Positions 1-64,000 of a DNA stretch of 64,000 bases are shown here, one piece after another. The position numbers and the translations under genes are program-made. The notes below the pieces were generated by a model. The model made no database searches and was not told where the DNA came from. It worked only from the letters and a program-made list of their open reading frames with translations. This DNA comes from Deltaproteobacteria bacterium (GTDB lineage Bacteria; Desulfobacterota; JAJRXV01). The number at the start of each line of letters is the position of its first letter. Positions within the stretch are counted from its first letter, which is position 1. The stretch is taken from NCBI GenBank assembly GCA_024275075.1, contig JAJRZU010000043.1, positions 6,696-70,695 on the forward strand. The letters are read 5' to 3'.

Positions 1-23
1 TTCGTGTATATCAAGCATAAAGG

Positions 24-1637
24 TTGCAAGACCTGACAAAACCTATTAATCAAGGAGACAAGATGGAGAAATTCAGTAAGGTATTGGCAATAATCGGGCT
101 AATCGCCCTTATCGCCGCTTTCATTATAAATGATATCTTAATAGATTTTACGATATACTTTAAGATCATACAGGTAGTCGCGCTTGTGTGTTTCATCTTT
201 TACTTTCTGGTCAACTTTAATATCATAAAGCTGTTCTCAAAGCAGAGATCTACAAAATACGGCGCTACATCGATACTTGGCGTTGTAATATTCATCGCGA
301 TATTAGTCATTATAAATATCCTGTCTTATTATAACAGTACCTCGTATGACCTGACGAAAGGGGATATCTACTCTTTTTCTGACCAAACAATAAAAGTGAT
401 TAATAATCTTAAGGCTGATGTTGTCATAACCGCGTTCTTCAAGAAAAACTCCCGTGAGCAAAAGTCGATGGAAGCAGTCCTGACCAAATATACGGACATC
501 TCTGACAAGATCAAGTATGAGTTTATCGACCAGGACCTGCAGCCGACCGTCGCAAGGCAGTATAAGGTGAAGAAACTGTTTACAACGGTCTTTGAAAGCG
601 GGGAGAAGGAGTTCCGGTTCGTTTTCACTTCAAACGAGAATTTAGAGGGGCTTATTACCAATGCTATCGTTAAGGTCACAAGAGGTAAGAAGAAGCATGT
701 TTACTTCACTAAAGACCACGGTGAAGGCGGCATTAATGACCAGACCCCGGCGGGCTTCTCTTTTATGAAAGAGCAGCTTGAGGGGATCAACTATATAGTT
801 GACGAGGTATCGTTTCTTAAGATCGGTAAGATACCCGACGACTGCGACGTATTGGTGATCGCCGACCCGAAGAAGCCGTTTTTGGAGAATGAACTTGCTT
901 TGTTAGATGAATATGTCTCAAGGAATGGAAAATTTGTCTTCCTTGTCGATGTTGACGCGGATAAGACGATAATCGATTATCTTGCTAAATACGGGATCCA
1001 TATTAATTACGATATCATTATCGATAAGAGTATGCAGATATTCGGCGGCGATTTCTCACGGCCTCTGATCTCTGATTATCATAAAGACCACCCGATCACA
1101 AAGGGTTTTACGCAGCCTGCTCTGATGTCTGTTGCAAGATCTATCGCTTACACCCTCCCCTTCGAACCGTGGCGGACGTATAAGACGATAGCGAAGACGA
1201 ACCCGTACCCGAGCGTATGGGGAGAGACTAATGTGAAGGACATGAAGAATATCAAGTATGACAAGGATGAAGACGGAAAGGGGCCGTTAGATGTCGTCGG
1301 CCTGTTCATCTATGACAGCGCGCTCGAGAAGGGCGATAAGCAGGTGACACCGGTGAAGGATGAGAATGTCGCAGAGATGGCCATCTTTGGCGATGCGGAT
1401 TTCGCGTCGAACCTGTATTTCAACTACTACGGGAACGCCGATTTATTTACGAATACGGTGAATTATCTCGCAAGGGAACTGGATCTTATCGCAGTCTCAC
1501 CAAGAAAAGCGTCCTCTGCCACAATCCTGCTCTCTGACTCTCAAAGGTCGCTGTTATACTACTTCTCGATAATCATCCTGCCTTCGATAGTGTTTATTGT
1601 CGGTATCGCAGTGTACTTAAGAAGGAGAAATATGTAG
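24..1637 (+). CDS. GldG-like ABC-2 transporter auxiliary protein (ABC_transp_aux domain)
   Basis: 537-aa ORF with N- and C-terminal TM helices flanking a large domain. The DVLVIADPKKPF...GKFVFLVD block is typical of the Gldg family. It directly abuts a DUF4340 gene, as in known gldG loci. Confidence 0.6.
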   Translation: MQDLTKPINQGDKMEKFSKVLAIIGLIALIAAFIINDILIDFTIYFKIIQVVALVCFIFYFLVNFNIIKLFSKQRSTKYGATSILGVVIFIAILVIINILSYYNSTSYDLTKGDIYSFSDQTIKVINNLKADVVITAFFKKNSREQKSMEAVLTKYTDISDKIKYEFIDQDLQPTVARQYKVKKLFTTVFESGEKEFRFVFTSNENLEGLITNAIVKVTRGKKKHVYFTKDHGEGGINDQTPAGFSFMKEQLEGINYIVDEVSFLKIGKIPDDCDVLVIADPKKPFLENELALLDEYVSRNGKFVFLVDVDADKTIIDYLAKYGIHINYDIIIDKSMQIFGGDFSRPLISDYHKDHPITKGFTQPALMSVARSIAYTLPFEPWRTYKTIAKTNPYPSVWGETNVKDMKNIKYDKDEDGKGPLDVVGLFIYDSALEKGDKQVTPVKDENVAEMAIFGDADFASNLYFNYYGNADLFTNTVNYLARELDLIAVSPRKASSATILLSDSQRSLLYYFSIIILPSIVFIVGIAVYLRRRNM

Positions 1638-3059
1638 ATGAAACCAAAGTCAGCGCTGATATTACTGGTAATCCTGCTCGCTTTGTCAGGGTATCTTTAT
1701 TTCTATGAGATGCCGAAGCAGGAGACGATCGAGACGGCCAAGGAGATCGATGAGAAGATCTTCGCTTTTGATGAGACCAAGGTGCAGGCCTTTACTTTCA
1801 CTTTAGAGCACGATGTTATAAAGTTCAAAAAAGAGGCGGGTTCGGATGATTTTGTCATCGTAGAGCCGATCAGCGCGAAGACAGATATGAAGGTCATCAA
1901 CAATTTGTTCTTAAAACTCCAAAAAGTAAAGTATGTACGGTTCCTTGACAGCGAAGGTAAGGATTTAAGGGATTACAGGCTGCAAATACCTCATTATAAG
2001 ATCACGCTTGACCTGAAAGACCCCGCAAAAGAGGGCGGGATAACTACCGAAGTCTTCAGGTTCGGTGACTTTAACATGTCCAAGACGATGATCTACGCGA
2101 AAAGGGATTCTGACAACAGGATATTCCTTGTAGATAAGGACGTGCGGGAGATTTTAGACGTTGACCTGCGCGCTTTCAGGGATAAGCGGCTCATCAAAAA
2201 TAACTTGGAAGATTTAGGGCAGATCCAGATAGTCAGGGGAGATGAGGAGATAGTCATCAGCAAGGATGGCGAAAGATGGCAGATAACGAAACCGGCCAAC
2301 TTAATGGCCGATATCGCCGAGGTAAGGGGACTTATCAATAATATCAAGAAGATCCAGGCGGTGAGGTTCCCTGAGGATAATATAAAAGATACTGATAAGT
2401 GTGACTTTACGAAACCGGACTTTTTGATGATATTGACCTCTTTGGATGGCGAGGTGATAGAGTCGGTCAAAGCGGTGAAGAAGGGGCCGGTGGTTGAAAA
2501 AGATATGACCATGGCAGAGCGTGAGAAAGAGGACTGCCTCTCCTCCCCCACGAAGAGCGGTCTTAGCACCACATTTTTTAAAATGGCTTCAGACCCCGCC
2601 ACTTATCTCATCACTTACGATGATTATAAGGATCTGGATAAATCTTTAAAGGAGCTTAGGAGCAAAACAATATTCACCTTAAAGAAGGAGGATGTTTTTA
2701 AGATCCAGATTATCAAGGGCAATAAGCGGCTTGTGTTAAACAAAGATGAAAAAGGCGCATGGAGCAATATAAGTAATAAAAACAACCCGTTAACATTTAA
2801 CTCTAACGATGTGAGTAAGATATTCAATTTCCTGAATTTTGTTAAAGCGGATGAGTTTATTGACGACGCTGATATGGCGGATGATCTGTATGGCTTCAAA
2901 AACACTACGCTTGTGCTGGAGTTCTATGACGAAAACGGTAATATGTTAGAGGGACTTATCGCGGGGAATGTAGAAGGAAATTATATATATTTAAGGCGGC
3001 TTAACGACCGGACTGTCTATATGATCGACAAAAACTTCACCAATAGATTTGTTATGTAA
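1638..3059 (+). CDS. DUF4340 family protein (GldG-associated)
   Basis: 473-aa ORF with an N-terminal TM helix. Start codon abuts the GldG stop (TAGATG). DUF4340 is the usual downstream partner of gldG. Confidence 0.5.
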   Translation: MKPKSALILLVILLALSGYLYFYEMPKQETIETAKEIDEKIFAFDETKVQAFTFTLEHDVIKFKKEAGSDDFVIVEPISAKTDMKVINNLFLKLQKVKYVRFLDSEGKDLRDYRLQIPHYKITLDLKDPAKEGGITTEVFRFGDFNMSKTMIYAKRDSDNRIFLVDKDVREILDVDLRAFRDKRLIKNNLEDLGQIQIVRGDEEIVISKDGERWQITKPANLMADIAEVRGLINNIKKIQAVRFPEDNIKDTDKCDFTKPDFLMILTSLDGEVIESVKAVKKGPVVEKDMTMAEREKEDCLSSPTKSGLSTTFFKMASDPATYLITYDDYKDLDKSLKELRSKTIFTLKKEDVFKIQIIKGNKRLVLNKDEKGAWSNISNKNNPLTFNSNDVSKIFNFLNFVKADEFIDDADMADDLYGFKNTTLVLEFYDENGNMLEGLIAGNVEGNYIYLRRLNDRTVYMIDKNFTNRFVM

Positions 3060-3101
3060 TATATTGATTTATAAATAAACCCCCAATAACTTAGGCGCGT
3101 A

Positions 3102-3626
3102 ATGAACGAAGATATCATCATTGACTGATACAACCTCCTAAGACAATCTAACCTGCCTTCTAAGCATCATGGCGATGATCTCGAGACAGAAAGAGACGGA
3201 CTTATTCAACTGCTGGCATCATATAAGCGGATAAAGGCGTGTAAGATCGCGGTGGTGTTTGACGGTTGGAATAGCGGGAACCTGTCGCAGCGCTCATACA
3301 TGGCAAGAGGTATCAAGGTCATCTACACGAAACAAGGGGAAGTCGCGGATTCCGTCATTAAGCGAATCGCCGAGAAATCAAAAAGAGAACTGGTCATAGT
3401 TACTTCTGACATGGAGATAAAGACCTTTGCCGAAAAGTGCGGTAAAATAGTGATCTCATCGCCCGAATTCCTGGACAAGATAGATATGGCAAGGTACTTC
3501 AGCATGAAGGGCGGCGTTTGTGAGGATGACCCGGAACCAGCAAGAACCGGCACCAAAAAGAAGGGCAACCCAAGGAGACAGACCAGGAAGGAGCGTAAAA
3601 AGAAGCGCCGGCTGGATAAACTGTAA
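3102..3626 (+). pseudogene. YacP-like NYN-domain protein interrupted by an in-frame TGA at 3126-3128 (uninterrupted ORF part is 3252-3626)
   Basis: The frame from ATG 3102 reads MNEDIIID-TGA-YNLL...IAVVFDGWNSG... The canonical N-terminus is (L/I)(L/I)DGYN, so TGA sits where the conserved Gly is expected (GGA to TGA). The downstream 124-aa ORF has the NYN/YacP core and a Lys/Arg-rich tail. Confidence 0.55.
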
Positions 3627-3636
3627 ATAATATGAT

Positions 3637-4290
3637 ATGAATGACGCACAGCGTACCTTAAATATAACCGAACTATTCTATTCCATTCAGGGGGAGACAT
3701 CCTTTTCAGGGCTGCCGTTCATCTTCATCAGGCTGACCGGCTGTAACCTGAGATGCTCTTACTGCGATACAAAATACGCTTACGACGGCGGGCAGGAGCT
3801 CTTGATCGATACGATATCAGGGCGGCTCAAGGAGTTTCCTTGCCGGCGGGTCACTATTACCGGCGGCGAACCGCTTTTACAAAAAAACTCTTTCTGGCTG
3901 ATGGATACTCTGGTGCAAAACGGGTATACGGTGCTGTTAGAGACAAACGGTACGGTTGACATCTCTTCGGTCAATAAGAGTGTTGTAAGGGTCGTCGATA
4001 TCAAGTGCCCGGGCTCGAATCACGCGGACAGTTTTGATTTCAGCAATATCGCTCACCTGAGAGAGCGTGATGAAGTCAAGTTTGTGCTTACAGATGAGCG
4101 GGACTATGAATTTGCAAGGGAGATCATCATGGGATATCAACTGACGAAGAAATGTAAAGTAATTATTTCAGCCGCTTATGAACGGGCGCCGCTTGAGACG
4201 TTCGCGAAACGGATACTAGAAGATGGGCTTGATGTCCGGTTGCAGATGCAGCTACACAAATACATTTTCGGGGATAAAGAGGGTGTGTAG
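3637..4290 (+). CDS. queE: 7-carboxy-7-deazaguanine synthase QueE (radical SAM)
   Basis: 217 aa with the N-terminal QGEG motif and the CNLRCSYCDT radical-SAM cysteine motif. Directly followed by queC. Confidence 0.85.
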   Translation: MNDAQRTLNITELFYSIQGETSFSGLPFIFIRLTGCNLRCSYCDTKYAYDGGQELLIDTISGRLKEFPCRRVTITGGEPLLQKNSFWLMDTLVQNGYTVLLETNGTVDISSVNKSVVRVVDIKCPGSNHADSFDFSNIAHLRERDEVKFVLTDERDYEFAREIIMGYQLTKKCKVIISAAYERAPLETFAKRILEDGLDVRLQMQLHKYIFGDKEGV

Positions 4291-4968
4291 ATGAAGCGTT
4301 GTGTAGTGTTACTTAGCGGTGGTGTGGACTCGACCACTGTGATGGCGATAGTGAAGAGCCAGGGCTATGAAATATATGCGATCAGCTTCGATTATGGTCA
4401 GCGCCACAAGATCGAGCTTGAGAAAGCAAAGAAGATCGCCGCTCTTTATGGCGCGAAGAAGCATATCGTCGTGGATGTCGATCTTCGCAAGATCGGTGGT
4501 TCCGCCCTGACCGATGATATCGCCGTACCAAAGGCGCGCGTGATAGACGCCACCATACCCGTCACTTATGTGCCCGCGAGGAACGTGATATTCTTATCGA
4601 TTGCGCTGGGCTACGCGGAAGTGAACGAAGCGGACGAGATATTCATCGGCGCTAACGCGATAGATTACAGCGGGTACCCTGACTGCCGGCCGGATTTCAT
4701 CAAAGCGTTTGAGGATATGGCGAACCTCGCGTTAAAGGCGGTTGCTACCAACACGGAAACAAAGATACACATAAGATCGCCGCTGATAAATATGACGAAA
4801 GCACAGATAATTCAGACAGGGCTCTCATTGGTAGTGGACTACTCTCTCACATTCAGCTGTTACGACCCGATCGGCGGGGCCAAGCACTGTGGGGAATGCG
4901 ACAGCTGCATATTGCGCGCTAAAGGTTTCAAAGAGGCGAAAAAGGAGCGTGACGCTCCACCCAATTAG
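4291..4968 (+). CDS. queC: 7-cyano-7-deazaguanine synthase QueC
   Basis: 225 aa with the SGGVDSTT PP-loop and a C-terminal CGECDSC zinc motif. Confidence 0.9.
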   Translation: MKRCVVLLSGGVDSTTVMAIVKSQGYEIYAISFDYGQRHKIELEKAKKIAALYGAKKHIVVDVDLRKIGGSALTDDIAVPKARVIDATIPVTYVPARNVIFLSIALGYAEVNEADEIFIGANAIDYSGYPDCRPDFIKAFEDMANLALKAVATNTETKIHIRSPLINMTKAQIIQTGLSLVVDYSLTFSCYDPIGGAKHCGECDSCILRAKGFKEAKKERDAPPN

Positions 4969-5039
4969 CAACCTCTCTTATGGGCGCAAAACAGTGTGCA
5001 ATACTAAATATAAATACTCTTTTTTATTGCAATTTAGAA

Positions 5040-5606
5040 CTAATTCGCGTCGAATTTCCGGCGCACCTCACGACCGATGAAGCATGCTTCTTGTAGTATT
5101 TCGTCGTTGTTTAGTACAGCGCCTTTATCTTCGACACCGTCAGCGACGATGATGCTTACGTCCATCCCGTACTTTAAGAAGATGTGCCGGACATCTGATA
5201 TGACGTCCTCATACCGCTCGCGTCCCGGGGCGCCCTGCACGATGACAAAGATGCACTTTTTCCCTTCAGGGAACCTCAGCTCCTTTTTTGAGTCCCGAAA
5301 AGCGTACCACCTGTCAAGGAAGCACTTGGTCTGACCGGACAAGTACCCGTAATATATCGGTGAGCCGATGATCACCACATCCGCGGCGATTATTTTTGGG
5401 TAGAGTGTCTGCATATCGTCATCGATGACGCAGCCAGCCGCGCCTTCCTGCCGGCATGATTTGCAGGCCTGACAGCCCCTGATGCTCAGATCGTTTATCC
5501 TGATGATCTTATCGGCGGTCTCCCCCATACCTTCAAGCACCCTGGCAATGACTATCTCTGTGTTCCCGTTTTGTCTCGGGCTGCCGGAAATCGCGACTAT
5601 ATTCAT
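5040..5606 (-). CDS. Flavodoxin-like NADPH-dependent FMN reductase / iron-sulfur flavoprotein (Isf-like)
   Basis: 188 aa with a flavodoxin_2-like fold (AISGSPRQNGNT) plus a compact CQACKSCx7C cysteine motif of the kind seen in Isf proteins. Confidence 0.55.
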   Translation of the reverse strand: MNIVAISGSPRQNGNTEIVIARVLEGMGETADKIIRINDLSIRGCQACKSCRQEGAAGCVIDDDMQTLYPKIIAADVVIIGSPIYYGYLSGQTKCFLDRWYAFRDSKKELRFPEGKKCIFVIVQGAPGRERYEDVISDVRHIFLKYGMDVSIIVADGVEDKGAVLNNDEILQEACFIGREVRRKFDAN

Positions 5607-5732
5607 AATATATTATCAACCCTCTCTTTTCGTTAAAAATATCGTACCTATTTATAGCAAAATATTTCAGAAAATACAAACTGATTTATTCAGGCTTGCC
5701 TGTTTCTATGATTTAATACCTCGCAGCTTGCT

Positions 5733-6080
5733 GCGTAATTATTTAAAATTGATACCTCGTAGCTCTGCTACGGGGTAGCCCATTTATAAGGCCTCTGCGC
5801 GGTCAGGCAGAGCTATTAATCCGGCAATCAAACAGTGCGCTTTTACGACACGTCATCCCCGCGCACGCCGTCATCCCCGCGAAAGCGGGGATCCATAAAG
5901 CCAATAACGACAACTGGATTCCTGCTTTCGCAGGAATGACAACCGGCTATATTTTTGACGATAAAGCATACTTATTTAGTTGCCGTGTTAATTCGATAAA
6001 GGGCATGTTGCCCAATCCAGTTTAGGGGCTGAAAACCCCTACGCTTCCGTTGGTCGCTACCCCGTAATATCAGCTACTTA
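5733..6080. repeat. Cluster of short palindromic intergenic repeats (REP/MITE-like)
   Basis: Hairpins CGCAGCttGCTGCG and CCCCGCGAAAGCGGGG (two copies of gtcatccccgcg), plus TCCTGCTTTCGCAGGA. Also motif GGCCTCTGCGCGG (found again at 25338 and 48078) and motif GGGCATGTTGCCCAAT at 6001 (found again at 45097 and 48100). Confidence 0.5.
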
Positions 6081-6143
6081 CAAAAGCGCTTTTTTGAAAA
6101 ATTCGTAAAATATGCTATTTGGCAGCACTCCTATAAAGTGTAA

Positions 6144-8783
6144 TTATTCATCTTTTTGTGGTCTTCTGATATTGATTATCTTGGTATTCTTTAAGTGGGT
6201 GGACGTCTCGTATCTTGTTAACAACTCTATCTTGTTGACTATGCTTAACATCCTGTCCGCTTCTTCTGTTATGATCTTCAATGTCTGGTAAATATTTGAA
6301 TCTTCCTTCGTATCGTTCATCAGAAACTCAGAGTATGACATGATCGTCGTCAGCGGCTGCTTCAGTTCATGCGCGGACGAACCCGCCAATTCACTCTCTG
6401 CAATCAGCCGGTCTTTCTCTATCGCAGTCTCTTCGGATTTCTCAAGGCTCTTCGATGCCTTTGCAAGCTTGTCATCGAGATACCGGTTCATTACCGCCGC
6501 GCCAAGCTCACTACCGACCGTATCTAACAGCTTCAAGTCATACCCTGTCTTCTCCCTGGCGCTTGTACCGACAAGGAATATTGCGCCATACATCTTTTCC
6601 CGTACCTTTATAGGCACCAAGATGAACCGATCAATACCGCTGCTTGCGCAAAGGGTCTTTAATTCAAAAGAGATAGCGGCTCTTTTATCAACGTCATCGA
6701 CGGCGACAGAGGCCTTGCTTTTTATAAATTCATTGATTATCTCTTCGGCTCCCCACAACTCGATTATTTTATTGGAGAATCTTTCAAATAGATCATACAC
6801 GGCTCTTAGCTCAATTTTCTTCTTCTCTTCATCGAACAATAATACTATGCCGCCCTTTAGCTCTAAGAATTTGACAATCACTTTTAGCGAGCTGTCCAAA
6901 ACGCCCGTCAAGTCTGTGTCTTCATTAATTATTTCAGGGATAGCGCCCAGCAGTGCAAGCTCCTTGTTTTTCCTTAGCGCCTTGAGCTCCAATAGTTTTG
7001 TACCTGTCACGTCCCTTACTAAGGAGATAAAGCCGTAGACCTCATTTTTCGCGTTGCGCACCGGCTGGGTGAACAGGTCGTAATATTTCTCCTTACCAGA
7101 GCGGGCAATTATCCTCATCTCATGATTGTTCGGGGTCTGTTTTTCGAGCGTTACCGTTGCCGGACAGTTGTTGCAAACCGCACTATGCCCCCTGTATACG
7201 TTATAACACTTGTTCCCGATCAGCTCATTTGGCTGTTTATTAAACAGGTGCGCCTGGTACTTGTTGACCATCGCGACTTCAAAGTCACTGGTGATCAACG
7301 ATATCCCCATTTTCAGGCCGTCAAACACTGACTGAAGCTTGTTTCTCGTCCTGCTAAGCTCGTCGGCCAGTTCCTTCTGGGGAGTGATATCCGTACCTAT
7401 ACACTGGATGGAATCAGGGGCTGCGTCATCTTTGACAATGGTATTCGTTATTGAAAACACCTTTGGCTTCCCCCATTTATCATTTTGTATACAAAGCTCA
7501 TAAGCCGCGCTTGCACCCCTTAAAGCCCTCTTGTAATTCTCCTTGAATATCTCCTGATTCTCCGTACTTAGCAGGTCTAAGAAACTTGTCTGCGATATAT
7601 TATCCGTATTTAGTTCAAGCTCTTGTACAAAGCAGTTGTTATACGATTTTATCTTATAATCATCTCTTGTGACAATAAATATAATATTCGCGGCGTTTTC
7701 AAACAGCTCCTTGTACTTCTTCTCCGCCTCGCGCTTTTTGTCGCTGACCTCTTTTTCAAACTTTATCTGCATGTATTTTTTAAAGACTTTGTTTATCGTA
7801 AAGTTTGAGACAAAGAAGAGCAGAACCAACAGCGCGGCAATGATCACATTGTGCTCAAAATTCTCCGCGTTTACTTCTTGCACCACCTTTGCCGGTGTCG
7901 CGATGGCAAGCTACCAGAAGTTCTGCCAACCGACAATTACAGGGGTGTATGCGACGTAGAAGTCCTCGTTTTTATATCTGTATCCGCCGCCGCCGCTCTC
8001 CTGCGCTATCATGGACAACGATGTCTCGTAAAGCTTCCCGTAACTTTTTGAACGGAACGCATTCTCGCTTTTCATACCGACGAGCTCGGGCGACATGGAG
8101 TGTATGATGATCTCGCCGCGATTGTCAAGCGCCCACAGATAAGTGTTCGGGTGGAATTTCAGACTCTCGATAAAGAGCTGCTCGACCCGGGCAAGCTTTA
8201 TTGTAACAGCAACCGCTCCGGTGAAATCCTCAGGATGGAACGTCTTGCCAGGATCGCTTCTTGAATCATACATGGGCGCTGATACCGTTATGACCCGCTC
8301 ACCCATATCATCTACATGGACTTGCGATGTATACATGTTTTTCTTGTACTTGTTGGTATGGTCGCGGACAGATGTAAAGAAATCGCTTGACGCAAACGAT
8401 TTATTTATTTTTTCCGTGTATACTCTTGAAGGGAGCGCAAAGAGCAAGGTTCCGGATTTATTATAAATCCTTATACTTGATATCTCTTTTTGCTTCAGCC
8501 TGTAAAATGACAACAAATCCCTTATCTTCTCTAAATCAGAACCTTCATGTAAAGACAAGTTATTTGAAAAGATCTCAAGCTCACGCTTCTGGGTATTGAT
8601 AAATTCCTGAATGCCGTTTGATATCTGCTCGACTATCAGTATCTGGCTTTCATTGAACTGGTTGGCGTAAGAGAGTTTTTGAGATGCATAGTTGTGGTAT
8701 GCCACATAGGAGATAGCTATAAAGAACACTATGAAAAAAACATATATTAAGTAGTAAGTCTTCTTTTCTGTTGTCATTGGCAT
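6144..8783 (-). pseudogene. Sensor histidine kinase (Cache-TM-PAS-GAF-HisKA) interrupted by an in-frame TAG at 7911-7913 and lacking a HATPase_c domain
   Basis: ORFs 7911..8783 (TM plus periplasmic Cache-like sensor) and 6144..7886 (TM2, PAS, GAF, HisKA with SAHELKQPLTTI) are in the same frame, separated only by TAG. The read-through is ...GWQNFW*LAIATPAKVVQEV.... The protein ends about 70 aa after the H-box with no ATP-binding domain. Confidence 0.6.
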
Positions 8784-8892
8784 CCTAAGCAGGCTCGCCT
8801 GATTTTTTCTGCGGGTTAATTCCCTTCCCCACGCCGGTTGCTGTGAAGTTTAAGCCCGCCCCCCGTCAGCTTGCAGGGGAGGGGCGGTTCAT

Positions 8893-9600
8893 TTAGCTGT
8901 CAGATTGGATTTCAGTTAACGCTAAAAGGATGATCGTTTTATTATAACCCTTCACTAACCGCCCTTTTAAAAGAAGGTTCCTGACTCTTTTCTCCTTTGT
9001 AAGAATATCAAATCTTACATTTCTAATGTAACTCTCCTCTTCTATATTATTAAACAAGCGCTTATTCGCTTTATTATCGCTTGTCAATGTCAAGGAGTAA
9101 ATGCTCATCTCTAATAGATCCACCCTTAGATAACCGCTTATCACCTCCGCGCTCTGGTTCACCTCTAATATCTTACCGCTTTTCGGGTCGATTATTATTA
9201 CTGCGTCGTTGACTATCTCTAACAACCGGTAATAATTCTCCTCCGCCTCCCAAAGCTCCTGGAAATTCTTGTTGACCATTTTCTTTAACCTGAAGACATC
9301 GAAAGTGAGTAGAGCGATGATGCCAAGCGAGGAGAGCAGAAAGGCCAGTACCGGTATGTAGCCCCTGTGAAACCACGCCTTCCACGAGATATCCTCTTCG
9401 TTCCACCTCTTATACGCTTTTATGTTAGAGAGCGGGATGATATCGTTTGAAAAAAGCGCGAAATCATCTAATATGGTACCGGAAAAACTAAGCAGGGGGG
9501 AGTTGTTTGCTTTGAAAGAACCGCAATGAGCGTCATTTATACTGACAACAGTAATGAAGATAGCTGCCAAAATGAATATTTTTGCCGCTAATTTTACCAT
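8893..9600 (-). CDS. Membrane-anchored PAS-domain protein
   Basis: 235 aa with a signal peptide/TM, a second TM, and then a PAS fold (NDAVIIIDPKSGKILEVNQSAEVISGY). Confidence 0.45.
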   Translation of the reverse strand: MVKLAAKIFILAAIFITVVSINDAHCGSFKANNSPLLSFSGTILDDFALFSNDIIPLSNIKAYKRWNEEDISWKAWFHRGYIPVLAFLLSSLGIIALLTFDVFRLKKMVNKNFQELWEAEENYYRLLEIVNDAVIIIDPKSGKILEVNQSAEVISGYLRVDLLEMSIYSLTLTSDNKANKRLFNNIEEESYIRNVRFDILTKEKRVRNLLLKGRLVKGYNKTIILLALTEIQSDS

Positions 9601-9715
9601 AATCTACCGTATCATAGTTGTTAATAAAACAATATTATAAAATATAGCGCTATTTGTCAATAATATTCAATATTATTTCAGCTGATAACGCGCTTAAACA
9701 AGGGAATTTAACATG

Positions 9716-10234
9716 TTACTTTTTACTCTTACGCTTATAATACATGGTTTGTGCAGCTTTAACCGCCCTTTTTATGGTATCGTCTTTGATATGTCTGGTA
9801 TCCCTGGCTATCACCATCTCTGTCTCGTCGTCTAACTTTATGTCGCCTAAGTACACTTTATCTGCCGGCCTTTTCTCGATTCCGCTCTTTGGGAGCTTAC
9901 CAACTCTAAAAATGATGTTAGTGACAGACTTCTTCCCAAGCTTACCATTTATCTTGCTGATCATATCGGCTTTTATAAAAGAAAGCTGCATAAGCCACGC
10001 GGAACTGATTACCGTAAGATGAAGGCTGCGGTTAATGAGCTTAGCAGGGAATGAGTTCTTAGATATATCGCGGCCAAACAACTCGGCATAATACTTTTGA
10101 ATGTAATACTCATCAAGTTGCGACTGGAAGTTCAATGATCTGGCTATCTTATGAATCAGGTCACCTGAACGTTGTAAACCTTTTCTACTCCGCCTCTTCC
10201 TTGGATGCCTTTTTTTTGTATAGTCTTGCGCCAA
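9716..10234 (-). CDS. DUF721 (DciA-like) protein
   Basis: 172 aa. The LHLTVISSAWLMQLSFIKADMISKIN block matches the DUF721 core. Confidence 0.45.
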   Translation of the reverse strand: MAQDYTKKRHPRKRRSRKGLQRSGDLIHKIARSLNFQSQLDEYYIQKYYAELFGRDISKNSFPAKLINRSLHLTVISSAWLMQLSFIKADMISKINGKLGKKSVTNIIFRVGKLPKSGIEKRPADKVYLGDIKLDDETEMVIARDTRHIKDDTIKRAVKAAQTMYYKRKSKK

Positions 10235-10454
10235 TTAACTGTCCCAATACTGCAAAAGTGATCGTAACGGGTATGATACCGATACCGATTTTGAAATGTC
10301 TCCTTAGTAAATACAGAAACGGTATTGATAAGTGAATATATAAAAACCACTTAAAAGAAAACTTTTTGCACGGCGCCCTTATGTACCCCAGCGGTAGATT
10401 CGCGACCAGCGCAAATAACGTTAGAATAATAATATTAATGATGTACGGTTCCAA
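10185..10454 (-). CDS. Small integral membrane protein, unknown function
   Basis: 89-aa ORF with 2-3 predicted TM helices. Overlaps the 5' end of the DUF721 gene by 50 nt. Confidence 0.3.
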   Translation of the reverse strand: MEPYIINIIILTLFALVANLPLGYIRAPCKKFSFKWFLYIHLSIPFLYLLRRHFKIGIGIIPVTITFAVLGQLIGARLYKKKASKEEAE

Positions 10455-10689
10455 AGATAGCCTTATAAAAGTTTAAGTAAAAGCAGATGATACTACAAAA
10501 ATAAATAAATAACAAAGTTTTTTTCGTAAAAGACCGTCAAGAAGTTTTTTTAAGAGCGGTCTAAGTTAATGCCGCTGATTTTGCGTTAACATTGACTCAA
10601 AACTCTTGACATCACCTTCGTACCGAAAAGGGTAATAATTTGCTTGACATTTTTTTTTAAAGGAATATCATACATTTAAGTATTAGGAG

Positions 10690-10923
10690 GTGCAAAAATA
10701 TCATATTATGAAAATCAATAATCTTTTAAAATGGTTCAGCGCGATTACCGGTGTGGTCCTCCTGCTCATCGGCTTAGTCCTTAAGATAGGGGAAGCGCCG
10801 GCAAACTACGACCAATTTATATCAGGCAATAGTTTCGTTATGCTGGTTATCGGTATTGAGGCGATAATAATCAATTTTGCCTTCAATCATATTTTAGATG
10901 AAGATTATACTAAACAAAAATAA
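10690..10923 (+). CDS. Small membrane protein, unknown function
   Basis: 77-aa ORF with two hydrophobic helices. GGAGG RBS about 8 nt upstream. Confidence 0.3.
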   Translation: MQKYHIMKINNLLKWFSAITGVVLLLIGLVLKIGEAPANYDQFISGNSFVMLVIGIEAIIINFAFNHILDEDYTKQK

Positions 10924-10932
10924 CTGATAAAG

Positions 10933-11697
10933 GTGTATTATTTGATGAAGAGTATATTTCGTAACTTATTTGTATCATTTATAATTCTCGCATTATTCTC
11001 GTGCGGCGGCAAGGATCTGAAGAAGAAGAAATTAGCGGAGGCGCATTACAAAATGGGGCTCTCATTCTTTAGTGAAGGCGACCCGACAGCCGCGTTAAAG
11101 GAATTCATGGGCGCTTATGAGAACGCCCCTGATGACTATGAAATAAACCACATGCTTGGTATCGCGTACCTGAAGAAGAAGGATTACGTTAATGCGGAAA
11201 AGCACTTATTAAAAGCGACAACGCTCAAAGATAATGCTTCTAAAGCCTATAACAGCCTGGGCGTCGTATACCTTGAATCGCACCGGTACATAGACGCCAT
11301 CGAGCAGTTTAAAAAAGCGGTCGATAATATCCTGTACGACACGCCCGAATACTCTTATGCCAATATGGGCTGGGCATATTACAAAAAAGGTGAGTTTATA
11401 GAAGCGAAGAAGGCGTACGAGAAGTCTATCGAGGTTGAGCCCCGCTTTGGCCTTGCGTATTTTAACCTTGGACTTTTATATTTCGACCTTGAAAAATATG
11501 ATGAGGCTGTCAAATAATATAATAATGCCATCCGCTACTTCCCAAATTATCTGGATGCGTGGTACAATTTGGGGTTGACTTATTTTAAGATGAAGAAGAA
11601 CATCAAAGCGGAAGAGGCATTTAGTAAAGTAACGGAAATTGCACCGGATTCTGAAAAAGCTGAGCTGGCGAAGGGTTATCTGGAACTTCTTAAATAA
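10933..11697 (+). pseudogene. TPR-repeat lipoprotein interrupted by an in-frame TAA at 11515-11517
   Basis: Lipobox LFSCGG, then TPR repeats. The frame continues through TAA as ...KYDEAVK*YNNAIRYFPNYLDAWYNLGLTYFKMKK... to a stop at 11695-11697. TAA occupies the position of the conserved Tyr of a TPR (TAT/TAC to TAA). Confidence 0.55.
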
Positions 11698-11707
11698 GGG
11701 GATTTTT

Positions 11708-12637
11708 TTGGAGAGTTTAGGTGAATACCTGAAAAAAGAGCGGGAGAAGAGAAATATCGAGTTGAAGGATATTTCCAAGAAGACCCGTATAAGCGTTCGG
11801 CTCCTCCATGCGTTAGAGAACGACGACAAATCAATCCTGCCAGGGGGTACGTTCAACAAAGGGTTCTTAAAAGCGTATGCGAAATACTTAGGGCTCGACG
11901 AGACGGAAGTCCTGACAAAGTATAGTCAGCTTTATCAAAGTGATAACAGCGCTTATGAAAAATATAAGTTAGAGATTATTGAGGACATAGACAAGAAACC
12001 AAAAAGACCGCTTGCCATTGTAATCATATTCCTTGTTGCGGCGGCTCTTTTTTATATGGCGTATAGCTACAAGAAGATACCACTGCAAGAGCGCTATGAC
12101 ACGACAACAAAAAAAAAATATCAGAATGAAAAGATAGCGAAAGAGGACAAAGTAACTAATAAGGAGAAGAAACCCGATGAAGCAACGCCAGCCAAAGAGT
12201 CGGTGCAAAAGGAGACGCGGCAACAGAACTTGAGCAAAGAGACGCCGGCAACAAAAGAGAGTGTCAAAGAAGAGACGCTAAAGGCAGACCCCGGGCAGAC
12301 AACACCTGTAAAAGAAGCGCCGCGAGAACCGTCACAAAAAGCGGCGGAAGCGACACCCGTCAAAGAAGAGACGCAGCAAAAGAAGGCGGTAAAAGAGGCG
12401 GGCAAAGGGCATACGATAGTATTTCGTGCCGAGGCCATGGTCTGGATGCGGATTCAGATAGATGACACCGATCCTTATGAAGTCATTTTAAGAAAAGGCG
12501 AGAGTTACAAAAGAGTGGCGGACAAGAAATTCAAGCTTAAGATCGGTAATGCTGGTAAGCTGCGGGTATCCCTTGATGGTAAGGACTTGGGTTACCTTGG
12601 TAAGGATAAAGAGGTGAAGGAAGTAACGCTTCCGTAA
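11708..12637 (+). CDS. rodZ: RodZ-like cytoskeleton protein (XRE HTH, TM, Lys/Glu/Pro-rich linker, DUF4115)
   Basis: The ORF frame opens at 11639, but that region overlaps the TPR gene tail. A likely TTG start at 11708 is preceded by AAGGGG. The protein has an N-terminal HTH (LGEYLKKEREKRNIELKDISKKTRISVRLLHALEND), one TM, a KE-rich spacer and a C-terminal DUF4115-like beta domain. Confidence 0.55.
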   Translation: MESLGEYLKKEREKRNIELKDISKKTRISVRLLHALENDDKSILPGGTFNKGFLKAYAKYLGLDETEVLTKYSQLYQSDNSAYEKYKLEIIEDIDKKPKRPLAIVIIFLVAAALFYMAYSYKKIPLQERYDTTTKKKYQNEKIAKEDKVTNKEKKPDEATPAKESVQKETRQQNLSKETPATKESVKEETLKADPGQTTPVKEAPREPSQKAAEATPVKEETQQKKAVKEAGKGHTIVFRAEAMVWMRIQIDDTDPYEVILRKGESYKRVADKKFKLKIGNAGKLRVSLDGKDLGYLGKDKEVKEVTLP

Positions 12638-12651
12638 ATGGAGGTAAGGTA

Positions 12652-13443
12652 ATGCGTGGTAACTTAGAGGAGACAATAAAGTATTTAAGAGCAAGGTGTG
12701 AACTCAATCCAGAAGTCGCGGTTGTGCTGGGCTCCGGGTTAAACACATTGATCGATGATCTGGACGTGAAGCTCAAGCTAAGCTATGATGATGTACCTCA
12801 TTTTTATCTTAGCTCCGTCAAAGGGCACAAGGGGAATATTGTCTATGCGAATGTTGATGGTAAGGAAGTGCTCTTGTTCCAGGGGCGGCTCCACCTTTAC
12901 GAGGGGTTTTCTCCTGATGAGGTCACTTTCTATGTACATCTTCTAAGCATCATCGGCGTCAAAAAGCTGATCATAACTAACGCCGCCGGCGCGATAAACG
13001 AGAGTTACCATACCGGTGATATAATGATAGTGAATGACCATATTAATATGACGGGCGTTTCGCCTTTGATGAATGACATCATCGATCCTAACAAGAGATT
13101 TGTTAATATGTGCAACGCGTATCAGATGGAACTATTTGATAATATTGACCTGTCTGGCCTGCCAGTACAAAAAGGCGTTTTGGCTCAGCTGCTGGGCCCG
13201 AACTATGAAACGGGCGCGGAAGTCAGGATGCTAAGGAGACTTGGCGCCGACGCGGTGACTATGTCAAGCGTTATTGAAGCTATAACGGCACGATACTATA
13301 ATATGGGGACGATATGTCTTTCGATGATCACCAACGAACCGAACCATGACAAAAACACGTCGCATGAACATGTTGTAGTCAATGCGAATAAATACAAGGC
13401 GACATTTATTGATCTATTGACCAGAGTGATCAAAGCATTTTAG
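12652..13443 (+). CDS. Purine nucleoside phosphorylase (PNP/MTAP family)
   Basis: 263 aa with VVLGSGLN, YETGAEVRMLRRLGADAVTMS and NAAG motifs. Confidence 0.8.
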   Translation: MRGNLEETIKYLRARCELNPEVAVVLGSGLNTLIDDLDVKLKLSYDDVPHFYLSSVKGHKGNIVYANVDGKEVLLFQGRLHLYEGFSPDEVTFYVHLLSIIGVKKLIITNAAGAINESYHTGDIMIVNDHINMTGVSPLMNDIIDPNKRFVNMCNAYQMELFDNIDLSGLPVQKGVLAQLLGPNYETGAEVRMLRRLGADAVTMSSVIEAITARYYNMGTICLSMITNEPNHDKNTSHEHVVVNANKYKATFIDLLTRVIKAF

Positions 13444-13571
13444 GCGGTTGAATAAAGAGGCAGGGGTACCCGATGATATACAGAGCGTAGAACAGGGTAA
13501 TAGCAGCATACCCCATTAAATAAACAATGACCTCTTTGTGAATAAAATTTTTCATTACAAGGAGAGAAGAT

Positions 13572-15710
13572 ATGAGGTCATCAGCTAAATTCGTTTTATT
13601 ATTATTTCTTGCGTTATTCCTTTCATTTCCGGTCACAGGTTGTGATATCGGCGGCAGCAGCGGCAGCTCTACGGATAATGACGATGACGGCTTCCCCAAG
13701 GGTAAAGACTGTAATGACAATAATGCAGATATCCATCCAGACGCTATTGAGATACCGAATGACGGTATTGACCAGGACTGCGACGGTTCTGACTCCAGCA
13801 GCTACTATAAAGACGCGGACGGTGACGGGTATGGAAATGCAAACGATTCGAGCATAGCATCCACACAGCCTGACGGATATGTCGTTAACGATGATGACTG
13901 CAACGACGACGACGCGGATATCGACCCTTATGCCGCAGAGTTATGCGACGGTGTTGACCAGAACTGCAACGGGCAGATAGATGAGAGTTGCACTTCATAT
14001 TACTATGATTCTGATGGTGACGGGTACGGTGACCCAAACAACACGACTTCGGGGATGACCCAGCCTGACGGATATGTGACGAACAGCGAAGATTGCGATG
14101 ACTTAGACGCTACTGTCAATCCGGCGGCGGTGGAGTTATGCGACGGCATTGACCAGGATTGCGACGGTCAGGCAGACGAGGGTTGTATCAGTTATTACCT
14201 TGATGCGGACGGTGACGGCTACGGGGATTCGGGCGCCGCGGTCACCGCTGCTACTCCTCCCGCCGGTTATGTAAGCAACGGCGATGACTGCGACGATGCG
14301 AACGCGGATATCAACCCGGCGGCGGCGGAGACATGCGACGGGCTGGACAACAACTGCGACGGCCTGATTGATGACACGTGCCTTAAAGTACCAGAAGATT
14401 ATTTGACTATTCAGGCGGCGATCGACTCGGCGCCGACAAACAGCATTATATACGTTAACGACGGTACATATTATGAGAGCATAGATTTTAAAGGTAAATC
14501 GATCACTATTCAATCGATCAACGGCGCGGCTGGCGCTGCTATCGATGGAAGCGGTAGCGCTACGGTAGTCATCTTCGGCGCCGGCGAATCGTCAAGCACG
14601 GTGTTAGACGGGTTCACCATCACCAACGGCGACACAGCTTTTGCCGGCGGTATCTACATAAGCGGCAGCTCTCCCACTATCAAAAATTGTATCATCTCAA
14701 ACAACTCCGCAAACACGGGTAGCGGCGGCGGCGTCTATTCCATAAGCAATTCATCACCGACATTTGAGAACTGTACTATCTCAAACAATACAGCGGCCGC
14801 AAGCGGCGGCGGGATTTACTCTGATAATTCCACATTGACGCTGACTTCGAGCACTATCAGCAATAACACTGCCGATGAACATGGCGGTGGGATTTATATC
14901 GATTCCAAACCGCTTTCTATGACATCCACTACTATCAGCGATAATACCGCCAACTGGGGCGGCGGCGCGATTTTTGGCAACGATTCGACCATCACCGCGT
15001 CCTATTCTGATATCAGTAATAATGTCGCAAACTCTGCCGGCGGCGCTTTTTATACAAATAATTCAACTGTGACGATAGCATCTTCCTCTATAGCTGACAA
15101 CTCAGTTAACTCATCGGGTGGCGGCGGTTTCTGGATGAACGGTAGCGGCGGCGCTGTTTATAGTGACGCTTCCACGTGGACGATAACTAACAGCGTGATT
15201 GACGGTAACAGCGCGGTTGGCGGCGGTGGCGGAATAGTTTGTGACTGGAGCTCACAGCTAAACTTCACAAATTGCATTATAACCAATAATGCCGCGAACT
15301 ATGGCGGTTTCTTCTTCTTGTACTGGTACTCCTCATCCACGATAAAGAACTGTACGATAAGCAATAATTCGGCGACTACCGAAGGCGGCGCGATCTACTG
15401 TTCATATGAGAGCCTGACAATAGTCAACAGTATCCTGTGGGGCGATACAGCCGCTGCCAATAACGAAATATCGCCTTCGCCTAATGGCACCGTTGATATC
15501 ACATACTCTGACATCGACGGCGGATGGACTGCGACCGGTAACATAAACGCTGACCCGCTCTTTTCTGCCAGTGGCAACTACCGCCTTGGCGCCGGTTCTC
15601 CGTGCATCGATGCCGGTACGGCAACAGGCGCGCCGGCTGACGATATCGACGGTGATACAAGACCGCAGGGCAGCGGCATCGATATGGGGGCGGATGAGTA
15701 CGCGCAGTAA
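13572..15710 (+). CDS. Surface lipoprotein with four MopE-like Cys-rich metal-binding repeats and a right-handed parallel beta-helix domain
   Basis: Signal peptide plus lipobox (VTGCD). It has four repeats of DGxDQDCDG...DADGDGYG...CDDxDAxIxPxAxExCDGxDxNC, then many NxxANxGGGIY beta-helix turns and a C-terminal DIDGDTRPQGSGIDMGADE tail. Confidence 0.6.
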   Translation: MRSSAKFVLLLFLALFLSFPVTGCDIGGSSGSSTDNDDDGFPKGKDCNDNNADIHPDAIEIPNDGIDQDCDGSDSSSYYKDADGDGYGNANDSSIASTQPDGYVVNDDDCNDDDADIDPYAAELCDGVDQNCNGQIDESCTSYYYDSDGDGYGDPNNTTSGMTQPDGYVTNSEDCDDLDATVNPAAVELCDGIDQDCDGQADEGCISYYLDADGDGYGDSGAAVTAATPPAGYVSNGDDCDDANADINPAAAETCDGLDNNCDGLIDDTCLKVPEDYLTIQAAIDSAPTNSIIYVNDGTYYESIDFKGKSITIQSINGAAGAAIDGSGSATVVIFGAGESSSTVLDGFTITNGDTAFAGGIYISGSSPTIKNCIISNNSANTGSGGGVYSISNSSPTFENCTISNNTAAASGGGIYSDNSTLTLTSSTISNNTADEHGGGIYIDSKPLSMTSTTISDNTANWGGGAIFGNDSTITASYSDISNNVANSAGGAFYTNNSTVTIASSSIADNSVNSSGGGGFWMNGSGGAVYSDASTWTITNSVIDGNSAVGGGGGIVCDWSSQLNFTNCIITNNAANYGGFFFLYWYSSSTIKNCTISNNSATTEGGAIYCSYESLTIVNSILWGDTAAANNEISPSPNGTVDITYSDIDGGWTATGNINADPLFSASGNYRLGAGSPCIDAGTATGAPADDIDGDTRPQGSGIDMGADEYAQ

Positions 15711-15792
15711 CGCGCGAGCCGCTTGACCTGATGATAAATCTGGCGTCCTCGCCGTCGGGGCGTTGGCGGCATGGAAGGTAATGGAACCGGCG

Positions 15793-16488
15793 CTATTCTC
15801 TTAGTTTCTTTACTTCGTGGAAGAATTCGGAGATTGTCGTGATGCCCTTTTTGACAAGGATATTCCTTATCGCTCTTAGCTCTAAGAGGACCTCCTCGAT
15901 GTCGTGATCGCTTTGCACCGCCGGTTTCGCTTCGGTCGCCTCTTCCCGGCCCCTGAATATCTCTAAGTTGTCATCTATGTCAGACAAATCGATCTTTATC
16001 GGTTCGTTTGTAGTATCTATTTTCGGTGATATCGATTTATTCCCATAATAATATATCTGGATAGCACGCCATATAGCGCCTTCTTGAGCAATGCCCGCTT
16101 TCACCTTCATACCCGTAGAGAACTGTATCTCATCTATCGCGCCTAAGTCAAGCGGATCCGCCATAGCGATAAGCACGGTATAGGAACCTGCACTGCTCTT
16201 ACTCGCGACAGGCATCAGCATATATTTTTCAGCGACTTCTTTTGTTATTATCTTGATCACGTTATCCTTGATCCTTATAGAACCAAGATCGATACTGGGG
16301 ATACTAAGCTGGTGGCTGAGAAACTGAGCGAGCTTCTCCTCCTTGATGAACCCCATATTGACAAGAATAGAGCCTAACCTGCCGCCCCATTCGCGCTGGT
16401 TCGTCAAGGCGATAGCAAGCTGGTTCTTATTGATCAGCCCCGCATCGAGCAACATCTCGCCTAACTTCACCTTACTCTTGCTTTTCAT
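15793..16488 (-). CDS. Stand-alone T2SSE_N / MshEN-domain protein (putative c-di-GMP receptor)
   Basis: The N-terminus KLGEMLLDAGLINKNQLAIALTNQ matches the 24-residue MshEN c-di-GMP-binding motif RLGxxLLxxGLIxxxQLxxALxxQ. A second copy (GRLGSILVNMGFIKEEKLAQFLSHQ) follows. Confidence 0.5.
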   Translation of the reverse strand: MKSKSKVKLGEMLLDAGLINKNQLAIALTNQREWGGRLGSILVNMGFIKEEKLAQFLSHQLSIPSIDLGSIRIKDNVIKIITKEVAEKYMLMPVASKSSAGSYTVLIAMADPLDLGAIDEIQFSTGMKVKAGIAQEGAIWRAIQIYYYGNKSISPKIDTTNEPIKIDLSDIDDNLEIFRGREEATEAKPAVQSDHDIEEVLLELRAIRNILVKKGITTISEFFHEVKKLRE

Positions 16489-16570
16489 AGCACCTCCTTT
16501 TGATGAAATAAGTCAAGGCGTAGGTCGAGGCAGCGGCAACGTGCCTCGGCCTACGAATGTACATCTTCAT

Positions 16571-17545
16571 TTACTCATGCCTGATCCTCGGGTCGGCGAA
16601 CGCGTAAGAGATATCCGCGACAAGATTACCGATCAGAGTCAGAATCGCACCGATAACCAGTATCCCCATGATTACAGGGTAATCCCGTGACATAACGCTC
16701 GTATAAAAAAGCATACCCATACCCGGTATCGCGAATATCGTCTCGAATATTACAGATCCGCCGATAAGAGCCGGTATCGAAAAGCCTATTATTGTGATGA
16801 CCGGTAAAAGGGCGTTCCTCAGGGCGTGCTTATATATTACAACCCGTTCTTTGAGCCCCTTTGCGCGCGCGGTCAGGATATAGTCCTGCCGGATCACCTC
16901 TAACATGTTTCCGCGCATGTACCGGGAAATTCCCGCCAGTCCGCCGAATGACGAGATAAATATCGGTAATACCAGGTGTTTCGAGACGTCAATGAACTTC
17001 TGGGCGGTGGTGAAGTTAGCGGTGTACAGTGAACTCCACCCGGATATAGGTAATATACCGAGTTTCACCCCGAACAGTATCATCAAAAGTATCGCGAGCC
17101 AGAACGTGGGCGTCGCGAAACCGATAAAGACGAACACTGTCGTAAGCTTATCTATAAGACTGTATTGGTGCGTGGCGGACATTATCCCGATCGGTATTGC
17201 CAGGAAGAAGATGACGGCCATGGATAGCACGTTAATTATTATTGTTTTCGGGAGGCTCTCTTTGATCTTGGTGAGGACAGGTTTCCCATCAGGTGAGAAT
17301 GAATCACCGAAATCAAGCACCACGACCTTTTGCACCCAGTCAAAGTACTGAACGTGGAGAGGCCTGTCAAGACCGTAATATTTCCTTAAACGCTCCTTCA
17401 TCTCTTTCGTCGCCTTCGGGTTCAAGTCCGTTGCTATATCAATGGGTTCTCCCGGCGCTAAGTGCATCACACCAAAAGAAATCACAGTAATGCCAAACAG
17501 AAGCGGCACCATCATTACTAAGCGTTTTAGAATATATTTTAACAT
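16571..17545 (-). CDS. Oligopeptide/dipeptide ABC transporter permease (OppB/DppB family)
   Basis: 324 aa with 6 TM helices and the BPD_transp_1 signature region. Preceded by the substrate-binding protein gene. Confidence 0.8.
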
Positions 17546-17596
17546 AGTTAATTCAAATTATATCAAATAACAAGAGAATTTCACTTTTCCTTTAAA

Positions 17597-19243
17597 TTAT
17601 TCCTTGTATACCTGCAACTCCTTAGGAACATACCACTTTATGAAATTATGCGTTATCCCAGAAGGCGCCGGTTCTATCTCCTGGAACCGCGAGCTGATCA
17701 CCGGCAGAGCTTCGGCTACATATAAGAAGACATAAGGCACCTCTTCGGCGAGAATCTCCTGGAACTTGTAATAATATTTTTTCCGCTCCTCCTGGTCAAA
17801 AGTCGTGCGCCCCTTCTCTAACATCTCATCTACCTCTTTGTTTTTATACGTTACAAAATTCAGCTCGCCCTCTTTTGTCTTGCTCGAATGCCATATATCA
17901 TACGCGTCAGGATCGCGCGAGAGCCCCCAACCCAGGACAAGCGCCTCGAACTTCTTCTTGTTGACAAATTCGTTGATGAACGTCGCCCACTCATAGATCC
18001 TTATCTCTACTTTTATACCGACCTGCTTCAACTGAGCCTGGATTATCTCGCACACCTTGCGCCTGACATCATTACCCTGGTTGGTAATAATAGTAAATTC
18101 AAACGGCTTGCCGGCTTTATCAAGGATACCGTCATCATTCGTATCCTTCCAGCCAGACTCCGCTAAAAGGAGCTTAGCCTTCTTCGGATTATACGGGTAC
18201 TTCTTCACAGCACTGTTATGAAACCAGGTCTCCGGCTTATATGGGCCGGTGGCGACCCTGCCCAGACCGAAAAGCACCCCTTTGATTATCGCCTCTTTGT
18301 TAATGGAATAGTCGATCGCCTGCCTGACGCGCTTATCCTTAAACTTATCGTTCGTCAGGTTGAACCCCATGTAGGTGTACCCATTAGCTAAATATTTGTA
18401 TTTATTGAATTTTTCGTTGAATTTGGCAGAGCCAGTCTGCTTCGTGTACTGCACGGGGTCAAGACCCATAAAATCGATGCCGCCGGATTGCAGCTCTAAG
18501 AACATCGTCGCGGTGTCAGGTATTATGCGGTTGATTATCTTGTCGATATATGGCCTGCCCTCGAAGTAGTTATCGTTCGCGACCAGCACTATCTTCTCTT
18601 TTGGCAGCCACTGTTTGAATTTAAACGGCCCCGTACCGACGGGTTGTGTAGCCAGCGAAGTGGTCTTTAGGGTCTTCCCCTCCATCAGGTGCTTGGGTAG
18701 TATCCATATCCCCAAGCTGATGAGCGCCGGCGCGAAAGGTTCGTCATAAGTCACCTCGATGGTGTACAGATCCTTCACCTCAACGGATTTCACCATCAAA
18801 AAGTCACCGGCGTAAGCTGTCGGGGTGTCAGGGTCTACCATGAACTTGTAGGTGAACAGTACATCGTCGGCGGTAAAGAGTTCACCGTCATGCCACAGGA
18901 CGCCCTTGCGCAGATAGAAGGTTATCTTCAGCCCGTCCTCGGAGATGTCCCAGGACTCCGCGAGCTCACCCTCGATGTTCAGGTTCTTGTCGTAGCGAAC
19001 GAGACCGTTGTAAATATAGCTCCCGATCTCCTGCGAAGAACCGTCAGAGGTGATATGCGGTATGAGCCCGGATATGTCGCCGATCGAACCCATGACGATC
19101 GTATCACCATAGGCCGGTTTGTAATCTACCTTCTTATCAGCCGGTATTGCCGCCTTGTCGCCCGCGCCATCCTTGTTACCGCAACTGGTAATGACCAGTG
19201 ACAACATAACGACAAGTAGTATCCTCCTGATAATTCTATTCAT
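17597..19243 (-). CDS. ABC transporter substrate-binding lipoprotein, family 5 (peptide/nickel)
   Basis: 548 aa with lipoprotein signal LVITSCGN and SBP_bac_5 architecture. Confidence 0.8.
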   Translation of the reverse strand: MNRIIRRILLVVMLSLVITSCGNKDGAGDKAAIPADKKVDYKPAYGDTIVMGSIGDISGLIPHITSDGSSQEIGSYIYNGLVRYDKNLNIEGELAESWDISEDGLKITFYLRKGVLWHDGELFTADDVLFTYKFMVDPDTPTAYAGDFLMVKSVEVKDLYTIEVTYDEPFAPALISLGIWILPKHLMEGKTLKTTSLATQPVGTGPFKFKQWLPKEKIVLVANDNYFEGRPYIDKIINRIIPDTATMFLELQSGGIDFMGLDPVQYTKQTGSAKFNEKFNKYKYLANGYTYMGFNLTNDKFKDKRVRQAIDYSINKEAIIKGVLFGLGRVATGPYKPETWFHNSAVKKYPYNPKKAKLLLAESGWKDTNDDGILDKAGKPFEFTIITNQGNDVRRKVCEIIQAQLKQVGIKVEIRIYEWATFINEFVNKKKFEALVLGWGLSRDPDAYDIWHSSKTKEGELNFVTYKNKEVDEMLEKGRTTFDQEERKKYYYKFQEILAEEVPYVFLYVAEALPVISSRFQEIEPAPSGITHNFIKWYVPKELQVYKE

Positions 19244-19258
19244 AAAGTCTCCCGTTGG

Positions 19259-19762
19259 TCAAAAGCTCATTTTCTGGATCTTTTCGTTCTTCTGGATAAC
19301 GCGCTTCTTCATATCTTTGCGGTACTTTCCCAGCCGCGCGCGGATCTTTTCATCACACAACGCGAGTATCGCGAGCGCAAAAAGAGCGGCGTTCTTGGCG
19401 CCCGCCTTACCTATCGCCATGGTTGCGACCGGCACCCCGCCGGGCATCTGCGCCGTGGACAAAAGCGCATCCATCCCGCTTAAAGGAGAGGAATCTATCG
19501 GTATCCCGATTACAGGTAATTTCGTGTGAGCGGCGATTATCCCGCCTAAGTGCGCGGCTGCGCCTGCCGCGGCTATTATCACCTTGATACCGTTTTCTTC
19601 GGCGTTTACAGCGAAATCAGCGACTAAATCCGGCGTCCTGTGCGCGGACGCGACGCGCACTGAGTATGCGACGCCAAACTCCTTTAAGACCTTTAGACAC
19701 TCGCTGACTACACCAATATCTGAGTCGCTACCCATTACTATCGCGATTAAGCTGTCACTCAT
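19259..19762 (-). CDS. purE: N5-carboxyaminoimidazole ribonucleotide mutase PurE
   Basis: 167 aa with VAIVMGSDSD and IIAAAGAAAHLGG...PVIGIP motifs. Confidence 0.85.
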   Translation of the reverse strand: MSDSLIAIVMGSDSDIGVVSECLKVLKEFGVAYSVRVASAHRTPDLVADFAVNAEENGIKVIIAAAGAAAHLGGIIAAHTKLPVIGIPIDSSPLSGMDALLSTAQMPGGVPVATMAIGKAGAKNAALFALAILALCDEKIRARLGKYRKDMKKRVIQKNEKIQKMSF

Positions 19763-19983
19763 AACGTCTCCTCTTTTAATGATTTATAATAACAAATAAT
19801 AGGTTCTTTTAAAAGCTTTTTATCTACCGCCGCGTGCGAACGACCAAACTACATAGGCCTTTAATTATCCGGTGACCGTATTTATGTGCATTAGAAGCTA
19901 TTATCAGCGGTATTTCCATTATAGCACTTGTATATTTCAATGCAAAGGGATTTTTTGGTTAATGCGTATTAGCGTCCTGCAAG

Positions 19984-20013
19984 TTATTTTTTTCTTGACT
20001 TGTATTATAAACA
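19984..20013 (+). promoter_or_regulatory. Candidate sigma70 promoter upstream of hup
   Basis: TTGACT (19984-19989), an 18-nt spacer, then TATATT (20008-20013). It lies about 230 nt upstream of the hup start. Confidence 0.25.
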
Positions 20014-20241
20014 TAAACTATATTACCTGCACAATGACTGTTTGAGCCATCGAGATGGACTATAAGGAGTCTCTTGATTTTGATATCGTGGATTTTGTGC
20101 TGATATTGACACAAGGCTCCTGTTATCCCTTGAACATTATTGAATGATACTGTGCAAAGCATACTCATGTATGATACGCATATTAAGGATGTAACATCTT
20201 AAAACATTATTAATTGACTATTTTAAAGGGGGATGTATCAG

Positions 20242-20517
20242 ATGAACAAGACAGATTTAGTAGCGAAGATCGCGGATGGAGCGGAGATTTCAAAGACAGC
20301 GGCGGCTAAGGCATTAAACGCGTTTACAACAAGTATCACAAAAGCATTGAAAAAGGGCGATAAAGTTACGTTAGTCGGTTTCGGGACTTTCTCTGTTGTC
20401 AAAAGAAAGGCGAGAAACGGCGTAAACCCTCAAACAGGCGAGAAGATAAAGATCAAGGCAAGAAAAGTTCCAAAGTTTACATGCGGAAAAGCTTTGAAGG
20501 AATCCATAAAAAAGTAA
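20242..20517 (+). CDS. hup: DNA-binding protein HU
   Basis: MNKTDLVAKIA...GFGTFSVVKRKARNGVNPQTGEKIKI is the canonical HU/IHF fold. ATG 20242 sits 9 nt after an AAAGGGGG RBS. Confidence 0.85.
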   Translation: MNKTDLVAKIADGAEISKTAAAKALNAFTTSITKALKKGDKVTLVGFGTFSVVKRKARNGVNPQTGEKIKIKARKVPKFTCGKALKESIKK

Positions 20518-20580
20518 TATAACTTTACCATTGATGTATATACTGAACCGCTGCCGCCAGGAAGGCGGCAGGTTCGAATA

Positions 20581-20802
20581 GTCGGCAAAAAGCCCGACTT
20601 ACGATATGCGAGGGAAGCGCCCTGAATGTCATTGCGAGGCGCTCACGGTCTTTGTGAGTACTGTGGCAATCTCATCTTTTAATGCATTATACGAAAGACA
20701 AATGATGGGATCGCCGCGTCGTTTGCATAAAGCCGCTACGCATCTAGATGCTCACTCCTCGCGATGCCAGTTGCGCTTAGTTATTGCTGTAACATGTTGT
20801 GC
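20581..20802. repeat. Composite mosaic intergenic repeat (modules D, C and A-like) carrying a nested insertion of about 134 bp
   Basis: GTCGGCAAAAAGCC (20581-20594) and AAAGCCGCTACG...CGCTTAGTTATTGC (20728-20787) are contiguous in the compact copy at 45033-45112. Here they are separated by 134 bp flanked by AAAGCC direct repeats. The insert carries GTCATTGCGAGGCGC, the inverted end of repeat family B. Confidence 0.5.
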
Positions 20803-20955
20803 TAAGAAGCCTTCTATTTTATACTGAAGTTTTCGCCTAAAGGCGGGGGATTTTATATCCCATTAATGAGACATTAGTAAAACCACTGCGCGACCATCAT
20901 TGCTATTTTTTTTGTGACGAAGCAATCTCATAAGTTATCGATACCACTAAAGACG

Positions 20956-21004
20956 AGATTGCCGCGCCGCTTTCTGAAAAGCGCGAAGGCGCCTCGCAAT
21001 GACC
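20956..21004. repeat. Repeat family B copy (AGATTGCCGCGCCGnTTTCTGAAAAGCG...GCGCCTCGCAATGAC)
   Basis: Near-identical 47-49-nt sequence at 56089-56135, and its terminal 15-mer in inverse orientation at 20628-20642. Confidence 0.5.
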
Positions 21005-21069
21005 AAAATGTGAGCTTTTTCAGGTCGTGCCAAGGTCTTTTAATAGAATTTTTATCATAGGGGTAATAA

Positions 21070-22923
21070 ATGAAAAAAACTGTTTCAGGTGCAAATAACG
21101 GTTCCGTCAGGTTGACCGACACTACGCTCAGGGATGCGCACCAATCGCTCTGGGCGACAAGGATGCGGATCGAGGATATCTTACCGATCGCAAAGAGGAT
21201 CGATAACATCGGTTATCATTCCGTCGAGGTATGGGGCGGAGCTACTTTCGATGTGTGCCTGAGATTCTTGAACGAGGATCCGTGGGAACGCCTGAAATCT
21301 ATGAAGAAGATATTCAAGAAGACCCCCTTGCAGATGCTCTTACGCGGTCAGAACATTGTCGGTTATACTAATTATCCCGACGATGTACTCAAAGCGTTTG
21401 TCAATAAAGCCGCGCAAGACGGTATAGACATTTTCCGGATATTTGATGCGTTGAACGATGTAAGGAACCTGAAGAAAGCGATAGAGTTTGTCAGGAAAGC
21501 CGGTAAGCACGCGCAGGGCAACGTCTGCTACACGATCAGCCCGGCGCATGACATCAACTCATACGTCAAGTGCGCGAAGGAGCAGGTGGAGATCGGTATC
21601 GATTCCCTTTGCATAAAGGATATGTCCGGTATCCTGACCCCTTACATCGCGTATGAGCTTGTCTCGAGGCTGAAGGATGCCATAGACGTACCGATACAGC
21701 TCCACTGCCACTCATCGAGCGGGATGGCTACCGTTACGTATGTAAAGGCGATCGAGGCCGGTATCGACATAATCGACTGCGCCGTTGCGCCGCTGGCTCT
21801 ATACACCTCCCAGCCACCGGTAGAGAGCATCATAGCTATCCTTCGTGACACACAGTACAAGACTAACCTTAACCTGAAACTGGTGAACGAGGTCTCAGAG
21901 TATTTTGAGAAGATCGCGTCAAAGAGGCACCTAAAAAGAATACGGCAGTCGATGATCGACATCAATGTCATCATCCATCAGATACCAGGCGGCATGATGT
22001 CAAACCTTATCGTGCAGCTTGAGAACCAAAAAGCGCTTGACAAGTTAGAAGAGGTGCTGAACGAGATACCAAAGGTGCGCGAGGAGTTAGGGTTCCCGCC
22101 GCTGGTCACGCCGACCTCCCAGATAATCGGGATACAGGCCGTGTTGAACGTCCTGATGGGTAAGCGCTACAAGATAGTGCCGAATGAGGTGAAGAACTAC
22201 GTGAAGGGCTATTACGGGAAGTCACCGGTACCGATAAAACCGGCTATGCTGAAAAAGATATTAGGCGATGAGAAACCGATAACGTGCCGACCGGCAGATA
22301 TGTTAGCCCCCCTGATGGGCAAGGTGAAGAAGTCTCTGGCAAAGGAATATGTGACGAAGGATGAGGATTACATCTCCTACGCATTGTTCCCGAAGGCGTC
22401 TTTGAGCTTCTTCAAGAAGCGTAAGGATCCGGAGAAGTACATGGAGGAACCGCCCGAAGAGGCGAAACTCCTGCCAAAGGACGAAGCAGTAGAGATGGAA
22501 GAGGTGCTTCAGGATGTCGCGCAATACGTTATGGGTAAGAACATCGGTGAGGCGTCGTTTGAGACCGAGAAGTACAATATCCGGCTCAAGAGCAATATAA
22601 AGAGCGTCATAAAGATGATTGAAGAAGTCAAGGAAGATGAAACGGTGAAGACCAGCAAGAAGGTGATCGAGGATGACGCCGGTTACGTAAAGGTAGTCTC
22701 CCCGATGATCGGCACCTTTTACCGGTCGCAGTACCCCGGTGCGAAGCCATTTGTTAAAGAGGGCGAGAGAGTGAAGAAGGGTGACACGCTTTGTATCGTC
22801 GAGGCTATGAAGCTTATGAACGAGATAAAAGCGCCGGTCAGCGGAACGGTAAAAACAATTTTAGTAGAGAATGCCAAGCCTTTGGAGAAGGGTCAGGTAA
22901 TGTTCTACCTGGAGAAAAAATAG
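21070..22923 (+). CDS. pycB: Pyruvate carboxylase subunit B / oxaloacetate decarboxylase alpha-type (carboxyltransferase 5S plus biotinyl domain)
   Basis: 617 aa with an HMGL-like TIM barrel (DTTLRDAHQSL) and a C-terminal biotinyl-lysine motif CIVEAMKLMNEI. Followed by a biotin carboxylase gene. Confidence 0.8.
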   Translation: MKKTVSGANNGSVRLTDTTLRDAHQSLWATRMRIEDILPIAKRIDNIGYHSVEVWGGATFDVCLRFLNEDPWERLKSMKKIFKKTPLQMLLRGQNIVGYTNYPDDVLKAFVNKAAQDGIDIFRIFDALNDVRNLKKAIEFVRKAGKHAQGNVCYTISPAHDINSYVKCAKEQVEIGIDSLCIKDMSGILTPYIAYELVSRLKDAIDVPIQLHCHSSSGMATVTYVKAIEAGIDIIDCAVAPLALYTSQPPVESIIAILRDTQYKTNLNLKLVNEVSEYFEKIASKRHLKRIRQSMIDINVIIHQIPGGMMSNLIVQLENQKALDKLEEVLNEIPKVREELGFPPLVTPTSQIIGIQAVLNVLMGKRYKIVPNEVKNYVKGYYGKSPVPIKPAMLKKILGDEKPITCRPADMLAPLMGKVKKSLAKEYVTKDEDYISYALFPKASLSFFKKRKDPEKYMEEPPEEAKLLPKDEAVEMEEVLQDVAQYVMGKNIGEASFETEKYNIRLKSNIKSVIKMIEEVKEDETVKTSKKVIEDDAGYVKVVSPMIGTFYRSQYPGAKPFVKEGERVKKGDTLCIVEAMKLMNEIKAPVSGTVKTILVENAKPLEKGQVMFYLEKK

Positions 22924-22924
22924 T

Positions 22925-24310
22925 ATGTTTAGCAAGATTCTCATAGCGAACAGGGGCGAGATCGCCGTACGAATAATAAGAACGTGTAAGCGGCTTGGTA
23001 TAAAGACCGTCATCGTGCTTTCTGAAACCGACAAGGAGACTCTTGGCGCGAAGCTTGCCGACGAGGCGGTGCTGATCGGCGGCAAAACGTCATCTGAAAG
23101 CTACCTTGATATGAACAAGATCCTTCAGGCGGCAAGGATAACCTCGTGCGACGCTATTCACCCGGGTTTCGGGTTCCTCGCCGAGAATGCCGAATTTGTC
23201 AAGAAGTGCGCGAAGCATAACTTAACCTTCATCGGCCCTACTGCTGACCATATATCGAAGATGGGTAACAAGTCGTTTGCGAAGAAGACTATGCAAAAGG
23301 CGAAGATACCGATAATCCCCGGCAGCGAAGGTACGGTAAAAGACCTTGCCGGCGGCATCAAGGAAGCGAAGCGGATCGGGTACCCGATAATGATCAAAGC
23401 TTCAGCGGGCGGCGGCGGCAAGGGTATGCGGATCGTCAATTCGCAAAAAGAGCTGAGCAGCCTGTTTAATGTAGCGAAGCATGAAGCGGAGTCTTTTTTC
23501 GGTTCCGATGAGATATACTTCGAGAAATATATCGCGAATCCGCGCCACTTAGAGGTGCAGATAATCGCAGATAAATACGGCAATGTCATACACTTAGGGG
23601 AGCGTGACTGCTCTATCCAGAGGCGCTACCAGAAGCTGCTCGAGGAGTCGCCGTCGCCGTCTATTAGCGCAAAGCTCAGGAAAGAGCTCTGCGACAACGC
23701 GGTCAGGATCGTCAAGACTATCGGTTATGAGAATGCCGGTACGGTGGAGTTCATCGTCGATTCTGATAACAAGTTCTACTTCATGGAGATGAACACGCGG
23801 ATACAAGTCGAGCACCCTGTGACAGAGGCGGTTACCGGTATCGATATCGTAGAAGAGCAGATCCGTGTCGCGGCCGGCGAGAAACTCTTGGTTACCCAAA
23901 GCAAGATAAAATTCAGCGGCCACGCTATCGAGTGCAGGATAAACGCCGAGGATTATTTCAATAATTTCACACCTTCTCCCGGGACGATAAAAAGATTCAT
24001 ACTGCCCGGCGGACAGGGCGTGAGGACAGACACCCACGTGTTCCAGGGGAGCGTTATCTCACCGCACTTCGACTCGATGATCGCGAAACTTATCGTACAC
24101 GGCAAAACGAGAACCGAAGCGATAAACAGGATGAAGACAGCGCTATCTGAGTTCAAGATAGAAGGTATCGAAACGACTATCCCGCTCCATAAGAGCATAA
24201 TGAAGAACAGCGATTTTATTGACGGAAACGTGACGACGAGCTTTATCACCGATTCACTGAAACTCGACGAAAAACTCTTCATAGAGATAGAACTCACCGT
24301 CGAACATTAG
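22925..24310 (+). CDS. pycA: Biotin carboxylase (pyruvate carboxylase subunit A / AccC-like)
   Basis: 461 aa with KILIANRGEIAVRIIRTC and an ATP-grasp fold (MIKASAGGGGKGMRIV). C-terminal biotin carboxylase domain present. Confidence 0.85.
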   Translation: MFSKILIANRGEIAVRIIRTCKRLGIKTVIVLSETDKETLGAKLADEAVLIGGKTSSESYLDMNKILQAARITSCDAIHPGFGFLAENAEFVKKCAKHNLTFIGPTADHISKMGNKSFAKKTMQKAKIPIIPGSEGTVKDLAGGIKEAKRIGYPIMIKASAGGGGKGMRIVNSQKELSSLFNVAKHEAESFFGSDEIYFEKYIANPRHLEVQIIADKYGNVIHLGERDCSIQRRYQKLLEESPSPSISAKLRKELCDNAVRIVKTIGYENAGTVEFIVDSDNKFYFMEMNTRIQVEHPVTEAVTGIDIVEEQIRVAAGEKLLVTQSKIKFSGHAIECRINAEDYFNNFTPSPGTIKRFILPGGQGVRTDTHVFQGSVISPHFDSMIAKLIVHGKTRTEAINRMKTALSEFKIEGIETTIPLHKSIMKNSDFIDGNVTTSFITDSLKLDEKLFIEIELTVEH

Positions 24311-24314
24311 GGCG

Positions 24315-25178
24315 TCATCCCCGGGATAACTTTATCAACCGTTTCAGATTGACTACATCGCTTTCAACACCTTTCTCCTTTGGTGTCTCAAGGATCTTCG
24401 GGATGGCCGCGAACCGGTCATCGCGCATGATGAGCGCAAACGGCAGGTCGCCGAGCGTGCCCTTACCGATATGCTCGTGCCGGTCGACCCTGCTGCCAAG
24501 CCCCTTCTTCGCGTCGTTTAAGTGGAAGCAGAGCAGGTTACTGATCCCTAATATCGTATCAAACGCGTCCATCGTCGATTCGTAAGACTCTTTTGAAGTT
24601 ATGTCGTAGCCCGCGACGAAGGTATGGCACGTATCGTAGCAGTAACCGAGCCTTGCGCTATCCGCTACATTATCGTAAATCGTCCGCAGATGCTCGAAGC
24701 GGTAACCGAGATTTGTGCCCTGACCGGCTGTAGTCTCAAGCAGTATCTTCACCTTGAACCCCGCCGCCATATTGTGTACAATATCAAGCGCCTTCGCGAC
24801 CTTCAAAAGACCGGTATCGTCACCGGTACCCATGTGTGAGCCTGGGTGCATCACCAGGTACGGTATCTCGAGCTGTTCGCAACGTTTCAGCTCGTCGAAT
24901 ATCGTATCTATCGATTTGCGCCACAGCTTGTCATTCGGGGACGCCAGGTTGATGAGGTAGCTGTCGTGCGCGATGACCGGTGCTATACCGGTGCGGCCGA
25001 CCTCGGCGATGAACCTCTTCGCGTCGTCATCTGATATCGGTTTGGCCTGCCACCGGCTCGCGTTCTTCGTGAATATCTGGATCGTCGCGCAACCCGCCTG
25101 CTCACCCGCCGTAAGAGCGTTATATACACCGCCTGCGATCGATTTATGCGCCCCGATGAGCGGCCTGTCCTTATTCAT
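24315..25178 (-). CDS. nfo: Endonuclease IV (AP endonuclease family 2)
   Basis: 287 aa with IGAHKSIAGG, HDSYLINL and ELKRCEQL motifs matching Nfo. Confidence 0.85.
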   Translation of the reverse strand: MNKDRPLIGAHKSIAGGVYNALTAGEQAGCATIQIFTKNASRWQAKPISDDDAKRFIAEVGRTGIAPVIAHDSYLINLASPNDKLWRKSIDTIFDELKRCEQLEIPYLVMHPGSHMGTGDDTGLLKVAKALDIVHNMAAGFKVKILLETTAGQGTNLGYRFEHLRTIYDNVADSARLGYCYDTCHTFVAGYDITSKESYESTMDAFDTILGISNLLCFHLNDAKKGLGSRVDRHEHIGKGTLGDLPFALIMRDDRFAAIPKILETPKEKGVESDVVNLKRLIKLSRG

Positions 25179-25461
25179 AGCGTCTCCATTTGGTTACTTC
25201 TTGTCTACCATATTTTAGGCCTTAAGCCAAATAGAATATTTTACATATTTTCAAAAATGCTGATGTTGTAACTTAAGACCCTGCACGGCCTTAAAATGTC
25301 CCATCAATGGCGGGGAGTTTTTTAAGGCTGTGCAGAGGCCTTAATAAATAAAATTGGGGTGACATCAGAATATTTGCGAAGTGTGTAGGCAAAAAAAATC
25401 TTGTAAATATGGTCATATTATGTTAGTAAAGTGAGCAAAAAAAGAAGGAAGACAGGTACAG

Positions 25462-26796
25462 ATGGCAGATATAAAACCGTTTAGGGGTATTGTTTACAAT
25501 GAGGAGAATGTCTCATCATTAAAGGATGTTACGACCCCGCCTTATGATGTGATAACGAAAGAGGAGCAAGAGCGTTTTTATGCGGAGAGCGCGCATAACG
25601 TTGTCCGGCTGATCCTTGGCAGGCAGGGTGAGCTTGACAATTCAAATGATAACAGGTACACGCGGGCGGCGGCGTTTTTTGGTGACTGGTTGTCCGCGGG
25701 CGTTCTGACCAGGGACGATGATGAGCTGATATACCTTTACCAGCAGGATTACAAAGGGGCGGACGGTACGATGAAGACGCGCACCGGTTTCATCGCGCTT
25801 GCCAGGTTGGAGGATTTCTCTTCGGGTAAGATACTGCCGCATGAGAAGACGCTTGCCGGCCCACGTTCGGACAGGCTGAAGCTGATGGAGGCGTGTCACA
25901 GCAATTTTTCTCAGATATTCACGTTGTATTCGGACAAGGAGCTAACGGTAAACGCGCTTCTCTCAAATTGCTCCCGCGGCGCGGCGCCGGACATGGAAGT
26001 GACCGACGACGCGGGCGTTACTCACCGGATATTCAAGATCGGTGATCCTGATGCGATAGCGAAGATCGTTCGGATAATGAAGGAGAAGAACCTGTTTATC
26101 GCCGACGGCCATCACCGGTACGAGACGGCTTTGAATTTCAGGAACATAATGCGCAAAAGGCGCGATATTCCCGCGGACAGCCCGTACAATTACGTTATGA
26201 TGTATTTCTCTAACATGGATGATGACGGGCTGGTGGTCTTCCCGACTCACAGGGTGCTTTTTAATTTGCAGGGCTATCAGATGGACTTCCTGAAGAGTGA
26301 GGTCGGTAAGTACTTCACCGTGACAACGTATCCGTTTAGCGGCAATGATGAGGAGAGCGTCACTAATGAGTTTTACAGCAAGCTCGAGGAAGAGGGCGGC
26401 TCGAAGCACGCTTTTGGTATGTACTGCAAGGGTGATGACCATTACAGCCTTTTGGTGCTGGATGACGGCGGCAAGGTGGACGGGATACTGCCCGATGACA
26501 TGGATGCGAACCTGAAGAGCCTTGATGTGACCATCTTGCACTCGGTTTTGATCGACCACCTCTTAGGTGTCGGTACGGCGGCGCAGGAGAACCAGGAGAA
26601 CCTGAAATATGTGAAGGAGAGCGGGAAGGCGATCCGGCTTGTGAAGGATGGGGACTACCAGGTGGCGTTCATATTGAACCCGACAAAGATAGAGCAGGTC
26701 AAAGCCGTTGCGAGCTCTGGCAACAAGATGCCGCAAAAGTCTACGTTCTTTTACCCGAAGCTTCTGACCGGGCTTGTCATCAACAAACTGGATTGA
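25462..26796 (+). CDS. DUF1015 family protein
   Basis: 444 aa with the N-terminal MADIKPFRGIVYN signature of DUF1015. Confidence 0.7.
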   Translation: MADIKPFRGIVYNEENVSSLKDVTTPPYDVITKEEQERFYAESAHNVVRLILGRQGELDNSNDNRYTRAAAFFGDWLSAGVLTRDDDELIYLYQQDYKGADGTMKTRTGFIALARLEDFSSGKILPHEKTLAGPRSDRLKLMEACHSNFSQIFTLYSDKELTVNALLSNCSRGAAPDMEVTDDAGVTHRIFKIGDPDAIAKIVRIMKEKNLFIADGHHRYETALNFRNIMRKRRDIPADSPYNYVMMYFSNMDDDGLVVFPTHRVLFNLQGYQMDFLKSEVGKYFTVTTYPFSGNDEESVTNEFYSKLEEEGGSKHAFGMYCKGDDHYSLLVLDDGGKVDGILPDDMDANLKSLDVTILHSVLIDHLLGVGTAAQENQENLKYVKESGKAIRLVKDGDYQVAFILNPTKIEQVKAVASSGNKMPQKSTFFYPKLLTGLVINKLD

Positions 26797-26840
26797 TATT
26801 ATGCAGTTACTTTTCACTTTAGTTTTGGTATAATGTATAT

Positions 26841-27590
26841 ATGACAAATGACCGGCCACAACCTAACCACGATGAGACCTTAGATTCCTTCTTCAAGGGC
26901 AAGGTGAAGATATTCCAGAAGAAAAAGGGGTACCGGTTCTCTATCGACGCCGTTTTGCTGGCTGATTATGTGCTGCGGAAAAAATGTGATAATATTTTAG
27001 ATATCGGTACCGGGTGCGGCGTTGTGCCTTTGATGATCGCGAAGAAGAACCAGCACTGCCGCATCGTCGGCGTTGAGATACAGGATTCGCTGTATGACCT
27101 TGCGATAAGGAACATCACGGAGAACGGTTTTCAGGACCGCGTAACAATAATCAAGCATGACATAAGGGATATAAAGAGCGTCTTTTTGCAGGAGAGTTTT
27201 GATCTAATAATGGCTAACCCGCCTTATGTAAAGGTCGATTCGGGCAGGCTGAACCCCGAGGCGGAGAAAGCGATCGCGAGGCATGAGCTTACGATGTCTT
27301 TGTCAGACCTTGTAAGGACGATAAAATATCTTTTGACCCCGACTGGCAAAGCGGTGGTAATCTACCCGTCAAAGAGGGCGATCGACCTGATAGAAGAGCT
27401 TCGGCGGTGTAATATTGAACCGAAGTACATGCAGGTCATCTATTCCAGCGTCAATTCAGAGGGGAAGCTTGTGATTGTCGAGGCTACCAAATCCTCGAAA
27501 AAAGGCGGTTTGAAGATATTGCCGCCCTGCATCTTGTACAATTTGGATAACACCTATACCAAGGAGATAGAAAAAATACTTGCGGGATAA
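26841..27590 (+). CDS. trmN6: tRNA1(Val) (adenine37-N6)-methyltransferase TrmN6/YfiC-like
   Basis: 249 aa with FKGKVKIFQKKKGYRFSIDAVLLADYV, SAM motif ILDIGTGCG and NPPY (MANPPYVKV). Confidence 0.7.
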   Translation: MTNDRPQPNHDETLDSFFKGKVKIFQKKKGYRFSIDAVLLADYVLRKKCDNILDIGTGCGVVPLMIAKKNQHCRIVGVEIQDSLYDLAIRNITENGFQDRVTIIKHDIRDIKSVFLQESFDLIMANPPYVKVDSGRLNPEAEKAIARHELTMSLSDLVRTIKYLLTPTGKAVVIYPSKRAIDLIEELRRCNIEPKYMQVIYSSVNSEGKLVIVEATKSSKKGGLKILPPCILYNLDNTYTKEIEKILAG

Positions 27591-27931
27591 ACCTGATAAA
27601 GGCAGGAATGCCGGCGCATTTCACTTATTCAGGGTCTTTTCCCGTTTTTAATGGATTTCATAATAACCAGCTTCTTAGAAAGTGGTTATGAAGAAGGGCT
27701 TTGCCTGAAACTGTGAATAATAAAACAATCTTGATAACAAAACCTGAATCAGCAGACTGACCGCCACCCAAGGAGAGAGATGCTCTGATTCAAACGTTTT
27801 TTTATTTTTCCGTTAACACCACTTTTTGTCTTGACAATAATGAGCCTGCTATGCTAAATTAGTCCCTGTCAGTTTTCAGATATAAAATGTTTAAATGTTT
27901 AGTAAACTTAGATAATCTATTTACTTAAATT

Positions 27932-29122
27932 TTGGAGGGGAGCATGTCTGAAGAAAAGAAGGATGGCCAGGTAGAACAGCTAAAAAAGGACTTTCAAGTT
28001 ATAAAGGATTTTTTGCCAAGGGTTCTTGATTTTGTCAAAGAGCATAAGCGGAAACTCATTATTCTCGGCGCTGTTTTAGTTGCATTAGGGGCGTTATTCA
28101 CGTATAAGATGATTCACTACACCTCAGAGCCTGAGTTTTGCAACCTGTTTTGTCATGAAATGACCCCTGAGGTTGAGTCATGGGAGAATTCATTCCATTC
28201 TCAAAGGGGTGTCGATTGTAAAGAGTGTCATTATGGCGAGGGTATTATGGGGGTTGTTAAAGCTAAGTATTACGCACAGTTTCAGCTTCTGCATCATATC
28301 ACCGGTTCATATTCAAACAACCCGCTTTAAAAGGCGAAGGAGCACGGATTTGAGTTAGCCGCACAGAACATCCACAAGAAGGGTAATAAGGTCTATTACA
28401 TCAAAGCGCATGGATATGCCGCCGAAGTCATCAATTTTAACTGTAAAAGGTGTCACCCGAACGTATTTGACATAGTTAGATCATCAGGTCGGTCGGTCAG
28501 GATGGCTCATAAGCAGCATCTTGAGAAGGGTTATGAATGTACTGACTGTCACATGAATATCGTTCATGGCACAGATCCTGAGGGCTTGAACCTGCCGACG
28601 ATGTGGACGTGTTTCAAGTGCCACGATGATGATAAGGCTCCAAGGGAAGAGTGTGCGTTATGCCACGTCGGGCAAAAGGAGATGTGGGAAGGTGTCGGCG
28701 CGAAAGACATAGATGATGAATCTGCGATGATGCTTGACGAGGTGGAGTGTTCTGACTGCCATTTAGCAGAGGATGACTATATCCCGCCGAGGGATGGCGC
28801 GGTATGCGCAGAATGTCATGATGATGAATCGTATGCGGATACTCTTAAGGAGTGGCAGACGGAAGTCAAGTCAAAAGGCTTCAAGTTAAGAAATATTTTA
28901 GATGAGCTTGCGCAAAGGATGAAGAATATTCAAGAATCTAAGAGAAAAGTGCGTGATTATGATACAGCAAAGGATCTTTATAACAAAGCTACCTACAATG
29001 CCGCGATGATTGAGCATGATGGCAGTAAAGGCGCACATAATTACGATTATGCTGTCTCGATATTAGATGCAAGCCTTAAAATGGCCAGGGACGCAAGGAA
29101 GATATTAACTGCTGGAAAGTAA
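27932..29122 (+). pseudogene. NapC/NirT/NrfH-family membrane-anchored multiheme cytochrome c (8 CxxCH) interrupted by an in-frame TAA at 28328-28330
   Basis: ORFs 27932..28330 and 28502..29122 share a frame. The 171 nt between them is open and encodes another CxxCH (CKRCH). The N-terminus has a TM anchor plus CNLFCHEM...W..SFHS...CKECHY, typical of NapC/NirT. Confidence 0.6.
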
Positions 29123-29168
29123 TAAGTTATTGAATAGTTATAAATCATTTAGGGAGGGGAATAAATAA

Positions 29169-30371
29169 ATGTTACCGCGGTTAAAAGTTTTAATAGGTTT
29201 AATGTTTGTGACGGTCTTTTTATGTGGTTTGACGCTATCTTCTGATGTATCGGCCGCAGATAAGGAAAACTGTCTTATGTGTCATAAATACGCGGGCAAT
29301 GGGCGTTTTGATGACAAAGGCCACCGGAAGATATTTTATGTAAACGAGGAGGTCTTTAGAACTACCGTTCATGGCTTCTTAAGGTGCAGGCAGTGCCACC
29401 AGGACATCAACAAGATTCCACACATAGGCGCCAAGAAAGTAAATTGTACTGTTGACTGCCATCTGGTGGAGCCTTCCACGAAAGACTGGGGCGAGGAGAA
29501 GAAGAATTTTTCTCACGGGAAAGTCGCGGCAATATTCAATGTAAGCGTTCACAACCCAGAAACCAGAAGCGATGGCAAGAAAAGGAAGAACCCGGAGGAT
29601 GTTCCAACCTGCAAGTATTGCCATACAAACCCGAAATATTATACCGGTGCAACCGCACAAGCTGTTGCGGCTGAGAAGAGAGAGACCGCGGTGGTTAACG
29701 ACATCTGCGGGCAGTGCCATGAAAACCTTGAATGGGCAAAAAGATTCTATGGGCACTTTACAAGGCGTGTCAACAAAAGACGAGGCGCCGCCCAGATGGT
29801 TGAGCTGTGCTTAGGCTGCCACTCAGACGTCGAGCTGATGAACAGAAACGGCCTGCCCCCTATCAACGCTTTTGAGGATTCATTCCACTTTAAGGCTATC
29901 AAATTTGGAGATACAAGGGTGCCTGACTGTTTAGGCTGCCATGCTCCGCTTGGGTTCCCTGCTCACAGCATCAAAACCCTTGAGGATCCTGACTCCGCCG
30001 TCTATGCGCAAAACAGGTTACAGAACACCTGCGCGTTAGAAGATTGTCACGGGGCTAACACTACTGAGGACTTTGCATCAGGCCGTGTTCATAACATCGA
30101 CGTTGATGTCAGGGTTGGTAAGGGCTTATTAGAAGGTATGGCTACTGACTATATCAAGGAGACGATTGAAAAAGGAAACAAATTTGATGAGATTATGACC
30201 GAAAAGACCAGGGCAGGCGCTGGTACTGAGCTTGAGGTACTGATATTGAATCTCGTCAGGTTTGTGTATCTTTTCTTAATTATAGCGCCTACTTTGATCG
30301 GAATGTTTTTGCATCAAATCCTTGACTTATATTCAACGTTAAGGGATAGAAAGAAGGGGGGGCACCATTAA
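29169..30371 (+). CDS. Multiheme cytochrome c (about 6 CxxCH plus 2 variant motifs) with C-terminal TM anchor
   Basis: 400 aa with a signal peptide. Motifs: CLMCH, CRQCH, CKYCH, CGQCH, CLGCH x2, plus CTVDCH and CALEDCH. Hydrophobic C-terminal helix. Confidence 0.7.
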   Translation: MLPRLKVLIGLMFVTVFLCGLTLSSDVSAADKENCLMCHKYAGNGRFDDKGHRKIFYVNEEVFRTTVHGFLRCRQCHQDINKIPHIGAKKVNCTVDCHLVEPSTKDWGEEKKNFSHGKVAAIFNVSVHNPETRSDGKKRKNPEDVPTCKYCHTNPKYYTGATAQAVAAEKRETAVVNDICGQCHENLEWAKRFYGHFTRRVNKRRGAAQMVELCLGCHSDVELMNRNGLPPINAFEDSFHFKAIKFGDTRVPDCLGCHAPLGFPAHSIKTLEDPDSAVYAQNRLQNTCALEDCHGANTTEDFASGRVHNIDVDVRVGKGLLEGMATDYIKETIEKGNKFDEIMTEKTRAGAGTELEVLILNLVRFVYLFLIIAPTLIGMFLHQILDLYSTLRDRKKGGHH

Positions 30372-31228
30372 TGCTTATTTTTGATGATAATGAATTAGAA
30401 CCGACAAAAGAACAAGAAAATGAAGAAGATAAAATGGTCTCTTCTGAAGAATATGCCAGTGAGCCGGCTGCCGAAGACACTACGCATGATGAAGTTATCG
30501 ATGATGACTACTCTGATTTGGGGATAGACGAGCACGAAGAGTATATTGTCAGGATGACGAAGAATGAGAGGGTTCAGCACCTGATCCTGTTTATATGCGT
30601 TACTACGCTGGTAATAACCGGATTCGCTCTAAAGATACCAATCGATTATATCACTAAATTAGGATGGATCGGCGCGACTTTATTTAAAATAAGAGGGTAC
30701 GTGCATAGATTATTTGGTACCACCTTACTATTAGCCACCGTTTATCACTTTATCAACCTGGCAGTCTCGAAGGATGGCAGGCGCTATTTTAAAGAGATGG
30801 TGCCAAGGATAAAGGATGTTACTGATGGTATCCACAATATCTCTTTTATGTTAGGTTTCGCGAAAGAGCCGCCGAGGATGGAGTGGTTTGACTACAAAGA
30901 GAAGATCGAGTATTGGGCGCTTCAGGCTGGTACAATGCTTATCGGCACTACCGGGCTGATTCTCTGGTCTAACAGGAGATGGCCTCAGTTAGTAGTAAAC
31001 CTGGCTTATCTGATTCACGGTATGGAGGCTATCTTAGCAACGGGCGCCATCATTATCTGGCACTTTTACTATATACATTTCAAACCAGGCCAGTTCCCGA
31101 TGAACAGGACATGGATAGATGGCAAGATGTCGCTGGCTCATCTGAAGCATGAGCACAGGGCTGTCTATGATAGATATATGGCTGAGAGAAGAAGAGATAT
31201 GCAGCGCAAAAAAGATACTGAAGAATAA
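30371..31228 (+). CDS. Di-heme cytochrome b (Ni/Fe-hydrogenase / FdnI-type b cytochrome family) with acidic N-terminal extension
   Basis: 285 aa. Start overlaps the upstream stop (TAATG). About 60 aa of D/E-rich N-terminus, then ERVQHLILF..TG and four TM helices with conserved His. Confidence 0.55.
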   Translation: MLIFDDNELEPTKEQENEEDKMVSSEEYASEPAAEDTTHDEVIDDDYSDLGIDEHEEYIVRMTKNERVQHLILFICVTTLVITGFALKIPIDYITKLGWIGATLFKIRGYVHRLFGTTLLLATVYHFINLAVSKDGRRYFKEMVPRIKDVTDGIHNISFMLGFAKEPPRMEWFDYKEKIEYWALQAGTMLIGTTGLILWSNRRWPQLVVNLAYLIHGMEAILATGAIIIWHFYYIHFKPGQFPMNRTWIDGKMSLAHLKHEHRAVYDRYMAERRRDMQRKKDTEE

Positions 31229-31267
31229 TATCATTTAGGTGAAAACATTGTTTAGGAGGGGGCTAAA

Positions 31268-32152
31268 TTGTCTGTAAAAAAAGAAAAAACATTCTTAGGT
31301 ATAGTAAAGGGGATAATTGGCAGGATATTCTGTGTCAGCATGATGATCCTGACGGCTTGGACGCTGATCGTCCTTCTTCGAGGATTATACTTCCCAAAAA
31401 AAGTTGCTACAGTTATTAAGGAGTCAGGGAAAAAGGGTAGCGTACTTCAGGAAAAAATGAAAGAGATCACAGAGTCAAAAGATATCAGAAATCATTTTCA
31501 TAATGTTGATAAGTCTATCTTTGTTGAGGCGAAAGACCCGCCGCTTTGTTTGACATGCCATGGTAACCTGCCGCACACAAAAGCTCTGGAAATGAGAGCA
31601 TTGTTAAACATGCACACATATTTTATTGCCTGCGAGGTTTGTCATATCAGGAAAGAGGCTGATGATGACATATACTTTGCGTGGTATGATTTTGATACAA
31701 GGGAAGAAACTTATACTTTAGAGGGGCCTCCCGGAGATTATAACGCAAAGATAGTACCGGTAAGAAGGTTACCTGGAAAGAAAAAGAGAAGGTTAGACAC
31801 ACCTCTTAACGAGGATTACGCAAGGGACTTTATCGAAAGCGGTTATAAGTGGACATTAGAAGAGAGAGCTAAAGCTAAAGCTCTTATACATGAGGAGCAC
31901 ACTAAGCAACCGGTTCTTTGCAATGAGTGTCATACAAGCAAGAACGGGTATCTGCCTTTTGAAGACCTGCATTTATCTGAAAAAAGAGCGGGGCAACTTA
32001 GAGGCACGGCAGCCGCGGGAATGGTTGAAAGGTACATCAAATTCTACCTGCCGACTATGTTTGATCCGGCGCTCGTCAAGAAGAGAAAGCCATCTGAAAC
32101 CAAAAGTGACGCTTTGATGATTAGCGATGAAGAAATCTTTAATGTCAAATAA
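31268..32152 (+). CDS. Membrane-anchored c-type cytochrome (3 CxxCH)
   Basis: TTG start 6 nt after AGGAGGGGG. N-terminal TM helix, then CLTCH, CEVCH and CNECH. Confidence 0.6.
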   Translation: MSVKKEKTFLGIVKGIIGRIFCVSMMILTAWTLIVLLRGLYFPKKVATVIKESGKKGSVLQEKMKEITESKDIRNHFHNVDKSIFVEAKDPPLCLTCHGNLPHTKALEMRALLNMHTYFIACEVCHIRKEADDDIYFAWYDFDTREETYTLEGPPGDYNAKIVPVRRLPGKKKRRLDTPLNEDYARDFIESGYKWTLEERAKAKALIHEEHTKQPVLCNECHTSKNGYLPFEDLHLSEKRAGQLRGTAAAGMVERYIKFYLPTMFDPALVKKRKPSETKSDALMISDEEIFNVK

Positions 32153-32240
32153 ACGAATTAAGTATCTGAAATGAATTAATAAGGGGAGTTTTTTTAAACT
32201 CCCCTTATTTATAAATCCATATAAATTACAAATAACTCTC

Positions 32241-33200
32241 ATGGTTCTGACTAACAAAAAGCTCTGCCTTTTAATTCTAAATTTATTGATTTTGTCGTGT
32301 TTGTTAATTCTTGCCAATAAATGTCATGCATTAAACGTTGTCTCTACAAAGCTTTTGTTTGAGTTGACGGGCAGTCCAAAAGGAAAATTTGATCAACCTA
32401 CTGCTGTTACATTAGGTAAAGGTGGACGTATCTATGTCATGGATGGCGTCAACAACAGGGTTGTCTATTTTAATAATAATGGTAAATTCTTAAAAGAATT
32501 TGGTGGGGAGGGGTTTGCCGAAGGGCGTTTCTTCTTCCCGCTTGGTATCAAAACGGACGCTGAGGGGAATGTATATGTAGCTGACTCGAAAAACGGCAGG
32601 ATCCAGGTATTTACATATAGTGGTGAATATATAAGAAGTTTCAACTTAGAGAAGATCCAAAAGGGGTTCCAGGCAGACCCTACCGATATCGCCATAAATG
32701 ATAAAATCAATAAGTGCTACATCGTAGATAACGATAATCACAGGATATTAGTTTACAACAAGCAAGGTGAGTACCTGACGAGATTTGGTAGTATGGGGTT
32801 CATAGAGGGTGACTATTTCCGCTACCCGTATAAGGTCGATCTTGACAGCGAAGGCAATGTTTACGTTTTAGAGGTGATTAACACAAGGGTTCAGGTTTTT
32901 GATAAGGATTTGAACTATAAGTACTCGATAGCTGAGTGGGGGCTGGATAAAGGGCAGTTTTTCAGACCCCAGGGGCTTGTGATCGACAATGAGGACAGAG
33001 TCTTCATCGCTGATAACTATACCGGTGTCATACAGGTCTTATCCAAATCAAGTAAGTTTATTGCGGTATTAGGTGATGAAAACGGTGAAATATTAAGGCT
33101 TGATACGCCATGCGGTATGTATATCGATGAAGATAACCGGTTATTTGTTACTCAGATGTTAAAGAACGTTGTATCAGTATATCAACTACAATGGCAATAA
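32241..33200 (+). CDS. NHL-repeat beta-propeller protein (secreted)
   Basis: Signal peptide. Six repeats of the G(R/N)IYV(M/A)D..N.R(V/I)..F type, characteristic of NHL propellers. Confidence 0.7.
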   Translation: MVLTNKKLCLLILNLLILSCLLILANKCHALNVVSTKLLFELTGSPKGKFDQPTAVTLGKGGRIYVMDGVNNRVVYFNNNGKFLKEFGGEGFAEGRFFFPLGIKTDAEGNVYVADSKNGRIQVFTYSGEYIRSFNLEKIQKGFQADPTDIAINDKINKCYIVDNDNHRILVYNKQGEYLTRFGSMGFIEGDYFRYPYKVDLDSEGNVYVLEVINTRVQVFDKDLNYKYSIAEWGLDKGQFFRPQGLVIDNEDRVFIADNYTGVIQVLSKSSKFIAVLGDENGEILRLDTPCGMYIDEDNRLFVTQMLKNVVSVYQLQWQ

Positions 33201-33201
33201 T

Positions 33202-36200
33202 ATGAAAAAGTTTTTTTTTATATTACTCTTTATTTTATTCTTTTGCTCATTTATATGCCTTAAAAGCTCTTTTGCTTACGATAAAGAGAAGGCAAAGATG
33301 TTAAGGGATGAGACAAAAGAGTGTGCTATATGTCATTATGAGTTTATCCCCCAGATATGGGTAGGTAACGGTACCGAACTGGTTGAATATGTTCCCGGCA
33401 GGTTTGTCGGGGACGAACGCGTTTGCTACGGATGTCATAATGGCGGCGTCGCTGATTCCAGGTGGCGTGCATGGTCGATGCAAAGGCACCCGCTAAAAAA
33501 ACCTTCTGACAAAATCAAGATTACAAAGGAATTCCCCTTAAATGACAAGGGTGAGATGTATTGCGGGACATGTCACACCGCTCACGGCGTGGATACGGAC
33601 GCATCCGTTGAGATGGAGCGAACGATATTCCTAAGATACTCAAACAACAATTCTGAGATGTGCATGAGCTGCCACACAAACCAGGCCAAGGGGAAGGAGG
33701 GCGGCAGCCACCCTGTAAATGTATCAACGATCAAATTACCTGAGAAGCTGTCTCATATTGGTGGCTTTACCGGGGATGAACCGAATAAAGTGATCTGTCA
33801 AAGCTGTCACAGCCCGCACGGGACAAGTGAGAAAAAACTGCTGGTCGCCCCGATAAAAAATGCCGAACTATGCGTTCTGTGCCATTATGATAAGGACGCG
33901 AAAACGAGAAAAGAAGCGGCTCGCAAAGGCACGCACCCGGTAAACATCGCGTCAGACACGGTGAAGATATCAGAGAAGTTGAGAAAATTAGGTAGTCGAA
34001 CCGGTACGAAGGGCAGGATAAATTGTCTTTCATGCCACACCGTTCATGATGGCATCAAGGGAAACAAACTTGTTTTAAAAAGAAACTCTGACTCTTCGTT
34101 CTGCCTTGAGTGCCATGAGAAGCAGGAATCGGTATTAGACTCAAAGCATGACCTGCGGGTTACCGCACCGAATGAGCGAAACAAGCTAAAGCAATCACCA
34201 AAGCGCTCCGGGCCTTGCAGCGCCTGCCATATCCCTCATAAAGCCGCCGCGGCGAAGATATGGGCAAAGGAGATCGACACCCGCGGCGAAGCGATAGAGG
34301 AGCTTTGTAAAACCTGTCATGAAAAAGGGGCATGTGCCGAAAAGAAGCAGGTCGGCTTAAATTCGCACCCGGTGGGGATACCGCTTGCCAGGGTAGGCGG
34401 GAGCAGATCGGCTCTGCCGACGTTTGATGAAAATGGCGTAAAAACTATAGTCGATACGAATGTCACCTGCTCCACATGCCATAACGTTCATCAGTGGGAC
34501 CCCCGCAATAAAGTGGTAAAGGGTGACAAGGACATTGACGGTAACTATACAAACAGTTTCTTACGGATAAGGAACCTGTTTGGACTGAGGCTTTGTACTG
34601 ATTGCCATAAGGACCAGGAGTTTATTTTCAGGACTGAACATGACCTGACAGTAACCGCTCCTTTAGAGAAGAACATCCTCGGGCAGACTCCCGCTGAGTC
34701 AGGGCCGTGCGGTGTGTGTCATACCGTCCACAACGCGTTAAGCAAGAACAAGCTCTGGGCGCGACAGTTAGGTGACGCCGATGACGCTGTCTCCATGTTC
34801 TGCTTCAGCTGCCATGAGGAGGGCAGGGTCGCACAAAAGAAGCTTACCGGTGAACATTCCCACCCTGTGATGGCCGACATAAAGCGGGCGGATGGATCGA
34901 CAACGCTCCCTTTGTATATGATAAACAGTAAAAAGGACCCTGAAAAGGGTAAGGTTACCTGTGCAAGCTGCCATAATCTTCACCAATGGGACCCCGAGAT
35001 CAAGGGGCAGGGACCCGGGGAGAATACCGAAGGCGATGTTACAAACAGTTTCTTACGGATAAGGAACGATGCGGATTCCGCTCTTTGTAATGATTGCCAT
35101 GAGGGGAAATATCTGATAGAGGACACCGACCACGACATGGCGGTGACCGCTCCGGACGAGAAGAACCTGCTCGGGCAGACAGTAGCCGAAACAGGGGTAT
35201 GCGGCGCCTGTCACACTATTCATAACGGTGTCTCCTCATTCAAGCTCTGGGTAAAAAAACTCGGCGGCACCGAGCTTGATGATTGTATATCAAGGCTCTG
35301 CTTTAGCTGTCATGACAGGCAGCGTGTCGCACAAAAGAAGCTGGTCGGGGAGAATTCCCACCCAGTGAACGCCGATATAAAGAAAGCGGACGGCTCGACA
35401 GACCTGCCATTATTCAACAAGGAGGGGCGCATCCCGAAAGAAGGCGAGGAGGGCAGGGTCTTTTGTTCCACCTGCCACAACCTGCACCAATGGGACCCGA
35501 CGAAGAAGGAGAAAGGACCAGGGGAGCCTGTGGAGGGTGATATCTCAAACAGCTTCCTGCGCCTGCCGAATGACGCCGGCTCTACGCTGTGCAAAAACTG
35601 CCATGACGGTAAAGACCTCGTTGAGGGGACTGACCATGACATGGCGGTAACGGCGCCCGGGGAGAAAAACATTGTTGGGGAGACCGTGGAGAAGACCGGC
35701 GCGTGCGGCGCGTGTCATATCGTCCATAACGGTGTCTCAACGTATAAACTGTGGGGTAAGGAGTTAGGCGGCGACGAGGATACAGATGGTATTTCGCGGC
35801 TATGCTTCAGCTGTCACGAGGAAGGCAGGGTGGCGCACAAGAAGCAGGTCGGTAAGAATTCCCACCCCGTTGGCGTCGATATCTCGACCGTAGGCGGTGA
35901 GACAGACCTGCCGCTCTTTGATGAAAAAGGTAAAAAAATTGACGGTAATGGCAATGGAAAGGGCAAAGTGTTCTGCTCCACCCGCCACAACCTGCACCAG
36001 TGGGATCCGCTCATAGATGATTATGGCTCCAATGAAAACCTTGAGGGCAACCGCACCAACAGCTTTTTGCGCCTGCCGAATGACGCCGGCTCCACGCTGT
36101 GCAAAAACTGTCACAAGGGTAAGGAATATGTGGAGGGGACAGAGCATGACCTTTCGGTAACCGCGCCGGCCGCAGAGAACGCTATCGGCGAGACAGTCGA

Positions 36201-37203
36201 TGTCGCAGGCGTTTGCAGCGCATGTCACCTTGTCCATAATGGATACGCGTCCGCGTTTTTATGGGCGCGAGTACCGGGCGTGGGGGAGGACAAAGTATCA
36301 AGGTTGTGCACAAGCTGCCACTTAGAGGGACGTGTCGCGCAGAAAAAGACATTAAATGAGAACTCGCATCCGGTTAACGTGCTGATCAGCAGGGCGGACG
36401 GCAGCACCGATTTCCCGCTTTATAATGATATGGGGAAGAAAGACCCTGAAGGCAGGGTGTTTTGCAGCTCTTGTCACAATGTTCATCAATGGAATCCGTC
36501 TAAAGTGGATTATGGGCCAAGGATCAACATTGAAGGAACGCCCCAGACAAGCTTCCTGCGCGCGCCCGGCCTTGACCTGTGTATTAATTGCCACGAAGGG
36601 AAAGATTATATTATCGATACAGAGCATGACCTGAGCGTCACCGCACCCGAAGAGAAGAATCTCCTTGGCAGGACTGTCGCCGAGGACGGCGTTTGCAGCG
36701 CGTGTCACATTATCCATAATGGTGTCAACAAACCGCTCCTGTGGGCGCGTCTTTTCGGGCCGCCGTTCATCAGGGACTGGCAGACGAAATTCGGGGCGGA
36801 AGAGGACCCTGTGGTTCAGGCTTGCACAAGCTGCCATTCTGAAAAAAACATCGCCGAGAAGAAACAGCCGATAGTCGGGCTGCACCCGCGCGGTATTTTT
36901 GTCGGGATAAAACCACTGCCGTTCATCTCCAAGGGAGAGCCGATTCCACCACTATATGATGTGCACGGCGCGAGGATAAAAACAGGGAACTTAGTCTGCC
37001 CTACATGCCACAATCTGCACCAGTGGAGCGGTAGAAAGAAGAAGAAGGGGCCGGGCAAGAACATCGAGGGCAATGCGAACAACAGTTTTTTAAGGAGTGG
37101 AGTCTCTTTCGGCTTATGTCCTGACTGCCACTCATTTGACGGATTGTTCCGGTTCAAGTATTATCATGTACCAAGGATGAGAAACAGAAAATCGAAGAAA
37201 TAG
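33202..37203 (+). CDS. Giant repetitive multiheme cytochrome c (about 31 CxxCH motifs)
   Basis: The ORF frame opens at 33169, but ATG 33202 (MKKFFFILLF signal peptide) follows the NHL stop. The C-terminal two thirds consists of about 5.5 tandem units of roughly 165 aa, each with 4 CxxCH, with 80-90 % nucleotide identity between units. Confidence 0.8.
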   Translation: MKKFFFILLFILFFCSFICLKSSFAYDKEKAKMLRDETKECAICHYEFIPQIWVGNGTELVEYVPGRFVGDERVCYGCHNGGVADSRWRAWSMQRHPLKKPSDKIKITKEFPLNDKGEMYCGTCHTAHGVDTDASVEMERTIFLRYSNNNSEMCMSCHTNQAKGKEGGSHPVNVSTIKLPEKLSHIGGFTGDEPNKVICQSCHSPHGTSEKKLLVAPIKNAELCVLCHYDKDAKTRKEAARKGTHPVNIASDTVKISEKLRKLGSRTGTKGRINCLSCHTVHDGIKGNKLVLKRNSDSSFCLECHEKQESVLDSKHDLRVTAPNERNKLKQSPKRSGPCSACHIPHKAAAAKIWAKEIDTRGEAIEELCKTCHEKGACAEKKQVGLNSHPVGIPLARVGGSRSALPTFDENGVKTIVDTNVTCSTCHNVHQWDPRNKVVKGDKDIDGNYTNSFLRIRNLFGLRLCTDCHKDQEFIFRTEHDLTVTAPLEKNILGQTPAESGPCGVCHTVHNALSKNKLWARQLGDADDAVSMFCFSCHEEGRVAQKKLTGEHSHPVMADIKRADGSTTLPLYMINSKKDPEKGKVTCASCHNLHQWDPEIKGQGPGENTEGDVTNSFLRIRNDADSALCNDCHEGKYLIEDTDHDMAVTAPDEKNLLGQTVAETGVCGACHTIHNGVSSFKLWVKKLGGTELDDCISRLCFSCHDRQRVAQKKLVGENSHPVNADIKKADGSTDLPLFNKEGRIPKEGEEGRVFCSTCHNLHQWDPTKKEKGPGEPVEGDISNSFLRLPNDAGSTLCKNCHDGKDLVEGTDHDMAVTAPGEKNIVGETVEKTGACGACHIVHNGVSTYKLWGKELGGDEDTDGISRLCFSCHEEGRVAHKKQVGKNSHPVGVDISTVGGETDLPLFDEKGKKIDGNGNGKGKVFCSTRHNLHQWDPLIDDYGSNENLEGNRTNSFLRLPNDAGSTLCKNCHKGKEYVEGTEHDLSVTAPAAENAIGETVDVAGVCSACHLVHNGYASAFLWARVPGVGEDKVSRLCTSCHLEGRVAQKKTLNENSHPVNVLISRADGSTDFPLYNDMGKKDPEGRVFCSSCHNVHQWNPSKVDYGPRINIEGTPQTSFLRAPGLDLCINCHEGKDYIIDTEHDLSVTAPEEKNLLGRTVAEDGVCSACHIIHNGVNKPLLWARLFGPPFIRDWQTKFGAEEDPVVQACTSCHSEKNIAEKKQPIVGLHPRGIFVGIKPLPFISKGEPIPPLYDVHGARIKTGNLVCPTCHNLHQWSGRKKKKGPGKNIEGNANNSFLRSGVSFGLCPDCHSFDGLFRFKYYHVPRMRNRKSKK
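34549..37140 (+). repeat. Intragenic tandem repeat array (about 500-nt period) inside the giant cytochrome gene
   Basis: Unit landmarks (N)SFLR(I/L)(R/P)N at about 34549, 35041, 35548, 36058, 36550 and 37085. For example, 35545-35610 versus 36055-36120 are nearly identical. Confidence 0.6.
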
Positions 37204-37228
37204 CTAAACGCTAAAAAGGGGAATAGTA

Positions 37229-37882
37229 ATGGCAAAACCTGCGGGAGTCCAGATCAAAAGATGGTTTATGATACTTATTATATTGCTTATAACAGTCAAC
37301 ATTATCTCCGTGTTATCTTTCTTCGTCGTTTATTCGAAGATAAATGAGATAAAGGCGGCATACCAACCGATCGTCAAATCAAGCGCGGCTATCAACTCGA
37401 AGATATTGTCAGCCCAGATAGACCTGTATAAATACTTGTCAGAGTATCAGGATGACTTAGGGTCGGTATACATTAAGACAAAAGGCCTGACAAATGAGTT
37501 GAAAAACATCAATTCTATCGTTAAAGAGGCAAATATCAAGGCGTTGGACGTTAAGTTATTAGATGGCGTATTAGAGTCTACCGAGAAGTTTGAGAGCGCT
37601 ATAAAACGGTTGGACAGTATTGATGAGCAAGGCGTGGTAGACTGGGACAGAGTGAATGAATTAAGAGATTATGCCGCTACGATGGGGACGGAGGCATCGA
37701 TTAAAATAGAAAGCGTAAACAACGAGATCAACCTCTTGATAACTAACCATAACATCAGGGTCACGCTTATCGCCCTGATAGTCGTCTGTATCCTGTTCGC
37801 GTTCCTTATCCTGAGCTTTGTCATCATGATCCAGCTCCACTACTGGTGGAAGAAATTTGAAGACCTGATATTAGAACTATAA
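37229..37882 (+). CDS. Membrane protein with periplasmic helical/coiled-coil domain between two TM helices (sensor-like, no output domain)
   Basis: 217 aa with TM helices at both ends and a helical middle. No recognisable catalytic motifs. Confidence 0.35.
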   Translation: MAKPAGVQIKRWFMILIILLITVNIISVLSFFVVYSKINEIKAAYQPIVKSSAAINSKILSAQIDLYKYLSEYQDDLGSVYIKTKGLTNELKNINSIVKEANIKALDVKLLDGVLESTEKFESAIKRLDSIDEQGVVDWDRVNELRDYAATMGTEASIKIESVNNEINLLITNHNIRVTLIALIVVCILFAFLILSFVIMIQLHYWWKKFEDLILEL

Positions 37883-37894
37883 AATCATTATTTG

Positions 37895-37918
37895 CCCCCC
37901 TCTCATCAAGGGAGGGGG
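37895..37918. terminator. Bidirectional stem-loop between convergent genes (37229..37882 + and coaX -)
   Basis: CCCCCTC-tcatcaagg-GAGGGGG: 7-bp GC-rich stem with A/T-rich flanks. Confidence 0.4.
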
Positions 37919-37927
37919 AGTTCGTGT

Positions 37928-38704
37928 TCATCCCACCAATAAGGCATGGTTATAAACTTCGTTAAGACCTTTAAGGATCAGAGAGTAGTCACAGGTATCG
38001 ATGACATTTTTCAGATCGTCCCGCAAAGCGGGTAATGCCCCGCCTGTCGCGATGACTTTGACGTCCTCGCCTATCTCGTCTTTCATGCGTGATACGATGT
38101 GCGTCACCAACCCCGCGAACCCGTTGAATATGCCGCTTTGCATCGCAAGGGAAGTATCCTGCCCGATGACTTTTTCCGGCGCCCGAAGCTCGATCACCGG
38201 TAATTTACTTGTATTGCGATACAAGGCCTCGACGCAGATGTTTATCCCCGGCGCTATCACCCCGCCCAAAAACTCGCCCGCTTTGTTGATATAATCAAAG
38301 GTGATCGCCGTACCAAAATCGATCACGATGACGCCGCCTTTTATGGTATGATGAGCGGCGCACGCGTTGACGAGCCTGTCCGCCCCTACCTCGCGGGGAG
38401 AACGCACCATGACCTTGATATCAGGAATGGATTGTAGCCCCGCAAAAAACGGGTGCGCGTCGAACATCCTTGTCATAAGCTTTTTGTATGCCGCGTCAAG
38501 TTCGGGCACTACTGATACAATGATGACATCCTTTATCCCGCTCTTGTTCACGCCCTTACACACCAGCATCTTGTCTATGACAGCCTCATGCTCCTTCGCC
38601 TTGTGCGCCTTGTTGGTGGGGAACCGGAAATCCGCGATGACCCTGCCGCCGCTGATAATACCCGCGAATACTGTACTGTTACCGATATCGACTGCCAGAA
38701 GCAT
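37928..38704 (-). CDS. coaX: Type III pantothenate kinase
   Basis: 258 aa with MLLAVDIGNST and the GADRL motif of CoaX. Confidence 0.85.
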   Translation of the reverse strand: MLLAVDIGNSTVFAGIISGGRVIADFRFPTNKAHKAKEHEAVIDKMLVCKGVNKSGIKDVIIVSVVPELDAAYKKLMTRMFDAHPFFAGLQSIPDIKVMVRSPREVGADRLVNACAAHHTIKGGVIVIDFGTAITFDYINKAGEFLGGVIAPGINICVEALYRNTSKLPVIELRAPEKVIGQDTSLAMQSGIFNGFAGLVTHIVSRMKDEIGEDVKVIATGGALPALRDDLKNVIDTCDYSLILKGLNEVYNHALLVG

Positions 38705-39670
38705 CTACTTGACCCCGCTTATCGTACCTGAAAATACTTTTCGGATTCCACTGTCTGAGCGCAAAATCAGGAAGCCGTTCTCGTCGATCCCTTAGGCGAC
38801 GCCCGTTACCTCGTCGGCGATCGTCTTAACGGTGACTACCCTGTTCAAGAGGAGGCAATAGCTGTTCCATTCCCCCCGTATTTTTTCAAAACCCTCTTTT
38901 GTCAATATTATATACATTTTTTCAAGATTTAAAATGATTTTCTCAAAAAGGCTCCGCTTCGAGATCTTTGCGCCGCACTCATGCCTTAGTGTGGTAGCGG
39001 CAGCTATGAGCTCCTTCGGGAAGTCATCGGGCTGCGAGTTCACGTTGACGCCGATACCGGTGATAATAAAATCGATAGCGTCGGACTCGCTTTTCATCTG
39101 TGTCAGGATGCCGCATACCTTTTTGCCGCCGATGTAGATGTCGTTAGGCCACTTGATACCGGGTTTCAGGCCGGTGACCTCCATGATCGCCTGTGCGACG
39201 GCTATCGCGCTCATCACCGTTACCCTTGGTGCGAATGACGGGAGCATCTTCGGCTTCAGTATGACAGAGAAGTACAGGTTCTCGCTTGACGCCGAGACCC
39301 ACTCCCTGCCCATCCTGCCCCTGCCTTTTGTCTGCCTGTCGCTGATGACGACTGCGCCCTCACCGCCGCCGCTTTGCGCCAGCCTGTACGCTTCATCGTT
39401 GGTGGAGCCGATAGTATTGTAGTGGATGATGTTACCGCCAAGCAGGTGACCGGTGAGGCTTTTCCCCACCGCGGCGAAATCGATGCAGTTAAGGTCATCG
39501 ACCAGCTTATAACCGTACGACCTCATCGATATGATGTTATAGCCCTGTGATCTCAGGATGTTGATGCGCTTATGCACGGCGTTCCTCGTGATGCGTAGCT
39601 CACCGGCTATCTTCTGGCCGGACAGATAATCTTTATTATTCTTTAGAAGTGTAAGGATGCTATCTTTCAA
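38705..39670 (-). pseudogene. birA: Biotin-protein ligase / biotin operon repressor BirA interrupted by an in-frame TAA at 38792-38794
   Basis: N-terminal HTH and a catalytic domain with GRGRMGREW. ORF 38792..39670 stops before the C-terminal SH3-like domain. The same frame continues ...TGVA*GIDENGFLILRSDSGIRKVFSGTISGVK to TAG at 38705, matching the BirA C-terminal domain. Confidence 0.65.
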
Positions 39671-39688
39671 GGGGTTCGCCTGGTTTTC

Positions 39689-40522
39689 TTATTCGATCAA
39701 TAATGAGATATCAACAGCGCGTGCGGAATGAGTGAGCGCCCCGACGGAGATAAAATCCGGTGACCGCTTCGCGTAATCAGCGACATTCTCCATGGTGACG
39801 CCACCAGATACTTCGGTGACAGCTTTCCCCCCCACGATCGCCAGCGCCTCCTTTACTGTATCAGGCGGCATATTGTCAAGCATGATGATGTCCGCGCCGG
39901 CGGTAATAGCCTCCCGCACCTGTGCGAGACTCTTCACCTCGACCTCAATCTTGACGTAGTTCATGCGATGCTTCTTCGCTTCAAAAACGGCTTTCGCAAC
40001 GCCGCCGCAATATTTTACATGGTTGTCCTTTATCAGGATGCCGTCATAAAGCCCGAAACGGTGGTTGTAGCCGCCACCGGCGATCACCGCCTCCTTCTCC
40101 ATGTACCTCAGGTTCGGCGTCGTTTTGCGCGTGTCATATATCTTCACGCCAGAACCCTTTACCGCTTCCACATACCTTCTCGTCATGGTGGCGATGCCGC
40201 ATAAACGCGCAAGGAAGTTCAAGGCGACCCTCTCGCCGGCCAAAATGTTTCGCAACCCGCCGTCTAATGTGATTATCGTATCGCCGCTCCTCACACTGTC
40301 ACCGTCATTGAAAAACGTCCGAATCCTTATGTCAGGGTCAATAATCTCAAAGACGCGCGCGGCGACTAAAGATCCCGCTAATATGAAATCTTCCTTGGCC
40401 GATATGTGAGCCGTCGCGTCCGCGCTTTCATCGATGAGGATGTCAGACGTAATATCGCCCTGTCTGATATCCTCTTCCAGCGCCTGTTTTATTACAGTAT
40501 CAAGGGCTAATCGCGTGACCAA
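39689..40522 (-). CDS. nadC: Nicotinate-nucleotide pyrophosphorylase (quinolinate phosphoribosyltransferase)
   Basis: 277-aa QPRT fold. C-terminal TIM barrel with the GADIIMLDNM motif. Confidence 0.85.
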   Translation of the reverse strand: MVTRLALDTVIKQALEEDIRQGDITSDILIDESADATAHISAKEDFILAGSLVAARVFEIIDPDIRIRTFFNDGDSVRSGDTIITLDGGLRNILAGERVALNFLARLCGIATMTRRYVEAVKGSGVKIYDTRKTTPNLRYMEKEAVIAGGGYNHRFGLYDGILIKDNHVKYCGGVAKAVFEAKKHRMNYVKIEVEVKSLAQVREAITAGADIIMLDNMPPDTVKEALAIVGGKAVTEVSGGVTMENVADYAKRSPDFISVGALTHSARAVDISLLIE

Positions 40523-40526
40523 TTCG

Positions 40527-43172
<2,646 letters not shown>

Positions 43173-43249
43173 TATTTATCCTTACCTGTATAGACTATAA
43201 AAAAGGGGTTATAAAAACCCCTTTGATTTCTTCAAGCTGTGGATTCCCA

Positions 43250-44806
43250 CTACTCTTTTTTAAGCTTCTCTATCTCTTCTTTTATCAAACGTTCCGCGAG
43301 ATCCGGTACTACTTCCCAGACAACGTTCTCGATTATGCTCTTCGTAAGCTCTGCCGCGGTTTTTCGCAACGTCTGCTCGTTTACTATCTCGCCAAGCTTC
43401 TCTTGCACAATAGCATTGATCTTGCTCTCATCTAACTTGAGCTCCTGTATTACCGCCGGTTGCTCTGCCTCTCCTTCAGCTGTGCCTTCAAAAGCGCTTA
43501 CATCCCAGCCATCTTCCTCTTCAACCGGAGCCGCCTCTTCTTCTGCCGCTGCCATGATCTCTTCTTCGGACTCCCATTCCTCTTCTTCCACTTCGACCGG
43601 CGCTTCCACTTCGACCGGCGCTTCCACTTCGACCGGAGCCTCCACTTCAACCGGAGCCTCCTCTTCGACCGGCGCCTCCACTTCAACCGGCGCCTCCACT
43701 TCAACCGGCGCCTCCACTTCAACCGGAGCCTCCTCTTCGACCGGCGCTTCCACTTCGACCGGCGCCTCCACTTCGACCGGCGCTTCCACTTCAACCGGCG
43801 CCTCCTCTTCAACCGGCGCTTCCTCTTCGACCGGAGCTTCCTCTTCGACCGGAGCCTCCACTTCGACCGGAGCCTCCACTTCAACCGGAGCTTCCACTTC
43901 AACCGGCGCCTCCACTTCGACCGGAGCTTCCACTTCAACCGGCGCTTCCACTTCAACCGGAGCTTCCTCTTCGACCGGAGCTTCCTCTTCGACCGGAGCC
44001 TCCTCTTCGACCGGCGCTTCCTCTTCGACCGGAGCCTCCTCTTCAACCGGCGCTTCCACTTCGACCGCCTCGACGACAAACGCTTCAGCGGTTTCTTCTA
44101 ATTCACCCTCTTCGATTATCTCCGCTTCGTGTATCTCTTCATCATCATATTCCCCTTCTAATATTTCCGCGGCTTCAATGATCTCTTCTTCGGGTTCATG
44201 CTGTATCTCCTCAACAGGAGTGATCGACCAGTCACCGTCACTGGACGCGGGAGCCTCCCCTGCTTCAGAATCATCGACAGAAGAGAAGGAGATATCCTCG
44301 TCAATAGAGAGTGGGGCTTCTTCCCCAGCAGGCTCTGTCACGGTAGCAGGTTCTTCAGCCGCGGCGCCTTCATCCATAGCGCCCAATTCCATTTCAATGG
44401 CCTGCTCTTCTATTACCTCAGCTTCAGCGTCTTTAGTGCCTGCCGCGTAGAGCGCATTCACTTTCTCGATGAGTTCATCGCCCCCAAAAGGCTTTATTAT
44501 ATGATCATCAGCTTTGGCATCGGCAAGCTTAGTTTCATCGACTTCTATATATTTTGAGATCATAATGGCAACAGGTATGCCGCTAAGCTCTGGGTCATTT
44601 TTGATCTCTTTACACACATCATAACCGTTTTTGTCGGGCATGTTAAGATCGACAAGGATAGCGTCGGGCATAGTCTCTTTTGCTCTTGATACGCAGTCAG
44701 CACCGTCTGTAACGCATATTATTTCATCATCTATGTTATAATAGATCAGTTCGATAACTTTTCTAATGGTCGCGCTATCATCGGCAATAAGAAGTTTTTT
44801 TGACAT
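43250..44806 (-). CDS. CheY-like receiver domain protein with long acidic EAPVE(V/E) tandem-repeat region
   Basis: N-terminal REC (LLIADDSATIRKV...D54-like DLNMPDKNG...KP). About 170 aa of EAPVEV/EAPVEE repeats, then a short conserved helical C-terminus. Confidence 0.6.
   Translation of the reverse strand: MSKKLLIADDSATIRKVIELIYYNIDDEIICVTDGADCVSRAKETMPDAILVDLNMPDKNGYDVCKEIKNDPELSGIPVAIMISKYIEVDETKLADAKADDHIIKPFGGDELIEKVNALYAAGTKDAEAEVIEEQAIEMELGAMDEGAAAEEPATVTEPAGEEAPLSIDEDISFSSVDDSEAGEAPASSDGDWSITPVEEIQHEPEEEIIEAAEILEGEYDDEEIHEAEIIEEGELEETAEAFVVEAVEVEAPVEEEAPVEEEAPVEEEAPVEEEAPVEEEAPVEVEAPVEVEAPVEVEAPVEVEAPVEVEAPVEVEAPVEEEAPVEEEAPVEEEAPVEVEAPVEVEAPVEVEAPVEEEAPVEVEAPVEVEAPVEVEAPVEEEAPVEVEAPVEVEAPVEVEAPVEVEEEEWESEEEIMAAAEEEAAPVEEEDGWDVSAFEGTAEGEAEQPAVIQELKLDESKINAIVQEKLGEIVNEQTLRKTAAELTKSIIENVVWEVVPDLAERLIKEEIEKLKKE
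43588..44075. repeat. 18-nt coding tandem repeat (about 27 copies; GAAGTGGAAGCGCCGGTC on the coding strand, encoding EVEAPV)
   Basis: Direct reading of the sequence shows two alternating unit variants (…CCACTTC / …CCTCTTC), giving EAPVEV versus EAPVEE. Confidence 0.8.
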
Positions 44807-45032
44807 TTAATCCCCCTGTCAGGAGTTTTAGACCTACAGTGTAGGTTACGTGTATATAAATAACCTAAATAAATAATTTTGTCAACAGTTTATTACATAC
44901 TATAGCGGGAACTACACCATTTTTAATGATTCTTTATCAAGTTTTGGCAGGTGACCGGTTTTATTCTTCGGGTTTGGCACCCGCGGTCTGGCCGCCCCAA
45001 AGAGCGGAACCGACAAAGTAGAAGGTAAGATC

Positions 45033-45112
45033 GTCGGCAAAAAGCCGCTACGATAGACGCTCACTCCTTGCGACGACAGTTACGCTTAGTCATTGCCGGG
45101 CATGTTCCCCAA
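45033..45112. repeat. Compact composite intergenic repeat (modules D, C and A)
   Basis: GTCGGCAAAAAGCC, then AAAGCCGCTACGatagACGCTCACTCCTtGCGAcgaCAGTTaCGCTTAGTcATTGC, then GGGCATGTTcCCCAAT. Same module order as 20581-20802 without the insertion. Confidence 0.5.
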
Positions 45113-45266
45113 TGCAATAAAGGGGGGATTCCCCTTCGCCTCCAGTTGTCGGCGCCTCCTTTTTTCAATAACTTACAAGCGGTGTTTTTTTTGAAATAGG
45201 GATATTTTGCTATTTGACTGAAGTCCTATAATAAAGTACCACAAAATATATGGATCTGCTATATTT

Positions 45267-45288
45267 AACATGTGATTAATTACATGTT
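45267..45288. promoter_or_regulatory. Near-perfect 22-bp palindrome AACATGTGATTAATTACATGTT upstream of phoB
   Basis: 20/22 self-complementary. Centred about 75 nt upstream of the phoB ATG in an AT-rich region. Confidence 0.3.
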
Positions 45289-45350
45289 TCTAATGCAATC
45301 CTAACATTAGTATTGTAAACTAATTAAATTAGTGCAAACAAGGTAAAAAT

Positions 45351-46043
45351 ATGAGTAAAAAAACTATTTTAGTTGTTGAAGATGAAGAAAACATTTTAGA
45401 AGTGGTCTGTTATAACCTGAAAGTTGAAGGCTTTCTGGCTGTTGGCGCTGCTTCTGGAGAAGAGGCTTTAGAGCTGGCGAAACAGACTCAGCCGGATTTG
45501 ATTCTGCTTGACCTGATGCTCCCTGGGATCAATGGTCTGGATGTATGCAGACACTTAAAGAGCAATGATACAACTAAAGATATACCAGTAGTAATGTTGA
45601 CCGCTAAGGGAGAGGAGACCGATATCGTCTCTGGTCTGGAGCTTGGGGCGGACGATTACATTACAAAACCATTCAGCCCGAAAGTCCTTATAGCCAGAGT
45701 GAGGGCGGTATTGCGCAGGGGAGTAGACGATGAGCCAGGCATCTCCAAAAGTATAGTCCGCATCCATAATATTAAGATAGATCCCAGGCGTCATGAAGTA
45801 TTAGTCGATGGAGAAGTGGTAAAGCTTACTCTGTCAGAGTTCCGGCTGCTCTATTTCCTCGGCTTAAGGCCAGGGTGGGTGTATTCCCGTTACCAGTTAG
45901 TCGATGCAATACATGGTGACGACTATCCGGTTACAGAGCGGGCGATTGATGTACTCATAGTAAGCCTGAGGCGGAAGCTTGCCGCTGCGGGGAAGTATGT
46001 TGAAACAGTTCGCGGTGTAGGGTATAAATTGAAGGAAGCGTGA
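45351..46043 (+). CDS. phoB: Phosphate regulon response regulator (OmpR/PhoB family)
   Basis: 230 aa with REC (ILVVEDEENI...DLMLPG) and a winged-helix C-terminus. Followed by phoR and pstSCAB-phoU. Confidence 0.8.
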   Translation: MSKKTILVVEDEENILEVVCYNLKVEGFLAVGAASGEEALELAKQTQPDLILLDLMLPGINGLDVCRHLKSNDTTKDIPVVMLTAKGEETDIVSGLELGADDYITKPFSPKVLIARVRAVLRRGVDDEPGISKSIVRIHNIKIDPRRHEVLVDGEVVKLTLSEFRLLYFLGLRPGWVYSRYQLVDAIHGDDYPVTERAIDVLIVSLRRKLAAAGKYVETVRGVGYKLKEA

Positions 46044-46153
46044 TTCTTGCATCTATATGCTTCCCTGATTTATGCGAGAGCTTTACGGGTAAATAAATAT
46101 TATCATTTAAGATAGAGTTGTTACTTGACTTATTCCATTAAAACAGGGACATA

Positions 46154-47944
46154 ATGCGTAAAAAGCGCCTGCTTTGGCAGCTATACCCGTCATATATTGT
46201 AATCGTTTTGCTGTCCATATTATCGGTGACGTGGTACGCCTCGATAGCGCTTCGCGAATTTTACCTCGATCAGGTGGCCGCAGACTTAGAGGCGCGCTCA
46301 ATCCTTATAGAACCCAGTGTATCAAAGCTGATAAATGATCACGAGTTAAAAAAGATCGATTCATTGGCAAAAGAGCTCGGCGCCGCCGCGTCCATGCGGA
46401 TTACCGTGATATTGCCAGATGGCAGAGTCACCGGTGATACTGAAAATGACCCCGCGCAAATGGATAATCATTCTGACCGGCCGGAAGTAATCGATGCGCT
46501 CGCCGGTCGCACCGGTACGTCGATAAGGTTCAGCTACACCCTCAACCAACAAATGATGTACGTTACCATACCAGTAGAGTCAGGCGGTAGTATAGTGGGC
46601 GTGCTAAGGAGTTCACTGCCGCTGACTTTTATCTATAAGGCGCTTAACGTAATATACATAAAGATCGTTTTCGGATGTATCGTCGCGATAATATTGGTTG
46701 CGGTTATCAGCCTCATCATATCAAAACGTATCAGCAGTCCCTTAGTGGAGCTGAAGCGGGGCGCAGAACTTTTCGCAAAAGGGGATTTAAAACATAAGCT
46801 TAGAGTCTTTGCGTCATACGAAATCGGTGCATTGGCAAATGCGATGAATCAGATGGCCGCTGAGCTTGATGAGAGGATCAGCACGATCGAGCTTCAACGC
46901 AACGAGCAGAACGCTGTGCTCTCAAGCATGGTTGAGAGCGTATTCGCCGTTGATATGGCTGGGAATCTGGTAAGCATGAATCAGGCCGCGGAGAGGCTTT
47001 TTAGTATTAATATTAAAGATGTTCGCGGGCGTAATATCCAGGAGGCTGTAAGAAACTCTGACCTCCTTAACTTCGTGGTGAGGACGCTTGAGAGCCATGA
47101 CCCGATCGAGGATGATATAACTCTTAAAGAGGATGACGAACGGTTCTTAATCGTGCACGGCACTATTCTCAGGAATTCTTCAAGAAAGAGTATTGGCGCC
47201 CTTGTCGTTCTTAACGATGTTACCCGCATACGGCGGCTTGAAAATATACGCCGCGATTTTGTGGCGAATGTCTCGCATGAGATAAAGACTCCTCTTACAT
47301 CGATAAAAGCGTATGTGGAAACATTGCTCGATGGCGCGATGAACAGGCCAGATGACGCGACTCGGTTCCTTGAGATAATCGCCAGACAAGCTGACCGCTT
47401 AAACGCGATCACAGAAGACCTTTTGACCCTGGCAAGGATCGAGCAGAGCGGTAAAGAACACGAAATATTAATGCGGGACGTCAAAGTAACCGACATTATG
47501 CAGGCCGCGGGTCAGACTTGTAAAATGAAGGCGGCAGAAAAGAACATTCAGCTTATCTTTGATTGCGATGAGTCTCTTCATGCCAGCCTGAATCCGCAGC
47601 TTATTGAACAGGCTCTCGTTAATCTCGTTGAAAACGCGATCAAATACAGTGAACCAAAGAGTGCGGTAAATATTTCAGCCAACATTGCCGGTCACAGGCT
47701 GACTATAGCCGTTCGCGATGAAGGGGGCGGTATAGCGAAAGAGCATCATGGGCGGCTCTTTGAACGCTTCTACCGGGTTGACAAGGCGCGCAGCAGAAAG
47801 CTTGGCGGTACCGGTCTCGGCCTGGCAATCGTAAAACACATATCAAAACTGCATGGCGGAGATGTCAGCGTTGACAGCGCTCCGGGGAAAGGGAGCGCCT
47901 TCTTGATTAATCTCCCTATAGATCAGCCCCCCATTTTTCACTAA
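46154..47944 (+). CDS. phoR: Phosphate regulon sensor histidine kinase
   Basis: 596 aa with two TMs, HAMP, PAS, HisKA (VANVSHEIKTPLTSI) and HATPase_c (GGTGLGLAIVKHI). Confidence 0.8.
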   Translation: MRKKRLLWQLYPSYIVIVLLSILSVTWYASIALREFYLDQVAADLEARSILIEPSVSKLINDHELKKIDSLAKELGAAASMRITVILPDGRVTGDTENDPAQMDNHSDRPEVIDALAGRTGTSIRFSYTLNQQMMYVTIPVESGGSIVGVLRSSLPLTFIYKALNVIYIKIVFGCIVAIILVAVISLIISKRISSPLVELKRGAELFAKGDLKHKLRVFASYEIGALANAMNQMAAELDERISTIELQRNEQNAVLSSMVESVFAVDMAGNLVSMNQAAERLFSINIKDVRGRNIQEAVRNSDLLNFVVRTLESHDPIEDDITLKEDDERFLIVHGTILRNSSRKSIGALVVLNDVTRIRRLENIRRDFVANVSHEIKTPLTSIKAYVETLLDGAMNRPDDATRFLEIIARQADRLNAITEDLLTLARIEQSGKEHEILMRDVKVTDIMQAAGQTCKMKAAEKNIQLIFDCDESLHASLNPQLIEQALVNLVENAIKYSEPKSAVNISANIAGHRLTIAVRDEGGGIAKEHHGRLFERFYRVDKARSRKLGGTGLGLAIVKHISKLHGGDVSVDSAPGKGSAFLINLPIDQPPIFH

Positions 47945-48035
47945 ATTCTCATGAGAGCCTAACACCAACCTAACATTTCTTGATTATATTTTATGCATCT
48001 TATGGCAAGGGTCTCTGCGCGGCCTCCTCCTCCAA

Positions 48036-48072
48036 CCCTCTTCTCCCCAAAGCAAGAGGGAGTAAGTTTTTT
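48036..48072 (+). terminator. Putative rho-independent terminator after phoR
   Basis: CCCTCTT-ctccccaaagc-AAGAGGG hairpin followed by agtaagTTTTTT. Embedded in a larger inverted repeat (…CTCTGCGCGGCC…GCTGCGCAGAGGCC). Confidence 0.4.
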
Positions 48073-48137
48073 GTGTGCTGCGCAGAGGCCTGATAAAAAG
48101 GGCATGTTGCCCAATACAAATTAAGGGGGGCATGCGT

Positions 48138-49028
48138 ATGTTTTCAAAAGCGAGAATTTTATTAGTAAGAATTAACTTTTATAAAATTGCGGTGGTCTGC
48201 TCACTCGCCGTGGCGGTTCTCCTCGGGTGCGGCAGGGGGAACAACTCTGAAAACAGCAATAGTATCACAATCAAGGGTTCAGACACTATGGTGCACCTTG
48301 CCAGCGCATGGAGCGAAGCGTTTATGGCCGCGAACAGTGACTATGAGGTCTCTGTCACCGGCGGAGGTTCTGGTACCGGTATCGCGGCGCTGCTGAATGG
48401 TACTACCGATATTTGTATGGCGTCGCGTAAGATGAAGAACAAGGAGCTCGATCTTGCCCGTCAGAAAGGGATGAATCTAAAAGAGATAGTCGTAGCTTTA
48501 GACGGGATAGCCGTCATCGTGAACCCGGCGAACCCTGTAAGCGAGCTGACTGTTGGTCAGGTAGGTAAGATATACAAAGGGGCATACGAAACCTGGGGTC
48601 AGGTGGGCGCACCAAAAGAAAATATAATCGTGCTCGCGCGCGAGTCAAGTTCGGGTACTTATGTCTTCTTCCAGGAGCATGTCCTGAAAAAAGCTGATTA
48701 CACTCAAAAAGCGAGACTGATGCCGGCGACTTCCTCGGTCATCCAGTCAGTGTCCGCGGATAATTGGGCGATCGGTTACGTCGGGCTCGGGTATGCGCTG
48801 GACGCGAAGGGGAAAGTGAAAGTACTTTCCATAAAGGAGAACGTAGCTGCTAAGGCGGTTGCGCCGTCAAGTGAAAGCGTGAAATCGGGTGAATACTCTA
48901 TCGCGCGGCCGCTTTACCTGTACATTGACGATAACGCTTCAGATACCGTGAAGAGATTTATAGACTTTTGTTTAAGCGCCAAAGGGCAGGAAATTGTGAA
49001 GAGCTCCGGGTACGTTACGGTAAATTAA
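48138..49028 (+). CDS. pstS: Phosphate ABC transporter substrate-binding lipoprotein
   Basis: ORF opens at 48075. ATG 48138 is 7 nt after AAGGGGGG. Lipobox LLGCG. PBP_like_2 fold with the SGS/TGG phosphate-binding segments. Confidence 0.8.
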   Translation: MFSKARILLVRINFYKIAVVCSLAVAVLLGCGRGNNSENSNSITIKGSDTMVHLASAWSEAFMAANSDYEVSVTGGGSGTGIAALLNGTTDICMASRKMKNKELDLARQKGMNLKEIVVALDGIAVIVNPANPVSELTVGQVGKIYKGAYETWGQVGAPKENIIVLARESSSGTYVFFQEHVLKKADYTQKARLMPATSSVIQSVSADNWAIGYVGLGYALDAKGKVKVLSIKENVAAKAVAPSSESVKSGEYSIARPLYLYIDDNASDTVKRFIDFCLSAKGQEIVKSSGYVTVN

Positions 49029-49904
49029 ATGAAAATAATTGTTACGAAAGAAAAAGCTATTAAGCTGATCATGCTTATCGCGGCTTCTACCTCTGTTTTT
49101 ATTGTACTGCTGATATTCCTGTTTTTAGGTAAAGAGGCCGCCCCGTTTATTATCAAGCCCGGGTTGTCTGAGCTTCTTGGCGCGCGCTGGGTACCGGTTT
49201 CATTTCAAAAGGAATCTTTCGGGATATTGCCGCTGCTCACCGGATCTCTGCTCGTGACTGCCATCGCGACCTTGATCGCAGTACCGGTCGGGGTGTGCGG
49301 CGCGGTATATATTTCCGAGGTGGCGGGCAGCGGCGAAAGGAACTTCTTGAAACCGTTCATCGAACTTCTCGCTGGTATACCTTCGGTCGTTATCGGCTTC
49401 TTTGGGCTTACAGTGCTGGCGCCGGTAGTCAAGGCCGTCTTCGGTCTGCAAACAGGGCTTAACGCTCTAACCGGGGCGCTTTTGCTCGCGCTTATGGCGA
49501 TACCGACGATCGTATCTATATCCGAAGACGCGGTACGAAGCGTACCAAAATCGTATAAAGAAGCATCGCTCGCGTTAGGGGCGAGCAGGCTTGAGACGAT
49601 CTTGCGGGTTACCACCCCCGCGGCGCTGCCGGGAGTTCTCGCCGCGTCGATGCTCGGGATGGGGCGCGTGATCGGTGAGACTATGGCTGTCATGATGGTC
49701 ACTGGTAACGCCGCTCAGATAACAGCGTCACCGCTTGATTCCGTCCGTACCATGACCGCCACGATAGCCGCTGAAATGGGGGAGGTAGCTTTCAGGAGCG
49801 ACCACTACAGGGCTCTGTTTAGCGTGGGGATTGTCCTGCTTTTGCTAACCTTCACGTTTAACATAATAGCGCAGAAAGTCCTTAAAAAACACAATGGAGC
49901 GTGA
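49029..49904 (+). CDS. pstC: Phosphate ABC transporter permease PstC
   Basis: 291 aa with 6 TM helices and the BPD_transp_1 EAA-like loop. Positioned in the pstSCAB array. Confidence 0.85.
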   Translation: MKIIVTKEKAIKLIMLIAASTSVFIVLLIFLFLGKEAAPFIIKPGLSELLGARWVPVSFQKESFGILPLLTGSLLVTAIATLIAVPVGVCGAVYISEVAGSGERNFLKPFIELLAGIPSVVIGFFGLTVLAPVVKAVFGLQTGLNALTGALLLALMAIPTIVSISEDAVRSVPKSYKEASLALGASRLETILRVTTPAALPGVLAASMLGMGRVIGETMAVMMVTGNAAQITASPLDSVRTMTATIAAEMGEVAFRSDHYRALFSVGIVLLLLTFTFNIIAQKVLKKHNGA

Positions 49905-49949
49905 CGATTCTCCCATTTATGCGTGAGGTTGACGGATAAATAAATTTGA

Positions 49950-50822
49950 TTGTTAAAAAGAAGAGGCTTGATGAAAAAAAAATCTTATGAAAAAATTGTA
50001 TATGCCGCCATGCGTTTTACAACGTACCTGATCATACTGATCATAGCGTATATCATTATAGAGATTGTATGGAACGGAGCCGCCGCGCTGAGCGTTGAGT
50101 TCCTGACGGACTCGCCGAAGCAAAGCGGCGCCGCGGGCGGTATATTCCCCGCGATAATCGGCACCTTGTATTTGGTTACTGGTACTATATGCATCGCGCT
50201 GCCGCTTGGTATGGCGAGCGCTCTCTACCTCTCTGAGTATGCCGCCGTCGGAAGGCTGACGAATACGATACGCCTTGCTATCATCACTCTTGCCGGTGTT
50301 CCCTCGATAGTGTTCGGGCTCTTCGGGCTCGGGCTCTTCGTAATATTTCTAAATTTTGGGACATCCATTCTGGCGGGGAGTTTGACGCTCGCCTGCCTGA
50401 TATTGCCGACGATCATCGTCTCGAGTGAAGAGGCGCTTAGAACCGTGCCACAATCCTTGAGGGAAGGGAGCCTTGCGCTCGGCGCCACAAAATGGCAGAC
50501 TATATATAAGAATGTGCTCCCGTATTCAGTGCCAGGGATGATAACCGGCTCCATATTAGGGGTCGGGCGGGCGGCGGGAGAGACCGCACCGATACTGCTT
50601 ACTGCGGCGGCGTTCTTCCTCCCGAAACTGCCGAATTCCATATTTGACCCGGTGATGGCTCTGCCGTATCACCTTTACGTTCTGGCGACTCAACACCCGG
50701 ACGCGGCAAAGGTCAGGCCGATGCAGTATGGCACGGCGCTCGTACTACTGCTTATGGTTCTTGGGATAAACCTTGTCGCGATATTGATTCGCAGACATTT
50801 TAGGAAGAGGTATCGATGGTAA
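49950..50822 (+). CDS. pstA: Phosphate ABC transporter permease PstA
   Basis: 290 aa, 6 TM helices, in pstSCAB order. Confidence 0.85.
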
Positions 50823-51601
50823 AAGTAATTGATTTAAAAAGCAAAACGAAAACTAAAGTCAGCGTGAGTAATCTTGACTTTTATTACAATACGGTGCAGG
50901 CGCTGTTTGATATTACTATCGACGTTCCCGCCAACCAGGTCACCGCGCTGATCGGCCCCTCAGGATGCGGGAAATCGACATTTTTACGGACACTTAACAG
51001 GATGAACGATATCATCCCCGCAACAAGATGTGAGGGTAAAATACTCATAGATGATAAGGATATTTACGACACTTCAACCGATGTTGTCGCTCTTAGAAAA
51101 ATGGTCGGGATGGTCTTTCAAAAATCAAACCCGTTCCCGAAATCCATTTTTGATAATATAGCTTACGGACCACGCATACATGGGATTAATAAACAATCAG
51201 AACTTAGCGGGATCGTAGAGAGGAGCCTTGACCGCTCGGGCTTGCTCAATGAAGTTAAAGACCGTCTGCATAAAAGCGCTCTTGAGCTGTCAGGTGGTCA
51301 GCAGCAGCGGTTATGTATTGCAAGGGCGCTGGCGGTAGATCCTGAGATACTCTTGATGGATGAGCCCGCATCCGCGCTCGATCCACAGGCTACTATGAAA
51401 ATAGAAGAGTTGATCGATGAACTAAGAAAAGATTATACTATTATCATCGTTACGCATAACATGCAGCAGGCGGCAAGGGTCTCGGATTTTACGGCGTTCT
51501 TTTACGAAGGAAAGCTTATTGAGTTTGGGGAGACGCAGAAGGTCTTCACCAAACCGAAAAAGAAACATACCGAGGATTACGTTACCGGTCGTTTTGGGTA
51601 A
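50816..51601 (+). CDS. pstB: Phosphate ABC transporter ATP-binding protein
   Basis: Walker [10 protein letters not shown], signature LSGGQQQR and Walker B LLMDEP. Confidence 0.9.
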
Positions 51602-51654
51602 ACGTGAAATCACCATTACGCAACATGTAAAACAATAGGTATTGGAGAAGCGAA

Positions 51655-52323
51655 ATGACGACTCATTTAAGAAACGAAATAGAAAATTTAAAGAAGAAAC
51701 TTTTGTCAATAAGTATACTGGTAGAGGAGAGTTTGAGAGACGCCGTAGTTTCGATAACAAAAAGGGATAAAGCTCTCGCGGCTGAAGTTATCAAAAAAGA
51801 TGAGGATATCGATGAGATGGAAGTCTATATCGAGGAGGAATGCTTGAAAATTCTGGCGCTCTACCAGCCGGTCGCGATTGACCTTCGTTTTATTGTCGCT
51901 ATACTTAAGATCAACAATGACTTAGAGCGTATCGGCGACCTGGCTGTCAATATAGCTGAACGGGGTCTCTTTCTTGCCGGTCAAAGTAAGCTGAGCGTCC
52001 TTTTTGATTTCCCTGGCATGGCAGAAAAAGTCCAGATTATGCTAAGAAAAAGTCTGGATTCTCTGGTTACCCTTGACGCGGCTCTGGCTCGTGAAGTCTG
52101 TGCCGCGGATGATGAAGTAGATGAGATGAACCACCAGATGTACGATCAGGTTAAAGACGGTATCCGTAGCCAACCAGAAGGCATTGACAGCCTTATACAT
52201 ATTCTTGGTGTCTCCCGCCACCTTGAACGGATAGCTGACCTTGCCACGAATATCGCTGAAGATGTTATTTACATGGAAGAAGGGAAAATCGTACGTCACA
52301 GGACAGAAGAGTTTAATAGTTAA
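51655..52323 (+). CDS. phoU: Phosphate signalling complex protein PhoU
   Basis: 222 aa with two PhoU repeats (E..RIGD motifs twice). Confidence 0.85.
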   Translation: MTTHLRNEIENLKKKLLSISILVEESLRDAVVSITKRDKALAAEVIKKDEDIDEMEVYIEEECLKILALYQPVAIDLRFIVAILKINNDLERIGDLAVNIAERGLFLAGQSKLSVLFDFPGMAEKVQIMLRKSLDSLVTLDAALAREVCAADDEVDEMNHQMYDQVKDGIRSQPEGIDSLIHILGVSRHLERIADLATNIAEDVIYMEEGKIVRHRTEEFNS

Positions 52324-52398
52324 AGCATCGGATTACGCCCACATTGTTACATCAGCCCAACTGATAAGTGAAGCGTAGCCCGACACACAGCTAAGTTA

Positions 52399-53565
52399 TT
52401 ATTTTTCTTGAGCCCTGTTCAGCTGAATCTTAGTCACAAGCTGTCTGAATGATTCCTTCAGGCTGCTGATAGAGTTTCCATAGTCTTTGATATTATTATA
52501 TGATTTAGCCAGATAATAGTGCACTCTGGGCATATTCTTATTAAGCTCCAAAGCTCTTTGGAATTCGATTATAGCCTCTTCATCCTGACCCTTTGCCTGC
52601 AAAAGGATACCCTTCGCCTCTAAACATGTCAGGAAGTTTGAGTCAAGCTCTAACGCCCTCTTGATCGCGGCATCCGCTTCTGGGAACTTCCCCATCTTTG
52701 CGTAAACCCTGACCAGGCCGCATTGTGCAAACAAATTCTCCTCGCTACGTTTCAATGCCCTGGTAAAAGCGTCCGCTGCATTCTCCAAGTGCTTCGCCTT
52801 CTTACTCTTTGACCTCACCCGCAAATACTCATCTTCATACAACTCCCCAAGCAGGACAAGCGGCAGGTCATAGTTTTCATCAAGTTTTGCGGATTTTTCA
52901 AGCTCCCTGACCGCCTTTATGCCCATGCCGCGCTCGATCAGCTTCCTGCCAAGACCGTAATGGAGCTTTGCGGCTTTCAATATCTTCGGCCCCTCATCCT
53001 TAACCATCTCCAGATCTTTTTCTGGTTCCCTTAACCCAAGCATAACCTCGATATCGATCTTCATATCCAGGCGGGCGCTTGTCGGATAACCATCATATAT
53101 CTTTTTTATCGCACCGGCGCCATCTAATATAATAGTTGATGGAACAGCGATAACGCCATACTCGTAAAACGTCGAAAGGCCTGAATCCAGCAAAAGCTTA
53201 AAATCCACGTTAAATGTCTCTTTCATCTCCGCCATTTTCGCTAATTCTTCTGGTGTCGGCTCCTCCTTCTCCACATTGACAGCGATAACTTCAACGCCCT
53301 TGTCAAGATAATCCTGCCTCAGCTTCACCAAATCCTCTAACTCCTCGCTTGACCGCGGGCTCCACGTCGCCCAAAACAAGAGAACGATTACTTTATTCTC
53401 ACCAATATAATCATCCAAAGAAACTGTGCTCTCACTGTCAAGCTCCTTCAAGCTAAACTTTGGTGCGTCTTCTCCTAATTTCACGTTTTTAAATGCTGCG
53501 ACAGAGCTTCCGTACGTCACCAAAGACGCGAGAAATAACACAATGCTTATGATCTTCTTCATCAC
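52399..53565 (-). CDS. Secreted thioredoxin-fold (TlpA/redoxin-like) protein with C-terminal TPR repeats; active site is SxxS rather than CxxC
   Basis: Signal peptide, then LLFWATWSPRSSEE where TlpA/ResA have WATWCPPCR. The codons are AGC and TCA, so this is not a single sequencing slip. C-terminal 180 aa are TPR. Confidence 0.55.
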   Translation of the reverse strand: MMKKIISIVLFLASLVTYGSSVAAFKNVKLGEDAPKFSLKELDSESTVSLDDYIGENKVIVLLFWATWSPRSSEELEDLVKLRQDYLDKGVEVIAVNVEKEEPTPEELAKMAEMKETFNVDFKLLLDSGLSTFYEYGVIAVPSTIILDGAGAIKKIYDGYPTSARLDMKIDIEVMLGLREPEKDLEMVKDEGPKILKAAKLHYGLGRKLIERGMGIKAVRELEKSAKLDENYDLPLVLLGELYEDEYLRVRSKSKKAKHLENAADAFTRALKRSEENLFAQCGLVRVYAKMGKFPEADAAIKRALELDSNFLTCLEAKGILLQAKGQDEEAIIEFQRALELNKNMPRVHYYLAKSYNNIKDYGNSISSLKESFRQLVTKIQLNRAQEK

Positions 53566-53847
53566 TTTCTCCTATGATAAAATTCTACTCCGAAATAATT
53601 TTGTTAATGATATAAATATTGTACAGCCCCAGAGAAGTTTTCTCATTTATTGTTTATGGCATCATGCCATCTCCTTATAATATTGTTCTATTTATTAGGG
53701 CGTTAGTCTGGTATTTTAATAATTATATCAACAAACAGTAACATTGTCAACACAAATTAAATATTTTATTTACCAATATTTTCGTCAAGTTAGCGCAATT
53801 CTACGCAAATTTTGAGTGTTTTTATAACGCCGTTTACATATATTGAG

Positions 53848-54582
53848 CTAATATATCACATCAATCAGGAAAAGGCCGCGGGCGGGGGCAGTGATATATG
53901 GTTTTTCTATCTTCTTCTGCCTTAAAACAACGTCAGCAAATCCTTCATCATACTTACCATAACCGATCTGCACCAAGAGACCGGTGATATTCCTCACCAT
54001 CTGCTTCAAAAAGCCGCTGCCTGTAAATGTCAGCGTAATATCATGTCCGTTTTTTTGTATATCGATATCATATATAGTCCTTAAAAAGCTCTTTACACTC
54101 GTACCGGTGGAAGTGAAGCCGGTGAAATCATGCTCACCGGTCAAACGCTTTGCCGCCCGCCGCATCTTACTGACATCAAGCGGCTTTCTTACGTACCATG
54201 AATACTTTTTCATAAACGGGTCTTTTGTGTCACGGTTAAATATATGATATTCATACACTTTTTTTTTCGCGGAGATTCGTGCGTGAAACCCATCATCGAC
54301 ACGGCGCATATCCACCACCGCAATATCATCTGGCAGTAGCGAGTTCAACGAATTCCGAAGCCTGACAATATCGATATCCCTTTCTATAAGAAAATTCGCC
54401 GTCATCTTCCTCGCGTGTACCCCTGCGTCAGTTCTCCCTGAAGAGTGTAGCGTCACGCGCTCTTTTGTGACGACCATAATACAGTTTTCTATCTCGCCCT
54501 GAACACTCCTCGCGTTCGACTGCCTCTGCCAGCCGCTATAATCCGTACCGACAAATTCTATTATCATCATTATATTATTCAT
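53848..54582 (-). CDS. truA: tRNA pseudouridine(38-40) synthase TruA
   Basis: IEFVGTDYSGWQRQ...RTDAGVHA motifs. The ORF extends to 54663, but the start is likely the internal Met just after the upstream gene's stop. Confidence 0.75.
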   Translation of the reverse strand: MNNIMMIIEFVGTDYSGWQRQSNARSVQGEIENCIMVVTKERVTLHSSGRTDAGVHARKMTANFLIERDIDIVRLRNSLNSLLPDDIAVVDMRRVDDGFHARISAKKKVYEYHIFNRDTKDPFMKKYSWYVRKPLDVSKMRRAAKRLTGEHDFTGFTSTGTSVKSFLRTIYDIDIQKNGHDITLTFTGSGFLKQMVRNITGLLVQIGYGKYDEGFADVVLRQKKIEKPYITAPARGLFLIDVIY

Positions 54583-54601
54583 TGTACGTGAACTATTACC
54601 G

Positions 54602-54946
54602 CTACTTATCGTTTTGATGAAGAAACTTGGTAACCTGAACAGTCTCTCTTGTGACCATACCACCTTGCATAACCGCGTAAACCTCAGGGAGAATGCTTAA
54701 TATGTTATCATCCGTATCAATAACCTCGATTATTATCGGCAGGTCTCTTGACAGCCTCAAGAACCGGTCTTCGTGAAGCTCGTGCCGGCAGCCAAAACCG
54801 GCGATGCCCTTTGTGACAGTCGCGCCGGATATATTGTGCTTAGCGCAAATATCCAGAATATGCTTGTAAAGCGGTTCATGCTCTACCTGATCCGCCTCGT
54901 CGATATAGACCTTCATCTTAACCATCTCACATTGAATCTTTTTCAT
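54602..54946 (-). CDS. DUF190 (PII-like) protein, CrcB-associated
   Basis: MKKIQCEMVKMKVYIDEAD...GIAGFG pattern of DUF190 (COG1993). Immediately downstream of crcB. Confidence 0.55.
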   Translation of the reverse strand: MKKIQCEMVKMKVYIDEADQVEHEPLYKHILDICAKHNISGATVTKGIAGFGCRHELHEDRFLRLSRDLPIIIEVIDTDDNILSILPEVYAVMQGGMVTRETVQVTKFLHQNDK

Positions 54947-55019
54947 CTCATCCACCTCTAATTGAACTGCCCCGCTGAAAGCCGCGGGGGCTAAGCCCGT
55001 TGCAAAACAAGCGCGTCGG

Positions 55020-55415
55020 TTAGAATATCCTGTCAAGTAGAACACCGAAAGACACACCGAGAAAAACCATAAACAGGCATATCGCAAGGTTTGTCAGGAT
55101 ATTCATAATTGATAAGTAATAGCTTCCCTCTTTTAACAGGTTAAACGTCTCGAAGCTAAAGGTTGAGAACGTCGTAAACGCGCCTAAGAAACCGATAGTC
55201 ACCGCTACGCGCAGGTTCTGCCCGAAAAGTTGCCTGTGCACCGCTAAAAATGAGATGAACCCTAACAGAAAGGACCCGATAGCGTTGACGGTGAGGGTGC
55301 CGTAAGGGAATCCGTCCCCGAAGAGCCTGTAAGCGATGCCTGACACGTAGAACCTGCTCACCGCGCCGAAGAACCCGCCGAAACCTATGTAAAGTATCTC
55401 ACGCAACCGGTTCAT
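55020..55415 (-). CDS. crcB: Fluoride ion channel CrcB/FluC
   Basis: 131 aa, 4 TM helices, with GFFGAVSRF...GTLTVN motifs. Confidence 0.85.
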   Translation of the reverse strand: MNRLREILYIGFGGFFGAVSRFYVSGIAYRLFGDGFPYGTLTVNAIGSFLLGFISFLAVHRQLFGQNLRVAVTIGFLGAFTTFSTFSFETFNLLKEGSYYLSIMNILTNLAICLFMVFLGVSFGVLLDRIF

Positions 55416-56010
55416 CTATATCCTTAATGTCAGAGCTGGTATTAATATTCCTGAGCGACAGCATATCCGGGTCGTACTGTTTCACCTCGTCGATGTTCAT
55501 CGTCTTCGCCCGAAGCTCGCGAAACAGAGGCGATATCTTAAGCTCATCATTAATTATCATACCCTTTATCGTTTTCAGGCACTTCTTGCTGTATATCGAG
55601 TGCAGCGGCTCATACCCCGCCGCCTCGCTTTTCCCTGGCTGCTCCCTGACAATCGTATAGATCCACGCGGTACCGATGCTCTTGATCATATACTTTATCA
55701 GCCGCTCACTCAGAAACGGCATATCGCAGGCCGCGACAAAGCAGCGGTCGTTAGTTGAGTGCAGGAGCGCCGTATATATCCCGCCAAGGGGGCCTTTTCC
55801 CCTGGCAGTATCGCTCACGATAACGGTATCGTACTTAAGGTACGGTATGCAATCGTTCGTGACGATGATTATCTCGTCGAAGAGCTTTTTGAACAGTTTT
55901 ACCTGCACATCGATTATCGGTGCCCCGCCTACCCTGATGAACGCTTTGTTCATGCCCGATAACCGTCTCGCCTTACCGCCCGCCAGAATGACCCCAGTCA
56001 TAATGTCCAT
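55399..56010 (-). CDS. mobA: Molybdenum cofactor guanylyltransferase MobA-like
   Basis: MTGVILAGGKARRLSG..K nucleotide-binding loop. The ORF extends to 56079, but Met 56010 fits. Confidence 0.65.
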   Translation of the reverse strand: MDIMTGVILAGGKARRLSGMNKAFIRVGGAPIIDVQVKLFKKLFDEIIIVTNDCIPYLKYDTVIVSDTARGKGPLGGIYTALLHSTNDRCFVAACDMPFLSERLIKYMIKSIGTAWIYTIVREQPGKSEAAGYEPLHSIYSKKCLKTIKGMIINDELKISPLFRELRAKTMNIDEVKQYDPDMLSLRNINTSSDIKDIDEPVA

Positions 56011-56088
56011 CCCTATGATATAATTCCAAGCGTGCCCATCCTGCCGCTGCCTGTAACCTACCGGTATTGCTAAAAGCAAGATTGCCGC

Positions 56089-56135
56089 GCCGATTTCTGA
56101 AAAGCGAAAGCGCCTCGCAATGACGAAAAAAGAAG
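56089..56135. repeat. Repeat family B copy
   Basis: AGATTGCCGCGCCGaTTTCTGAAAAGCGaaAGCGCCTCGCAATGAC matches 20956-21004 with 4-5 differences. Confidence 0.5.
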
Positions 56136-56177
56136 TTGCTCAGGAGCCTTTAATTAGAAGAAACATTATGTTTCCCT

Positions 56178-56627
56178 TTAACACAGGCTTAAGCTCTTAT
56201 TCGTAAAATACTGCTTATGTGACCAGACATACCGCAGTATCAAGAATAAGATCAAGCAGAAAATAAGGTTGATATTAGCGTAATCCACTAACGCGTCTGA
56301 GCTTTTCAGTATTTTTACCAGTGCATCCTTATCAACGAAAGCGAGCGTAATAAGAATATCCGCGATAGCGAATATATTATACCCTATCAACAAGGAGCGC
56401 GCAAATTCCTGTTTCTTATACGTCCCGATACTAAGGTACAAAAGGACAGAGGTCTCCGCCGCGATCACCAGCTTTGACAGCACCGGTGGCAGCGCCACGC
56501 TAAAGAGTATATAGACCTCGGATGCCCCTAATACGCTCATGAAAGCCATGAAGCCGTAGAACACCGCTATGAACACCATCGAAAATGGCAGGCGCCCGGT
56601 CTCATTCCCTGTCTCTTGTTCCTTCAT
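56178..56627 (-). CDS. Integral membrane protein, unknown function
   Basis: 149 aa with 4 predicted TM helices. Translationally coupled to the upstream DsbA-like gene (4-nt overlap). Confidence 0.3.
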   Translation of the reverse strand: MKEQETGNETGRLPFSMVFIAVFYGFMAFMSVLGASEVYILFSVALPPVLSKLVIAAETSVLLYLSIGTYKKQEFARSLLIGYNIFAIADILITLAFVDKDALVKILKSSDALVDYANINLIFCLILFLILRYVWSHKQYFTNKSLSLC

Positions 56628-58144
56628 CTATCCGGCCCGCTGTTTATGTAAGATATGAATCTGTTCAACCCGTCCTCGTCATACAGGTATACCGCCTCGT
56701 TGTCGTTGATGTAAAACACCAGATCACCCTCGACGTTCCTCTTTAGTAACCAGTCCAGCTCATCGGCGAGCATCTTGGCGACCTTCTCCTCATCCCTGGC
56801 CAGCCTTTTCAGCGTTTTCGGGTCTATCCCCGCCGCGATCACGGCATCTTCCCAATACGTAGTCTGATAATCCTCAACCTTCTGCCTTAAATAGTTAAAC
56901 AAGTTATCAGGGAAGTACTTCGCGATGACAAGACGCCTCACATCCTCCTCAAGCTCTGGCTGCCCGCGGCGCGTAGTAAACTCGCCCTCAGGGTTCTTCA
57001 CAACCATATAATGGAACGTAATGCCCCTGTTCTGTATATTGTCCACCTCGTCAAGCAGTCTTTTCATTACGCTATTACATTTTGGCGACATGCTCGAACA
57101 GAGCACCTCGAGCTTACCCGGCACCGGTTCCCGCTCTATCGCGATGGAGCTTTTCATCACATCGTATCGCAGTAAATAAGCGTCAAACCTTTTCGTGACA
57201 ATATTCTTTATCTGCTCAAAGTTCGAGTGCCTGACAACATTCTCGCTGAACAGATACGCCGGTATATACTTTATCCTGTACTTCTTCACCATCTCCTGAC
57301 CCTCTTTGGAATCGTAATCAATCCGCCGGATATCTATCTTTGGGAACAGTTTCTTCGTCGCCGCCACCGCCTTATCCAGATTGTTGAAAGGCGAGTCGTT
57401 CGTTATGATATAGTGCGTAATATTCTGTGCCGCCTTTACTCCGGTATCGGCGCTGTCGTCGTCACCGGCGCCGGCACAACCCTCATCCGGCGAACTCTGC
57501 CCGTCATTCATGCTGATACCGGCGGGCACATTGTCGCAGACGGCGTCAGTCACGCGCCCGCATATCATGTTATAAACGGCGAGGCTCGTGATGCTGCCGG
57601 AAAACCTTTTGCCATCGACAAACAGCGTCGGTGAGTTCTCGATCTTCGCGTCCTTTCGCTTTTGCACATCCTCGCGCAGGGCGTCCGCGCCATCCTGCGA
57701 ATACGCGCACCCGTTGACATCACCGGGGTCGATACCGATCTTCGCGGCTGTCTAATCGAATGTAAGTCTGTCGCCTTCAGTGTTGAACAGTTTCAGGTAC
57801 TCAAAATATTTGTCAGGGTAAAGCTTCATGATACACATCTGCCGGATATCCTGGGAAAGGCCGTCCTCACCGAACATGGAACTCATCGCGCCGGTCTCGT
57901 CGATCCGCTCGATGAACCGGATATTCAGCTCGACACTCTCACCGAACAGCTCCTTCACCTTTATCATCGCCAGCTCCGCGTTCATTCCGTACCGGCATAA
58001 ACTCGACACATAAAGGTCGAGCGTTACCTTCGCTGCGGCATCCTCCACAGCACGCCCCTTCTCTTTCGGTGCGTCTTTCATACCGGTGCAGCCCGCGCAC
58101 GCCATGAAAAACGCGGCTAATGTAAATAATATTACTTTTCTCAA
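56624..58144 (-). pseudogene. DsbA-like thioredoxin-fold lipoprotein (two-domain) interrupted by an in-frame TAG at 57752-57754
   Basis: ORFs 57752..58144 (lipobox MACAGC, SSLCRYG) and 56624..57667 are in the same frame. The 84 nt between them is open and encodes ...TAAKIGIDPGDVNGCAYSQDGADALREDV.., which continues into ENSPTLFVDGKRF (DsbA-type C-terminal motif). Confidence 0.5.
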
Positions 58145-58255
58145 AAACAGCTCCGTTTCTTCAGTTTTTTACAGCACTTATTAAGCTTCCACACTGTAGC
58201 GAAACCGCCCCTACCCTGAGGGAGGAGCGCCAGAACTCATCCCACCTACCCTGGT

Positions 58256-58278
58256 GGGAGGGGGCAAGGGGGTGGGGG
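58256..58278 (+). other. G-quadruplex-forming motif GGGaGGGGGcaaGGGGGtGGGGG in divergent intergenic region
   Basis: Four G-runs of 3 or more with 1-3-nt loops. Preceded by the CCCACC..GGTGGG hairpin. Confidence 0.35.
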
Positions 58279-58580
58279 AAGTTTTTAAAAACCACCACAC
58301 ATAAAAACCCGCGCGCCTGTCGGTTTTAAATATACATTTTCATTTAAGCTACGTCAAGTATTAATATCAGGAAGCGCGCCCATTTTTTGCACCCATCCTC
58401 CCCTTATACAGGAATTAAAGGGATACAGACCTCCTGCCGTCGCCGGCAAGCCCGAAAGCGGCATGACCTCCCGCAATTCCTTTTTCATAAATCAACAATT
58501 TTTTACTTGTCTTTTTTTGACATAGAAACTACAATTGCGTTGAAAGTTCATAATGTGTCGATGCGTTAATCAGTAATCAA

Positions 58581-59402
58581 ATGGGAGCATTAATGGAAAA
58601 GTATAACAGCAAGTTCAGCCTTGACAATATGAACAGCTCTCACGCGAGGTTGATAAGCCTGGTGCCCGACGGTAGCGATGTGTTAGAACTCGGCTGTCAG
58701 CGCGGCTTTATCTCGAAGCACCTGCACAGAAAGGGCTGTAAGGTGACCGGTATCGAGATCGTCCCCGAGGCAGCGGAAAAAGCGAAGCCATTTTGCGAGA
58801 AAGTGATAGTCACCGATATCGAGAAACTTGATTTCAAGAAGGATCTTGGTAAGAAGAAGTATGACGTGATCACTTTCGGTGACGTTTTGGAGCACCTGAA
58901 ACGCCCCGAGGCGGCGCTGGAATATGTCCGCGACCTGTTGGCGGATGACGGCCTTTTGCTGGCGTCGATACCGAACATAACCTTCGGGTATTACCGGCTC
59001 GAGCTGCTCAAGGGCAGCTTCAACTATGAGAATACCGGTATCCTGGACAGGACGCATATCCGGTTCTTCGACAGAAACGGCGTCTACTCGCTCTTTGAGT
59101 CCGCCGGTTACTATATAGGCAGGTTCCACCGTATAAAGAGGGAAGTATCAAAGGAGTACGTAAAGGATACGCTTAAAGAGGTCGGTCTTGACGACTCAGC
59201 CGCCGCCGTGGAGAACCTCACCAACCTGCTTGATTTCGAGACGCTCCAGTACTTCGTGACGGCGTTTCCGGCTACCGAGCAAAACGCGCTGAAGATAATG
59301 CGCGAGAAGGAGCGCGGCTACATCACCGAGCTGAAGGACTACAAGCGCAGATCATACCTGACTCGCCCCTGGTGGAAGCGGATCGGTAAGCGCCGTCATT
59401 GA
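58581..59402 (+). CDS. Class I SAM-dependent methyltransferase
   Basis: VLELGCQRG (motif I), DVITFGDVLEHL (motif II/III), Methyltransf_11/23-like. Basic C-terminal tail. Confidence 0.6.
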   Translation: MGALMEKYNSKFSLDNMNSSHARLISLVPDGSDVLELGCQRGFISKHLHRKGCKVTGIEIVPEAAEKAKPFCEKVIVTDIEKLDFKKDLGKKKYDVITFGDVLEHLKRPEAALEYVRDLLADDGLLLASIPNITFGYYRLELLKGSFNYENTGILDRTHIRFFDRNGVYSLFESAGYYIGRFHRIKREVSKEYVKDTLKEVGLDDSAAAVENLTNLLDFETLQYFVTAFPATEQNALKIMREKERGYITELKDYKRRSYLTRPWWKRIGKRRH

Positions 59403-59423
59403 ACAATGGAGGCGGACGCAGCA

Positions 59424-60932
59424 TTAAACTTCACTTTTTGTCTTCAGGTGGGAGACGTTTTGTTTAAGGTCTTCAGCTTGTGCGGCAAGCTCCTCTGAAG
59501 CGGCTGCAAGTTCTTCTGACGCAGATGCGTTCGACGTTGTTATTGAGGCGCTCTCGGTCATTACCACGGATTGCTCATCCGTCGCGGATGTGATATTCCC
59601 AACCATCTCAACTGTCTGTTTGACTACCTCAATTATCTCATTCACTATCCGCTCAGAGTTCTCTACAAGCTTCGCGCCCTCCTCAGCGTGGAGTACGTTA
59701 GTCTTGATGGTTTCCCCTATCTCCTTGGCCGCATGAGCTGATCGCTCCGCCAATTTGCGCACTTCATCGGCTACGACAGCGAACCCTTTACCAAGTTCAC
59801 CGGCGCGCGCGGCCTCGATCGCGGCATTCAGCGCCAGCAGATTTGTCTGGTCGGCTATGTCAGTTATCGTTTCTACCGCTTCGTTCATCAGATGAGAACT
59901 CTTTTTTATCTCCTGCATAGTTGAATTGGTTTTTGACATCGCTTGCTCGACTTTATTCGCTTTTACAGCCATCTCATTTGCCGCTTTATTCGTTTCCCTT
60001 GCATTTTTCGCGATACGTTTGATAGCATTCGATACGCTGTCAAACGAGATCGCTTGTTGTTGAGCTCCATCAGAAACCTGCATGGAAGCAGAAGATATAT
60101 CGTTCGACGCACCGGCTAATTGGATACTTGAATTTTTGACCTGCTCAACGAGTACATTAAGGTCATCCGCCATCCGAAGCATACTTGTACCAAGGGTAGC
60201 TATCTCATCTTCACCGCTTACAGATAATTTGCCAGTCAGGTCGCCTCTTGAGATTTGCTGCGCGAAATCCGAAGCGTCTTTTATCGGTACAGCAATGATC
60301 CTCTTTAAATAGAAATATGACAACACCACCAGTACCAGACTGAGAATAACTATGAAAAACTGAGATGCTAACAAGGTGCTGATCTTTTTTTCAGATTCCT
60401 TTTGCATCAAAACAACGGCAGCGTTCATCCTGTTTCTAAGCTCAATATTATTATCGACGATGAATTTAAGCGCATTTTCACTTGTATCATCATCGGATAA
60501 CATCAGTTGCTCTTGACCCTGGACAAGCTCCTCGAGCCTCGCTTTAAAATCTCCCCATAATTCAAGGCCGTGAGCCAAAGCCGCCGCAATTTTCTCTGGT
60601 GGCCTTGGTATCGTCTGCATAGCACCGGCAAACTGTATTTCCCCGCCATCTTTTAGCGTGACCAGCCTTTTTTCAAATAATTCCATCGCCCCGTAGACTT
60701 CATTAAGCGCCTTATCTGTAGGGTTCTGTAAGAAAAACGCAACATCCTTTGTTATCTTCTGGGTGAGCATCCTTTGCGCTCCCGCCAAATTGATCACAAG
60801 ACCGTCTGCCTTCTGCTTTGAGGTCAAATGCTTTGTCCACGCAAACACGCCAAGCTGTAAGATCAAAAACACCACTAAAATAAAAGTGATCTTCGCAAGT
60901 ATATTTTTCCTGAATACGCAGATAAATCTCAT
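59424..60932 (-). CDS. Methyl-accepting chemotaxis protein (PilJ/NarX-type 4HB sensor, HAMP, MA domain)
   Basis: TM, periplasmic [13 protein letters not shown] nitrate/PilJ-type sensor, TM, HAMP, and a highly conserved [15 protein letters not shown]...[16 protein letters not shown] signalling domain. Confidence 0.8.
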
Positions 60933-61028
60933 TTTTACCTCTCTTATGAAATTTTTCCCCCTAACATGTAAAATGTATAATACTTTTTTTTAATGTCAAG
61001 TGAGGTGAAATTTTAATTGAGTAACAGT

Positions 61029-63926
61029 CTATTTTATTGTGATGACCTTTGAGGCAGGGCTTTTGTCGATAAACGATATCAGCTCGGCGTATACCGCGTC
61101 TTTGGTGAGTATACGTCTGTTCCCGACCAATATCAATTTCTTGCATGCTCTTGTAATCGTTACGTTTAGTTTCCGGTTCAAGGCGTCGTTCTCTTCGAGG
61201 AATTTCAGGCCGCCTGCGTCACCGACAACGAAAGATGTGATGATGATATCACGCTCGGAGCCCTGGAACCGCTCGACCGTATCGACGAGTATCCCGTTAT
61301 CTTTGTTAAACGGCTCTATCATCCTTCTAATAAGAGCGCACTGAGCCTTGAAGGGCGATATGACACCGATGCCTGAACCGGTAATATTCTCACTGACAAG
61401 TCCGCTCACTATCTTCGCGACAAGCTCGGCTTCTGCTTTGTTCTCCCTTAGCTCGCTTGAGCCCTGAACATCTATGAAGACGACCGGTGCGTCAGGGTCT
61501 AATATATCATACAGCTCATTTGACTGGTTGACGGTTATCTTGCCGGTTGCGACGCTCTCGTGAGTCTTGAGTATACCGCCATAAAATTTCCCGCTGGGAA
61601 AGCGGATAATCTCCTCGTTCATCCTGTACTGAGTATCGAGCGACCCGCACGGGTTGTTGTCATCCTCGATGTCATCGCGGGTGGAATTAAACTCCCAGAG
61701 CCGCTGGAACAGTGTCTTGTCAAGGCCTGTAACGCCGGGGATGACGCTCTTCTCTTCGTCAGGCATTGCGCAGTCTGACCGGATGACCGGTCCGAGCTGG
61801 TGCAGATCCCCCACCATGATGAACTTACCGGCCTTTGTGAGAGCGGCCAAAACAATCGGTTCGGGTATCTGGCTCGCTTCATCGATGACCGCGGCGTCAA
61901 AGTTTATGCCGTCAAATATAAACGATACGGAAACCGAGGCGGTAGTCGCCGCGATCACCCCCGCCGCCGCTATCTCCTTCTTCAGCCCGCGTATCTGTTC
62001 GACGGTGTAGTTCGCGGCTTTTACCGACAAAAGATGATTGTGCAGCCGCGGATCGACCCTGGCCACGCCACCTACCCGCAGGAAATCGTCAAAGCCATGA
62101 TCCTGGATCAACCGCAAAAGGACATTATCGACCGCGCGGTTGGTGAGGGCGGACAATATGACGCGCTGCTTCCGCTTTACAAGCTCTGTTATGATGGCGG
62201 CGATGGTCTTTGTCTTGCCGGTACCGGGGGGGCCCTGCAAGAGGTAGTAATCCTTGCTGCAAACGCTCTTTATGACAGCGCTTCTTTGCGCCGGGTTCAG
62301 GTCGGAATCCGTCTTGTCATATACCAGATTGATATTGTCGAATTCCGGGCGCCGGTTTAGCAGTATCAGGTCTTTGAACCGGCCTGGGCTCTTCGCGAAA
62401 TTATACAGCCCGTCTAACATAGTATCCGCCACCATCGTGCTGTTAAAGATGCTCAACGTCCATTTCACGTTTTTGTCAAGCTCGTTTGCAAATGCGTTCC
62501 ATAACCTGACGTTGACGGAGTTTTTTTGCAGGCTGATAACTTCGCCCCGAAGAAGCGGTTCTTTTTGCGGGCTACCGCAGTACAAGGCTATCGGATCGCC
62601 GCCCCTTATCTCGGACGGGTTGTCACCGAACTGTAAGGTGACTACCCCTTCATCGCTGTTATAATCGGTGACCGTGAGATCGGTCATCTTATATTTCACT
62701 TCGTTTTCGCTGTCCCACAGTCTGGCGTTCCTTCCCGCCGCGACAGCTCTCTCACGCTCCGCCATCTTATAAAACGAGAAGTAGTAACTCCTTTGCTCAT
62801 CGGTCAGGTCATCAAATATCCGGTAGATATTTTTGCACTTATCCTTTAAATATGACGGACATTTATTACAGCGCGTCAGGTCTCGCCTGAACGAGAGCAT
62901 CGTCTCATAGTCGAAATCGGTGTAGCGCTTCTCATAAAACACCATCTTGTTGCGCAAGAAGATGAAATCACGTTTAAGCGCGGCCGGTATGCGCAGGCTC
63001 CGCTGAACGTCTTTTGAGCCGGAGTATAAGACGATATTGCGGGCAGGGGCGTCATTACCGGCGGCATCACCATAAACGGAGTCGAAGATGAAATTGTACG
63101 CGATCACCTGAAACTTGTGATTTATCCATGCCTCGTTCTTCCCGTCGGGTGATCTGCCGGTCTTCAGCTCAATGATGCTCGATGCTGTGCCGTCTGATGA
63201 TTTGAACAGGATGTCCATCCTGCCCAGTAGCCCGTATTTGGGCGAGATGTAGTAAGGTTCGATGAATTTGGCGCAATCTTTGAAATTACTGTTTAAGCGC
63301 CAGTTTGTCAGTGCCCCCATATCCTTCCTGATATCATCTTTTATATTCTTCAGCTTTGGTACATAATCCGTTTTGATGAACTTTATCTTCTCTTTGCCTA
63401 TATGCTTCTCGAACGAGGCGTTGAAATCAAACCCATCGATATCCATAAGGAAATCATCAAATACATTCCCGACGACAATACCTTTTATCACATAATAATT
63501 GATGACCTTCTGGATCTTCATCCGATTTTGGTGGTACTTGAAAAAACAGTAATGATCGTTCCTTATCGCTACCGAAGCCATCTTTGTGGCGTCGATAAGG
63601 ATTGACGGCTCTAAGATTATATAGCTCATCGCGTTAGAATCCAATACGTTAACGGTCTTCGTCTCATCGAAATCGCGTGATTTGGCGCGGATGACGTTGA
63701 CGTTGTCACCTTCGGTGAGGTAATGAGAAAGACCCCGCCACTTCCCCCACAGATTAGCTTTATAAGTCTCTTCCCCCGCGCGCAGTTCCAGAGCGCAGAT
63801 ATCGATTTGGGAGTTGTTCTTAGCGGTTACTTTCGCGTCTTTTGTTATAGAGATGATCTTTGCGTTAAAGATATCGACGCTCGCGATATCATCTTTGAAC
63901 TGTTTTATATTGACGAAACTTTTCAT
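61029..63926 (-). CDS. Dna2-like nuclease-helicase: N-terminal RecB/Cas4-type PD-(D/E)xK nuclease with Cys cluster, fused to SF1B (Upf1/Dna2-like) helicase
   Basis: Nuclease motifs GRMDILF...IIELKTG...QVIAYNF and CNKCPSYLKDKC. Helicase motifs GPPGTGKT (I), VIDEASQ (II), VGDLHQLGPV and VERFQGSERDIIITS (VI). Confidence 0.7.
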   Translation of the reverse strand: MKSFVNIKQFKDDIASVDIFNAKIISITKDAKVTAKNNSQIDICALELRAGEETYKANLWGKWRGLSHYLTEGDNVNVIRAKSRDFDETKTVNVLDSNAMSYIILEPSILIDATKMASVAIRNDHYCFFKYHQNRMKIQKVINYYVIKGIVVGNVFDDFLMDIDGFDFNASFEKHIGKEKIKFIKTDYVPKLKNIKDDIRKDMGALTNWRLNSNFKDCAKFIEPYYISPKYGLLGRMDILFKSSDGTASSIIELKTGRSPDGKNEAWINHKFQVIAYNFIFDSVYGDAAGNDAPARNIVLYSGSKDVQRSLRIPAALKRDFIFLRNKMVFYEKRYTDFDYETMLSFRRDLTRCNKCPSYLKDKCKNIYRIFDDLTDEQRSYYFSFYKMAERERAVAAGRNARLWDSENEVKYKMTDLTVTDYNSDEGVVTLQFGDNPSEIRGGDPIALYCGSPQKEPLLRGEVISLQKNSVNVRLWNAFANELDKNVKWTLSIFNSTMVADTMLDGLYNFAKSPGRFKDLILLNRRPEFDNINLVYDKTDSDLNPAQRSAVIKSVCSKDYYLLQGPPGTGKTKTIAAIITELVKRKQRVILSALTNRAVDNVLLRLIQDHGFDDFLRVGGVARVDPRLHNHLLSVKAANYTVEQIRGLKKEIAAAGVIAATTASVSVSFIFDGINFDAAVIDEASQIPEPIVLAALTKAGKFIMVGDLHQLGPVIRSDCAMPDEEKSVIPGVTGLDKTLFQRLWEFNSTRDDIEDDNNPCGSLDTQYRMNEEIIRFPSGKFYGGILKTHESVATGKITVNQSNELYDILDPDAPVVFIDVQGSSELRENKAEAELVAKIVSGLVSENITGSGIGVISPFKAQCALIRRMIEPFNKDNGILVDTVERFQGSERDIIITSFVVGDAGGLKFLEENDALNRKLNVTITRACKKLILVGNRRILTKDAVYAELISFIDKSPASKVITIK

Positions 63927-64000
63927 TACTGGTAATAATATTATAAAAGCGCTTATAAAGCAACAGGCGTGCCTGTTTTTATTCTGCGTACCTGTTTTCC

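Follow-up and report, generated by a model that had tools for sequence, protein, structure and literature searches.

The question raised by this locus is whether a bacterial gene that joins a nuclease to a helicase in one polypeptide encodes a defence factor or a genome-maintenance enzyme of the Dna2 type. For a long time, Dna2 was considered a factor of eukaryotes and archaea. The gene lies at one end of the window, i.e., the whole stretch of 64,000 nt that was analysed, and the host is assigned to the Thermodesulfobacteriota, as a deep-branching bacterium that is related to sulfate reducers and has been sampled little. A preliminary description of the sequence had proposed a Dna2-like nuclease-helicase with an Fe-S cluster and, possibly, an Nhi-like role in defence. 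The first part held and was even understated, as the full Dna2 architecture including an OB domain is present; the Nhi-like part found no support. With a probability of roughly 0.7, the gene encodes a bona fide canonical (archaeal/eukaryotic-type) Dna2, is a native monocistronic chromosomal gene, and serves housekeeping repair or replication and not anti-phage defence.

Gene structure and domain architecture

The reading frame reported before was recovered in full (Table 1). Its start at 63926 is backed by the N-termini of the orthologs (MKSFVNIK, MRNFVNIK, and MQNFVNIK) and by an alignment of three orthologous upstream regions, in which the DNA ceases to be conserved farther from the gene, and the 1,004-aa database version of the protein is probably 39 codons too long. 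In the same alignment, upstream conservation is confined to approximately 38-45 nt next to the Dna2 start codon. The promoter-like element found at this place would, as judged from its sequence, be the promoter of the gene; it has no Shine-Dalgarno sequence before the ATG, and the dna2 transcript is possibly leaderless. A palindrome at 63962-63977 (ACAGGC..GCCTGT) was considered as an operator, e.g., of the SOS type, but rejected, as the orthologs do not share it.

Table 1. Features of the dna2 gene and its product, with positions in the window
Feature	Residues	Coordinates	Strand	Basis or remark
Dna2-type nuclease-helicase CDS, complete	965 aa + stop	61029..63926	minus	ORF list and translation; ATG
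Promoter-like element		63927..63964	minus	TTGCTT-17 nt-TATTAT, ATG 8 nt on; abuts start codon
N-terminal helix alpha-1	2-11	63894..63923	minus	Secondary structure of full-length model, low pLDDT
OB-fold domain	14-105	63612..63887	minus	
RecB/Cas4-type PD-(D/E)xK 'iron-staple' nuclease domain	113-400	62727..63590	minus	
First putative Fe-S ligand, upstream of nuclease core	C127	63546..63548	minus	Invariant in 7 close sequences
Nuclease catalytic motifs	D238, E253-L-K255, Q273xxxY277	63096..63215	minus	N-terminal to helicase; invariant in 7 close sequences
Three C-terminal putative Fe-S ligands	C353-x2-C356-x7-C364	62835..62870	minus	Invariant in close orthologs
Beta-barrel domain between nuclease and helicase	413-493	62448..62690	minus	Model secondary structure; within collinear DNA2 barrel alignment
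SF1B (Upf1/Dna2-type) helicase, RecA-like domains 1A and 2A	541-955	61062..62306	minus	Pfam AAA_11, AAA_12
Walker A GPPGTGKT	565-572	62211-62234	minus	
DEASQ	682-686	61869-61883	minus	

The full-length structure model of the protein (pLDDT 85.5, pTM 0.85) comprises an N-terminal helix, an OB fold, a nuclease, a beta-barrel, and a helicase. The N-terminal region of about 130 aa had previously been left unassigned; its first ~110 aa form the OB fold, which was confirmed in a separate test. The FVNIxHFKDDI sequence at alpha-1 is conserved among orthologs, and the corresponding helix of Dna2 reportedly contacts RPA. The RecB/Cas4-type PD-(D/E)xK nuclease and the complete SF1B helicase proposed earlier are both borne out by motifs, Pfam matches, and conservation in orthologs. 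None of the 79 aligned family members deviates at the nuclease D, K, Q, or Y, and a single one has D in place of E253, with E kept in the other 78. The helicase motifs, which also include QYRMN (766-770) and TVERFQGSE (883-891), are conserved in close orthologs for motifs I, Ia, II, III, IV, V, and VI, and residues sampled from them are conserved throughout the 79 members. The remainder of the nuclease domain, the barrel, and the stalk helices that follow the barrel in the model (aa 498-521) account for all of the 333 residues from D238 to K571, and these parts align to DNA2. Of the Pfam models suggested beforehand, AAA_11 and AAA_12 were matched, while DUF4011 (PF13195) and PDDEXK_1 gave no match at E<=1; the nuclease is recognised by the Pfam model for Dna2, a weak match to Cas4, its motifs, the family profile, and the structure.

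With regard to the Fe-S cluster, the cysteine cluster noted before is present, with the spacing C-x2-C-x7-C instead of x8, and a fourth ligand, C127, had been missed. These four are the only invariant cysteines among the seven close sequences. C127 shares a profile column with the 'SIRC' cysteine of mouse DNA2, and a single Cys occurs at the equivalent place in all members of the clade to which the window protein belongs (clade A, see below). All clade A members have a CxxCxnC motif at the place of C353-C364, and it is absent from each of the 66 members of a second clade (clade B) that could be scored. This four-Cys iron-staple pattern suggests that the protein binds an Fe-S cluster. The Heimdall homolog has a cysteine spacing of x5, versus x7 in the window protein, and x5 is also the spacing in eukaryotic Dna2.

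Relationship to Dna2 and other nuclease-helicases

The protein is homologous to Dna2 well beyond the helicase. Its family profile (A2) matched residues 116-1042 of mouse DNA2 in one collinear stretch (E 4.7e-104, 353 bits), and the best helicase-only match of the same profile, IGHMBP2, reached 243 bits; the helicase region also matched mouse DNA2 by phmmer (E 8e-37). When the full-length model was compared by Foldseek, the best three matches were Dna2 crystal structures (E 8e-55, TM 0.70/0.65, ~1,080 columns), as against a TMq of 0.49 at most for helicase-only matches. The structural matches of the helicase region include IGHMBP2, Upf1, and Dna2, and the whole-chain match to Dna2 covers the barrel between nuclease and helicase. 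The Pfam Dna2 model (PF08696) scored 26.6, above its gathering score of 22.4. On the other hand, the IGHMBP2-family model TIGR00376 remained below its cutoff (291.8 versus 348.9 bits), as did Cas4 (TIGR00372; 23 bits over aa 224-318, cutoff 65 bits). Cas4 is a stand-alone, CRISPR-associated nuclease of ~200 aa that has only the nuclease-fold class in common with the window protein.

Eukaryotic Dna2 (mouse structures 5EAN, 5EAW, and 5EAX) and archaeal Dna2 have the same order of N-terminal helix, OB, nuclease, barrel, and SF1B helicase, the same catalytic motifs, and likewise one upstream and three downstream cysteines. The distance between nuclease and Walker A, 333 aa in the window protein, is roughly 350-380 aa in mouse DNA2 as estimated from aligned positions. 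However, the structure-based identity to mouse Dna2 is only ~20-23%, the window protein is shorter (965 versus ~1,060 aa) and without the eukaryotic N-terminal extensions, and no Fen1/PCNA-type replication context was seen around its gene. Because the bacterial host presumably uses SSB and not RPA, any partner contact of alpha-1 or the OB domain must differ from that of Dna2. An archaeal example is the enzyme of Pyrococcus horikoshii (cited in PMC3914693), and Dna2 homologs have also been described in Asgard archaea (PMC12680538).

In a neighbour-joining tree of the family with midpoint rooting, and by cysteine character, the window protein groups with Dna2 of Halobacteriales, Bathyarchaeia, and Heimdallarchaeum in clade A, which also holds one homolog from Sericytochromatia and one from Spirochaetia. 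The archaeal genes of this clade adjoin genes for Lhr, UvrD, Rad50/SMC-like, and RFC/Rad17-like proteins. Several taxonomic labels of metagenome-assembled genomes look unreliable. The family is rare: out of 1.84 billion representative proteins, only 523 match its N-terminal half, and a survey of 185,579 species genomes turned up one close relative. A patchy distribution is also typical of accessory and defence genes.

Among bacterial enzymes, the only biochemically characterised analogue is Bad of Geobacillus stearothermophilus (1,245 aa), in which an iron-staple nuclease lies N-terminal to an SF1B helicase and which has an Fe-S cluster, ssDNA endonuclease, 5'-3' translocase and helicase activities, and a preference for 5' flaps; it is of rare and sporadic occurrence, with no cellular role assigned to it yet (PMC7430649). 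Its authors found it unlikely that the DNA2-like proteins of bacteria are straightforward functional orthologues of DNA2, as RecBCD/AddAB and RNase H already cover these roles (PMC7430649). The window protein resembles Bad, which was compared by its published description, in the fusion of an iron-staple nuclease to an SF1B helicase in a bacterium. In Bad, however, 665 residues separate the nuclease D150 from the Walker A K815, with a central conserved domain between nuclease and helicase; the window protein lacks this domain and has an N-terminal OB domain. Some bacteria thus carry the unadorned canonical Dna2 architecture as a stable chromosomal gene, and the window protein offers a small and probably tractable model for the Dna2 mechanism.

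Among named bacterial families, the highest score over nuclease and helicase together came from NF040671 ('PLuB system helicase-like protein'), whose profile positions 389-1246 of 1,256 were matched by aa 147-951 with 342 bits, about one third of the 999-bit cutoff. A true member, P0012, scored 1,526 bits over positions 1-1256. It shares the ELK and QxxxY motifs, an upstream Cys with a downstream Cys cluster, and the SF1B core, but has a C-x4-C-x6-C spacing and an extra N-terminal region of ~300 aa, which by eye looks kinase-like. A literature search on the PLuB system returned nothing relevant.

Nhi of Staphylococcus epidermidis (SERP2475) consists of 606 aa with a DUF2075/PF09848 core, an HsdR-like nuclease, and a glyoxalase-like C-terminal domain; it has no Fe-S cluster, is a bipolar helicase, and is often plasmid-borne and near defence genes (bioRxiv 10.1101/776245). 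DNA2 was counted among the remote structural homologs of its helicase part (bioRxiv 10.1101/776245). Both Nhi and the window protein are single polypeptides with a PD-(D/E)xK nuclease and an SF1-type helicase, whereas the latter has 965 aa and a Cas4/RecB/Dna2-type nuclease with four conserved cysteines.

Genomic setting and proposed function

The window is a piece of housekeeping chromosome (valS, pyruvate carboxylase, phoR/phoU, and truA), and the dna2 gene is native to it in composition, with a GC of 0.489, a GC3 of 0.630, and a codon-usage distance of 0.129, compared with a window mean of 0.207. The preliminary description had placed the end of the contig ~70 nt upstream of the gene; it is only the window that ends there, and an 82,748-nt NCBI contig carries the identical protein together with the ValS of the window. 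The chemoreceptor and SAM methyltransferase genes listed as neighbours do lie downstream of dna2, but no DsbA-like gene was found nearby, the nearest gene of a thioredoxin fold encoding an AhpC/TSA-Redoxin-TPR protein at 52399-53565. Orthologs with 55-60% identity on three independent contigs keep the same divergent neighbour, a PatA_N-TPR-DnaJ gene, at position -1, and in two of these three loci a 700-aa 2xREC-PatA_N gene follows at -2. Within the reach of a crude longest-ORF gene caller, chemoreceptor, methyltransferase, and PatA_N/DnaJ/response-regulator genes were the neighbours in the window and the closest bacterial orthologs, and no replication or repair gene was found next to dna2 in these loci. 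Two metagenomes yielded both the two closest relatives of ValS and two of the Dna2-like orthologs; this same-sample co-occurrence, which is no proof of a shared genome, places dna2 with its lineage wherever that lineage was sampled. A housekeeping role had been linked beforehand to conservation in the lineage beside replication or repair genes. The fixed chromosomal position in diverged orthologs, the co-occurrence with the lineage, and the setting of the archaeal clade A homologs agree with it to a substantial degree, while the bacterial loci have no such gene adjoining.

A single-gene anti-phage or anti-plasmid nuclease-helicase, similar to Nhi, Hna, or a PLuB component, that senses phage replication intermediates or SSB-coated ssDNA and degrades invader DNA is an unlikely account of these data. 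The rarity and patchiness of the family in bacteria speak for it, as do the resemblance of the helicase core to those of the defence proteins MkoA, MkoC, DpdJ, Hhe, and ProA, a nearest named NCBIfam whose true member P0012 lies among genes without Pfam assignment, and two of 72,556 plasmid records with a distant full-length relative; the upstream flank in the window, moreover, stops at 64000. However, the DUF2075 core of Nhi is absent among the 21 Pfam families listed at E<=1 for the window protein, and size and nuclease type differ as well. The matches to defence models in PADLOC and NCBIfam cover no more than generic helicase or Cas4 cores and are far below the family cutoffs. A defence system was seen neither around the gene in the window nor among the 46 neighbours across all clade A loci from bacteria; PADLOC matches of neighbours to BrxL, mad2/mad8, dCTPase, IetA, TRIP13, and HerA were discarded as generic folds (Lon, methyltransferase, deaminase, and AAA+ proteins). 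The 50,697 phage records contain no full-length homolog, their matches being confined to the C-terminal part of the helicase, and no relatives were found in IMG/VR viral contigs. Synteny, the conserved promoter-like segment, and the native composition also speak against a mobile island. Domain composition alone is insufficient for calling nuclease-helicase fusions defence proteins.

The conserved neighbours might instead indicate a functional module in which Dna2 is coupled to a phosphorelay/chaperone pathway, e.g., for stress- or development-triggered DNA processing. The two PatA_N genes in the orthologous loci and the conserved element inside the short shared intergenic region fit this idea, which we consider improbable all the same: a divergent arrangement kept by fairly close relatives may reflect no more than inherited synteny, conservation of the DNA extends over just the ~40 nt that adjoin the Dna2 start codon, the more distant members of clade A (Spirochaetia, Sericytochromatia, and archaea) do not have these neighbours, and the PatA_N-DnaJ gene is known from the orthologous loci, the window itself ending short of the upstream gene. 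Still less credible is an RNA-directed helicase-nuclease of the Upf1/IGHMBP2 type acting in RNA surveillance or processing. The helicase half of the window protein does come near TIGR00376 (292 bits, cutoff 349), but IGHMBP2-type matches span only the helicase core of ~530 residues, Dna2 alone among the structural and profile relatives matches the OB, nuclease, and barrel parts, and the archaeal neighbours in clade A are DNA repair and replication genes. To our knowledge, iron-staple RecB/Cas4 nucleases are DNA enzymes.

For the canonical Dna2 favoured here, substrate, polarity, and physiological pathway can be proposed by analogy with Dna2 and Bad. Briefly, the enzyme would load onto single-stranded DNA at a free 5' end or flap, and the strand would thread past the OB domain and then through the Fe-S-stapled nuclease, with the SF1B motor behind it translocating 5'->3' and thereby feeding or positioning the strand for endonucleolytic cleavage. 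In the cell, it would serve as a housekeeping enzyme that processes 5' strands during DNA repair or replication, with double-strand-break end resection, stalled-fork processing, and long-flap removal as candidate tasks.

In bacteria, 5'-end resection and flap processing are normally carried out by RecBCD/AddAB, RecJ-RecQ, or Pol I/RNase H. It is conceivable, though rather doubtful, that this lineage has stably domesticated an archaeal-type Dna2 (OB and Fe-S) as a core genome-maintenance enzyme that took over these tasks and may be wired to the divergent PatA_N-DnaJ/response-regulator genes. If true, this would provide a natural bacterial system for canonical Dna2 without RPA. It would also document the passage of a replication/repair factor from one domain of life to another, with the recipient in a bacterial group that often comes up in discussions of syntrophy with Asgard archaea. 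The locus adds a data point on the inter-domain exchange of genome-maintenance genes.

Relatives without the Fe-S cysteines

Clade B comprises Dna2-like proteins of Bacteroidota, Kapaibacteria, Ignavibacteria, and others (e.g., loci L015 and L060), which align with the window protein over nearly full length at 27-30% identity. They have the same order of OB, nuclease, barrel, and helicase and invariant catalytic residues but, unlike the window protein, lack all four Fe-S cysteines and carry ~140 extra N-terminal residues. A large Bacteroidota/Kapaibacteria clade has lost cysteines that were supposed to be structural. Nhi, PLuB, Bad, canonical Dna2, and the Fe-S-less clade B are separable by simple tests.

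The genes of clade B often lie in an operon-like arrangement downstream of recJ or adjoin a WYL regulator. The recJ-dna2 linkage, seen at 15 loci, was at one point taken as direct support for a repair role and then downgraded; it bears only indirectly on the window protein because all 15 loci belong to this clade. The Fe-S-less proteins of Bacteroidota and Kapaibacteria, often encoded directly downstream of recJ, are probably the more original lead.

Domain architecture and relationship to Dna2

The window protein almost certainly belongs to the Dna2 family. In a Pfam search, AAA_11 and AAA_12, i.e., the two halves of an SF1B Upf1/Dna2 helicase, were both matched, as the preliminary description had anticipated, and the Dna2 family PF08696 exceeded its gathering score. 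PDDEXK_1 and DUF4011, suggested in the same place, were without match in this search, as was DUF2075. An alignment with six close homologs (33-63% identity) revealed invariant nuclease residues (D238, E253-L-K255, and Q273xxxY277), all helicase motifs invariant, and exactly four invariant cysteines (C127, C353, C356, and C364), the last three spaced C-x2-C-x7-C rather than C-x2-C-x8-C as first read. One cysteine ligand precedes the nuclease core and three follow it, in the "iron-staple" arrangement that has been reported for AddB, Dna2, and Bad, a DNA2-like enzyme of Geobacillus stearothermophilus (PMC7430649).

The best solved relative in a single-sequence search was mouse DNA2 (E 8e-37), a match owed to the helicase; the nuclease motifs were collinear there but not significant. 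A family profile built from 16 sequences aligned continuously over positions 223-1103 with residues 116-1042 of mouse DNA2 (E 4.7e-104, 353 bits), a stretch that takes in the column holding the first Fe-S cysteine, and scored about 110 bits higher than against IGHMBP2, the best helicase-only protein. The AlphaFold2 model made from the same alignment was confident (mean pLDDT 85.5, pTM 0.85), and the top three full-chain Foldseek matches were all Dna2 crystal structures (E 8e-55, TM 0.70/0.65, about 1,080 columns), with TMq of at most 0.49 for Upf1, IGHMBP2, and Sen1. The protein contains an intact OB domain, an iron-staple PD-(D/E)xK nuclease, a barrel, and an SF1B motor, in the order of Dna2.

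Bad is the only bacterial DNA2-like enzyme to have been characterised. It has 1,245 aa, with 665 residues from D150 to Walker-A K815 and a central domain not present in eukaryotic DNA2 (PMC7430649). In the window protein, the nuclease-to-Walker-A distance is 333 residues and the stretch aligns wholly to DNA2; on these grounds, it appears nearer to canonical Dna2 than Bad is.

Gene start and upstream region

The features considered are listed in the table, in which L-numbers denote loci carrying related genes.

Coordinates of features in the window, in the window protein (aa), and at related loci (L-numbers)
Feature	Location	Strand	Remarks
Dna2-type CDS	61029..63926	-	965 codons, uninterrupted ORF
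Promoter-like element	63927-63964	-	TTGCTT-17 nt-TATTAT, then ATG 8 nt on
Extra N-terminal stretch of public call P0001	63927-64000 and beyond		passes through promoter-like element
Hairpin AACAGGCGTGCCTGTT and T-run	63962-63985	+	perfect 6-bp stem
valS and three ORFs sized like nadC, birA, and coaX	37928-43172	-
Multihaem cytochrome ORF	33169-37203	+	1,344 aa
Pfam PF08696 match	aa 52-209
Helix	aa 2-11		AlphaFold2
Beta domain	aa 15-105		AlphaFold2
Alpha/beta nuclease	aa 113-400		AlphaFold2
Beta-barrel	aa 413-493		AlphaFold2; followed by stalk helices and two RecA-like domains
recJ and dna2-like pair (clade B)	L015:7846-9558 and 9548-12889		example of pair
dna2-like gene (clade B)	L060:9260-12637
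WYL-WCX regulators	L060:8073-9059, L061:8054-9052, L065:8051-9037, L079:607-1860		divergent
PatA_N-TPR-DnaJ and double receiver-PatA_N neighbours	L001:5967-9935, L002:6569-9962, L083:526-2373		beside close orthologs
PLuB member P0012	L089:2608-6579		sister family

The reading frame of the Dna2-type ORF remains open as far as the window edge, and the public call, P0001, is 100% identical to the window protein and has 1,004 aa. However, an MxxFVNI motif forms the common N-terminus of six aligned orthologs (953-963 aa), and DNA conservation in the orthologous upstream regions is limited to about 40 nt preceding ATG 63926; both features argue for this ATG as the real start. P0001 starts 39 codons before the conserved ATG, probably through mis-annotation.

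The 38 nt 5′ of the start codon, which form the promoter-like element, are kept among orthologs with only 55-60% protein identity. They lack a Shine-Dalgarno sequence and place TATTAT a short distance from the ATG, which suggests that the mRNA may be leaderless or near-leaderless. The hairpin and T-run just upstream of the minus-strand start, which are not conserved at orthologous loci, read as a putative terminator on the plus strand. The contig had been thought to end about 70 nt upstream of the gene, but P0001 and P0174 (the ValS of the window) are recorded from an 82,748-nt NCBI contig, so that what lies there is the window edge.

Two clades and their genomic neighbourhoods

The family is rare. 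Across 185,579 species-representative genomes, 216 relatives were found, among which the sole close one was a "Deltaproteobacteria" MAG fragment (61% identity). When the non-helicase half (aa 1-530) was searched exhaustively against 1.84 billion representative proteins, 523 relatives were found at E<=1e-3, of which just three reached E<=1e-30.

Among 79 aligned full-length ORFs from related loci, the catalytic residues of nuclease and helicase were invariant and the cysteines variable. The same two clades emerged from a motif search that did not depend on the alignment and from a neighbour-joining tree. Clade A (11 of 79) comprises the window clade, one Spirochaetia, one Sericytochromatia, Halobacteriales, Bathyarchaeia, and Heimdallarchaeum; its members have one upstream Cys plus CxxCxnC (the canonical x5 in Heimdallarchaeum) and mostly lack the long N-terminal extension. 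Clade B, the remaining 68 (66 scored), includes Bacteroidota, Kapaibacteria, Ignavibacteria, and others, with proteins of about 1,100 aa, about 140 additional N-terminal residues, and no Fe-S cysteines. The cysteine pattern and tree thus place the window protein in an archaeal-type, Fe-S-bearing Dna2 clade.

With regard to clade B, which holds most bacterial relatives (loci L006-L082), all nuclease and helicase catalytic residues are kept and the four Fe-S cysteines lost. This loss is unexpected, given that Dna2, AddB, and Bad are considered to need the iron staple for their structure. In addition, clade B genes of several "uncultured Hyphomicrobiales" MAGs (among L006-L010, L019, L037, L038, L059, and L062) group tightly with those of Kapaibacteria/Ignavibacteria and share the same recJ/rsgA context, and two "archaeal" MAGs (L046 and L047) carry clade B genes; the taxonomic labels of these MAGs look unreliable.

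Archaeal clade A genes adjoin replication/repair genes. The Haloquadratum gene is next to an Lhr helicase, which at Halobacteriales locus L013 lies one gene further off (assigned via clustering with a scanned Lhr protein); the Bathyarchaeia gene has Lhr-UvrD-Rad50/SMC-like neighbours on the same strand, and the Heimdallarchaeum gene adjoins an RFC/Rad17-like AAA+ gene. In clade B, recJ lies upstream on the same strand at 15 loci (L008, L015, L017, L019, L026, L037, L038, L039, L044, L048, L058, L059, L066, L070, and L075), immediately so in 14 and two ORFs up in L048, where the ORF call splits the target gene. The RecJ proteins (565-604 aa) have DHH, DHHA1, and RecJ_OB domains, and the two ORFs overlap or abut at several loci; rsgA occurs at -2 in nine of the 15 and yebC downstream in six (+1 in five). 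This arrangement looks like a recJ-dna2-like repair operon. The clade B context points to DNA repair and bears on clade A only indirectly. For four clade B genes of Saprospiraceae type, the -1 position is occupied by a divergent WYL-WCX regulator, a class known from DNA-damage and defence-system control.

Function and host lineage

The preliminary description proposed an Nhi-like anti-phage or anti-plasmid factor. Nhi is a 606-aa protein organised around DUF2075/PF09848, with an HsdR-like PD-(D/E)xK region at its N-terminus and a glyoxalase-like one at its C-terminus; its description mentions no Fe-S cluster, and many copies are plasmid-borne or near defence genes (bioRxiv 10.1101/776245). None of these features was found for the window protein, nor any defence or mobile context, and the defence interpretation is not supported. 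Its PADLOC matches (MkoA, MkoC, DpdJ, Hhe, GajB, and others) cover the generic helicase core only, apart from a weak Cas4 match to the nuclease core. PADLOC had been proposed for the full contig; scanning covered the window neighbours and, across all bacterial clade A loci, 46 neighbouring genes, and gave generic-fold matches only. A distant (26%) full-length relative occurs on two of 72,556 plasmids, six of 50,697 phage records match in the helicase C-terminal part only, and IMG/VR contigs hold no relative. The top NCBIfam match, "PLuB system helicase-like protein", reached 342 bits (cutoff 999), compared with 1,526 bits for P0012, a true PLuB member. P0012 represents a sister family, likewise a Dna2-type iron-staple nuclease-helicase, with about 300 more N-terminal residues that look kinase-like by eye; its gene is surrounded by eight genes without Pfam match, and a literature search on "PLuB" found nothing. 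Single-gene defence is considered unlikely.

Three orthologs (55-60% identity, independent metagenomic contigs) all have a divergent PatA_N-TPR-DnaJ gene at -1, whose product has about 600 aa (called shorter in L002, at 344-378 aa). In two of them, the -2 gene encodes a 700-aa protein in which each of two receiver domains precedes a PatA_N domain. A functional module with these PatA_N/DnaJ/response-regulator neighbours is very unlikely. The same gene pair is predicted just past 64000 in the window's contig. Downstream, the orthologs vary (TamB, a carbonic-anhydrase-like gene, or contig end). An RNA-directed function of the Upf1/IGHMBP2 kind is highly improbable.

A non-defence role in repair or replication is favoured, with a probability of about 0.7; from context, it could be a housekeeping one, in the resection of ends or the processing of forks or flaps. 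By analogy with Dna2 structures and Bad biochemistry (PMC7430649), the enzyme would engage a free 5′ ssDNA end or flap and thread the strand through the nuclease, while the 5′-3′ motor behind it would move along the strand and set the place of cleavage; the Fe-S cluster would have a structural role. Sporadic bacterial DNA2-like proteins (PMC7430649) and archaeal and Asgard Dna2 (PMC3914693, PMC12680538) were already known. What is added is modest: a canonical architecture without Bad's insert, apparently stably resident in a bacterial lineage. A side finding is the loss of the Fe-S ligands in most bacterial relatives, often with recJ coupling.

The window is ordinary chromosome. Downstream of the Dna2-type gene is a PilJ/HAMP chemoreceptor gene that carries a separate promoter-like site, followed by a SAM methyltransferase, unknowns, a MobA-like transferase, DUF190, truA, an AhpC-TPR protein, and phoU; the rest includes valS, pyruvate carboxylase B, phoR, an Opp-like binding protein, and a multihaem cytochrome. 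The composition of the Dna2-type gene is native (GC 0.489, GC3 0.630, codon-usage distance 0.129 versus a mean of 0.207).

The nearest ValS relatives are 80, 78, and 75% identical (the last labelled Thermodesulfobacteriota) and every other Desulfobacterota ValS at most 62%, which places the host in a sparsely sampled lineage. The two nearest ValS genes and two Dna2-like orthologs come from the same two metagenomes, and the window shares the valS-nadC-birA-coaX order with these ValS relatives (L086 and L087), which is consistent with lineage-wide inheritance of the Dna2-type gene. The shared order is a further link between the window and a deep Thermodesulfobacteriota lineage. The cytochrome ORF has many doubled CXXCH motifs, as in a very large multihaem c-type cytochrome, weakly resembles the GSU2203 and DmsE decahaem families, and fits an extracellular-electron-transfer lifestyle.
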